Shown piece by piece: positions 1 to 64,000 of a DNA stretch of 64,000 bases. The notes under the pieces were generated by a model. The model was given only the letters and a program-made list of their open reading frames with translations. It was not told the origin of the DNA and did not search any database. The translations under genes and the position numbers were made by a program. The number at the start of each line of letters is the position of its first letter. Positions within the stretch are counted from its first letter, which is position 1. The DNA is from Podarcis muralis (taxonomy: Eukaryota): the NCBI RefSeq assembly GCF_964188315.1, contig NC_135666.1, positions 25,544,001 to 25,608,000 of the forward strand, written 5' to 3'.

Positions 1-883
1 TGTTATCAGTTTTGTCTCTTTTTATTTGGGAAAAGCTATTTATTTTTTGAATATTGGTCTTGCAAAATTACTTCTCTAGCATGTTCCAAGGAATAGCTCT
101 AAATGAGTTTGAAGTGTGTCCAGATGGGCTTTTGGTTCCATTTCATAGTGCCCTGAAGACACATGGGCCCACTTAAACTGGAAGGAAATCTGAGTAGTGA
201 TATTTTGTGCATGTTAACCATAGAAAACTCTGGTTTTGATTTTCTATTCATGGCTGACCTTCGAAAAACAGAATATAATTTTGATACAGGAAAAATACAG
301 TTTACCTAGCATGCAGGGTTCAGATTAGTTCCTGATGTACACATATGACAAAGCCAATTTGTTCAAGAATGAATAAGTCAGCCAAGTTGTTGCTGGTGAA
401 ACTTTGAGATGCAGAGGATCCGATTTTTAATCCCCCCCCTCCCTTGCTCACAAGAAGACTTGGCCAATGTGTCTTAAGGAAATAGGGTCTATAAGTATGT
501 GCAGAATCCTATATAATCGCTATATAATCCCTGCTCAGAACCATCAACTATTCTCTACAAACCCTTGGATGAGAAAGAACAACGTCTGTATAAAGGCAAA
601 CGTATGATTTAAGACAAAATTGCGGATCAGCATCTTTCATTTAGCAATTAAGCCAGAACCCATCGCATGTGCTTTCAAAGTCATGCATTTTGCAAGGAAT
701 GCATACACACCCATGGACAAAAAATTAAAAATACATCCAGAACCTTTAAAATGGCAAGGAGCTTCCTTTGGGTTTCATGCAGTTAAAAAGCAAAATAAAC
801 ACTGAACCTCCCCCCCAACCCCCCCCCCAAATGATGCATTTCCTTAAAATTGAAAGAATTCTGAACAATGCATTTCTATAGAT

Positions 884-1038
884 TAGAATTATAGAATCAT
901 AGAATTGGATGGGACTTCGAGAGCCATCTAGTTCAACCCCTTGCAAGGCAGGAAACCTGCCCACAGCCATCCCAGGTTGGGCTCGAATCACCAAGCTGCT
1001 GGTTAACGTCCAGATGCCCTGACCCATTACGCCACATG
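884..1038 (-). mobile_element. tRNA-derived SINE with CR1-like tail (Squam3/ACASINE2-like), degenerate
   Basis: tagaatcatagaattgg...catctagttcaacccc tail motif; reverse-strand box-B-like gattcgagccc. Confidence 0.5.
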
Positions 1039-1192
1039 ATCCACAAGCCAACGTGTTAATTGACTTACAAATGCCAGTGTGTCAAGCAAGCTGGTTCATC
1101 TCAGTTGAAGAGCACGTCCTTCCAGGTGTGTAGAGTGGTAAACTGATGCCTTAAACCCTGCATTATAGCACATAGGGTGAACAGGGTACCAT

Positions 1193-1305
1193 GGGTGGTA
1201 TTCAGCTAATTCAGAGTAGACCCAGTGGAACTGACAACCATGACTAAGTTAGGTTTATTAATTTCAGTGGGTCTACACTTAGTAAAACTAAGTTGGATAC
1301 CACCC
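1193..1305. mobile_element. Old palindromic MITE-like repeat
   Basis: Termini gggtggtattcagct / agttggataccaccc (13/15 inverted match); inner agtagacccagtggaa / ttcagtgggtctacact; related copy near 58580-58690. Confidence 0.55.
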
Positions 1306-1611
1306 ACGGAAAGGATAGGATATAGAAGTAGACAGTATAACAGGATAGCCGCAATTTGTAAAAATGTGATGAGGCTCACTGATAACCTTTCCCATATGCA
1401 TTACACTGCAAATGGACTGGATCCCATTTTATACAGAATATTTTGGAGCCCTTAAATACCATTAGCATTTTACTGACCCTTGTAAGAGGAAAAGTGTGGA
1501 ATCACTGTGAGATAATTGCTTGATGCAGTACATTCATTTCCCTTTGTATTCTATATTTTATCCCATGCACTGTTATGTCAATTAATGTGCCCACATTGCT
1601 GTTGAAAACAG

Positions 1612-1817
1612 AGATTTTCAGATGGAAGCAAGTGACGACTGCAACAAGGACTACCTAGAAATTAGAGAAGGCAATTTCAGTGGCCAGCTGGTGGGACGAT
1701 TCTGTGGCGACTCTGTGATGGAGAATTATACGTCTATCACTGGGCACGGCCTGTGGGTTATATTTGTCTCAGATGCCTCAGGTGATGGAAGGGGCTTCCA
1801 GGCCACATTTGCTCACA
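1612..1817 (+). CDS. CUBN: CUBN exon (~ex37), CUB12 C-half, 206 nt
   Basis: aaacag|A GAT TTT CAG ATG... DFQMEASDDCNKDYLEIREGN...GFQATFAH; donor cac a|gtaagt. Confidence 0.93.
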
Positions 1818-2030
1818 GTAAGTAAATACTGAACTCAAACGGAAGCAAACACTTTACAGATCATTTGCAAGCAAGGAAAGAAAGATATGTGTAGACATAC
1901 ACCTTGATAATATTACTGTGTTTTCACTTCTGGAGTGTGCCAACCAACAATATGTAGCATCATGTAACTTCCTTAACTTTGTGATAGCTTAGTTCACACA
2001 CAGACACACCTGTTGTGGGTGGGATATAAG

Positions 2031-2230
2031 TTGTTGTTGTTGTTTAGTCGTGTCCGACTCTTCGTGACCCCATGCACCAGAGCACGCCAGGCACTCCTGT
2101 CTTCCACTGCCTCCCGCAGTTTGGTCAAACTCATGCTGGTAGCTTCGATAACACTGTCCAACCATCTCATCCTCTGTCATCCCCTTCTCCTTGTGCCCTC
2201 AATCTTTCCCAACATCAGGGTCTTTTCCAA
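2031..2230 (-). mobile_element. RTE-BovB LINE 3' fragment
   Basis: (TTG)n tail followed by sequence reverse-complementary to 41930-42113; possible TSD atataag at 2024-2030 and 2237-2243. Confidence 0.85.
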
Positions 2231-3057
2231 CATCATATATAAGTACTGAAGATAAATACATCCCCTGGGCACATGTAAATTCAAAAATCCATAAAATATG
2301 AAGAGGCAATGTCAAAGTTACATCAAATAAGAGCATGTGATTTGCCATTGGATACATTCTTAATCAGAGACCCTTGGTGTCTGTGGTAGAGGTGGCAGGA
2401 ATGCACTGGCAACGTGGAAGGGGGGAAATACCATACAAAATTCAGAAAGTGAAAAATGGTGGATTACTAGTACACTGACTCAACACTAAAAACAAGACTA
2501 CATCTGCTGAAATCCCCCTTTCCATACAACTATTAAATGTGCAGGAGCCATGTCCTCTTTTGTATCAGGACATTCTGATACAGCTCAGGGTCCCTCTTCA
2601 CTCAGGTAGGAGTGGACAGCGTAGTGGGACTTCACCACTCACCTGGCCTCCCTCGGGCTGAGTCGCTGCTGCATACTGGGAAGGAGAGCAGCGGCAAGGT
2701 TGGCCCAGTGCAAACATGCTGGCAGGATTTCCCTTCTGCACTGTGCCAACCTCACCATCACCTGCCCTCACCCCCTTCTCCATCCTGCCGTTCAGTAGTA
2801 GCTCTCCTAGAGGGAGGTCAGGTGAGCTGTGCAGCCCCAACACATTGTCCATGATGGTACCCACATGCTTAAATTTGGTTTAAGTTAAAATAACAAAGTC
2901 TTGCAAGGGGAAATGAAACTTAAGGGGAAATTGGAGGCAGTATTTGGGGGTGGAGAGGGTCTCAAAGAAAATCTCCCCTCTTTTACCTACATAGCAAAAT
3001 CATTCAACAGAACATTAACAACGACAACAATAATAATAGCCACCTCTCATTTTTCAG

Positions 3058-3239
3058 TGTTTGGAAATACTATGGTGGGAAGCAGTGGACAAATTGCATC
3101 TCCACTGTGGCCTAGAAATTACCCTCACTTCTCCAACTATCAGTGGACAATATCTGGCAACACAACACAAGTGGTCCATGGTCAGATCACACAGATGGAT
3201 ATTGAAGATACGTATAGCTGCTACTTTGACAAGCTGAAG
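3058..3239 (+). CDS. CUBN: CUBN exon (~ex38), CUB13 N-half, 182 nt
   Basis: ttttcag|TG TTT GGA...GQIASPLWPRNYPHFSNYQW...CYFDKLK|gtgggc. Confidence 0.93.
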
Positions 3240-3399
3240 GTGGGCTTGAACTTGCAAACTTTTTTATTTTGGTAAACTCTGGTACAAATAAGTCACAAAG
3301 CAAAGGGAGCTGTCAGATGATTATATCTCAACTTAAAATGAGCTGAGGCATGAAACTGTCTTTTGGCCGCACATGCAACCACTTCGATCCTCCCACCGT

Positions 3400-3505
3400 A
3401 AGAGCGTAAGAAGACCCCTGCTGGATCAGGCCAAAGGCCTATCTAGTCCAGCATCCAGTTCTTACAGTGGCCAACCAGATGCCTGCGGGAGACCCACAAG
3501 GAGGA
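3400..3505 (-). mobile_element. CR1-type 3' tail fragment
   Basis: taagaagacccctgctggatcaggccaaaggcctatctagtccagcatcc...cagtggccaaccagatgcc; related copies at ~40015-40065 and ~55470-55560. Confidence 0.6.
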
Positions 3506-3716
3506 CCTTTCTGGCAGAAGCAAACAGGAAGTATTTGCCGCCACAAAAAGTGGGGAGTATTTGGGGGGGGGATTCTGAAAAGTGGCCTTCTTTTTCCTCA
3601 GGGGGTGAGAAGGAGAACTGTCAGAAATTTGCTCAGAAAAGTGTATCTTGAGGAATGTTGACTCTGCATCTAAAAACCCCCAACAGTGTTACTAATCTTT
3701 ATTCTCACTGTTGCAG

Positions 3717-3909
3717 GTATATGATGGGCCCAACACACTCTCTCGTCTCATAGGAACGTACTGTGGTGTAGCCCCATTTTCTTTCACCTCCTCTGGAAGC
3801 TCTGTTACTCTCCAGTTCACCTCTGATTTTTCTGTAAATGGAAAGGGCTTCCTTTTGGACTGGAATATGGTGGAAGCACCTACAGCTGTGGGACGTGCCA
3901 TTCCTATAG
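3717..3909 (+). CDS. CUBN: CUBN exon (~ex39), CUB13 C-half plus linker, 193 nt
   Basis: ttgcag|VYDGPNTLSRLIGTYCG...GKGFLLDW...AIPI G|gttggt. Confidence 0.93.
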
Positions 3910-4826
3910 GTTGGTCTCCTGCCCATGTGGCTAACCTTTTCGTTTCAGCGACCGAGGAAAAGGCAGATAATGAAAGTGTCTGCATGGTGGAATGCTATCA
4001 TCCAGTGGTAGTCACCCTTTTTTCAGGCATGTTTTTAAGCCAAGTGAAACATTTGAGAGCATACCTTTCTAGTGTGCGTGCCAGTACACATGCCAGCTTA
4101 GTGTTGCCTTGGCTTTTCTATACAGAATCAAAGAGCCGGTGATAGCACAGGACAGAGAGGCAGGAGGACAGGCTTGACTCTGCAACACAGTTAAGCCCAT
4201 AGACCTCTGCTCTTATCCTAAGAAATCACAACCCCACCAACTTTTCCACCTGCAACATTTGTCTTGAAGATTAGCTACCTATTGTATAGCAAACCTTTTG
4301 TTCAATACGAGGTGGTTTTAGCAGTAAGAGGGATTGCATTAATTGTCAGGTAGATGCGACAGTTCAGTTACATTATATTTGCAACAAGATTCAATGGTAG
4401 TCACTGCCTTAGATTCCTTTAAAAGCAGATTAGACAAATTCATAGAGGATAAAAGGCTACACTGCACCTCAGTGTCAGAATGCAAGGCCAGTTGTTGAGG
4501 AGCAACAGAGGCCCCGTTCACGTATTAAAATAATCAAGGGAGGCCCTGCTTTTGTATCAAGAAGACATTAGGTGGGCCCAATGCATGCATGCACATGTTG
4601 TACACACATTTACACATACTCTAGCAGGGATAGGGCACCAGTGGACCCCAATTCCCTTCAGTCCCAGCCAACATGGCCAACGATCAGGGAGGATGGGAGC
4701 TGTAATCTAGCAATCTAGAGGGCTACAGTACATAGAAACAAACACGGAAGAGAAAGAAATAGTGTTGTCACTAAACAGGATGAAAAATTAATTTATTTTT
4801 ACTCATGATTTTCTCTTTCATGACAG

Positions 4827-5024
4827 GAGCCTGTGGAGGTTTCTCAAGAACCAGTGAAACGCCTTCATTTCTGTTTTCACCAGACTGGCCTTCAAACTAC
4901 AGAAATTTTGCCGATTGTACATGGGTTATCAGAGCTCCAGACTCAACAGTGGAGATCAACATCCTATCCTTGGATATTGAGTCTCATCGCTCATGCAACT
5001 ATGATAAACTTGTCCTGAGAGATG
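4827..5024 (+). CDS. CUBN: CUBN exon (~ex40), CUB14 N-half, 198 nt
   Basis: tgacag|[10 protein letters not shown]...[10 protein letters not shown]...[11 protein letters not shown]|gtgaga. Confidence 0.95.
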
Positions 5025-5227
5025 GTGAGAAACATTGGCACCTTTCCATAGCTGCGGACCACAAATGGAAATCCTGGTTTATGCAGTTTGCAATTCTCAT
5101 GCTTGCCAAATTCCCGTGTCTACATGTCTTCCCCTATTGTGTTAGACTCATGGTGAATTGGGGCTCATCCCTCTGATAAGTGACTCTCACAGATTTCTGC
5201 CATCAGATAGGGCTATCCAATGGAGCA

Positions 5228-5444
5228 GAGCTGCAGCAATAGCCTCCTAGCAGCAGTGTCATTTCTGCTTACTAGGAGGAGGGTGAGGAGAAGGCAAGGC
5301 CCAGGGCCGTATGGGTGCAGCACCAGGAGTGTTAGATTGGCTCTGCTGGTGCACCCACATAGCCTCAACCTCGCCACCACTTCACCCCCCCTTCTTCCAT
5401 TAAGTAGCCGTGGTGATGCTGCCAGGAGGCTATTGTTGCAGCTC
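5228..5444. mobile_element. Foldback (hairpin) element, old MITE-like
   Basis: gagctgcagcaatagcctcctagcagca pairs with tgctgccaggaggctattgttgcagctc; inner arm tatgggtgcagcaccag pairs with ctggtgcacccacata. Confidence 0.6.
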
Positions 5445-5827
5445 CATACCACTGCATTTTAAAATGCCACACAGAAGTATTTCCAAAGGCCACCATGCAC
5501 CTGCCACAAAGTCTGAACAGAGAGACAAACCATGAGCCTAGGTTCTGACACAACACTAAGCCAAACCATGGCTTAGCTCTGATTAGCACCGCAGCAGGAA
5601 AGCATGGCGAGGAAAAGGTTACCCATGGTTTTTATTGTGAGTACTCATGGACTCCCACTGTCATGGTTTGGCTTAGTGTTGCATGCAAACCAGTCCATCT
5701 TCTGGCTACCAATGAAATGGTGAACAGAGAACTTCCAGCTCTAACATTGCCTCTCCAAATAAAACATGGCTGTTTCTTTCACAAGTAATGGAAGTATGGA
5801 AACACAATTTTCCATTTCTTTTCATAG

Positions 5828-5974
5828 GAGACAACAGCCTTGCACCAGTCCTGGCCACTCTATGTGGTCGTGAAGTTCCTGGACCAATAAGATCCACTGG
5901 GAATGCTTTGTACATCCGCTTCACTTCAGATGCAAGTATTACCGGTGCTGGGTTTAATGCTTCTTACCACAAAA
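5828..5974 (+). CDS. CUBN: CUBN exon (~ex41), CUB14 C-half, 147 nt
   Basis: ttcatag|[26 protein letters not shown]...[18 protein letters not shown]|gtaagt. Confidence 0.95.
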
Positions 5975-6409
5975 GTAAGTTGTCATTTAAAACTGTTCTT
6001 TGAGTGCATTTGCAGATTTAAGGGGGGTGAGACTGGAAGGAAGTGATTATAGAATCTCTTTATTTTTTGTACTGTTGCCTGTCCTGTTCAGTAACAATCC
6101 TCTGCACACAAACATAAATGTTGTGAATCCCACGGGTGCATGTTTTTTGAGATGTAATCTTAAATTCACCCCATTTTCATGTGTAACTTCAAAACCACTG
6201 CACAATTATTGTTGTTGATATCTGCCTGGGTATCTGCCCAGAAATGCAGAGTAAGAAAACATTTCTCTGTTATGGTAAGATTTGCAAGCTGCCTTTGTAC
6301 TGCTGTGGGTTCTTTAAAAAAGGGGGGGGTGAATTGCATTCCACAAAACGGTGCAACTGTTTTTATGTAGTTTTAAAAAACTGTAAGTCCCTACAAATGC
6401 AAAAAGAAA

Positions 6410-6465
6410 GGAAGGAAGGAAGGAAGGAAGGAAGGAAGGAAGGAAGGAAGGAAGGAAGGAAGGAA
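6410..6465 (+). repeat. (GGAA)14 microsatellite
   Basis: Read directly. Confidence 0.95.
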
Positions 6466-7615
6466 GGGAAGGAACCCAGATGTATATGATAACAGGATTA
6501 GACTGCTGCAAGATGATTATTTTTTAATGTACCTCTGTCCTGGAGAAACAGAATACTGTAATCAAATTACAGAATATTAAAATGATACAAGAGGAGATGC
6601 CTAGTCCTTCATACATTTCCAAACATTTACAGTTGCTTCAGAAGAAGTTGCCGCTTCCCCTGTCAAGGAAATAGCACCACAGTTATTGTAGGTTTGGCAT
6701 TTCAGCAGCAAACTGGAGTGAGAGAGATAGGTTTGGTTGCAAGTAGCCAGTGAATCATGAAACAAACTTTTGCTGAAGCACCGAGTGCCACATGTTACAC
6801 ATCATATCTGGCACTGGAGAAAATTAGTTCTCAATTTTTTGTATTGCAAGATATATTAGTGACAAATTTGATTGTGGAAAAGGCACAACAGCAGCAATCC
6901 TATACATGCTACCTGGAAGTAAGAGCCTCATTGGCCACAATGGGACTTAACTTCAAGTAAGCATGAAGCAACAGGAAAAGGTGCCAAATTCAAAAAGTGC
7001 TGAACCACAGCCAGAAAGCAGGAATTTGGAGCACATTTCTGAAGTGCTCTGAATTATTCCTTTACACTTGTAGCCCCAGGGTGAATTCAAGCCACAAGTG
7101 CAAATGATGATTTTTTTTGCAACCTCAAATTGAGTTAAGGTCAGAGCTGCAAAGGAAGCATTGGGAGTTCACCAAGAGTGCACATCCCAATTCTGTCTTT
7201 GAAAACTTCAGGTTCAATGTAGACTCACCTGACATTGTATGACATTAGGTGACTGACAGGTGGGCAGCCACACTCACCTGTCAAGGTGGCCCATGGAGAA
7301 AGATGCCATTCGGGATCTGTCCTGCCAGCTGGATCCCGTTCCCTGCCTCTGTAATTAAAGCGACTGGCATAATCTGTAGATCTAGTAGGAGATCTCCTAC
7401 AAATGAATTAATTGAGCCTGAAAACATGTATGTTAAGAGTTTAGCCCTGGCTCAAAATATGCACTGCTTTGTGGGGGGGGGTGTGATTCTATAAGAGCTA
7501 GAAGCACCAAACTGATAAATCTGAGATTTCAGAGATTTGGACAGGATAGGAATGAAATATAATAAAAAAAATTAAACAGTCCTTTCCTTAACGGAGTCTT
7601 ATTCCTTTAACTTAG

Positions 7616-7806
7616 GTTGCGGTGGTTATTTGTACACAGACAGTGGTGTGATCACTTCACCCAACTATCCGCAAACCTATCCTCCTAACCTGAATTGTTC
7701 TTGGCATGTTATGGTTACTGTTGGCTTCATCATTGGCATCCATTCTGAGGAGCTGTTCCAGGTGATAAATGAAGATGCTGCCTGCAGTCATGGAGATTAT
7801 GTTGAG
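7616..7806 (+). CDS. CUBN: CUBN exon (~ex42), CUB15 N-half, 191 nt
   Basis: cttag|GT CGGYLYTDSGVITSPNYPQTYPPNLNCSW...GDYVE|gtgagg. Confidence 0.95.
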
Positions 7807-8443
7807 GTGAGGACAAGAGGAAAGCAATATTTGTTTCTGCGCATCAGTTTACAGTGTGGTGGTTCTATCCAATAAAGTCATCCCGTTAGAGCAAAGGCCT
7901 TCTTCTTCCTTCCCCACATGAACCCCTCCAATCTGTCACAGGTTTTCCTCAACCCCAGAACAGATTAGGGTGCACATAGAAAAGGTAGGAAGAGGAAACT
8001 CTGTTACACAGGCAGAAGTTCATGTGCTAAAGGGATGAATTTACTGGATAAAATCATAGGTTATTGTCTTTAAAGCCTAAACTGGCTTGGGTCCAGAATA
8101 CCTCAGGGACCAGTAACCAGCTTGCTTACTTCTTACTGGGTCCTTGCTAGCCCTGAGTTCCCATCATAAAACAGTAGCATTTCCCTTTTTCATTTTCTGG
8201 GTTGAGATACAAAACCTATAGTGGGTTTATTGACTTTCTGACATGTTAAAAGGTTTTAGGCCTGAAGCAGCTGAGTTAAAATCCCAATTCTTCCCTGGAT
8301 TAATTGAATAGCCTTTGGCACATAACTGTGTATCTGTCCATTTCAATTCCACAACTTTGAAATGGGAAGTAATAGCTTGTTCTCATAGATTTGTTGTGAA
8401 AATGAAATAAATCATCTTGCACATGTAATATTTGTTTTTTTAG

Positions 8444-8627
8444 CTTAGGAATGGACCAGATCTTTCTGCCCCACCGTTAGGACCTAGCAGCAGGAATGGA
8501 CGCTTTTGTGGTAGCAATTCCCTTTCTACAATGTACACCACAGACAACCAGCTATTTGTCCACTTCCTTTCTGATAGCAATAATGGAGGGCAAGGTTTCA
8601 AACTGAAGTACGAGGCAAAGGGTCTTG
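8444..8627 (+). CDS. CUBN: CUBN exon (~ex43), CUB15 C-half, 184 nt (absent from the ORF track)
   Basis: ttttag|[24 protein letters not shown]...[21 protein letters not shown]|gtgagt. Confidence 0.94.
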
Positions 8628-9000
8628 GTGAGTATTGGCACTAAATACAAACAGGGGCTGCTGAAACATTCATGATACTTTAAATCAGTGGTTCTCAAAT
8701 GATGTCAGGATCCATGATTGACAGGAACATTAAATGGTTAAGAAGTGCCCAACTGGCTCAGACCATACCTCCATCTGGACCACCATCCTTCTTACCATAA
8801 TGACCAACCAGATGGCTCAGGAAAGCCTACAAGCAAGGCAGGAAACCAATGGCTCTCTGGTAGTCTGTGACATAGTGCCTCCAAACTTGGAGAGCCCATT
8901 TAGTTGATAGCTGTTGATATACTCCAAAAATTCAGCATGGCTTCAGTGCTGGGGTCCTTGCTTGAGTGGAGGAGCACCAACTTGGTCAAAATACGTCCCT

Positions 9001-9549
9001 AAGAAACCGGCAGAGAGGGACTGAGAGAGATTTAAGGGCCTCAGACGTGAGGTTGCCAGGCTGATGGTAGATGGACTAATGGACAATGGTCCGGGGATCG
9101 AAACCGGGGAAGGGAGGGTGGGGTTTGGAAATCCAAAGGGTGTCTGATTTTTTTTATTCTTTTTGTGTGTGTGTGTGTTGTTATTAGTATAAAAATGGGG
9201 AATTCGTGGAAGGGAAACTGGGTCGACCTTAGAAAAAGTTTTTAAGCATAAATGATTGATGTATATAAGCTAAAAGTTGATATATAAATTGAATTAAATA
9301 TAATAACAAATTAAGGTTAAAGATTTAGGGATAAGAACTTGTTGGATAAATATTTGGACATGGAATACAAGAAGGGGAGGCGAGGGGAAGTTGTGGAAAA
9401 AAGTTATTGAAAATTTGGATTGTAAAGGTTGAATTTTTTTCTTTTCTTTTCTTTTTTTCTTTTTCTTTTTCTTTTTCTTTTTCCTTTTTGCTTTTTGTAT
9501 TATTTGAAACTCTAATAAATATTATTTTTAAAAACAAAAAACAAAAAAC
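9001..9549 (+). mobile_element. 5'-truncated L1-type LINE 3' end with poly(A)-like tail
   Basis: T-rich 3' UTR, AATAAA at 9514-9519, A-rich tail. 13-bp TSD aaaatac(g/a)tccct at 8988-9000 and 9550-9562 with one CpG-type mismatch. TC|AAAA target resembles the L1 endonuclease site. Confidence 0.8.
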
Positions 9550-10321
9550 AAAATACATCCCTGGACCTCATTTGCACATTACCTTTTCTAATACTCCTGG
9601 TGAAGGACCACACTGGCATATTTCTCAGTTGGTGTTTTATGAATCCCTGTAGGGAAACAGCTACAAAGTCTCTATGGCATATGAGGAGAAACTTGCCTCC
9701 TTTACATATTACCCAGTTTAAGGGGCATTATGGGCTGACTGGAAAGCAGGGCCATGCCGCTGGTCTTGCCCCTAAGCATTGGGCATGTCACTGGCCCCAC
9801 CCTCTGGACGTCAGTGTGTTGGTGTAGATATCTGCAGGGAGGAAGCTAGGCATGAACATCTGCATGGATGTGAACTTCCACGCAGCTGAGACTCCCAACC
9901 ATGCAGGTGTCACAACTGCATAGAAACCAATGCACAAACAGCTGCTCTCAGGCAGGTCTTCCTCTCTGCATATATCATTGCATGTGCATCCAAGGAACAG
10001 GGACAGTGGAATGGCCCCATGCTGTGATCATTGCATGAAGTCCCCTCCATGAGGATAACTCATGAAGAGAGCATCTGTGTGTTAATTTTGAAAGGAAGGG
10101 CAGAACTGGTAAAACCAAAGCTATAAACGATTCCATGTCGGAACTTCCACACGCACATAGAAAAACCACAACAGAAGAAAGTATTGTGTATTGTCCTTGT
10201 GATATCAGAAAATTAAGGTGGGTCTCATAGATATTCCATTTTAGTGTGTTTATAATAGAAGACATTATTATACACATTCCTTATAGTATTCAACCAGCTC
10301 CTCCTCATCTTCTGTTTCCAG

Positions 10322-10496
10322 CTTGTGGAGGGAACTTCTATATCAGCCAGTCCAACCCCTCGGGATTTGTCTCTTCACCTGGCCACCCTGGCAATTACCC
10401 ACCACATGCCGAATGTGTGTGGACAATCATTGCTCCCTATGGGGCTGCAGTGGAGCTGCAGTTTGAAGATCACTTTGATATCCAGTCTTCACCCAA
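10322..10496 (+). CDS. CUBN: CUBN exon (~ex44), CUB16 N-half, 175 nt
   Basis: ttccag|CT CGGNFYISQSNPSGFVSSPGHPGNYPPHAECVW...FDIQSSP AA|gtagga. Confidence 0.94.
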
Positions 10497-11035
10497 GTAG
10501 GAGCACGTTGTTGTATTAGCTTTCTTTAAATTTTCTGAAGCTATCATGGAGGGTTTGGGGTTAATGTAATGGGGTTCTTGCTTTTATTTCTCTTCTAAAT
10601 CTAAAGACAGGAGTGACTGGCATGGTGGGGTGGTGTAGCAGAGCTCTCCTGGCACCAATGCTGCTGCCACTTATTGGGATGGTGCAGGGACTGGGCAGGG
10701 CAGTTGGGGGGGGGGCTGTGCAGGTTCACCAGTGGATCCATTTCAGCACCTCTGCTGGGCCACCACTTCACACCTGTGCACCATCCCAGTAAGCTATGGA
10801 AGCACTGATCTCAGGACATTGGCTCTATGGCACCGCAGTGGCTGCTATTGTCTAGCAGAAGTATGCTTGTAACATAATCAGTCTAGTGCTTACACTACAG
10901 TAAAACAAAGTGGTACCGCTGGCTTGGGGGGGAGGCCTTTTTGCAGCTGCAGGCTAACAGGGACCTTCCTCCAGAACATTCAGTCTGTTTCTCTGCTTGT
11001 CAAATGTCTCCCCATTAAAAATGGTGGGATATTCC

Positions 11036-11215
11036 CAGTGGCGTAGCATGGGGGGTGCAGGGGGGGCCGGCCGCACCGGGCGCAACATCTGGGGTTAGGG
11101 CAAATCCACAGGTTAGGGGGCGCAAATCCACGGGTTAGGGGGCGTAAATCCACGGGTTAGGGGGCGCAAATTACTTGCCTTGCCCCGGGTGCTGACAACC
11201 CACGCTACGCCACTG
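11036..11215. mobile_element. hAT-type MITE with an internal 22-bp tandem repeat
   Basis: TIR cagtggcgtagc / gctacgccactg; perfect 8-bp TSD gatattcc (11028-11035, 11216-11223). Confidence 0.9.
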
Positions 11216-12476
11216 GATATTCCAGTGATCCATGATGGGGAAGAGCTCTCATCCCAATCGACACTTTCTTCTGTCTCAAAATTGAATCATAGCTATTGGA
11301 GAAGGGAGGAGCCTGGGTGAGCTGGGTGAGGCCATAGGGTCACTGGGAGGAGGCAGGATGTCTGACAGCCAGGATGGGATCTCCTGAAACCTGCTAGGAA
11401 GGTAGAAAGACATGTAGGGAGGCAACTAGCAACCTGAGGAAGGGGCAAGTGCTAGCTTTGCTTTAGCTGAGCATTATGTTCTTCTTTAAGGGCTATATCA
11501 GAGCTTGAGAGTGTGTGACGCACCAGATATTTCTGAGCTGCAGCTTCCATCATCCTGGACCATTTGCCATACTGGCTGGGACAGATAGGAGATAGGAATC
11601 CAACAACAGGTTCCCCACCACTAACCTACATTCATTGCATCAGTGGAAGCATGACTGTGTCAGTTGTTTCACAGGCATATTTTACTTGCTATAAATTCTG
11701 CGTCTTTTGAAGGAAACAGCATTTATACCCCCATTTAGGGGGTATACTGTTAACGTTAAAATAAATGTGAAGAACCTTCTGGAGGAGAGGTTTCTAAGAA
11801 TCTTTATATTCTCAGTTTTGTTTGCCTTGTATATTTCATTAAGAAGAAAAAATATTAGTGCAGAAATGTTCTTTGTCTTACATTTCCCCACAGTCACTTC
11901 ATGCACCGAGTTCTTCCTTCCTTTCTTCCTTTCTCCATCTGCTGATACTCAGGGACAATTATATGCCCTAAAAGCATTCCCACTGAATTTATATGAGGAA
12001 AAAAATCATCCTTATGATATGGTCGATTTCATAGCCATATGTATCTGAAAATAGTCCCAATTACTCTTCCTGCAGTGATATTTAATTAAAAGACTTCAAA
12101 AATGCTTGATTGAGCTAATTGCATTCATAATTGGCACTTAATGAATCAGAACTAAGCATTCTAAATTCAGTTTTTTAACACAGTCCTCAAAAGCCATTTT
12201 TGATCATGCTTCAGACAGGAGGATAAAGTACTGCAGAGCAAACTCTCCATAATGATGTGACCTATTTAGATATTTCTTGCTCTATAATTGATTTATATCT
12301 CAGGTGACCCTAGGTACTATTGATTGTTAGGGTGTCTGTCTCTGTTTTTCCTGCCCTGCTCAGAATTGAGCTACCATGTCATTCACTGAAGGATGTTAGT
12401 TCCATGTTTCAGATACTTCCTGAAATGGTGCAAAGCAATTTTCACCAGTTTAAATGTATCTGTTGCCTTCTCTCAG

Positions 12477-12655
12477 CTGCACATTAAGTTACCTTGAATT
12501 GCGAGATGGTGCCGACGCCAATTCACCAGTAATCGCCAAGCTTTGTGGGAATTCTTTACCAGGCATTCAAAGGTCATCTGGTTCTACCTTATATATGAGA
12601 TTTCGTTCAGACAGTATAGACCCACACGCTGGATTCAATGTCAAGTATTCAAGAG
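12477..12655 (+). CDS. CUBN: CUBN exon (~ex45), CUB16 C-half, 179 nt
   Basis: tctcag|C CTLSYLELRDGADANSP...FRSDS...GFNVKYSR G|gtaaaa. Confidence 0.95.
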
Positions 12656-12765
12656 GTAAAATGAAAAAAAAAATAATACCCAGCATCTTTACTGATCCAA
12701 AATCCTTAAATGAAAGACTAGAATTCGTATGACCATTTCAGTGACCAGACTCTGTTTCTTTGCAG

Positions 12766-12975
12766 CTGTTTGTGGTGGAACACTGACGGGACAAAACGGA
12801 GTCATTGAAAGTGTCGGATTCCCTGATCTCCACTATCCAGACAATTTGCTGTGCGAATGGTTTCTCCGCGGACCTGTGGGTCATTTTCTCACCATTCGCT
12901 TTGAAGCACTAGATATCCAGAACTCATCTGAGTGTGGATATGACTACCTGGAAATTCGAGAACAGTATGCATCAG
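12766..12975 (+). CDS. CUBN: CUBN exon (~ex46), CUB17 N-half, 210 nt
   Basis: ttgcag|CT VCGGTLTGQNGVIESVGFPDLHYPDNLLCEW...YDYLEIREQYAS G|gtctgt; preceded by a 110-nt intron. Confidence 0.94.
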
Positions 12976-13319
12976 GTCTGTAAAACCATGTCGTTAGTCT
13001 TTCTTCCTTGCATGTGCCGCACAGCCTGATATGATTTTCTGCTGAAGTCATTACAATTCTGGGTAGGGCATGGCTGTCCTTGTGAGCAGGCAACTGGGGC
13101 AGAACTTTGGAATCCTCTGTGTGCTGTCCCTCGCCCCACCTCAACCCAGAAACCATCAGTCACTACTAAGGCTGATCAAATCTATCAGTTTCCGTGTTTC
13201 TAAATTTCTGGCTTTTTCAGTCTTATGTTTGGTCCTCTATATTTTCCCGTCAGTTGTTTGTTTGCTTGCTTGAAAAGTCCTAATAAGAAATGGCATTAGT
13301 AGTAGTAGTAGTAGTAGTA

Positions 13320-13561
13320 CAGTGGTACCTCTGGTTACATACTTAATTCGTTCCGGAGGTGTGTTCTTAACCTGAAACTGTTCTTAAACTGAAGCACCAC
13401 TTTAGCTAATGGGGCCTCCTGCTGCCGCCACGCCACCAGAGCACAATTTCTGTTGTCATCCTGAAGCAAAGTTCTTAACCCGATGTACTATTTCTGGGTT
13501 AGCAGAGTCTGTAACCTGAAGCGTATGTAACCTGAAGCGTATGTAACCCGAGGTCTCACTG
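13320..13561 (+). mobile_element. Tc1/mariner-type MITE (CAGTGGTACCTC family), copy 1
   Basis: TIR cagtggtacctc / gaggtctcactg; TA TSD on both sides. Confidence 0.88.
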
Positions 13562-13563
13562 TA

Positions 13564-14230
13564 CTGAAGATCTCAGGGCGGTTCACAGCATAAAAACACA
13601 AAATACACAATAAACCAAAAACAAACCAATAACCCCCTGCCTCCCACAAACACATATAAAATGACATAAAATGTTAATCAGCCAAAGGCCTGGTTGAAGT
13701 GGAGTGTTTTCACTTGGCGCCTAAATGGCAAGCCTCCCTGGGGAGAGCATTTCACAAATGGGGAGCCACTGCAGAGGCTAAAGGTAAAGGGACCCCTGAC
13801 CATTAGGTCCAGTCGTGACCGACTCTGGGGTTGCGGCACTCATCTCGCTTTACTGGCCGAGGGAGCCGGCATACAGCTTCTGGGTCATGTGGCCAGCATG
13901 ACTAAGCCGCTTCTGGTGAACCAGAGCAGCGCACGGAAACGCCGTTTACCTTCCCCCCAGAGCAGTACCTACTTGTCTACTTGCACTTTGATGTGCTTTT
14001 GAACTGCTAGGTTGGCAGGAGCAGGGACCGAGCAACAGGAGCTCACCCCGTCGCGGGGATTCGAATCGCCAACCTTCTGATCGGCAAGCCCTAGGCTCTG
14101 TGATTTAACCCACAGTGCCACCTGCATCCCGCACTGCAGAGGCTAGAGTGTCTGTATTTTCTGAGGAATGTTAGAGGCCTCTGGACCTCTCGTGGAAGGA
14201 GGCACATGAAGATGGGTCTCAGATGATGGT
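13564..14230 (-). mobile_element. L2-type LINE 3' fragment, interrupted by a Sauria SINE; its (TAG)n tail lies at ~13297-13319
   Basis: ctcagggcggttcacagc...ggagagcatttcacaaatggggagccactgcagagg, typical of the reverse-strand L2 3' end. Confidence 0.6.
13781..14130 (-). mobile_element. Sauria SINE (Podarcis POM-type), full length
   Basis: Tail aaggtaaagggacccctgaccattagg to head ...gccacctgcatccc; 14-bp TSD cactgcagaggcta (13767-13780, 14132-14145). Confidence 0.92.
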
Positions 14231-14351
14231 GGTGAAGGAAAGCATTTTAGTGCAAATTTCTCCTAATGGATATATTTTAGTATGCAGTTTTGCCTAATAT
14301 ACACAGAATACTAGTAGAATGCAAATAAATATAAATAAATACAATGACTGG

Positions 14352-14517
14352 AACACAGGAAGCTGTCTTACATTGAGTCAGACCACTGGTCTATCCAGCT
14401 CTGTACTGTCTACACTGACTGACAGTGTTTCTCCAACACTTCAGGCAGGGGTCTCTCCCAGTCATGCCTGGAAATGCCAGCGATCAAACCTGAGACCCTC
14501 AGATCAAATGCTCACCC
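14352..14517 (-). mobile_element. tRNA-derived SINE with CR1-like tail, degenerate
   Basis: gaagctgtcttacattgagtcagaccactgg...gcctggaaatgccagcgatcaaacctgagacc; similar to ~15945-16090 (+) and 21650-21817 (-). Confidence 0.5.
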
Positions 14518-14563
14518 TCTTTATTAACTTCTCTTTCTCTCTTCCTCTCTCTTAACTACCTAG

Positions 14564-14704
14564 GGGATTTATTAGGTAAATACTGTGGTGCTAGTATACC
14601 CAGTGCATTAGACACCTCCAGCAACTTGGCTTACATCAAGTTTGCCACTGATGGATCCATCAACGCTCCAGGCTTCAGACTACATTTTTCTGCTAGTGTT
14701 GAAG
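14564..14704 (+). CDS. CUBN: CUBN exon (~ex47), CUB17 C-half, 141 nt
   Basis: cctag|[49 protein letters not shown]|gtgagc. Confidence 0.94.
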
Positions 14705-15008
14705 GTGAGCTGCAAAAACAGTGTGGTTTCCATTTCATATGTTGCCTTTTGACTTTTGCTTATTCCATGCCATTGGGTTTGTCTTCTAGTCCAGCTGCTA
14801 TTGGCAGATCTTTTTTCAAGTTGAAGATACAGTGTAAGATATTCTGATTTTAGTTTCTGCCTTAATTATGAAATATGGTAAACAAGGCAACCATTGCAGA
14901 CACCTGAGTGTTTCCTTTTGTGTGACCTTTCCTCAGAATCACTATACATTTTCTTTTGCTCTCCCAGAAAAGATCAGTTCAGACTGCCTATTATTTGTGT
15001 CGTTCCAG

Positions 15009-15190
15009 AGTGCGGAGGTGATCTCCGCGGCACTGTTGGGACATTTACGTCCCCCAACTATCCAAATTCTGCCCTGCACAAATTAAAATGCGAATGGAGA
15101 ATCATGGTGCCATTGGGACGCCGGGTCACCCTTACCATTCATGACATGGCTTTTGGACTCTACCAGAACTGTAGCTCGAATTATGTGGCT
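15009..15190 (+). CDS. CUBN: CUBN exon (~ex48), CUB18 N-half, 182 nt
   Basis: ttccag|AG CGGDLRGTVGTFTSPNYP...CEWRI...CSSNYVA|gtaagt. Confidence 0.94.
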
Positions 15191-16199
15191 GTAAGTGTGG
15201 GGGAAAGTGTTATTTGTACTACTGTGGAATATGGAAATGGCATAGCAAAGTTAAATTGACTACAAAAACCGGATAATAGAAATTAAAACACACCTAGCTT
15301 TTTAGGAATGACTAGTGGTGGCTGGTTCTCATTGGGACTGATAAGGCAGAGGACAGGAAGATCAACATTAGATGGCGCTAGAGCCAATGACAAGCAAAGG
15401 CAACTGTTTTTGTCCCCATCTTCCTCCTCCCTGCTGAGTTCTGTAAAGCACAGCACAGAGATGAGCAAGCTAGCTGGCAGTGCTGCTCCCTGATTGGCTG
15501 TAAGTAGGAAAGCAGGAAGGTGGGAGCTGACTGAGGACAGGCTAAGGTTGGTGTGGCAATGCCCCCTTTATCCAAATAGACCAATTTCCAGTGCAAATGA
15601 TACAGATGCATTTAAAACACAGGGAAGTTGGGCTTACCAAACCTAATCCACTCCCTGATATCCCTAATACCTCCATGGCAGGAATTCCTTGCTTTGCAAC
15701 AGGTTGCTATGATCAGTGTTGCTATGACTGGCATGCTTGCCCACTGGTGCAGTGTCGAAGTCCCACATCATGCAAAGGTTTGGGCACAAGGAAGGCAGCT
15801 AGGCAGGCTGCAGCAGCAGCAGAAGAGGTGGAATATCTGGTCCTGAGTGCAACCTCCTCCTCCCTGTGATGTCTTGACTGAAATAATTTGGCAGCCTTGA
15901 CTGAAGAGCTTGGAAAGGGACTCTGTGGTAATGCACATGTCTTATATATACAAAGTCCCCAGTTCAGACCTGAGCATCTCCAGGTGGACCTGGGAAAGAC
16001 CCCTGTCTCCTAAAAGCCTCTGCCACTCCTTGTCAAGACAATACTGAGCCGGATGGAACAATAGGTTGACTCGGTGTAAGGCAGCTTCTGACCCCGCCCC
16101 CCTTCACGTTTCAAAGACATTTGTTCGATAATTTCAATCGGGGGTTGAGCCATGTTGATGGTCATGCTACACTTAGAAGAAAGCCTTTTCTAAAGGCAT

Positions 16200-16651
16200 T
16201 GTCAGGGAACTGCCATCGGCTCAGGGGCGAGAGGGGAAAGACCGGATGGATTACAGAGAGCCCCCAGAGATCGTGGGAAGCAGCACCTCCTCAGCGGAGG
16301 AGAGTAGCCACGCCTTTAGTGGAGAGGAGATGCAGGGCTCGGGGGAGGCGAGGCGGTGCCAGGACACTTTGCCTGAGCAAAGCGGGGAGGAGGGAGGTCC
16401 TCTGTTACCCACGCCTTCTTTGCGCAGTAGGCTTCTGCGCAGAGAGGGAAGGCGCAGATTGGGCGTCAAGAAATTACTCTGCTGGGGAAGGTTTAAGGAC
16501 CGCCCACTCTCAGATGCCAGTGAATGAGCAAGACACGGAATAGAGGTGCTCTGCATTCCAAAGGTTTTTATCACCGATAAGAAAGCTTTAAAACAGACTA
16601 TTGAAGCATATTGCCTGATTGCTCTCGAGCAACCAACCTATACCTCTTACA
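16200..16651 (+). mobile_element. Solo LTR (452 bp)
   Basis: TGTCAGG...CTTACA termini; 5-bp TSD ggcat / ggtat (one mismatch); GC and CpG richer than the flanking intron. Confidence 0.75.
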
Positions 16652-16689
16652 GGTATGCTTGTTAATGTTATTCTCTATTTGGCAAGTAG

Positions 16690-16861
16690 GTTCACAATGG
16701 CTTTGGTGAAAACGCACCTCGACTCTCCATGCTGTGTGGTTTGGTGGCTCCAGGGACTCAGGTGAAATCCTCTGGAAACAAGATAACCGTCGTCATGGTC
16801 AAAAGTCACGATGGTTTTGAGGCAAGCTTCAGAATTACATATGCTTCTGATGAAGAAGCAG
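16690..16861 (+). CDS. CUBN: CUBN exon (~ex49), CUB18 C-half, 172 nt (divergent)
   Basis: aagtag|VHNGFGENAPRLSMLCGLVAPGTQVKSSGNKITVVMVKSHDGFEASFRITYASDEEA G|gtaata; phase fits both neighbours. Confidence 0.88.
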
Positions 16862-18004
16862 GTAATAGAACATGTTAGGAGTTTTTGTTTTGTATTTGCA
16901 ACTTAACACTGACAAAAAGAATTAATATAAAGTCTGTTTAGCAGCTTTCTTTTAACATGGTACTTCTCTTTAAACTGACTTATATGAAGTTACAGTATTA
17001 CAGTTCTCTGCTTGCATCTTTAACTTGAAGTAGGAGAACTGGAGGTGAGGAGTAAAGGAAAGATGCTGTCTAATTTTTGACCTGCCCAATGAGTTGTCTA
17101 ATTAGGGCCTGCCCTATTGTTAGAAAAAGTGAAGTGGCCGCTTCGGGTCCTGATTTTGAACGTCATGAAAAGGTGGCAAATTCTAGTTATTTAACTTATT
17201 ATTACATTTTTATTCTCAGGGACAGGTAGTCATGGGATTTTCTGCCTCAGATACTGAAATAACACAACCAGCCTTGGATATTATGTACTTTGCAGTGAAG
17301 ATTCATTTGCTTTTCAGCCTCAAGCAGTGAAATGTCTTGAACCAGCCCTATCTCTAATACTGTGGTAGCCAACGCAACATCTGCGACATGTTGCCAGACT
17401 ACAATTCCCATCAGTGTTGACCTCTGACCTTACAGGTTGGTCTGATGGGGGTTGGATCCAGCAACGTCTGAAGGGCACCACATTGGCTACCTGTGGTAGC
17501 CAAGCCACTACTTCTGTGACATAGACTTTAATCTGACAGCTTCAACAGCAAGCTGTTTTGCCTCTGCTTCATTTATCCAGTCTTTAAAGGGCAGAGTAGG
17601 GCAAAATAATGTCAGAACTTGCCGTGCCTTTCTGGTATGTTTGGGCAGTAGAATGATCAACTCTTCAGGGCATTTTAGAAGAAGAGATTTTACCATGTTA
17701 TTTTTTCCCAAATGTGTTGCCTGCTTTGAGAGTTATGGAATAATAGCAGTACCAAGAATATCGGCCTGGTAATCAGTGGTAGACTAGTACCAGTATCAAT
17801 AGTGGAATGTGGAAGATTATCTTCGGCCAGTCATTGTCTCTCCACTTAACTCATCTCATACGATTGTTGTGAGAAAAAGTTGGGAAGGACAGAACCATGT
17901 ACACCACCTTGACCTCCTTGGAAGAAAGGTGGGGTGTGAATGTAATAAATAGGTAAATAATGAAATGTTGCCTTACTGTTCCAAATGGTGTTGTTTTTTT
18001 CCAG

Positions 18005-18211
18005 TGTGTGGCAGCCATCTACTCAGTTCAGGTGGTGGGAATCTCACTTCTCCTGGTTATGATGGCACCAGCAATTATGCAAACAACCTGAACTGTGAGT
18101 GGGTCATCCAAAATCCGCAGCCATCCATCACAACTCTTTATCTTCTCTTTGGAGATTTCAACTTGGAGCAGCACATCAATTGCCAGAACGACTACTTAGA
18201 AATCCGGAGAG
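18005..18211 (+). CDS. CUBN: CUBN exon (~ex50), CUB19 N-half, 207 nt
   Basis: ttccag|TG CGSHLLSSGGGNLTSPGYDG...NLNCEW...NDYLEIRR G|gtaagt. Confidence 0.95.
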
Positions 18212-19243
18212 GTAAGTTACAGCTGCCTGTAACCAGTAAATAAACAAGAAAGCAATTCTAGTGGGGAGCAGGTGTCAGTTTGCATTTCTTAGTGCAGAAA
18301 GTATTGGTCTGATGTGTAGAGATCTTTCCCATACAAATTAATTCAAGAGGGTTCTGGAAGCTTCTCTGTGTGAAAGAAACAAGCAAAAGGTTCATGATGT
18401 TTGTGTTGTACCTTCAGAGAAGCTGAGCACACCTGGCTTAAACTGGTTTTGTTATCTCTTGTGTCAAGATCATGCTGACTGTACAAGTAGGGTCAGAAGG
18501 AGCCTGGGTTACACTTTCTGTTTCCATCTCTCTTCCTTCTGGTGTGGTGTTCTGTGCATAGTATGCCTATTGTTAAGGTTTAGACTTATTATAAGTTATT
18601 GTAAGTTTAAGCCAAGTATGCTGCAACTGGATTTCTTATGGACAGTGCCAATCCTGAGTATATTGGATTTGTGACCATTATGCTCATTTGCCTTCAGTAG
18701 CAGTAAAGCTCTGCTAGTCTATTTTTTGGGAATCCTGCAATGTGCTTAAGTTGTTACTCTGCTAACTATACATTGAAATCTACTCTGGATCAATATTGAG
18801 TAGAATTTCATGACAGGCAGCAGGAGAATAGTTGTGGCGAATGAACAGTCAAATCCGAAGCTCTACTGGGCTCCTCCTTTTCCCTTTTCCTGCGAGGAAT
18901 CTTATTCGAAATAAGGGAATTTCCCTTTAAAAAAGGGAAACGTTGACAGCTATGGGTCCAGTTGATCCCAAGCTGCCCTTGGAATGCCTCCTTTTACCCT
19001 TTCTTATTTTGTATTTCATTTTATTCATCGGACTATAACAAAAGTTTTTCCTAGCCAGAGAGGGCCAAATGGTGCAGTCGTGCATACACTTTTAAACTGT
19101 GATTAAACCATGGTTGTCAATTAATAATAGGGACATGGGTTCAAGAAGCCAAGGTACTGCAACAACTTTGTGTCTTTGCTTGTTTTGAAGGGAGTCAAGT
19201 TTAGCTGGCTTTAGATATTTCATAGTACCATGTTTCTATTTAG

Positions 19244-19393
19244 GGGATTCTGATGGAGAGCTCTTATACCGACTATGTGGCCACAGCCCACCTCAGCATC
19301 CACTGCTAATAGCAGCTCCTCAGACCTGGATACAATTTTTGAGCAATGATCAAAATACAGACAAGGGATTCTTCATCCACTATGGATCTCTGG
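19244..19393 (+). CDS. CUBN: CUBN exon (~ex51), CUB19 C-half, 150 nt
   Basis: tttag|GG DSDGELLYRLCGHSPP...WIQFLSND...KGFFIHYGSL G|gtaagt. Confidence 0.93.
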
Positions 19394-19827
19394 GTAAGTT
19401 TCACGTTACTTTTACTGTGTATGGTGATTCTAACAGGTAGTACTGAAGGTGCAAAGCAAACACCTGTTTTCTATTAATAAACCATGACGTGAACCCAATA
19501 GTCTTGCTTAACCATGGTTTGTTTGGACACCCCATCCCAAATGTTTGTCATTGTACAAATGCACAAGGCAAGAACTGCTGGAAAACAAATCAAGGTTTAG
19601 GGAAAGGGACATACCATGTTTGCTCATCTGTGAAATGGCTTGTGGCTTGTTAAAAGATATGGTTAAAACAAACAATGGCTTCCTGTTATATGTGAATGCA
19701 AGCAATGCAAGTGAAGTGTGTTCCCCACCCCCACCCGACCCAATGAAACCACCTAGGAACTGGCATGTCTGCATTTTCTATGAGCCAATGAACAAAGCTT
19801 CTTCAAATATCTCAAATTTTATTTCAG

Positions 19828-19949
19828 CCTGTGGTGGTGTGATGGAAGGTGAAAGTGGAATTATCTCTAGCCCTAACTACCCAGCACCTTACAATAGTTC
19901 TAGCCATTGCTCCTGGCTCTTGGTAGCACCAGAGGGACATACCATCAAT
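19828..19949 (+). CDS. CUBN: CUBN exon (~ex52), CUB20 N-part, 122 nt
   Basis: tttcag|CC CGGVMEGESGIISSPNYPAPYNSSSHCSWLLVAPEGHTIN|gtgagt. Confidence 0.95.
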
Positions 19950-20036
19950 GTGAGTAATGCTTTTTTCATCAGCTTATAATAAAATAAATGGGTGCATTTT
20001 TTATCCGTAAGAACAAGGCGAGTTTTACATGAAGTA

Positions 20037-20278
20037 CAGTGGTACCTCGGGTTACAGACGCTTCAGGTTACATACGCTTCAGGTTACAGACTCTGCTAAC
20101 CCAGAAATAGTACCTTGGGTTAAGAACTTTGCTTCAGGGTGAGAATAGAAATAGCGCAGCAGCGGTGCAGCGGCAGCAGGAGGCCCCATTAGCTAAAGTG
20201 GTGTTTCAGGTTAAGAACAGTTTCAGGTTAAGAATGGACCTCCGGAATGAATTAAGTACTTAACCCGAGGTACCACTG
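20037..20278 (-). mobile_element. Tc1/mariner-type MITE, copy 2 (inverted relative to copy 1)
   Basis: TIR cagtggtacctcggg / cccgaggtaccactg; TA TSDs. Confidence 0.9.
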
Positions 20279-20408
20279 TACTCTAATTGAGAGTATGGCT
20301 GTCATCATGCCCTCAGACCACCCACTTGACTCCTTCCAAGACCCTCTGCCCCTTCTAATTTTTGTTGTATATTTTTTAAATGAACTGTTGTTCATTTTTT
20401 GCAATGTT

Positions 20409-20434
20409 TGTGTGTGTGTGTGTGTGTGTGTGTG
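20409..20434 (+). repeat. (TG)13 microsatellite
   Basis: Read directly. Confidence 0.95.
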
Positions 20435-20960
20435 CTATTTTTGTCTGTTTTGTTTGTTTGAGGGGAGTGTAGGTGTTTTACCTGTTTTGGGGGAGAGGGG
20501 CAGTGCTGAGCATCACCAAATGGGTACATTTTGGTGTGCACAACAATGTGTTTCCAGATGCGTTCACCAAAATGCTGGGTTCCCCTGCACTAAGCTGCAT
20601 TCATCTCACCAGCAAATACCTGCAGCTCAGTACATTTCTCTTTTTTTTCCGTTTGCCTGGGATTAGAAAAACAGGAGGCTGTTAAACACCTTGGAAGCTA
20701 CAATAAAAGGTTGGTGGGTTGTGTTTGGCTTGGTTCTATTTAGCACTTCCTCCTAAATAAAAAAGAAAGTAAGACAAGTAAGTGAACTGAGCACATTATG
20801 ATGTCTGTTATGCTGGAGTAAAAATGAGGACAAATAGATTATTTTATCATATTAATCTATTTGTATTAGAGCTTTTAGCAGACTGAGATAGCTCTGTTTC
20901 TGATGCATTTTTGCAAATACTATTCTATGTTCATGGTCATCTCTTATTGCTCTCCCACAG

Positions 20961-21186
20961 CTTACTTTTGTGGACTTTGAAATTGAAAACCACAGGACCT
21001 GTAGATGGGATTCGGTCACCATTCTGAATGGTGGATCTCCGAGTTCTCCTGTCATTGGACGATACTGTGGAACTTCATCACCAGGCACCATTCAGTCAGG
21101 CTCCAATCAGTTATTAATAAACTTCAATTCCGACCACTCAGTGCAGGGAGATGGTTTCTATGCAACATGGACTGCAGACTCTTTGG
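20961..21186 (+). CDS. CUBN: CUBN exon (~ex53), CUB20 C-part, 226 nt
   Basis: ccacag|[27 protein letters not shown]...[16 protein letters not shown]...L G|gtaagc. Confidence 0.96.
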
Positions 21187-21649
21187 GTAAGCAGGAAACC
21201 ATTATAAATTCCTTCCTTCTAATGCATAGCATTGACTGTTGTGAAGTAGGATTTCTCCACCTTCCTCCATCTCTGGATATGGCAGTGGACAGGGAAATGT
21301 CTCCATTGCTGGAATAAAGAACAATTTTAATGAAGTTTGATAGAGATAAAATGCATGTATACCATGGGCAAAAAATAGCTCCATCTTCCACCTGATTGTC
21401 TTAGGGCCCATTTTCATGATCTGCATCAGTGGGGTAAATGCTCCTTAAGCTATTGTTGAGATCTTGGCACAGAGACAGGGAGAGCTGAGTGAAAGCACTT
21501 GATAAATGCAAACTCTTTGTGAATTGCCTGTTAGTGGACTGCTGCACACAGTCAAGAAAGATACTCTGATATAGGGAGTTATTAATAATACACTTTTCAG
21601 AGTATGCTTCATAAGTCATACATGACTTCTTTTGGTTACAAATGGTTGG

Positions 21650-21817
21650 GAAAGTAGAGAGCTGCCTTGGACCATTGGTTCATCTAGTTTTGTATTCCGC
21701 ATTAAATGGCAGCAGCTCTCTGAGGTTTCAGAAAGCTCCACCTGGAGATGCCAGGGATTGAACCTCAGACTTACTGTATGAAAAGCATGCGCTCTGCCAC
21801 TGAGTGATGGTCCTACC
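21650..21817 (-). mobile_element. tRNA-derived SINE
   Basis: Reverse-strand head tcactcagtggcagagc (box A) ... ggttcaatccctggcatctccagg (box B). Confidence 0.6.
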
Positions 21818-21961
21818 TCCAACAGTCAGCAGAAGAAGCCACTGCCATCTGACCATGAATCCATACCTTTTCACCAGCAAAAAGATTGTGCAATGTGATC
21901 TTCCATCCAGATGCATGCATGCATTTTTTACTCATTCTATAACCCTCTGTCATTTTTGCAG

Positions 21962-22149
21962 GATGTGGGGGCATCCTTCATTCTGAAAATGGCACCATCC
22001 ATTCTCCCCACTGGCCCCAGGACTTTCCTAGTAACATTAGGTGCTCGTGGACAATAATTACCCATGAAAGCAAACATTTGGAGATTACCTTCAATGAGAA
22101 TTTCCAGATTCCAGATAGCTATGGGCAGTGTCAGAGCAGTTATGTGAAG
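21962..22149 (+). CDS. CUBN: CUBN exon (~ex54), CUB21 N-half, 188 nt
   Basis: ttgcag|[31 protein letters not shown]...CQSSYVK|gtaagt. Confidence 0.95.
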
Positions 22150-23394
22150 GTAAGTAAATATCAATATTGTCAATATTGTCAATATTATGGACTCTGGTAA
22201 GTGTAAGTATAGTTCGCTAGCCAAGCAGTTTTAGGCTGGTGAAGCAGGTCTAAGGATTGAGGTAAGTAGAAGTACTGACTCTGTAAAGCATCCTACTTCC
22301 ATGCTGAGGAGGCTTCTGTGGTGAATTTTCCTGTCTGCCCACAGATGTCCCACTCTGGAGGTGGACAGACAGGTCAACAACATCCAATGGCCCCTTGGCA
22401 GCCCTCCCAGGGTGCTTAGAATTGGTCCCTAAGCAAGGGTCTTTTTGGAAAAACAAGGCCAAGTTATTCACATTTTATACAAAAAATAATGACAGAAAAA
22501 CACTCCAGTCTGTGCCTGCTTCTACATAAACTGATATGCATTCTGTATCAGAAAACCTGTTTCTTTAATGTTGCTTTATCAAATACCTGAAAGTGTTCAG
22601 GAATAACAAAATAATAATGTATACTTCATTGGCTGTTAAAGATCTGCTTCTCTGGAAGACACTTGAAGAGAAGGGGATGTTTGGCATTCCTTAGAGCCTA
22701 ATAGTTTTCTAAAGAATTTGGCAGATGTTGTGTGTTGTTGTTCCCAGACTGTGCAAAAGCACACAACTCCCACTTGTTCATAAAGGGCAGGCATAATTTA
22801 TCATCATGTAGGAAGACATGAGCGGCTGGGTTATTGCTCAAAGAGGGCCAAGATGGCATATATTTATAGAAGCAATGGGAATATACCTTGGCCAATTTAG
22901 AGTTCACGTTTCAGCCTACTGAATGGGATAGAGTTTGAAGATGTTAATTGAAATATGCTTTTGTGCACAAGAGATCCTCGGTGGGGGATGCAGAAATCAG
23001 AAAGGATTTGCCCACTGTGGCTCTTTTGGTGAAGCATTCAATGTGCCATTAAAGAAAGCAATTTGATGCCTTTCCTTTTGAAAAGGGAAGCTGTTGCAAA
23101 CACACAAGAGCTGTACTAGGCCTTTGGGAATACGAAGCCAGGTTCTCCAGGTGTCTCCACCAGCAATACCTGTGTATTAATAACCATGTTCAGCACAGTT
23201 TGAACTAGTTGACCTTAATGGATTTTAATAGGTTTTCTCCCAGAATGAAAAGCTCACCCAAGCAGGGTTAGATTCAAGAGTGAATTAACACACTGTTAAT
23301 TCCACCACCTCCCTGGTCTAAGTTTGAGGCTGCATTTGAACATTTATAGATGATTTCAGGTCTTTCTTCCTCAGTTATGCACAGTACATATAAA

Positions 23395-23530
23395 CAGTGC
23401 TTTTTTCTGGGGGGGACACAGGGGTACACATACCCCTAAACACTTTGTGAATCTAAGTTTGGCCTTGGTGAAGGGCAGTATTTCAATATGAGTAGGAAAA
23501 TGAGGGTACATTTTAAGAAAAAAAGCACTG
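23395..23530. mobile_element. hAT-type MITE (CAGTGCTTTTTT family), copy 1
   Basis: TIR cagtgctttttt / aaaaaagcactg; perfect 8-bp TSD catataaa. Confidence 0.9.
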
Positions 23531-23939
23531 CATATAAATTACTGTATTTTTCTTTCCTAAAATATATTAACAGCCTGAAACTGACACTAGCAGGTAAATT
23601 AAGGAAATACTGTACCAGCGAGTACACTGAGCTTTGAGACTTAACAGTGCCATTGAAAAGCTGAAGTGAAAGGTGCCGTCTGTAAGATTTCCTCCTAATT
23701 GTTCCCCCCCCCCCACCATTCACATTTTGAAACCTGGTGCTACAATCAGGGTTAGGGTGTTGTGACAACTGAGAATGGGTGTTTTTATTATATGAGTCTG
23801 TATGAGTCTAACATTCTACTGTTTTGCTGGCCTATATGGTAAAACCAGGATTGCCATAAACTGTTTGGAGCTGGTGTAAAATGAAAATCCGCACAAGGTC
23901 TTATTTAGATGTTCAAAAAAGAGTAACCCTTTCCCCCAG

Positions 23940-24099
23940 GTGTTGAGAGGACGTGATAATGAACAGGAAGATGCAGTATTAGCTGTTGGGTGTGGAAATT
24001 CAGCTCCCGGACCTATTGTTGCGCCAGGAAATGTGATGACAGTAGTGTTTCAGTCACAGGACATCCCAGGACGTGGCTTTTCTGCATCTTTTATAAGCA
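23940..24099 (+). CDS. CUBN: CUBN exon (~ex55), CUB21 C-half, 160 nt
   Basis: cccag|VLRGRDNEQEDAVLAVGCGNSAPGP...VFQSQDIPGRGFSASFIS A|gtaagt. Confidence 0.93.
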
Positions 24100-24109
24100 G
24101 TAAGTAAAT

Positions 24110-24640
24110 CAATCAATATCAATCAACCTCTTTATTATGGTCAATGGTCAGTATTAGAAAAAAGAAACTTCGTAAAATACGGTATATAAAATAAAGTATT
24201 AGTATTAGAAAAAAGAAACTTCATAAAATATATAAAATAAATCCAAGCAAAACAAAATAGAGAGCCATAGCGATAAAATTACTAATAACTGTATTGTACT
24301 ATAAAATGCCAGGCACAGAATAGAAAGCAAAATTACAAATATGCTAAAATAAGTCCTTGGAGAGTTTTATATTCAGCAGCACAATATTTAGCCTTCCTGG
24401 AAGAGGTAGATGCATTCTGGTCTTAAAGAAGTAAAATGCGGTAAATAATTCTGAATCCGAGGATTGCTGTGATGATCTACATCTGAAGCATCATCTATAT
24501 TGGAGGTGTAGCTTAGGTGCTGGCATACCTGGATTGGAAACTGATTAGGATGTAGGCCTCTATATTGTTGGCACTGTTTATTGGGAGGTTAATTCAAACT
24601 GTGTCAGTACAGTGGCATCACAAATGCAGAGGATAGGAAT
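24110..24640 (-). mobile_element. Degenerate LINE 3' end (RTE-X/L2-like) starting just after a CUBN donor site
   Basis: tcaa-repeat tail plus acctctttatt; internal duplicated agtattagaaaaaagaaacttc. Family assignment is tentative. Confidence 0.35.
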
Positions 24641-25345
24641 ACTGTAAACGACCTCCCTTTCTCCACAGAAGCTCCATTTGTGTCGGTGTACTGGGATACT
24701 AACCAAATCTGATAGGCTTGATACACTGATGCAAACTGATGGACCCATATCCCAGGGTATGCATGGGGTGGAGATATAAGTTCAGTTGTAGCTACGCCAC
24801 ATCACATTGCAAGTGGAGGCTCACAAGAGTAAATCCTCTTTTATAAAAAATATTATTTACACACAGACAACTAAATGTCTAAAGGAGAACAGTTCCGGTT
24901 TTGCACACTTTCTCATTTGCTTGTTGTCTATATGCAGGAATTATCTTATTTGACTGTAGAGGAATATACAGACACATGAGACCCCACCTGAGGATTGAAG
25001 TGGGAACTAGGATCTTAGATGTATTGGAATGAGAAACATGACACAATTGTCTTGGTTCTATTTTTAAAAAAATACTAGCAATAATCGTTAGCTGCTTGTA
25101 AATCAACTTAAGCATTCATTTGGATGGGTAGAGGATAAATAATAAAACTAAACTGACATATTTTAATTTTTTTTTTTACTTTAATACCTTTCCAGAACAT
25201 GCACTGAGACACTTTATAGGCTGCAAAAAGTGGGAAGTTTTTACATGTCCTTACCATTCTGTCCTTATCCCCAGAAATCACATGGAGATAATTGATTTTG
25301 AACTTTTTCAATGGCAGCAGACTGTGTTTCTTTGTTTACATGCAG

Positions 25346-25495
25346 GGTGTGGAGCGAACTTCACTGCCCCATCAGGTCGAATTGCCTCTCCTAACTTTCC
25401 CCATCAATACGACAACAACATGAATTGCAGTTATATCATAGAAGTGGAACCACAGTCCATTGTCATCCTACGTTTCCAAACGTTTGGTTTGCAAT
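25346..25495 (+). CDS. CUBN: CUBN exon (~ex56), CUB22 N-half, 150 nt
   Basis: atgcag|GG CGANFTAPSGRIASPNFPHQYDNNMNCSY...FGLQ T|gtaagt. Confidence 0.95.
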
Positions 25496-25749
25496 GTAAG
25501 TGACAGAAATGTTAATCCTTTCACCTCAGTATTTACCAAATTGTGAAAACGTTCCCTCTGGAAGAATGAATGTGTCTAAAGGCATATTCTGAGCAGGTAT
25601 CAGCTCCTGGAAATCTTGGGCACTTGCTGCAGTGCTTTCCCAGCAGCACAGCACAGCCCACAGCCCAGATGTCTGTCCTTGGCCCTCACATTGAGTAGGC
25701 AGATCTGGAGTTGCCACACTGATGTATCAGACTTCCCTACTCACATATA

Positions 25750-26007
25750 CAGTATTTTTTGCTCTATAAGACTCACTTTTTCCCTCCTAAAAAGTAAGGG
25801 GAAATGTGTGACCGTCTTATGGAGTGAATGCAGGCTGCGCAGCTATCCCAGAAGCCAGAACAGCAAGAGGGATTGCTGCTTTCACTGTGCAGCGATCCCT
25901 CTTGTTGTTCTGGCTTCTGAGATTCAGATTATTTTTTTCTTGTTTTCCTCCTCCAAAAACTAGGTGCGTCTTATGGTCTGGTGCGTCTTATAGAGCAAAA
26001 AATACGG
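25750..26007. mobile_element. Tc1/mariner (Tigger-like) MITE with an internal hairpin
   Basis: TIR cagtattttttgctctataagac / gtcttatagagcaaaaaatacgg; TA TSDs; internal IR cagaagccagaacagcaagagggattgctgc / gcagcgatccctcttgttgttctggcttctg. Confidence 0.88.
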
Positions 26008-26633
26008 TACATTGTTTAAGGCAGTGTGGAAAATGAAAACTGGGGTGCAATTCTAGATGAAAAGGATTTCAGAAGCATCCATAAAGTAAGAAAAAATTCA
26101 GCAGCAAGTAGTTACTTCCGTAAAGCATTAGAGGAACAGTAAAGGAGTCACTTAGAAGATTAGTGTTCCTATTTATCTTTTATGAGGCCTCCAAGACCAG
26201 CTGTCTCTAAACAAACGGTTTCGTTCATTATCTGTGTTTGCAAGGATGTCTTATAGCTCAAAAGTGTTCTCGGCTCACTCTAACCAGAAGGATACAGAAC
26301 ACACTGTATCACAAATATTTAGTTGAAATTGAGCACACAAGGAGTGGGAGATGATTCCTAAGAGATGATTCACTCATCTTGGCATGTGCTTGTATTTTGG
26401 AAATCAGAAACAACTGTACCATTGTGCTGGCTTGTGCCACTCCAGATTATTACTTTCTGGCTAGCTTCTTGTTTACTACAAAACAAGAAACAAAACTGCA
26501 GTCCTGCAGCAGGCAAGAATGTTATAGCATGATCCACTTTAGGGTTTCTTCATATATAAAAAATAACCTGTAACCAAGAAGTTTGAAAAAGAGATCAGTT
26601 TTGAGAGAAAGGAAATTTGAAATATATATGGGA

Positions 26634-26669
<36 letters not shown>

Positions 26670-26688
26670 GTATATATATGTATATATA
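26634..26688 (+). repeat. Compound (CT)n(AT)n microsatellite
   Basis: Read directly. Confidence 0.9.
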
Positions 26689-26970
26689 ATTATCCTCTGA
26701 TACCGTGTTTGGTTTTCTCTTCCTTAAATTAAATGAAGGAGAAGATCTACCTGTCTTTGCCTCTGACCCCATTCACTTTTTCCTCTGCCTCCACCCACCA
26801 TTGGCAGGTGCCCCCCTGAAGGCTGAAAAAGTTTCCCGCTCCTGCTCCACAAGTAGTGTCCTAGTTTGGTTTCTATGATGGTGTAAATTGGCTTTAAAAA
26901 AGTACTTAGAGGATGGGTAAACAGTTCCACAAAATATTGATGAACCGTTCTAAATTTTTATGCCGTGCAG

Positions 26971-27168
26971 CTCATAATGCCTTAGGAGATTGTGCTTATG
27001 ATGGAGTGAAGGTCTTCAGAGGGGACAGAGCTGGCCCTTACCCCGAAGAAACGTTTTGCGGCAATGAAATCCCTCATCCTATCAGCATCGTTGGATCCAC
27101 ACTGTTGAATTTCTACACAGATTCTCATACTGTTGGCGTCGGATTTCTGGCCACTTACGCAGCAATCC
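26971..27168 (+). CDS. CUBN: CUBN exon (~ex57), CUB22 C-half, 198 nt
   Basis: gtgcag|CT HNALGDCAYDGVKVFRG...FCGNEIP...LLNFYTD...GFLATYAAI C|gtgagt. Confidence 0.93.
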
Positions 27169-27632
27169 GTGAGTAGCAACACATTGTTGGTGGAAACAAC
27201 ATGTGTTTCTATGCATCAGGCAACAAAATGATGCCCTGGAAGAAGACCTAACTATCCCTTGACTTTCTGGGTTCCTCCAAATTTGTAAAAACAAACAAGA
27301 CACCAACCAATGAAAAACCTCACCCATTTTCGGAACCACTGCTTAGAGAACAATTTTAACTAGGGCCAAGGGGTAATCCGTGTAACCTGTATGGGCATCT
27401 GTAGTCTAAGGATGCTATCCAACTAATGCATCCCATCAGACAGTGCAAAGATATGCACTTGCCCAATAGAACTTCTCCCTTTTCCTCCTTGTATGAATGC
27501 CCTGTGGTCTTCCTGCAAATCTGCTCCATAAGGCTGGGGGAACCCCTGGAACAGATTTAGGGGGCATGTGAGAGAAGAGAGGGAGAAGTTCCATTGCTCA
27601 AACAGAAATCCTTGCACTGATGGAGCCCATTA

Positions 27633-29021
27633 CAGTGGTACCCCGCAAGACGAATGCCTCGCAAGACGGAAAACCCGCAAGACGAAAGGGTTTTCTGTTT
27701 CGGAGGCGCTTCGCAAGACGAATTTCCCTATGGGCTTGCTTCGCAAGACGAAAGCCCATAGGGAAATCTCCGGGGACCTGTTTTAAATTGCTGGCGGTCG
27801 GGAGCAAAGACTTTCGCCCACAGCCGGCCTTCAGAAGAGGTCCTGGACCTCTTCTGAAGGCCGGCGGGGGGCAAAAGTCTTTGCTCCCCCCCGCCTGCCT
27901 TCCCGGGACAGCGGAGACTTCTCCGCTGCCCCGGGCGATCTTAAAATGCTGGCGGGCGGGAGCGAAGCGTTCGCTGCCGACCCCCAGCATTTTAAAATCT
28001 CCCCGGGACAGCAGAGAAGTCCCGCCCTGCTCCAGATGGCCGCGCAAAGCTGCCTGCAGTCGCGGGACTGCAGGCAGATCTGCGCCACCATCCCGAGCGG
28101 GGCGCTAAGTCCCGCCCCGCTCGGGATGGCGGCGCAGAGCTGTCTGCTGTCCCGGGATCAGCGCAGCTCTGCGCGGCCATCGGGAGCCGGGGGCGAAGCC
28201 CGCCCCGCTCCAGATGGCCGCGCAAAGCTGCCTGCAGTCGCGGGATTGCAGGCAGATCTGCGCCACCATCCCGAGCGGGGTGCTAAGTCCCACCCCGCTC
28301 GGGATGGCGGCGCAGAGCTGTCTGCCGTCCCGGGATCAGCGCAGCTCTGCGCGGCCATCGGGAGCCGGGGGCGAAGCCCGCCCCGCTCCAGATGGCCGCG
28401 CAAAGCTGCCTGCAGTCGCGGGATTGCAGGCAGATCTGCGCCACCATCCCGAGCGGGGTGCTAAGTCCCGCCCCGCTCTGGATGCCAGCGCAGAGCTGTC
28501 TGCCGTCCCGGGACTGCAGGCAGATCTGTGCCGCCATCCTGAGCGGGGCGCTAAGTCCCGCCCCGCTCTGGATGCCAGCGCAGAGCTGTCTGCCGTCCCG
28601 GGACTGCAGGCAGATCTGTGCCGCCATCCCGAGCGGGGCGCTAAGTCCCGCCCCGCTCTGGATGGCGGTGCAGATCTGCCTGCCGTCCCGGGATCAGCGA
28701 AGCGTTCGCTGCCGACCCCCAGCATTTTAAAATCTCCCCGTGTCCCGGTGAGATTTTAAAATGCTGGGGGTCGGCAGCGAAGCCCTTGTTCCCCCCCAGC
28801 CCCCCCCCCAGCCTTCAGAAGCCCTTGTCCCCCCCCCCCCAGCCTTCAGAAGAGGTCGGGGGAGAGACTGTCCCTGGACCTGGTCTGAAGGCGGTTTCCC
28901 TTGGAACGCATTAATTGATTTTCAATGCATTCCTATGGGAAACCGTGCATCGCAAGACGAAAAACTCGCAAGAAGAAAAAACTTGCGGAACGAATTAATT
29001 TCGTCTTGCGAGGCACCACTG
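27633..29021. mobile_element. Non-autonomous Tc1/mariner-type DNA transposon (1389 bp) with an internal palindromic array
   Basis: TIR cagtggtaccccgcaagacgaa vs reverse complement cagtggtgcctcgcaagacgaa (20/22); TA TSDs at 27631-27632 and 29022-29023; subterminal cgcaagacg repeats; no transposase ORF. Confidence 0.9.
28021..28697. repeat. GC/CpG-rich tandem array of 88/90-bp self-complementary units
   Basis: Unit starts at 28021, 28111, 28199, 28289, 28377, 28467, 28557 and 28647 (spacing 90, 88, 90, 88, 90, 90, 90). Confidence 0.95.
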
Positions 29022-31437
29022 TAATTGGATATCACCCTATGAACGCTTGTTGCGAAGCAACCCCTTCTGTGATCACCATGGCTTAGCTACAGGTAAGTAA
29101 GCTTAGGATTTCATCCTTGGTTTCAGAGTTAACTGTGACATATATCACACACAAAGCACTCCTCCTGTTTTCAGAAATAATTGTCATAAAACGCTCAGGA
29201 TTAGCCCAATGCCAAATAAACAGTTCAAGGCCATCTCTTTTCATTGTGTATATCCCACTGACAATGAAGCAAAATGACCCTGAATGCAATGCCGTGTTTT
29301 TAACATTTGCATGATTCAAGGTTCAGTGCCAGAATGGGATTCTAGCAAGCAGTTTGCAAAACAATTTCCCCTCTGCTTCTCCTTTGCCACTGAAATGGTG
29401 GAATCCGGAATGGAGAAATCCATGTGCACACATTCAGCATATATCTGTGGTCATTTTTTTAGTGAGTTCTTGTAATTTTTTATCATCATCGTCACATTTC
29501 CAGGGTATACATTTTTAGTAAATTTTATGCATCCTATAAAGCATTATTCTTGTTTGCTCTTTTTAAAAACTTCCTGTACATTAATCTCATTTGGGTCTCA
29601 TAAGAAAGCCCCTATGAACACTTTAGTTTTATTACATATGAATTTACTTTGCAAAGATCACATAGTGCAATATTCTCAAAGACAAACTATCCAATGCCCC
29701 TGGGATTGAGCTAATGGAAGTGTCTAGTCCAGTATAAAATATTCTAGGCAGGGAAGAAACTAAACCCTCATCCTTTGGATGTGAGAGTGGCTTCTGAGTC
29801 AAAGAAAATAGCTAGGCCCCAGCTACCTCACAGACCTTGACAATGGGGGAAAAATTTTTGTTTAAGACTTAAACAAACGTTGGGCTGATAACAAGTATGT
29901 GAACCTCATTTTTTTGTACCAGGTAGTATGTTCCGCTCCTTGCCATAGCCTTGAGAAATAGCTATTTGCCTCAAAGCATGAAATCAAGTATCATTGTTTG
30001 AAATGAGTCATCCTGAGAGCTACTGGCTAGACGGAATACCATTGAAGGATGACGATGTTAATTTACTTGTGAAAGAGGCCTTCATAACTCACTCAAATTG
30101 GCTGCTGCCACCTGACCTTTGACTCCTGACATTTGTGAAGTATGACTAGTAGCTTTTTACTGGCTTTTTGGCCCATGCAAAACACATTCTAGCCATGAAC
30201 ATTCTGTTTCCTTCTAGCTTCATCCTTCACAAAAGACAAAAGGGGGAAGAAGAGAGAAGCTTTTCTCTCCTTGCGTACCATAAGCACTGCTTTTTTAAAA
30301 CCTCTTGTGCTTTTGTCTCTTATTTGTCAACAGTCCAAAGGGCAGCGCTCGATAGACGCCACCCTACCGTAGCTGAAAATGAGGAATGGGAGCCTGGGCA
30401 TTCATTGCCTGTTAAAGAATTTGCTTTGCAATGCTAGTGGTTTCTGCGATGACTAGTCCTTTAGAAACTTGGACAGCAGTGGGTTTGGGCGATTTGTCAA
30501 GAGAGAGCCCAGAGTGGTTGACTGCCAAATGGAAGACTATAAAACAGAGCACAATGGTGGTCACAGATGGTTTTGCAGAGAGCTGCGAACCAGAGGACAA
30601 AGACTGAGCCACCTCTCAGACTCCCAATGGCATCCATTATGGAGAATAAAAAAAAGAATGTACTGTGGCTTCTGCCGCTGCAAATTCTTCAGTAGATCTT
30701 AAAGCGGGCATTAACTTTCATCCTGAGGGAGCCATGCAGCAGTTACAAAGCCACTCAATCACACTCCACCTCCAAAAAGTTGGGATCTCCTACTGAATCC
30801 AACTGAAGGATTTAATGCATTGCAAAGCCTTTCCCATGCACCAGTGAAGTAATCAGGGACACAGGAAACAACCATCACTGTGGCTCAAATAATTAAAGAA
30901 ACCAACGGTCTCCTCACATATGAGCCTCTGTGGTCATCAGGAGATGGCCTCTTTTGAACTGGGGCAGCCTCTCTGTGGAACTCTGTCTCAGGAGATCCAG
31001 TGAAAGCATTTTGCCACCTACCCGATGGCATTGTTGTTTGGGCAGGCCTTCAACCTCCAGGCTAAGTGCTCACTTTCTGCTGGTTCTTTTTTTAAAAAAA
31101 TATATGTAACTTTTATGAATTGTTGTGTTTCATCTGCATCTTCTGTTGTACTTACCATTTTACTTTACTTTACCCATACTAGTATTTGTTGTATTAAATG
31201 GAGTACGCTGGTTTTTAACCATATAACAAATTATATATATACTAGAATGTATACCTCCATGTTGCCCTCCAGATATTGTTGGACTCCAACTCTGAAGGAG
31301 CAAATGAAAGGGATATTTGACCAGGTATCAACAAAATAGACCAGCGCTTACTCCATTTTAGTGAAACCCTAGACCCAAAGTATGTATGGCAAAGAGGTTC
31401 TTCAGCAGTAATGATAATCTTTTGCCTTTCACTGCAG

Positions 31438-31567
31438 CTTGTGGCGGCGTATTCAACAGCTCTCGGGGTACAGTCAGGAGCCCTACCCATTCATTTACTG
31501 AGTACCATCACAACATGAATTGTTCGTACTACATCACTGTCAGAAGCAACAAGATAGTGGCACTCAA
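31438..31567 (+). CDS. CUBN: CUBN exon (~ex58), CUB23 N-part, 130 nt
   Basis: ctgcag|CT CGGVFNSSRGTVRSP...HNMNCSYYITV...VAL AA|gtatgt; phase 2 matches the next exon. Confidence 0.93.
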
Positions 31568-31620
31568 GTATGTAAGCCAAGAGCACTTTTCAGTTTATGA
31601 TGAAAAAATCATGGTCTCTA

Positions 31621-31660
31621 GGTTTGGTTTGGTTTGGTTTGGTTTGGTTTGGTTTGGTTT
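31621..31660 (+). repeat. (GGTTT)8 microsatellite
   Basis: Read directly. Confidence 0.95.
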
Positions 31661-31734
31661 TAAACTGCTATAGTGACAGCAAGCATGGGAATTGTTAGTG
31701 CTGTGGGACCTAAAACTGTGCACACACTATATCT

Positions 31735-31860
31735 TTAAAGCATATTCAGAGTACATTCTTTCCCTCAAAGAATTCTGGGCACTGTAGTTCACCTCTCACA
31801 GAGCAACCCTTAACAAGCTACAGTTCCCAGAATTATTTGAGGATAGAAATGGGCTTTAAA
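31735..31860. mobile_element. Squamate hairpin MITE (tttaaagca...gctttaaa; actgtagtt/actacagtt core); second copy at ~46140-46270
   Basis: Inverted termini and inner arms visible in both copies. Confidence 0.5.
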
Positions 31861-32478
31861 GGTATGCAGCCAATCCTATGGAAGTTTACTTCCAAAATAG
31901 CTTAGCTGCACCCAGTGTGATTTGTTTCCAAGTATATGTAGGACTGCAATTTTATGCAACTTTATTTTTAAGTCAGTGCCATTGAGTTCAGTGGGACTTA
32001 TTTCTGAATAACCTTACATTGGATTAGGATGGCAGTTCTACCGTTAAGTGCTTTTTCTTCAGTCCAGAACCTTTCCCATTTAAAAAAAAAACACCCAAGA
32101 AAAGTCAGAATGCCACAGTGTTTGAATTACGATCTGATATTTAGTCACCCACTGGAAACATTTTTGTTTCACTAAACGTTTTTGAAGAGTAGATACGTTT
32201 CAATGTTCTTCATTTGTTTTGTGTTTTATGATACTTTAATCATATTTTTCTTGCATGCTGCCATGATTGTTTTTAATGAGCTGAAAGTATATAAATATTC
32301 CCGTAAAGAAATAAAATACTAGTCCATTGACTATGCTGGTTGGGGCTGATGAGAGGACGCCATGTTGGCCACACCAACGGAGACTGATATCTGTTGCCAC
32401 TATTATTTATCCCCAAATGCATTTTAAGAAAAGCAGGACTGAAACAACCCTACTTATTAGTAAAAATGCCCTTGACAG

Positions 32479-32696
32479 GTTCAACAGCTTCCACCTTGAA
32501 GCATCCTCATCTTGCCACAAGGATTCTGTTACTGTGTATGATGGCCTGAACATATACGCTCCCCTCCTGGGCACGTTCTGTGGTGCGGCCCTCCCACCTT
32601 CTATCAAGAGCTCCGCAAACAACTTGCTCCTGCTGTTCAGGACTGATTCCTCTGGAACAGCCAATGGATGGAGAGCATCGTTCAGAGAGACACTAG
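32479..32696 (+). CDS. CUBN: CUBN exon (~ex59), CUB23 C-part, 218 nt
   Basis: tgacag|G FNSFHLEASSSCHKDSVTVYDG...FRTDSSGTANGWRASFRETL G|gtaaaa. Confidence 0.95.
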
Positions 32697-33277
32697 GTAA
32701 AAGGAATGGCCAAAGGGAATTCTCCCAGCACCTTCAATGCAAGCCAGCTGCTATGAAATAGCATGGGTTATATATAGGAAATCTTTGCTACATTTTCTTT
32801 TCTTTAGGTGCGTCATTTGTGTAAACCTAGACTGGCATATCCGTGAATGCTTAGCACCTTAGTAGACCTGAAGTACCCTTTTTATACTCATAGTGAGGGT
32901 AAAGCATAAAGGTTTAATATTATTTAGTCATTCTGCCCAGCCTTACCTTCATGTGCAGCAGAATGAAGTGGTAGGATCCTGAGCTCTCAGCGTGAACTGC
33001 CCCACACTGGGGGCAGGGAAGCACCAGATGATTGTTTATGAATGTTTTCCTATGGGGGTAAATCACACACAAACACACACAAGAGTGGGTTGGGCCAGAA
33101 CATATGTGCATGTTTTTCTACCTTGCAGGGAAGCTTTTTGTTGCATGGAGAAGCACTCAGAGGTGGTACCCTCGACAGGAGTGGTCAAGCCCACTTGAGA
33201 AACTCAGCATGTGTCCACCTCATTTCAAGCTTCGTGCTATAAAAACATTATAATTGGTTATTCCTAATGTTAATTAA

Positions 33278-33627
33278 GGGATGCGGGTGGCGCTGTGGGT
33301 TAAACCACAAAGCCTAGGACTTGCCAATCAGAAGGTCGGCAGTTCAAATCCCCACGACGGGCTGAGCTCCCGTTGTTCGGTCCCTGCTCCTGCCAACCTA
33401 GCAGTTCGAAAGCACGTCAAAGTGCAAGTAGATAAATAGGTACCGCTCCGGCGGGAATGTAAACGGCGTTTCCATGCGCTGCTCTGGTTCGCCAGAAGCG
33501 GCTTAGTCATGCTGGCCACATGACCTGGAAGCTGTACGCCGGCTCACTTGGCCAATAAAGCAAGATGAGTGAAGCAACCCCAGAGTTGGCCACAACTGGA
33601 CCTAATGGTCAGGGGTCCCTTTACCTT
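33278..33627 (+). mobile_element. Sauria SINE, full length
   Basis: Head gggatgcgggtggcgctgtgggtt, tail ggggtccctttacctt; 11-bp TSD aatgttaatta (33266-33276, 33629-33639). Confidence 0.92.
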
Positions 33628-33907
33628 CAATGTTAATTATACAGACTTTAATTCAGCCTTCTTATGACAGTTGAATAGATCAGTGATAGGCTGAAAATAG
33701 CTACCTACCTGTTCTTCTTTTGGTAATTCATTGGGGTTTTGCAGGGTGGGGTGGGGTGGGTAGACGGGAGTAACTCCCTTAACTTTTTGTCACTTTGTCA
33801 TAAAGCATTTATGTCATAGCAGAAATATCCTTAACACTCAGCCATTGTACACATGCACACACCACAACCACAGCCGGCAGCTGTTTTTCATTTGATACCA
33901 TCTAAAA

Positions 33908-33984
33908 CAGTGGTTCTCAACCTGTGGGAATGATGGGAGTTGTAGTCCAACAACATCTGGGGACCCACAGGTTGAGAAACACTG
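33908..33984. mobile_element. Minimal hAT-type MITE (77 bp)
   Basis: TIR cagtggttctcaacctgtggg / cccacaggttgagaaacactg (20/21); perfect 8-bp TSD atctaaaa. Confidence 0.9.
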
Positions 33985-35043
33985 ATCTAAAAGGAATACA
34001 GCGATAAGGAGTATATCTGGAGTGCCACCTTCTCTATATTACAAGGTCATTGTGAAATTAAAGTGCTGCTTCCTCTTGGAGGAAGGTTGGATTCTGGATT
34101 TTCTCTCTCCCTCAAAGGTATGTTAAAGAACTCTGCTTAAATCTAGATCAGGCTTCACCAACCAGGTGCCCTCCAGATGCGTCAGACTACAGTGCCCATC
34201 AGCTCCAACCAGCAGAACTGCATTGACTGTGGCTGATGGGTGTGGCAGTCCTGAACATCAGCAGGGCACTTTGGTGATGAAGGCAGATCTAATTTCAAGT
34301 AAAGCCAGAAAGCTCATGGGAAATTAATCTTGTGAAAGGAGCTCCATCTCATCAGCCAGAACAGAAAGGCCAAGAGGTGTTGCATTAGTGCAGTATCTAC
34401 AGGGCAAATGTGAAACGCAATTCTTCATTAATGTTTAGCAAGTGTACACCACCCTGGCTGTGTTAGTGAAGTGAGATTGGCTAATGTGATTACTGTGTTC
34501 TGCTTAATGTTGTGGGTAGTCCTAATTAAATCTTGGGAGGAGGTGAACACAAATGGTAAACTCATTTGGAGCAATCTAAACATTCCTGATTTCCTTCCTT
34601 CAAAATCCTGCCCCTTTTCATCAATGGTTACTTATGCTTTTTGCACAGATGTCATCCAAAATAAGGTTATCTCTACTTCATCTTTTCTGGATTATTATTA
34701 TTATTATTGATGAGCATTTTGTTGACATGAAAAGAAGCTATAGGAATTAATTAGAAAAAAATGAGAAGAAACAGCATCATGCAATTTAACCAAAACAACT
34801 TCTTTTTATTAGGGATACTGCATCAGTAGGGTCTCATCAATACTGTCATTTAATGTGGATGGTAAGCTTCTATACCTCCATTTTTTATCCACCGTCGATA
34901 TGAATTCTCCTCCAGATCACTGCACTCCCATACTTTCCCCTCCTTCAATCCAGATTTTTTCTTACCAGGCATACACTGAGAAAGATAAGGTCTGTGAAAA
35001 TCCAAACCAAAGAAGGGGAAAGTGTGGGAAGGCAGTGGCTTGG

Positions 35044-35546
35044 TGTCAGGCTCCTGGGACTTGGCTTCCTCCCCCCCTTTGGCCGTAGATAAGCAGGACA
35101 AAGCAAAAGGAGTCCCTTACCATTTAAAGAGTCTTTAATGATCACAGCAAAAGAACAAAGCATCCATTCTTGGAAGGAAGGTGTTCCCAATAAAGGATTC
35201 CACCCACTTCCCCCCTAGTCACTTCCATCTTGCAACCTGATCTTGCAACCACCTTGTGTTTTGTGTTGCCACCTTATCTGCTCTACGTGACCTTGGACAG
35301 ATAGGCTGAATACTTTCCAGCAAGAGAGAGTCTGTTAGCCCTCTCTCTTCCTGTTCTAATTCGCTTTGCTGTTCACCCCCCAGTTCTTCCCAACTTTTGT
35401 CTTCAGAACTATGCCCCTCTTCAAACCACTGTTCCAAGTCTATACTGCTCCACTGCTCCTGGACAGTTTCAGGATCCTGGACAGGAGCAGGGGGAGGCTC
35501 CCACCATTCCTTCTCAGAGCTGTACTCCTCAGCCTGGTCTCTGACA
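35044..35546 (-). mobile_element. Solo LTR (503 bp)
   Basis: TGTCAG...CTGACA inverted termini; perfect 5-bp TSD cttgg (35039-35043, 35547-35551); ATTAAA on the minus strand near 35134-35139. Confidence 0.88.
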
Positions 35547-38140
35547 CTTGGAAGGGAACATTGCGAAGCAGTAGTAACCAGCACTGCACAGAATGAAAAC
35601 TTCATGCTTATTCATAGTAAGCAGGAAGATTTAATCCTGTGTGGTGTTGCTTCAGGGAGTCGGAAGGAGGAGAAATTGAGCACACCCACCCACCCCTACC
35701 TTCTCCTTTGAAGGCCCAGTAGTCCTTTCTTTTAGTCACCCCTTCCCTCCCTACCTGATGCCCCACCCTCTGACAGGCCCGAATTGCTCTGGGCTGCCCA
35801 GCCAATGCCCAGATCCCTCTCGATTTGGCTTGGGAATCAGCCTAAACAAGTACATAGCCCAAGTATACAGGCTGAAGTTCACTAGTTGGTTGGAGGTCTC
35901 AGTTAATTGGGCTACCCAGGATTCAGATTTGTCTGATTTTTGCTTTTTTTTAGTTTGGGTGTTTTTCATTCTGGGTTTTATTGTGTTATCCTGGCACCTT
36001 TTTAATGTTGCAGTGATGAGGGGCAAAGAGAATGTAACAAAGCATGAGCTATTGAGAAGTGATATTCTACATATGGCTCGACATGTTGGCTTAGCTCCGT
36101 ACCAGAGATCTGTTTATAATTAAGTGCAAGTATTTACAGTTATCTCCAGTGGAGCTGAATGGATTGAATATCATTCATGCTTTGAATGGAGAGAAAACCT
36201 CTGCCTTAGATGTGACTCTCTCATATTTCATCCCTTCATGATTGGTGGTGCCATTCCAACCGATGTTGTGTCTGTAATTCTATCAATTTCACTGCTGCTG
36301 CTGCTGCTTTTGCAATTATCTCAATTGAGCCAGAAATATTGTTGCACTAATACTGCTGTCACAGCATACAAGCCCTACATTTAAGCAAAAATCACACTGC
36401 TCAATATTTGGCTTCAAACCTCCTTCCATCAGTTCAAGCCAAGTCAGCAGTGAGAGATTGTCACAAGAAAGGCACATTTTTGCAATGGGTTACATTAGCA
36501 GAAACATTATGTGCAAAAGACACAAGGTAATATTGCTGCTCCAGTTTGCACAGATTGGGGCTCAGAAGGAGCTCTACGCACTCTTTCAATTATTCCATTT
36601 TATAAAATTTCAAAATCCACAGTAAGGCCTTTATCCGAATCAACCAAAGTGGGGGGGGGGGAGGGGGGAGGAGCTTGTTGGTCCTCCAGGTGTGTATAAT
36701 GAAAAAGCATCTGGGATCAGGGGCGTTTAGGGGTGTAGTATAATTTTGTTCACTCCACATTCTTAAGCAAACCAACTGAATTTGCACTGCCTGGGTATAG
36801 TTCTCCAAGTTTTGTGATGCTATTCTCAAATTTTAAAAGTACCAAAATGCATTTTTGATTGAAATGCACACATTGATCTTAAATATGCATTTAGATGTTT
36901 GTTTTGTGATGCAATACATATTTAAATACAGATTCTGATATGGAATAATAAAATGCAAATTTTCACAGTTGTTTTTTTTAAAAAAAAAGCTTCAAATTAA
37001 AGCAGAAATGGGGCACGAAACCCATGGCACTGAGATCAAGTCTCATGCTCTATTGACTGAACGATTAGGTATTTGCATACAAATGTAAGTGCTTCTTTTT
37101 TTAACATCCCAACGACTTTAATGGAATCTAGGACTATTAGTCCTTGTGGCCTGAAGACAAAGACACAGCTCCACCTACTGTTTTTTTCAAAAACAACCTG
37201 TGACATGATAAGATGTATGTTGCTTTTACTTACATTTTATTTATTCTTTTCTCATCGACGGGCAATCACTGAACCCTTCGGTTTGTGCACTTTATTTCTC
37301 AAGGCAACTACTACTTCTCGACTCCCTTAAATCTGCCACTAGGAGTTTTTGCCTGGTCTGCACACTTTCCTTACCAACTCCTGCTATTTCTGTCCCTTGC
37401 CCTCTGGGGCAAAGCTCCCCACCAGTTACCCCCCCCCCTCTACTTCAGACTGCTCCCCCTTTTGTCCCTCTTTCTTCCACCCTCCCTCTGTCTTTTTGTA
37501 AACCGCAATGAGGTTTTGTTACAAGCAAGTGGCATATAAATGTGAAATAAATATATCCATCCAATCTCCTGCTTTCCTTATCTCTCCTCTACTTTTCTGG
37601 CTCCCCTCTTGCCAAAGCTATTGCTTCTCTCTGCTTTCTCTCCCTCTCGGTTTGGGACTGTCCTGGAAAGTGCAGCCAGCTGTGCTCTTTCTTTATGCAG
37701 CTGGGGCATTTTTTGCCTCTTATCAAATAATCAGTCCTGTTGGTAGCATTGGAGCCACCTCCTGACATATCCACCCCCACTTTCACACATTACATTGAAT
37801 ATAATGAGGGAAGAGTTTAAAGGAAATTTTGCTTCAATCTTCTCGCGTTCGGGGAATAGTATGAATAGTTTGTGTATGGAGTCTGGAAGCAATGGCAGCG
37901 TGTGAGATTCTGCTGTCCACATATTGAACATATTGTGTGGAAAGGGCTTAGTTTAACAAAACAAAAACAAAAAAAGCTGTGCAAAGCATTAAAACGATGC
38001 AATTCAGCTCCCAAAAGCCCATGGTTGACAGTAAGCATCAAGACAGGAATAGGAAAAGTGATATGATCAAAAAATACAGAACATCATTTAAAATACTGCT
38101 ATGAAACATGCAGTATATGACAGATCTCTCTTTTTAACAG

Positions 38141-38349
38141 GCCCTCAGCAAGGCTGCGGTGGTTACCTGACAAATTCAAGTGACAGCTTTGGCTCGCCAG
38201 ACTCTGACATGGATGGCAAATATGACAAAGATCTTGAATGTGTTTGGGTTATAGCTGCCCCCATAAACAAGCTGATCAATCTCACCTTTAACACTTTTCA
38301 ACTGGAAGCAGAATCGTCTGTTCAAAACTGCCGCTATGACTATGTCCAA
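38141..38349 (+). CDS. CUBN: CUBN exon (~ex60), CUB24 N-half, 209 nt
   Basis: taacag|[37 protein letters not shown]...CRYDYVQ|gtaaga. Confidence 0.96.
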
Positions 38350-39045
38350 GTAAGATCAGTGTGTGCTAATCAAGAATTGCAAGGCACTCTCTTTGCTGTG
38401 TTTTGACCATAGGCTAGAAAATAACTTTTGTTCCCTTATTTCTTTTCATTCAAAGTCTACCTTACAGCAAGGGTAAAGGAAATATAATAAATAGTTTTAT
38501 ATGAGTCTAAACAGACATGTCCTGAAGGTTTGCAAAGAAAAAGAAAAGCAAAGGTTAATTCATGTTCAGTAAGATAGTGACCATGTATCTAAATGTTTAG
38601 TTGAAAATGACTTCCTTCTTTACATGAAATCAGAATGAGAAATTGATTCCATTTGGACTTGCATATCTTGGTTTCTTAAGATATGAGTCTTTGTCTGACT
38701 GCTTGATTCTCGTTCTGCTCCATTTCTCCTCCCATCTTGTCATGCTATGATTGAAGGCTTCCTGGGCTACATAACCATAATTTCTCATTATGTCCAAACT
38801 GTGCAATAATGGTTACAAGGAATAGCCTCCTAAACAAACACAAAACTCTGGGCTCCAATCCTGCTTTGTGCCAAACCTTATATCCATGGTTCCCTGCCTT
38901 GGCTGTAACAGGAAACTATGGTTAGTTAACTGAATGATTATTCAATTGCAGTGCACCAAAAAGAGAAGAGGGAAGGGGTGATGCAAGGACAGAGCATCTG
39001 GATAAAAGGTTGCACCTTAACCTGACCATTATTTTGATTTGAATT

Positions 39046-39197
39046 AACAACAACAACAATTCATAGAACCCTAGAATTGTGGACTACGATCATCTAGTTC
39101 AACACCCTGTGATGCAGGAATATGCAGCTGCCCTATATGTAGATTGAACCTGTGACCTTTGTGTTATCAGCACCGCACTCTAACCAGCTGAGCTATC
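39046..39197 (-). mobile_element. tRNA-derived SINE with CR1-like tail (Squam3/ACASINE2-like)
   Basis: Reverse-strand head gatagctcagctggttagagtgcggtgctgataacacaaaggtcacaggttcaatc; tail atcatagaaccctagaa plus (AAC)n. Confidence 0.7.
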
Positions 39198-39351
39198 AAT
39201 TGTAGTAGTTCTTGCATTTGTAAGACACCCTATGAGACATCAGTCACCAAACTGAACACTTGAGCTCCTTCCACCAATCATTCCCATAGCTTTTAACTGT
39301 TCACACACATATCATGCCATAGAGAAGTTATGTTTCTGTTTTGTCTTTTAG

Positions 39352-39514
39352 CTCTTCGATGGTAGTAATGAAAATGCTACAGTTGTTGGCAAGTTTTGTG
39401 GCTCCGGAGTTCCAGCTCCTTTTCTTTCTACTAACAACTTCTTGACCATTAAGTTTGTCACTGACATGTACATAGAAAGAGCAGGTTTCAATGTTACCTA
39501 CACTACTGTGGACA
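39352..39514 (+). CDS. CUBN: CUBN exon (~ex61), CUB24 C-half, 163 nt
   Basis: ttttag|LFDGSNENATVVGKFCGSGVPAPFLS...FVTD...AGFNVTYTTVD A|gtgagt. Confidence 0.95.
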
Positions 39515-40365
39515 GTGAGTATAATTTTCATTTTCTTCCCAGAACATCCCGTGAAATAAGCCATTCTTTTGTCTTGCACAACTCCAGGGAGGATTTCAAA
39601 ACTTTAAAAATCAGCAATTATATAGCTCAGTGTTATCAAATTAGGAAACTAATTATAGAGAGAATCCAGCTTCCTGGAGAAGATAAGACTTGATGGAAGA
39701 GATGGTGACTGAAATGTATCTGTCTGGGTGGAGAGGATTTGGGGAGATCAGAGGGGTTAGAAGGTGGGGCTTGGTTAGGACTGTTTGACCACTGATTTAG
39801 AAAACATGAACTTGCACATTGCTTCAAGTATTTTAAATAGAAAACTCCAATGTCATAGAAATATAATATTTAAAAACCCATCGTGATATAATTGATCTAT
39901 TTTGAATCTGCACATTTTGTCTCTTGGCATTGAACATTTGTACCTCAATGTCTTGTTGCTTTCAAATAAATATCTCTTTAGGTCAACAGCTTATGATTCT
40001 GAGTTGAAGTACACAAAAAGATCTTTGCTGGATCAGTGCAATGCCCCATCTAGTCCAGCATCCTTGTTCTGTGTTTATTCATTTAACTAAATTCATATGC
40101 CATTTTATTGCAAAATAAACCCCTAAGCAGTTCCCACAGGGGCCAGACAGATTCCTATTGGAAACTTGCAAGCAGGACTGGAGTGCAACACCACCCTCCC
40201 CTTGTGAGAATTGAAGCTACTGATATTCAGAGGCATCCTGCCTTGGATGCTGGAAGTTATACATAACCACCATTCCTAGTAGCTACTGATAGCCTTGTTC
40301 CTCCATGAAAGAGTGCTTATAACCCAGCAAGCTTGTCTAATCTCAGTTGCTGTTGTTTTTAACAG

Positions 40366-40574
40366 GACTGTGTGGAGGTGTGTTTAATGCAACTTCAACC
40401 AGCCAAACAGCGACATCGCCCTACTTTCCAGAAGCATATCCTCCCTTTACGTACTGCAGATGGGTTATTGATGCTCCTCCTGAGCAACATGTGAAAATAG
40501 TGGTGCAAGAATTCCACCTCCAGTCCAGCCAGGACTGCTCTCAGAATTATCTAGAGTTCCAAGACTCACCATTG
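40366..40574 (+). CDS. CUBN: CUBN exon (~ex62), CUB25 N-half, 209 nt
   Basis: taacag|GA LCGGVFNATSTSQTATSP...CRWVIDAPP...QNYLEFQDSPL|gtaagt. Confidence 0.95.
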
Positions 40575-41330
40575 GTAAGTCAGCCAGGCCTGCTGCTTGG
40601 ATCTCTGTGTGCTAAGGGTGAAGGTGGGGATCCCCAGCCTGGGTGTCAAAGGTCCATGAGATTTCCCTGCTTTCAATTCCCCTTGCCCAAATCTCTGCAT
40701 TGTCTGATACTGAAGGCCAAACAAGACCCAATGCTAATTGCACGAATGGAACTTATGTGCATATAATTTTTTTGGCTATGTTAATAGTAACCCTGGTACC
40801 ACCTCAGAAATTGGGTCGGGGGGGGGGGGGGACTTTAAGCTCTTTCTTTCCTTGCCTTCATTGAAATGCAAGTAGTAGCTTTGGAAAGTTGATGTTGTTA
40901 GGACCAATGCAGGGACATAAAACAAGAAGTGCTCTCTCCCTACCATCCACTGCCCTTAAGCAGCTATCACAGCTACTATCTGCATAATAAAACAAAAAAC
41001 AAAAACCTATGGGTGTGAATTGCATTCATGCAATTAATGCCATGTGGTCTCTATTGAAGTCTGAGGGTTGAGAGATTGAAATCCTGGTGTCGGGCACCCC
41101 CCCCCCCCAGGTAAGACTGTTTTTTGAAAGGGTAAAGGAAATGTAAGCTTTATTATTCATGACAAACAAAGCCATTCCAAGTATAGGTTTTACATGCAGC
41201 CAAGATGAAGCCAATAAGTTAGCACTAGCACATTCTAACTCATTCCAATACAGGCTGAACCTGGAGAAGCAGCAGTAAGTAAGGAAAGCCTGAAAGGAAG
41301 CGGTTGCTTTACCAATGAGTAGTTACTAAG

Positions 41331-42113
41331 AGCCGGAATTAAGATTGCCAGAAGAAATATCAACAACCTCAGATATGCAGATGACACAACCTTGATGGCA
41401 GAAAGTGAGGAGGAAAGAGGAGAGCACAAAATATGGTCTGAAGCTCAACATAAAAAAAACAAAGATCAGGGCCACTGGGTCCATCACCTCCTGGCAAATA
41501 GAAGGGGAAGAAATGGAGGCAGTGAGAGAGTTTACTTTCTTGGGCTCCATGATCACTGCAGATGGTGACAGCAGCCACGAAATTAAAAGACGCCTGCTTC
41601 TTGGGAGAAAAGCAATGACAAACCTAGACAGCGTTTTAAAAAGCAGAGACATCACCTTGTCAACAAAGGTCCATATAGTAAAAGCTATGGTTTTCCCAGT
41701 AGTGATGTATGGAAGTGAGAGCTGGACCATAAAGAAGGCTGATCACCGAAGAATTGATGCTTTTGATTTATGGTGCTGGAGGAGACTCTTGAGAGTCCCA
41801 TGGACTGCAAGAAGATCAAACCTATCCATTCTGAAGGAAATCAGCCCTGAGTGCTCACTGGAAGGACAGATCCTGAAGCTGAGGCTCCAATACTTTGGCC
41901 ACCTCATGAGAAGAGAAGACTCCTTGGAAAAGACCCTGATGTTGGGAAAGATGGAGGGCACAAGCAGAAGGGGATGACAGAGGATGAGATGGTTGGACAG
42001 TGCTACTAACTGTCGAAGCTACTAACATGAGTTTGACCAAACTGCGGGAGGCAGTGGAAGATGGCGTGCTCTGGTCCATGGGGTCACGAAGAGATGGACA
42101 TGACTAAACAACA
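41331..42113 (+). mobile_element. RTE-BovB LINE, 5'-truncated (RT C-terminal part plus 3' UTR), frameshifted
   Basis: NINNLRYADDTTLMAESEEE, then in another frame KEESTKYGLKLNIKKTK...YFGHLMRREDSLEKTLMLGK; BovB-type 3' end gacatgactaaacaac. Confidence 0.93.
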
Positions 42114-42350
42114 AAGAGAGAAGGAATCAGTGAGGAGGAGCGGGTTGCCTTTAATGCCAAGAATGTCACAAGCACTGGCAACCAGATGCCTGTGTTCACA
42201 TGGTACTATATCTTGCAATAGCAGTGCAAAATGTCACAAGCCACAATATGTCACAATCTGTTAGGAAAGTCTCCTTCATTTCCATATGCTCTTTTTTTCC
42301 TTGTTCCCCCCACCCCACCAAGCTTTGACTTCTTGCTTATTACATTTCAG

Positions 42351-42507
42351 GGCAATCCAGAACATGCTGATCATGTCCACCGATTCTGCGGCTCCGAAAA
42401 TCTTGCAATTCCTGTGTTTTATTCTTATGGGCGGACTGCTGTTGTAATTTTCAGATCAGAAGCCTATGTGGTTAATAATGGACTTAGCTTCTCTTACCTG
42501 ACTTCAG
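42351..42507 (+). CDS. CUBN: CUBN exon (~ex63), CUB25 C-half, 157 nt
   Basis: tttcag|GNPEHADHVHRFCGSENLAIPVFYSYGRTAVVIFRSE...SFSYLTS G|gtaaag. Confidence 0.92.
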
Positions 42508-42638
42508 GTAAAGCTTTCACCCTGCTTTTTATAGGCACCAAAAATTATTAGTGTGGGGAGTGAAAATCTAAAGGTGTGAAGATATTGTAAAATGTAGAAG
42601 TGATATATATTTATATTTATATATTTGTCTCCTGCTAG

Positions 42639-42814
42639 GCTGCAACAGAGAATACAACCAATCATTTGGCTATCTGAAAAGCCCGGGCTGGCCTGATCCT
42701 TACCCTCACAACTTGGATTGTACTATTATTCTGCGGTCCCCACTAAATCACACCATCTCGCTCTTTTTCAATTCCTTTAACCTACAACACAGTGGATGCC
42801 GTGATTTCTTAGAG
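42639..42814 (+). CDS. CUBN: CUBN exon (~ex64), CUB26 N-half, 176 nt (absent from the ORF track)
   Basis: gctag|[33 protein letters not shown]...ISLFFNSF...CRDFLE|gtatga. Confidence 0.94.
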
Positions 42815-43271
42815 GTATGACAGTTATCTGCTTCACATGGTCTGCTTCACGGGGCCCCTTTCCTTAAACCAGGAACCTGATCCAGATTACCTCCTATGTC
42901 TGCAATTTCCTTTTCAAATAGCAGCTAGTCTAATCCTAGGTTAGACGATAGACCAGAATGGGTCACATGACACCTCCTAACCCCCGGAAAAAATTCCAAG
43001 AGGACTCTGCTACTATATTCCATGTGACAAGTCTGCCTCTGTTGCCATGTGCTGGGACTGACTCAGTTACCATGCTGATTATAAGGTCAGCTTTGTGACA
43101 AAGCACTTGTAGGAATCGCCCTTTTCTTAAAATAAAAGAAAAGATTGAAGATACCTGCTAGTGTCATGACAGAGACTGTTTCCATCAAGTTACCTGTATC
43201 AGTTGCAAAGATTTTAGTTATTCATCACTGATAACATTTCATTAACAATGGCTTTGTATATTCTTCTAAAG

Positions 43272-43437
43272 GTCAGAAATGGTAGTGATGCAAACTCTCC
43301 ACTGCTTGGCAAGTACTGTGGAAACACCCTACCCAATCCTGTATTTGCCAGAAATCATGCTGTGTATCTCCGTTTCAAAAGTGACATCCTAGCTTCCAGT
43401 GAAGGATATGAAATCACTTGGACTTCATCACCGACTG
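43272..43437 (+). CDS. CUBN: CUBN exon (~ex65), CUB26 C-half, 166 nt
   Basis: ctaaag|[25 protein letters not shown]...FKSD...[12 protein letters not shown]|gtacta. Confidence 0.95.
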
Positions 43438-43769
43438 GTACTAGCAATGGTTTTCATTCTATATTTGTTTGTTTGTTTCCACTTATAACCTGCTATTTGG
43501 ACTTTCAAGGCTCTCAGGGTATCTTACAAATTATTTTTTAAAACGTTAAGACTTAATTTAAACTACATTGAAGAGATTATAATGATGCCCACTGGGTAGA
43601 CTATTAAACATGGATTTCCAGTCATCTAGAACTGTGTCAGATTCACCTTCTAAATAAATATGTGCTGAAATAAGAAACCTTTGACCATTCCTGAATGGAA
43701 GGACTGGATTTGTTTAGGAGCCTTTGCTGCAGAAATAGTTTCAAGGAAAGGGAACCACTCACTCCTCCT

Positions 43770-44176
43770 TATCATCATCATCATCAAACCTTTTATTGGC
43801 ATCACATACAAACATCCAAAACAAATCAATACAGAATTACCACTTCCCCAGTGGCACAAAACATTTGCTAAAAGAAAGGAGGCAGAGCAGTCTATTGTCA
43901 CATCTTTAGGTCTCCAGGGAGATCAGACGTTTGCAGTGTATTTTGACAACAAAAAACCAAATAGAGATATTTAGCCACTAACTTGGTGAGCTCCTGATCA
44001 CTTCCCAGTAATAGAAAATGTATGACCTCCAACTCTGGTTTCCATTTGGGGATACAGAGTTGATCTAGAAATTGCTGGCGGAGAGCAGCATATAGTTTAC
44101 AATTATCCTTTTCCCCACAAATCCAACTTGTATCAGTGAGAAATCTCGGAATAGGGCCTCTTCTGTTGATGTATGG
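43770..44176 (-). mobile_element. LINE 3' end (RTE-X-like) with a (GAT)n tail
   Basis: Minus-strand peptide CKLYAALRQQFLDQL...IHFLLLGSDQELTKLVAKYL resembles the CxxYxxLR C-terminal motif of non-LTR ORF2; tail catcatcatcaaaccttttattgg. Confidence 0.55.
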
Positions 44177-44313
44177 AAGGGATGGGGAAAGTTTGGTCTT
44201 CAAGGTGTTGGCGTACAACTCCCACCAACCCTGACTATTGGCCATTTTGGCTGGGACTGATGGGAGTTGGAGTCCAGCGACACCTGGAGAACCACAGATG
44301 TTCCCCATCCCTG
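44177..44313. mobile_element. hAT-type MITE (cagggatggggaa family)
   Basis: TIR aagggatggggaa / ttccccatccctg; family copies at ~4625-4730, 60328-60460 (degenerate TSD gcttagca/gctgagcc) and ~61390-61504. Confidence 0.75.
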
Positions 44314-44594
44314 CCATACATCAGCAGAAGAGGCCTCATCCAATCATGGCTAAACTGCTCGCTGGGATCCACTTCTCCTTCCTCGGTGTCCTGCCAGTTG
44401 AAGGTTTAAAACCATCACTTTGAATTGTGCTTGCAAACAAATTTAGAGCCAGAGCAGCTCTTTTAACAATCCCATTATATGCTCCTTTCAACCAACTCCT
44501 GAGATTAAAAAATGATAATGCTTTGAACTAGTTGAAATTGCCAGATCACCTTCAACGGTGAATCAGTGTACAGTGTAGTAGTAATGATAATGAG

Positions 44595-44850
44595 GGAACC
44601 ACCAGAAGGCCCTTGGTGCTAGACTGCAGTGTCCAGGCAGTGTCCAGGCAGAATGATGGGAGTGGAGACACTCCTTCAGGTATACTGGGCTGAAGCCATT
44701 TAGGGCTTTAAAGGGCAGCACCAACTCTTTGAATTGTACCCAAAAACATCCTGGGAGCCAATGTAGGTCTTTCAGGGCTGGTGTTATGTGGTCTTGGCGG
44801 CCACTCTCAGTCACCAGTCTAGCTGCTGCATTCTGGATTACAGCAACCCA
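44595..44850 (-). mobile_element. L2 LINE ORF2 C-terminal fragment
   Basis: Peptide IQNAAARLVT...DHITPALKDLHWLP...FKALNGFSPVYLKE. Confidence 0.85.
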
Positions 44851-45243
44851 ATGTTCCATACATTACAATGGTCAGGTGAGCCTCCTTCTCCAAAAGGTTT
44901 GTAACTGCCCAACAAGCCTAAGCTGAAAAAATGTGCTCCTGGCCATGGCTGCTGCCTGGGAATTCACGAGCAATGACAAGACATACTGTAACCTAAAAAT
45001 TGGTATGTCATGTTTTGTTTTGCAATTGTATTCCTATAAATCCAGGCTGGTTGGGATTTCAGGAAAAAAGCAACCCTCATGCAATCTTCCTCATCCAGTT
45101 TAAGCCCAATGAAGTTAGTTTAAGAAATGCCATACTGTGATGCAGCATAACCATTGATACTTCCTCCATTATGTCTATTGCTGAGAATGTTGTTGAGAAT
45201 GCACAGTACAACAAAACATTTAGCACTAACTTTCTGTTTATAG

Positions 45244-45479
45244 GATGTGGTGGTACGTTATATGGTGAGACTGGTTCATTTGCCAGCCCTGGGTACCCAG
45301 CTTCTTATCAGAATCAGACAGACTGCGAGTGGACAATTAAAGCCCCCCAAGGAAGGGCTGTTACCGTCAATTTTGCTTTCATCAGCATTGATGATCCTGG
45401 TGACTGTAGTAGCAACTATCTGAAACTCTATAATGGACCGGACAGTAGCCATGCATCTATGGGACCATATTGTGGAATG
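45244..45479 (+). CDS. CUBN: CUBN exon (~ex66), CUB27 N-part, 236 nt
   Basis: ttatag|GA CGGTLYGETGSFASPGYP...FISIDDPGDCSSNYLKLYNGP...GPYCGM|gtatgt. Confidence 0.96.
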
Positions 45480-47046
45480 GTATGTTTAAATTTTGTCCTA
45501 TGCGATGTTTGCCAGTGTGAGCTCCAGCTCTGTTGTGGGTTGTGTAACATACATGGTCATTCCAACAGAGAGACTGTAGTGACATCTAGTGGAGTTTGTG
45601 CTAAAGTGTTCCTTTTATTTTAGTTTCTTCCTCTGAGCGTTTCCAAAATAAGATCTAATATCTCGGTTCACAAACTCTCACCCCTTCCATGTTGCAATGC
45701 AGAGAAAGCAGTGCTGGATGAAATTATGAGATTCCTCACCTGAAGGCAGCTCAGTTATACACAGCCTTGTGAAAACTAAATTGGACTATAGCATACTCTG
45801 TGTTGGGTTGCCTTTGAAGACAGTTGAGTCATATTACAGTTGGTACAAAACACAGCTGTTGTGGGGAACACATCTTGTCACTTTTAAATGAACCCCTCTG
45901 GCTGTCAATTTGTTTCTAGGAAGAATTCAGAGTGTTTATTCAGTTTATTCAAAATTATAACCTTTAAACGCCCTACATGGCTTGGGACCTGAGTACTAGG
46001 AAGGGTTGGCTACTCGCACGCAAGCCTGGCTGACGTTTAAGATCTTCATCCACAGGCTGCTCAGAATACTCTGCCACCACCAGAAGCAATGGAAATGCAC
46101 CCTGCTCTGTCTGTTCACACGATACCTTTAAATCATATTTAAAGTGTGTGCGCGCACACACATACAATCCTGGGAACTGTAGTTGCTCCCTCACTGAACT
46201 ACACTTCCCACCACTCTAAGCAAGCTACAGTTCTTAGGATTCTTGGGTGGGGAAAATGTGCTTTAAAGGCACGGGTGTGTACACAGCCCCTGTAAGCAAT
46301 GCTTGACACAACCTAAGATATGTTTTGTCAAACACCCACACCTCATTCTGCTTCATTAGTTGTTTTGTCATGCTTTTCCAATGCTGTTACACTGTTGCCA
46401 TCTGGGGCCAGGGCACTCTTGCATTATAGTGCAACAAAAGCAAGACAAAAAAACTAAATTAGAACATTTGCAGTATAAAAAGTTACAGGGACGTTTCCGC
46501 AGGAAGTCTAGGGATCTGCATTGATTGGAAAGTAAGCAGAATATCTACCCCAAAACTTTTGCAGCTGCAAGCAATATTGAAAGCAGCATCATGTATAATC
46601 GCCCCAATATCATCACAAATTCACAATAAAAAGGATGTCTGGAGGGCCCTTAAACCAGGGTTGGTTCCAGACAACTTGTTTGTTGAACATTCATCCTAAT
46701 CTGTTTCCACGAAGCTTGTGAGGTGGTTAGACAATGTCAGCTATTTATTCATTCTGATTTGTTTGGGGGAAGTTATATTAGGTTCCATAAAGCAATTGTT
46801 ATCCCACACTTCCAAGCACGTTTCCTCATCACTTTCCTTATTGCAAAAAGTCAACTTTAGCAGGGGAGGAATTCCAAATAAACTTTTAATTGCACAATCT
46901 GAATTTGCTGGTATGTGATTTAATCCTCTGTCAAAATAAAGACAGCCTGGAACCATCCTGTGTAGCATTCTTATAGGAATGTGCTTTCTGTGAAAAGGTT
47001 CTGTAATCAGTATTATTATTATTATTTTCCCCCCTTTTCTTCTCAG

Positions 47047-47154
47047 GACACCAACATTGCTCCATTTACAGCTGCATCACATGAAGTGTTTATAAAATTC
47101 CATTCAGAGTATGTAACTCTACCGTCAGGATTTAGGCTAACTTGGAGCAGCTGA
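47047..47154 (+). CDS. CUBN: CUBN last coding exon (~ex67), end of CUB27 plus stop codon, 108 nt
   Basis: tctcag|DTNIAPFTAASHEVFIKFHSEYVTLPSGFRLTWSS*; TGA at 47152-47154. Confidence 0.95.
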   Translation, partial: DTNIAPFTAASHEVFIKFHSEYVTLPSGFRLTWSS

Positions 47155-47241
47155 AATAATGCTTCTGTGGAAAAAATACATTTATTCAGCACTTCTCTGT
47201 ATTGAAGAGACTTCAAAGAATATAACTGTCTCCATAAATAC

Positions 47242-47247
47242 AATAAA
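47242..47247 (+). terminator. CUBN: Likely CUBN polyadenylation signal AATAAA
   Basis: AATAAA 88 nt after the stop codon, followed by a GT/T-rich tract (gttgttatgtattttt, ~47266-47281). Confidence 0.65.
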
Positions 47248-47326
47248 ATTATTTTGGTCAATGCAGTTGTTATGTATTTTTAAAATTCAAATGATTTTGA
47301 GCTCTTTGTGATTGCTTGTAAGAATA

Positions 47327-47567
47327 CAGTGGTACCTCTAGTTATGAACTTAATTCGTTCCGGAGGTCCGTTCTCAACCTGAAACTGTTCTTAACTAGAG
47401 GTGTGCTTTCGCTAATGGGAACTCTTGCTGCTGCTGCTCTGCCGGCACATGATTTCTCTTCTCATCCTGGGGCAAAGTTCTCAACTCAAGGTAACTCTTC
47501 CAGGTTAGCGGAGTTTGTAACCTGAAGCGTTTGTAACCTGAGGTGTTTGTAACTCGTGGTACCACTG
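47327..47567 (+). mobile_element. Tc1/mariner-type MITE, copy 3, just downstream of the CUBN poly(A) signal
   Basis: TIR cagtggtacctc / gtggtaccactg; TA TSDs. Confidence 0.88.
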
Positions 47568-47872
47568 TACCTGTTTGCTATTGGGCACAAAACACTGAAA
47601 ATGACTCCAAATGAGAGCTGAGTGCCCCTAAGCAAACTATTCTCCAAAATCACTCTTCTATATAGACAATGGTAAGACTGGAGCATTGGTGGAGCTATTG
47701 GTGGAGCGGGAGACGTCAACTAGCGTTCCTGCTGGATACAGAAAATCATGCTCAGTTCTAAGATACATGAATTTGTCTAAAATTCATATCACTCATTTGG
47801 GACATTTACACACTTTGCAGAATAAGAATGGTTGATTATATCTATAACCACAGTATTTCAGATCAAATACAA

Positions 47873-59779: not shown

Positions 59780-60260
59780 GGGTGGCCTTGAAGAGAGACT
59801 CTTGACTCAGCTGGTGGATAAACACATAGTGGGTGGCCCGATTAGAGGAGATTCCAAGCAGGGAGGGAGCAAGGATGGAGGCATACCAGAAGAAGAATAG
59901 AGCAAAGATCTAGGCTCAGAGCAAGTCTTGTCACAATAGGAGGAAGAAAAAGGCAGAAGTTCTGGGGCTAGACACCCTAGTAGCAAGCCAAGAGGGCATG
60001 GGGCAACTGAGGGAAAGGAGAGACTACTTATACACTTGATGGTGGAGGGATTATTGGAGAAACAAGGCAGATTAAATAAACAGATCTCAGAGGATGTGAA
60101 GGGCTCTAAACTAATCTGAGTGGACATCTCACCAGGTTTTTTCCAAAGGAAAGTGAACCCCTTGGGTCTCTGAAGACCACTGGGATCCATAGTGGGAGAG
60201 CTCTTATTATTGGGAACTCTAGAAGGGCCAAGGATATTGGTAGTGTTGTAGCACTTTTCA
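59780..60260 (+). mobile_element. Possible degraded LTR-like element
   Basis: Purine-rich strand with composition like the two solo LTRs and AATAAA near 60076. No TG/CA termini or TSD identified; boundaries are approximate. Confidence 0.3.
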
Positions 60261-63200
60261 GTCACTTCCCACTTTTCCTTGTTCCTCTAGCTGCTGGAAA
60301 GAGTTTTCTGAAGATCACTGCTTAGCACAGTGGTGGGGAACCTGCTACTCTCCAGATGTTGGCCTCTAGCTCCCATCAGACTCATCTAGCATAACCAGTG
60401 GCGAGGGGTGATGAGAGCTGTAGCTCAGCAACATCTGGAGGGCCACATGTTCACCCACTGGCTGAGCCACATACATGTTTTGTTTTGCTTCCTTGGAGGC
60501 TCATATCTCTGCAGCTTTCTCCATTAGAATTCTGGACCATCAAGGTTCTCTTTTCCTTCTCTTAAACTGTCTTCTATCCAATAATGACCACCAATATCTT
60601 TTGTCAGAGTTCAGCAGTTTTCAAGTTACTCAATGATAATCTGCTCCAGCTTTCAATTGGACTAGGAATGAGTCGTCCTGGTTTCTGGAGGTATGCAGAA
60701 GGCCTCTGCCACTTCTCTTTCTTCTCTTCTCACCAGATAATTCACTAATAAATATATCTGTTTCTTTGTTCTTGCCACTCTATCTGTTTCTTGTTAGGAA
60801 TGACTCCTTAGTTTGCAACTTGTGGGAGTTCAGGGTTGTCATAAACTACCTAGCATATTACTTTCAACCTGATTGCAAATACTTTTGAGAGGTCACTTTT
60901 TGGACCTAATTTATGTGAAAAATTGCTGGTGTTGATGCACATGACATTTTCAGAAGGTTAGTTATTTTTGTTTCTCTCTTTTTTTAAGAAGTGCTGTTCG
61001 TGAAGTGATTTTTTTTAAAAAAGACAGAAGCATTGTCTGACTTGTCCAGTGGAGGTCACTATTGAGATTATTATTATTTCTTTAAAAGCCACTTGGTGAA
61101 ACTTCAGGAAACTTGTGACAGTATGCAGGAGTTTATTATTGAATGCTTTTTTGTGAGTTATAAGGCAACTTGCAGTTTCATCTTTGATAGACCCTAATTC
61201 TATAACCATACCTGTTCTAGGATTTTTCTGGCTTCGTTCTGCTCTCTATCTTCAGATGTTAAGAGCAAGTACTTGTTGGCCAGTTGCGCAGTCTGTTCCA
61301 CAGTTGTCTGGTTGCTTTGCATTAATGTCACAGGTGGAGAACCTGTGGTTCAGAAGGAAGAAGTGGATGCAGGCATTTGAGCAAAACAGAGGAACCTGTG
61401 GCTGTTATTGGACTCACATCAGCCCCAGCCAGCATGGCCAATGATCAGGGAGGATGGGACTTGCAGTCCAACAACATCTGGAAGGCTGCAGGTTCCCCAT
61501 CCCTGATCTATACAATTTCCCCTTTCAGAATTTAGAAACACATACTTGAAAGAGATTGCGGGTAGAGAGAACACAAGAGGATCATTTTCAGCGGCCACAC
61601 TCAAACTTTGGCATTTCCTCTCTAGGGACATTTGCCTCATCCCTTCCATGATGGCATCCTGGTGAGGGAGAAAGCTTCTCTCTCTCTTTTTAAAGCTGAA
61701 TTTCATTTGACTGGAATGAATATTTTCTTAAGGAGTGCTGCCTTTGCTTCTGGGCTTGTTCATCTATTGATTTTTGGTGTGTGGTTTTTATGGTATATTT
61801 ACTTTTTGATGAATTTTCTTTTTTTTTTAGAAGCCACCTTGAGCAAGCATTGTGCTGGGAATTCAGGATATCAATACTATAAATAAATAGAAGTGGTTAC
61901 TTAAGTAAAAGTCAGCTGAAGATTTGTTTGTAAGCAGCTTGGATTTTAAACGGCAGTCTCACGCCTACCCTTCACAGCTATGTTTAACATGGAGGTATTG
62001 AAAACCTTTATACATTTCAGTTTGCTGTCCAGAATTAGAAATAACAATGGGCAAACTCTGCCTGTGTTAACTCTGGAGCCACAGTAAAGCGATATGTTCG
62101 TTAAGGGATATTTCTTTGCATTGCTCCAAGTTAAGTCCCTGGCATCGCCATTTGAAAGGATCAGTTGTGGGGTGATGAAAAACATTTTAGCCTAAGGATC
62201 TGCAGAGCTGCAGCCTTTCTAGGCTAAATTAGCCTACTAGGCTAAATGGTCTGAACTTGTATAAGAAAGCTTCCTATGTTACAGCAATCCTGGGCAGGCC
62301 AGGACTGTAGCTGGAAAATATATGATGCGTTGGTCTTGCTTCAGCTAGGAAGGTCTGGATGAGATCAGTCCTGAATGGGATGTTGAGAGCTGTCTTGCAG
62401 GGCATACATTAGTTTGAACACAGTCAAAATTAATCTAAACATCTTCAAGCAAACAAAAGCCATAGGACTTCCAAACTTAAAAAATAAATAAAAATGCTCG
62501 TTTAATATGAAGGCTTACAGCTTTAATCCATTTCCCCTCATGTGAATCCTCCCAAGTTAAATGCTTAGATGGTTAAGACGGCTGAAATTTCAATCAAAGC
62601 CATTCTCAATTATATGAAAATAGAGGCTGGCAATATCATCGTACAATACCTGTGTCAAGCCATCTTTCATTCGTTAAACTAAAAAATGTCCTTTTTTCTG
62701 AAGCTTAGAGTAAAATCAATAACCATCTTTTAGTCAGGCTGCATGCTGAAGGGATTTAGAAAATATATAATCTTGTCGGGGGGGGGGGAGCACATTGCTA
62801 TGTAAACTGAACATTGGGAAAAGGTTTAATATTAATTTCATTCTGACATTCCAGGTTAATCTGCACACATTGCCTCTTGTTGCTCAAACCATAACTCCCC
62901 CCTCCCTTGAACTGGTCCCAGGATGATGCAGAAATCTTGTTGAAACCAATCAGATCTTGGTCTGGTCAATGGATGATGATGATGATTTTATTGTTTATAC
63001 CCCGCCCAACTGGCTGGGATGAGAGACCACCTGAGAACCCTTTGCACATCACTCTGAGTTCCAAGATAGAAGAAGGGCAGACATGTTTGGGTTAAAAGGA
63101 GTTGATGGGTAAAACTACTATGCATGTATTTTTTAAAAAGTAGGTGCCACCTATTTCTCCTAAAAGAATCGAGGTGGTTGAGAAGCAGTAATAAAAGTTA

Positions 63201-64000
63201 AGCAAAGCAAACATAATCCCTAAATTCTAGTATATACTCTGGTTTTAAAAATTAACACTGTCCAGCCCATTTAACAAATCCCGGCAGCACAAAAATAGCA
63301 TAAGCTATCAAAAACTGCATCAGTAACAAAAGCCACATCGTCACCAACCACCTGAAGCAATGTGGTTCTCAAAAGAGTATATAAGAGAGCATGGCAAGTG
63401 TGGCAGGAAGATTCAAGGACAATCAATATTATATTTTGGGAATAATCATGTTCTTATGTAGCTGCATTGTTTTATAATTTCTGGATATCCCACGATCATA
63501 TTATAAAGTAGTTGTGTTCACCTATGTTCAAAATCAAGCACTGCTAGGAATTGTTTATTTTTGTTTTCTAACTTATAAAAAAATTCGGTGTGGCATGAGC
63601 AAATTTTTATTCTGAAAGTGTGACCGAGAGAAAAAGAAATTTGAGAACCACTGCAATAGAGTGATGAGGACTTAACAAACCCTGCTCAGAAAGATATTCC
63701 ATAGGGTAGGTGCCACAACATAAAAGGCCCTGCCTATAATTGACACTCATGAGGTCAAGGGATTTGAAGCAGAGCCTCAGGTGATATTTTCATTTCTGAT
63801 TTGTTTATTAATTAATTAACTAATGATGGGAAGGTTAGTAGATTTCACAGGTGGTTGAGGGGGTGGTGACAAAACGATATCTAGGACACAGCTTCATATG
63901 CCTGAGATAAGGACAGGGGGTATGTATCAGAACAGTAAGGAAATAAATGGTAAAAAAACCTGATTGTCATCAGAGGGGTTATCTAAGACTTTAAAAGCTT

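Follow-up and report, generated by a model that had tools for sequence, protein, structure and literature searches.

Open frames in two solo LTRs of Podarcis muralis very probably represent the end of a chromovirus pol gene that reads into the 3′ LTR

Two solo LTRs in the 64,000-nucleotide stretch of Podarcis muralis DNA analyzed here (henceforth the window) each carry an open frame that starts at base 2 of the LTR. We conclude, with a probability of roughly 90%, that each frame encodes the C-terminal end of Pol in one of two related squamate chromovirus lineages, where translation passes through the polypurine tract (PPT), enters the 3′ LTR at base 2 and terminates some 110 codons further on. 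The tail probably remains part of the integrase, where its conserved basic end would serve nuclear import or chromatin binding. The read-through, the order of domains and a frame-specific purifying selection between subfamilies are demonstrated here. An integrase tail crossing the PPT into the LTR and kept open by selection was one of the options offered by the initial annotation, and longer copies of the elements support it.

Both solo LTRs are real, as they have terminal TG..CA and target-site duplications. The first, a family A LTR (16200..16651, + strand), starts with TGTCAG, ends with TTACA and is flanked by a near-perfect duplication, GGCAT at 16195..16199 (+) and GGTAT at 16652-16656, identical at 4/5 positions. 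It lies amid the CUB-domain exons of a host gene, in the orientation of the gene. The second, which belongs to subfamily B1 of family B (35044..35546, − strand), is antisense to the host gene, has TGTCAG...CTGACA ends and shows a perfect duplication of CCAAG (35039-35043 and 35547-35551). Genome searches yielded 748 first-look candidates for family A and 1287 for family B, with the nearest copy at 94% for LTR A and at 89% for LTR B.

The frames at 16201..16527 (+) and 35219..35545 (−, read from 35545 to 35219) were confirmed to encode 108 amino acids plus a stop each. That of family A consists of an acidic Ser/Gly spacer followed by a basic block, while that of family B has Trp-containing acidic motifs followed by an SPR-x-RR basic segment, and lacks Met. 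Their equal length had been flagged from the start as a possible coincidence, and the caveat was correct. Among the 30 best family A loci, the first stop is found at codon 109 in 15, at codon 107 in one and at codon 108 in the window copy only; among 30 family B loci, the natural stop is reached in just four, at codons 108 (the window copy), 111, 112 and 112. Equal length was thus rejected as a signal, as 108 codons is a property of the window copies and not a family trait. The V-R start common to both frames does exist; however, it merely results from reading the LTR end, TGTCAG, from base 2, and 'EPP', though present in both, cannot be aligned and was given no weight. Homology of the two LTR-encoded peptides was also rejected, as BLASTP of one against the other gave no alignment. 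A Pfam search with both peptides found no family at E ≤ 1.

The parents of both LTRs are chromoviruses of the Ty3/Gypsy, Tf1/sushi type. Family A elements harbor gag, protease, RT, RNase H, integrase, SH3_Tf2-1 and Chromo domains; the order protease-RT-RNase H-integrase is present in one of them (L099), and the pol order of families B and C was obtained from tblastn matches. PF00385 and PF24626 score above the cut-off in L099 and in the protein P0003, and the chromodomain follows GPY/F-SH3. Alignment with HP1 supports the family A chromodomain, and family B and C copies show a chromodomain motif. Other chromovirus hallmarks are found as well: TG..CA LTRs, a PPT, a 5-bp target duplication and no env, with gag and pol filling the interior of a two-LTR element of 5.65 kb. 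In an integrase tree made of sequences from this analysis only, with 17 database rows, no named reference elements and one row shorter than 140 residues dropped, A and B/C/D form sister clades. A shared origin of the read-through is therefore plausible, though the tail sequences are not alignable. The families differ in the methyl-lysine cage of the chromodomain: in family A, the residues are N/W/E instead of the Y/W/Y of HP1 (9/9 readable of 10 copies), so that two of the three cage residues (1 and 3) are missing, whereas the three aromatic residues are intact in families B and C (7/7 readable of 13). Hence, B and C have a Group I chromodomain, as defined by three aromatic cage residues, and A does not.

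The pol frame of family A proceeds through integrase, SH3, chromodomain, acidic linker and PPT, and then enters the LTR in frame from base 2. Whether the LTR frame continues upstream into pol could thus be answered affirmatively in the longer family A copies of the genome, whose pol stop is located around LTR nt 330. In 10 of the 29 junction copies, no stop interrupts the stretch that runs from the chromodomain to the end of LTR codon 107; four of these are near-identical, and one is open only by virtue of two offsetting shifts. Of the 29 copies, 17 have no stop within 107 codons of the base-2 frame, and the corresponding numbers are 1 and 7 in the two remaining sense frames and 0, 2 and 3 in antisense; the stop codon is common to 27 of the 28 readable copies. 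In B/C/D, the chromodomain is in register with the base-2 frame at 8/14 readable junctions, three of which adjoin one another on one contig. At the remaining 6/14 the register is lost, in most cases at G-runs whose length varies, and subfamily B1 itself contributes in-register junctions in 1/3 only. A pattern search for B-type PPT junctions gave 0 sites under strict settings and 4 under looser ones, 1 of them real. Two independent database proteins, P0005 and P0009, have the same tail as their C-terminal end, LLCW-K included. A Podarcis entry with a SEC7 domain, P0006, also ends in this tail; LTR frames absorbed in this manner into lizard gene models should be taken as transposon remnants.

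Selection on the family A tail was examined with a tree-based omega calculated on 25 non-redundant copies. Values were 0.26 in the chromodomain, 0.63 in the linker and 0.64 in LTR codons 1-36, near neutral in codons 37-66 (0.91), and 0.40 in codons 67-109 (2dL 34 against omega 1). The latter segment is the conserved C-terminal basic block, which in the window copy spans 16399..16524 (+), from codon 67 to the stop. Omega rises to 1.15 after the stop, and to 1.23 and 1.37 when codons 67-109 are read in the other frames. Because synonymous divergence (pS) is as high in these codons as in the chromodomain (0.63 vs 0.59), the constraint acts on the protein and not on the DNA. A comparison of B1 and B2 LTRs gave a pN/pS of 0.41 [0.32-0.52] in the pol frame, 1.12 and 1.18 in other frames and 1.63 after the stop; these ratios are uncorrected, with JC-corrected dS saturated, and pairwise ratios of this kind rest on non-independent pairs. 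Changes at codon positions 1/2/3 amounted to 0.29/0.20/0.49 in family A codons 67-109 and to 0.44/0.38/0.61 between B1 and B2.

These data bear on the idea that the frames might have arisen by chance in LTR DNA rich in purines and GC, with promoter elements as the source of conservation. The first 330 nt of the family A LTR are indeed 60% GC, and in 3000 dinucleotide shuffles at least one of the six frames was open in 20% of trials for A (4% for B); for the frame actually observed, the corresponding figures were 2.5% (A) and 0.3% (B). In subfamily A1, two further frames are long as well (frame 3 and one in antisense), and the last codons overlap the self-primer described below, a genuine DNA/RNA constraint. 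However, stops interrupt the other frames in other subfamilies, and changes pile up at third positions in the pol frame only. The codon-position and omega results have already largely refuted a chance origin, which we consider highly improbable.

The earlier statement that the frames are kept open by selection holds for the parent elements, as indicated by the omega of 0.40 and the pN/pS of 0.41, but not for the two solo copies of the window. Their pN/pS values are ordinary among relatives (0.38, rank 6/30, for A; 0.83, rank 23/29, for B), which speaks against domestication by the host, that is, expression of the window copies as peptides or as exons of the multi-CUB gene. The B copy is still open when only 4/30 close copies are, and LTR A sits between exons in the orientation of the gene; yet none of 149 raw RNA reads on LTR A matched it at ≥99% identity and none covered its flanks, in runs of unspecified tissues sampled to 6-13% each. 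Domestication is hardly credible in view of these observations, and both solo LTRs are likely silent fossils. Recombination between LTRs probably produced them, leaving a passively carried frame that lacks both an upstream pol and a conserved start codon.

The PBS of family A provides a clue to where transcription may begin. In 5/5 elements it is complementary to LTR nt 306/307-316, PBS and site covary, and pairing involves 10-11 of 11 positions (G-U included), the best site being always at LTR nt 306/307. In the window, this self-primer site is found at 16506..16516 (+), at codon 102 of the frame. We infer that the transcript start of family A (the U3/R boundary) is at LTR nt 306. A start at this position, downstream of 101 codons, implies that the tail would be translated from full-length RNA only and that transcripts started in a solo LTR would not include the frame. 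The start was placed in family A alone because a search for a family B 5′ LTR with a PBS found none. Raw RNA runs compared with LTR A and with a family A 3′ end gave, at low depth, mostly other LTR copies and neither joints nor usable start sites; few reads fell on the interior of a family A element, and a search of sequencing runs listed no RNA run with the sequence.

Coding sequences that overlap the U3 of the 3′ LTR are known in HIV (nef) and MMTV (sag), where they encode separate proteins with their own start. The lizard frames resemble them in the overlap but are the end of pol instead. An accessory protein of this sort, translated from a start codon of its own or from a spliced RNA, had been contemplated for the lizard elements, and two observations would fit: codon 16 is an ATG in subfamily A1, and the selection signal is compatible with a second product. 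The proposal found no support, however, as this ATG is missing from the other A subfamilies and the B peptide has no Met. Furthermore, the frame is continuous with pol, the likely transcript start is downstream of its bulk, and the RNA reads, at their low depth, provided no joints. Neither an own start codon nor a subgenomic RNA, the marks of the Nef/Sag type, was thus found, and we deem a separate protein very unlikely.

The end of pol as the source of both frames has precedents in plants. In CRM group A and in Beetle and Bingo of Beta vulgaris, the gag-pol frame crosses the PPT into the 3′ LTR; Bingo1-4 and 7 belong to clades with a chromodomain upstream of the PPT, and the LTR-encoded part of CRM group A carries a putative targeting CR motif (PMC3059260, PMC3605345), whose partner is given as unidentified in the CRM description (PMC3059260). 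The arrangement of Bingo1-4 and 7 is as in the lizard families. Differences from CRM, Beetle and Bingo are the vertebrate host, a chromodomain retained upstream, a tail that is first acidic and then basic, and, in family A, a self-priming PBS instead of tRNA-Met. The plant CRM clade is marked by a CR motif downstream of the PPT in place of a chromodomain and by a tRNA-Met PBS; with a chromodomain upstream of the PPT and, in family A, a self-complementary PBS, the lizard families share the layout of CRM but do not belong to it.

Tf1/sushi and V-clade chromoviruses (Sushi-ichi, Amn) are described as ending in GPY/F-SH3 plus chromodomain and as having TGTYA..TNACA LTR ends; the PBS of the Tf1/sushi group pairs with a site in its own LTR, and chromoviruses have been reported in squamate genomes (PMC6317226, PMC4600332, PMC3601003, PMC3670739). 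Domain order, LTR ends and, in family A, the self-priming PBS are alike. Many database relatives run 10-25 aa past a junction-like GGG-x-V motif, and several end in SPEY or SPEF. Such short-tailed relatives, presumably from fish, contrast with the lizard tail of about 110 aa, and family A also differs from the group in an extra linker of about 100 aa and in its chromodomain without cage residues 1 and 3. Entry of pol into the 3′ LTR is already known from plant chromoviruses, while our literature search found no description of the squamate tail, or of an FxGF motif in a retrotransposon; repeat-database entries and older subscription papers may mention it.

How the tail might work can be outlined. 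After protease cleavage it would remain on the integrase and, being disordered according to fold prediction, would operate through short motifs. By analogy, the basic block of family A is likely a nuclear-import or chromatin-binding segment, and the LTR-encoded tail likely helps to bring the integrase to target chromatin.

The family A linker, just upstream of the PPT, contains two helix-acidic-FxGF motifs that look like LEDGF ligands (in P0004, FVGF at 127 and FRGF at 180). A helix is predicted at P0004 111-117 with low-to-moderate confidence, the acidic linker has about 9-10 residues, and 27-29 of 28-29 family A copies agree with the motif at F, G and F. The linker thus has the layout of a TND-interacting motif (TIM): a helix, an acidic linker of 8-16 residues and FxGF. 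A PDB sequence search with it returned nothing at E ≤ 10, which is uninformative because the motif is short. Lentiviral integrases bind LEDGF through their catalytic core and are not known to use such a motif. TIMs of JPO2, IWS1, KMT2A and JIL-1 bind LEDGF/HRP2, and the viral-mimicry passage of a review on the subject names lentiviral integrases only (PMC9987994, bioRxiv 10.1101/624023). Family A resembles these TIMs in the short helix, the Ser/Thr-bearing acidic linker and FxGF, present twice; it differs in that its motifs, putative ligands, belong to a retrotransposon integrase. A tentative proposal, to which we would not give even odds, is that squamate chromoviruses converted the pol end, together with two thirds of the LTR, into a modular tail for targeting. 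Family A and its kin would have lost the methyl-lysine cage and gained two mimics of LEDGF/HRP2 ligands; like lentiviruses, they would be tethered to transcribed gene bodies, though with motif mimicry as the means. B/C/D would have kept the cage, without an FxGF motif.

The C-terminus of a retrotransposon integrase decides where the element lands, and a vertebrate lineage is found here to show the plant-like layout with measurable selection. With thousands of candidate solo LTRs at hand, target choice could be tested on the positions of insertions alone. If FxGF does bind LEDGF/HRP2, a non-retroviral element would have convergently come to use the integration cofactor of HIV.

The two solo LTRs reported in the initial annotation, LTR A (16200-16651, + strand) and LTR B (35044-35546, - strand), were confirmed. 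Both have TG..CA ends and 5-bp target duplications, and their open frames (16201-16527 and 35545-35219) translate exactly as first written. Behind them are large families, with 748 (A) and 1287 (B) first-look candidates in the genome; in each family 40 candidates were scored and 30 were retrieved for comparison. Most retrieved copies are solo LTRs, as matching or nearly matching target duplications flank them. The equal length of the two frames (108 codons each), which had been flagged as a possible coincidence, is indeed accidental: stops of relatives fall at other codons. The first stop in family A lies mostly at codon 109 (15/30 copies), and the four family B copies of 30 that reach a natural stop do so at codons 108, 111, 112 and 112. 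An alignment between the A and B peptides was sought and none was found.

Both LTRs sit between exons of one long gene with at least seven CUB-domain exons (window 3696-45623, + strand). CUB-domain matches were obtained in 7/8 tested frames, and we take this host gene to be cubilin-like. A GC-rich island at window ~49900-51000 may be the promoter of the next gene. Other features are an interspersed repeat of 300-350 nt in three copies ~90% alike (13780-14130, 33278-33627 and 50931-51281) and a GC-rich (66%) array of 90/178-nt units, each internally palindromic (27572-28797). Inverted arms of 57 nt flank the array at 27954-28010 and 28741-28797. It resembles a foldback element or a non-autonomous DNA transposon and had no Pfam match.

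A pattern search for a G-rich tract preceding the LTR start recovered a recurrent tract-LTR junction, with many instances on contig C20. DNA 5' of the junctions encodes gag, protease, RT, RNase H, integrase, a Tf2-type SH3 and a chromodomain. Copies with two LTRs are 3.1-5.7 kb long, and their LTR pairs are 95-97% identical. Elements retaining internal sequence are found mostly on C20, a 30-Mb contig that may be a non-recombining sex chromosome, and are often nested with other retroelements.

In family A, the pol frame runs from the chromodomain through an acidic linker of ~100 residues and the polypurine tract (PPT; translated ..EEGVD), is read into the LTR from base 2 (VRELP..) and terminates at the stop originally noticed. 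Among 29 usable junctions (30 loci), the stretch from chromodomain to LTR codon 107 is open in 10, of which four are near-identical and one is open only via two offsetting shifts. The base-2 frame lacks stops in 17/29, versus 0-7 for each of the five other frames. Among family B and related elements, the chromodomain stops immediately ahead of the PPT, and 8 of 14 readable junctions are in register (18 loci examined; one judged by eye); those out of register are mostly shifted at variable-length G-runs. Subfamily B1 alone is in register at 1/3 junctions, and the family B case therefore leans more on the selection test. Similar B2-type chromodomain-LTR fragments are clustered at G000:C7:78.11-78.46 Mb (L114, L116, L118, L121-L123, L128), probably a tandem segmental duplication.

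The dN/dS comparison across subfamilies was run on real copies throughout. In 170 family A pairs with identity <75%, pN/pS in the pol frame was 0.22 for the chromodomain and 0.35 for the linker; for LTR codons it was 0.71 (1-36), 0.91 (37-66) and 0.37 [0.25-0.49] (67-109), and downstream of the stop 0.89. The two other frames of codons 67-109 gave 0.86 and 1.29. A codon model with 25 non-redundant copies yielded omega values, raised by neutral post-insertion decay, of 0.40 for codons 67-109 (2dL 34 against 1), 0.64 for codons 1-36 (2dL 5.9), 0.91 for codons 37-66 and 1.15 after the stop. When B1 (28 copies) was compared with B2 (19 copies) over codons 1-108, pN/pS was 0.41 [0.32-0.52] in the pol frame and 1.12 and 1.18 in the others. 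Within B1, values of 0.69-0.79 were similar in all three frames, the pattern expected of decaying copies. Constraint is thus confined to the pol frame (codons 67-109 in A; B1 versus B2). Together with pol continuity, this frame specificity supports the proposal of an integrase tail that crosses the PPT into the LTR and is kept open by selection, to which we assign a probability of about 90%. The two window LTRs show ordinary selection values among their relatives, and selection is therefore attributed to the parent elements.

In 5/5 family A elements having a 5' LTR and primer binding site (PBS), PBS bases 3-13 are complementary to LTR nt 306/307-316 (10-11/11 pairs, G-U counted), and the two sites covary between subfamilies. 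This layout is that of self-priming in the Tf1/sushi group, where the RNA 5' end and the PBS pair with each other (PMC4600332, PMC6317226). From it we infer a transcript start at window 16506, that is, codon 102. Almost the entire frame would therefore be U3, which RNA would contain only in the 3'-terminal part of a full-length transcript, and no expression of the tail frame is expected from a solo LTR. The suggested RNA-seq check was run for LTR A: 0/149 placed reads were >=99% like it (four runs, 6-13% of each examined). The tail is probably inert in both window solo copies.

A fold model gives a confident chromodomain and a short helix (111-117), with the remainder lacking order. In the family A tail, the conserved portion comprises a basic block and, after it, LLCW-x-(K/R)FK. 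This end recurs in database protein P0005 (49% identity across linker and tail) and, more distantly, in P0009. P0006, a predicted Podarcis muralis protein listed in UniRef as a SEC7-domain entry, likewise has the LTR frame of family A as its last ~90 residues; this probably reflects an artefact of gene modelling, or possibly exonisation. Family B tails carry acidic motifs that include Trp, as well as an SPR-x-RR segment. In the chromovirus proteins P0023 (amphisbaenian) and P0153 (viper) the tails measure 97 and 116 aa and also turn from acidic to basic; a junction-like motif places them putatively in LTRs. Many other relatives, chromovirus Pol proteins in the database (e.g., P0027, P0035, P0085, P0104, P0128, P0136, P0138, P0146), extend just 10-25 aa beyond such a motif (GGG-x-V) and show a recurrent SPEY/SPEF/SPVF end, which suggests that other lineages, too, encode a brief conserved tail in their LTRs. 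The simplest reading would be an ancestral short read-through enlarged in squamates to a spacer plus basic motif. By analogy, the basic motif may serve nuclear import or nucleosome binding: Ty1 integrase is known to bear a C-terminal NLS (works cited in PMC3605345), and PMC3059260 describes the CR motif, which plant CRM elements encode in the LTR, as a putative targeting domain.

Outside the window, at L097:8647-9279 (a genomic locus; protein P0004 residues 50-185), family A shows an altered chromodomain and an FxGF linker. N and E replace the first and third HP1 cage tyrosines; families B and C retain the cage. The cage-lacking state had been found in plants alone, according to PMC3605345 (2013). 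Two segments of the linker before the PPT, strongly conserved across copies, consist of a helix, a Ser/Thr-bearing acidic stretch and FxGF. They share the anatomy (helix, acidic stretch, FxGF) of the TND-interacting motifs that bind LEDGF/HRP2, as outlined in PMC9987994 and bioRxiv 10.1101/624023. FxGF is present in 8/151 database tails. With the cage readable in 91/152 database proteins, the complete motif occurs in six, all lacking the first and the third cage residue; three proteins lack both residues and the full motif, and 0/82 keeping the third residue have it. The six appear to be one lineage (three are included in the integrase tree), and cage loss plus motif thus count as a single event, not a correlation. 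That the motifs mimic LEDGF ligands is a tentative hypothesis, somewhat short of probable.

Squamate genomes were already known to carry chromoviruses (PMC3670739). A literature search that did not extend to databases of repeats or to a number of older subscription articles yielded no account of such a long tail in squamates, nor of any retrotransposon integrase with an FxGF motif. Pol likewise extends into the 3' LTR in plant chromoviruses of CRM group A and the Beta Bingo families, as described in PMC3059260 and PMC3605345.

What the first reader, a model, noticed from the sequence alone, without database searches (positions are those of the whole stretch)
27633..29021. DNA transposon carrying a higher-order array of palindromic CpG-rich units
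Seen: a TA-flanked element with 22-bp TIRs holds 7.5 units of 88/90 bp. Each unit is an arm plus its reverse complement (cgccccgctcgggatggcggcgcagatctgcctgcagtc / gactgcaggcagatctgcgccaccatcccgagcggggcg). The order is A-B-A-B-A-C-C-half: a 178-bp dimer followed by a switch to a 90-bp monomer. CpG is dense although the host intron is CpG-poor. Inference: a young, probably length-polymorphic satellite seed spread by a transposon. It could form cruciforms in DNA and multi-hairpin dsRNA in CUBN pre-mRNA (ADAR or Dicer substrate), or act as a portable CpG island. Units contain YY1-like GATGGCGG and partial CTCF-like CCAGATGGC cores; binding is unverified.
Basis: partly seen in the sequence, partly recalled or inferred. 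Interest (0 to 1): 0.7.

Follow-up and report, generated by a model that had tools for sequence, protein, structure and literature searches.

The report
Tigger transposon breeding varied hairpin arrays
This is a young, gene-less jumping-DNA copy in an intron of a likely cubilin gene, absent from some other individuals; its family, likely still active, carries at least seven different hairpin repeat arrays between near-identical ends, likely built by copying errors, with no sign of a host function.

Summary
In detail: a 1,389-bp TA-flanked element with 22-bp TIRs (20/22) and 7.6 imperfect hairpin units in the order A-B-A-B-A-C-C-half. It is a non-autonomous Tigger (pogo) element. The genome holds partner copies with an intact 566-aa DD36D transposase, and two other sequencing runs show the empty site with a single TA, so the insertion is polymorphic. 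About 108 copies carry this 90-bp array, with 0.6-25 units and 94 different arm orders among 98 copies, only ~0.5% diverged. One copy shows a 230-bp fold-back duplication. The autonomous element has its own variable, non-hairpin array. Verdict: a new variant of the known tandem-repeat-carrying MITE (miDNA4, DTC84), valuable as a time series of array birth.

The parts
27633..29021 (+). Non-autonomous Tigger (pogo) element, 90-bp-array subfamily, same orientation as the transposase gene of the autonomous partner
   Evidence: first 121 bp 84% and last 119 bp 92% identical to the autonomous element
27631..27632 (.). Left TA target-site copy
   Evidence: the empty site has one TA
29022..29023 (.). 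Right TA target-site copy
27633..27654 (+). Left 22-bp terminal inverted repeat
29000..29021 (-). Right 22-bp terminal inverted repeat (20/22 match)
27639..27763 (+). Subterminal CGCAAGACG repeats shared with the autonomous element; likely transposase-binding sites (inferred)
27790..28016 (.). Left interior: mosaic of GC-rich hairpin modules (54-bp arms at 89%, 38-bp arms at 84%), shared and reshuffled among sister subfamilies
   Evidence: (z -14)
28017..28462 (+). Array 5' part: A-B-A-B-A (arm string aX bY aX bY aX), the 178-bp dimer
28463..28642 (+). Array 3' part: two C units (cZ cZ), 90 bp each
28643..28695 (+). Terminal half unit (arm d), the last arm in 86 of 98 copies
28696..28999 (.). 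Right interior: hairpin modules, then about 120 bp shared with the autonomous element
   Evidence: z -10
27169..31437 (+). Host intron (inferred GT..AG ends) between CUB-domain exons of a cubilin-like gene

Best explanation
This is a recently inserted, non-coding copy of a Tigger (pogo) DNA transposon whose hairpin-rich interior likely grows by copying errors, with no sign of a host function. Shown: Tigger ends and TA duplication, an intact transposase partner, an empty site in other individuals, variable arrays, seven further hairpin units on near-identical ends, and a germline CpG-decay signature. Inferred mechanism in three steps. (1) The Tigger transposase moves any sequence that keeps about 120 bp of each end, so the interior is free to change. 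(2) Strand switching during DNA synthesis at GC-rich stems copies back on the opposite strand and makes new inverted repeats. (3) In-register slippage or unequal exchange then duplicates and deletes whole units, about 1-3 events per copy, giving ordered arrays with fixed first and last units. Copies stay inside the transposon, are methylated and are likely to decay.
For: Ends and TSD: 76 of 80 sampled left ends have both TIRs and TA/TA; 99 of 100 complete 90-bp-type copies have TA/TA. Partner: 19 of 20 hand-picked DDE_1 loci have both TIRs and a 562-566-aa ORF, 94.7-100% identical, with CENP-B_N + HTH_Tnp_Tc5 + DDE_1 and best hits to lacertid TIGD1-like proteins. Polymorphism: one contig each in X8 and X12 joins the two flanks with a 2-base overlap. 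Arrays: 94 arm strings among 98 copies, polar order. Other units: 70 of 76 complete copies carry arrays of 3 or more units, of 60/76, 90, 118, 109, 100 or 59 bp; all fold at z -4.9 to -11; ends differ by about 0.004-0.02 per site. Six units match hairpin modules of array-free relatives at E 1e-8 to 1e-35. Fold-back caught: L242 copies back about 230 bp on the other strand; L055 has a loop inversion. In-place slippage: 6 of 83 private non-CpG variants are duplicated within an array, which a simple simulation matches together with the length spread. Methylation proxy.
Against: Hairpins are not needed for array variation: the autonomous element has a 145-bp AT-rich array of 0-10 units that does not fold (z about 0). 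Clear strand-switch events are rare: 1 large event in 98 copies of this subfamily. The 90-bp and 118-bp units match array-free relatives only weakly (E 1e-4 and 0.005), so capture from elsewhere is not excluded. Partner-arm similarity fits the observed neighbours for Y-a and X-b but not for Z-c or b-Y. Transposition, methylation and slippage were not observed directly.
Confidence: 0.75

Rival explanations
1. Arrays are remodelled mainly at transposition: after cut-out, gap repair from the sister chromatid stalls on hairpins and re-primes out of register, so each new copy is born with a new array.
For: All 11 pairs with no substitution in about 707 bp of ends differ by 5-16 unit edits, and array distance does not rise with divergence (rho -0.03; -0.21 after length correction). 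Only 6 of 83 private variants are duplicated. The autonomous element's array also varies.
Against: Copy ages are close to a single burst (overdispersion p 0.08), so the age test is weak. In-place slippage of 1-3 events per copy reproduces both the 7% and the length SD of 5.1. L255 shows an 8-unit block duplicated with several variants in register.
Confidence: 0.3
2. The array acts on the host, as an unmethylated CpG island, a factor-binding platform or a double-stranded RNA source in cubilin pre-mRNA.
For: The array is 71.5% GC with CpG o/e 0.85. As RNA it folds to -565 kcal/mol with 81% of bases paired and a 24-bp longest uninterrupted helix. It lies inside an intron.
Against: CpG transitions are 7.5-fold (5.8-9.8) raised in arrays across the subfamily. 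The insertion is absent from haplotypes in two other runs. No full YY1 or CTCF motif (recalled patterns) and no Rfam match. The CpG richness is explained by youth.
Confidence: 0.07
3. The 90-bp unit was captured from another genomic sequence and then amplified, as proposed for miDNA4.
For: Units A and B have no match and unit C one weak match (E 1.4e-4) among the array-free relatives sampled. The array starts at the loop of an interior hairpin module.
Against: Unit cores are accounted for by elements. Six other units of the family derive from its own modules. Only 7 array-free hairpin-mosaic copies were sampled out of thousands of family members.
Confidence: 0.2
4. The array is an assembly artefact.
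For: One sampled copy runs into an assembly gap (L045), and unit counts at single loci were not checked against reads.
Against: 98 loci share the same arm types with shared diagnostic variants, polar order, a CpG-biased mutation spectrum and private variants.
Confidence: 0.02

Closest known systems
Tigger family of pogo transposons (PMC7386202 and PMC9219625, passages read)
   Same: TA duplication, short TIRs, partner with CENP-B_N + HTH_Tnp_Tc5 + DDE_1 and DD36D spacing; length 2.5-4.3 kb and 566 aa, close to the squamate ranges given (2,336-3,988 bp, 532-618 aa).
   Different: The passages say current Tigger activity in vertebrates tends to be low; here at least 19 intact near-identical copies exist. 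'tandem' occurs 0 times in the main text of PMC9219625.
miDNA4 of Xenopus tropicalis (known to me only through review passages in PMC12628747 and PMC9659126)
   Same: Tc1/mariner-type MITE in a vertebrate with an internal repeat present as one unit or a variable array.
   Different: One repeat, proposed to be captured and later released as satellite. Here there are at least eight unit types on near-identical ends, most derived from the element's own hairpins, and no released satellite was found for the three units counted.
DTC84 MITE of the clam Donax trunculus (PMC3879986, passages read)
   Same: Ordered variant units with a fixed terminal variant, variable copy number, nearly every element unique, a palindrome in each unit, ends acting as a cassette.
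   Different: AA target duplication, a 12-nt palindrome in a 156-bp unit and 1-5 units, against whole-unit hairpins, up to 25 units, dimer and trimer higher-order repeats and an identified intact transposase here.
Xmix/Xstir (Xenopus), Angel MITE, DINE-1/Helentron central repeats (review passages, PMC12628747 and PMC3879986)
   Same: Tandem repeats arising from MITE interiors, with stem-loop models proposed; related elements with unrelated central repeats.
   Different: Other superfamilies; in DINE-1 the repeats differ between species, whereas here they differ among copies in one genome whose ends are about 99% identical.

Membership tests
Tigger (pogo) non-autonomous element | TA target-site duplication | tested here: met
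   TA on both sides; empty site with one TA; 99 of 100 copies
Tigger (pogo) non-autonomous element | Short TIRs (40 bp or less) shared with an autonomous element | tested here: met
   22-bp TIRs; terminal 120 bp 84% and 92% identical to the partner
Tigger (pogo) non-autonomous element | Partner transposase with CENP-B_N + HTH_Tnp_Tc5 + DDE_1 and DD29-36D triad | tested here: met
   D190/D307/D344 = DD36D by recalled motifs; top hits TIGD1-like. No transposase tree was built, so Tigger versus pogoR rests on hit names and spacing.
Tigger (pogo) non-autonomous element | Mobilised by that transposase | not testable with these tools
   inferred from shared ends and polymorphism
Tandem-repeat-carrying MITE (miDNA4/DTC84 type) | Conserved ends with an internal array of variable unit number | tested here: met
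   0.6-25.4 units, median 9.6, in 98 copies
Tandem-repeat-carrying MITE (miDNA4/DTC84 type) | Miniature size (about 400 bp, PMC9659126) | tested here: not met
   760-2,982 bp in this subfamily; the family's short 250-500-bp members meet it
Satellite DNA derived from a transposon | Long arrays free of the element's ends | tested here: not met
   90-bp core 665 vs 108 junctions; 60-bp core 2,789 vs about 2,400 expected; 118-bp core 581 vs about 710 expected. The assembly may omit collapsed heterochromatin.
CpG island | High GC and CpG o/e over more than 500 bp | tested here: met
   GC 0.715, o/e 0.85, 677 bp; thresholds recalled
CpG island | Unmethylated in the germline | tested here: not met
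   subfamily-level proxy: CpG transition excess 5.5-11.9-fold; no direct methylation data for this copy
An already curated Dfam/Repbase family | Listed consensus with this internal array | not testable with these tools
   no repeat library available; paper searches found no description

The most novel reading that the evidence does not exclude
An active vertebrate Tigger family works as a repeat factory: repair of its own excision gaps folds back on hairpins, invents new palindromic units and amplifies them, so that at least eight different arrays and their higher-order repeats arose while the ends changed by about 1%. With an intact transposase at hand, the birth of tandem and higher-order repeats could be reproduced in cells.
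Probability: 0.3. Interest if true: 0.72.

Novelty: new variant of a known kind. Interest (0 to 1): 0.45.

Why it matters
How tandem and higher-order repeats are born inside transposons is mostly argued from old, static sequences. Here one lizard genome holds the likely series together: short MITEs, hairpin mosaics, eight array types, hundreds of copies under 1% diverged, a fold-back event, polymorphic insertions and an intact transposase. That makes the stem-loop, slippage and gap-repair models testable by population long reads and a cell assay. For the cubilin-like gene itself it is most likely a neutral intronic insertion.

Tried and rejected
RNA: no RNA holder was listed. In raw-read runs X23 and X21 (12% and 6% read) the unique parts of the stretch, including two host exons, had next to no reads, so they say nothing on editing or small RNA at this locus; reads on the element's right end run into many other flanks. 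Runs X1 and X3 were uninformative on the empty site, because their contigs stop 13-24 bases short of it. Using copy age to separate in-place from transposition-coupled change failed for lack of age spread. The end tree (250 columns, bootstrap not settled) shows clustering by array type but cannot order origins. Rfam gave 0 matches. Two look-ups of earlier findings returned nothing. Paper searches for a lacertid description: Podarcis + Tigger gave 0 papers; searches listed nothing on this family by title or abstract start. In the supplements of PMC9219625 (one held file) Podarcis, Lacerta and Zootoca occur 0 times, but species there are abbreviated. bioRxiv supplements and most subscription papers, including the original miDNA4 and Xstir papers, were not seen. 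The origin of the 90-bp unit was not searched genome-wide at low identity.

Full report
Observation. The element at 27633-29021 is real: TA on both sides, 22-bp TIRs matching at 20 of 22, CpG o/e 0.85 in the array against 0.27 elsewhere in the window. TRF gives a 90-bp period x 7.6 and a 178-bp period x 3.8. The order is A-B-A-B-A-C-C-half. Each unit is an imperfect hairpin: forward arms differ from the reverse complement of the X arm by 4-7 of 39 bases, and units fold at z -5.6 to -7.5. It lies in an intron (inferred ends 27169-31437) among + strand CUB-domain exons whose best solved match is cubilin.

Family. A 38-base left-end pattern matches 425 times exactly, and a variant left end 5,461 times. 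A DDE_1 search gave 141 matches; most of the 30 loci returned carried this element's right end. Of 20 loci that I picked for their 571-575-codon open frames, 19 have both TIRs, TA flanks and a 562-566-aa ORF, at 94.7-100% identity. The protein has CENP-B_N, HTH_Tnp_Tc5 and DDE_1 domains, a DD36D spacing by recalled motifs, and top hits to TIGD1-like proteins of Lacerta (88%) and Podarcis (90-96% over about 60% of its length). This fits Tigger as defined in PMC7386202 (passages) and a lacertid host. The finding shares only about 120 bp at each end with this partner (84% and 92%).

Recent insertion. In run X12 a 285-base contig lies on 27464-27632 and on 29022-29139; in X8 a 767-base contig lies on 27532-27632 and on 29022-29689. 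Each pair overlaps by 2 bases, one TA. I matched the contigs across the two calls by length, depth and strand. So 2 of 4 DNA runs laid hold an empty site; the other 2 were uninformative.

The 90-bp subfamily. The left junction occurs 108 times and the unit core 665 times, 6.2 per junction against 6.5 inside sampled elements, so the assembly leaves no room for a free satellite. I recovered 100 complete copies (further ones were interrupted or incomplete) and parsed 98: arrays of 53-2,275 bp, 94 distinct arm strings. The order is polar: A and B units lie 5' (mean position 0.3), C units 3' (0.7), and arm d ends 86 of 98. Dimers and trimers recur as higher-order repeats. Copies differ from their masters by 0.46% on average, this copy by 0.22%. 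CpG transitions exceed non-CpG G/C transitions 11.9-fold in left ends, 5.5-fold in right ends and 7.5-fold in arrays, the usual mark of germline methylation (established knowledge). The CpG richness therefore reflects youth.

I fetched 80 of the first 82 listed left ends; the 2 skipped were 90-bp-type copies already held. 76 were complete: 35 with a 60-bp array (mostly with a 76-bp one), 19 of the 90-bp type, 12 with 118 bp, 2 with 109 bp, one each with 100, 59 and a 60/119-bp dimer, and 5 short, deleted or with only 76/173-bp duplications. All these units fold at z -4.9 to -11, while the ends differ by only 1-3 of 250 bases between array types. Of 40 copies with the commoner left end, 28 are 250-500-bp MITEs, 7 are 720-880-bp mosaics of GC-rich hairpins, 1 has a 49-bp array, 2 are nested or mis-delimited and 2 lacked a right end. 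The 49-, 59-, 60-, 76-, 100- and 109-bp units match modules of those mosaics; the 90- and 118-bp units match only weakly. The 60-bp and 118-bp cores also count near what elements alone predict.

Mechanism. Shown: copy L242 switches strand at a stem, copies back about 230 bp to the array junction and returns; L055 has a loop inversion. 6 of 83 private non-CpG variants occur in more than one unit of the same array, and L255 has an 8-unit block duplication. Inferred: strand switching makes hairpins, slippage amplifies them, and the transposase spreads them. A simulation with 1-3 events per copy of 2.5-4 units gives 8-14% duplicated variants and a length SD of 4.2-5.2, against 7% and 5.1 observed, so in-place change suffices. 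Change at transposition is not excluded: all 11 pairs with identical ends differ by 5-16 unit edits. Against a necessary role for hairpins, the autonomous element has a 145-bp AT-rich array of 0-10 units that does not fold.

Host function. The RNA would be 81% paired with a 24-bp longest clean helix, so editing is possible where the gene is expressed, but no data bear on it. Full YY1 and CTCF motifs are absent and Rfam has no match.

Known and new. Tandem-repeat-carrying MITEs are known: DTC84 has ordered, palindrome-bearing units (PMC3879986, passages), and miDNA4 and Xstir are vertebrate cases (review passages). I found no description of this lacertid family in six searches, but Dfam and Repbase could not be checked. 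What differs is the number of unrelated hairpin arrays on near-identical ends, whole-unit hairpins with higher-order structure, and an intact partner. Verdict: new variant of a known kind, interest 0.45.

Noticed in passing
L141-L160 (e.g. L143, G000:C1:107253500-107260600): The autonomous Tigger has at least 19 intact, near-identical copies with a 145-bp AT-rich array of 0-10 units upstream of the ORF; a candidate active vertebrate transposase.
   Followed up: partly
L020 and L250: Two independent copies are interrupted by unrelated sequence at the same place, right after CTAA in the loop between two arms.
   Followed up: no
L033 and L037: An LTR-retrotransposon-like and a LINE-like element with long ORFs sit inside these very young copies, so those families are also recently active.
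   Followed up: no
L185 (G000:C1:10605311-10609311): A short MITE holds a nested element with other inverted ends and a CpG-island-like interior.
   Followed up: no
L083 and L101 (likely also L037): A branch of the 60-bp subfamily has part of its 76-bp array region inverted relative to the others.
   Followed up: partly
window 49900-50600 and 52798: A CpG-rich promoter-like region with CCAAT boxes and a GT donor, followed by an exon that fits a recalled RSU1 N-terminal pattern; consistent with recalled CUBN-RSU1 gene order.
   Followed up: partly
window 13320, 20037-20278, 47327-47567: Three small TA-flanked MITEs with related CAGTGGTAC ends but other subterminal repeats (GGTTACAGACGCTTCA type), likely another Tigger-like family.
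   Followed up: no
window 27441-27619: A weak inverted repeat (40-bp arms, 78%) just left of the insertion site, with repeat-level depth in the runs laid.
   Followed up: no
L155 and L156 (G000:C1:46.64 and 46.69 Mb): Two autonomous copies identical with the same flanks 44 kb apart: segmental or assembly duplication.
   Followed up: no
runs X23 and X21: The family's terminal sequence is abundant in RNA reads that continue into many different flanks.
   Followed up: no
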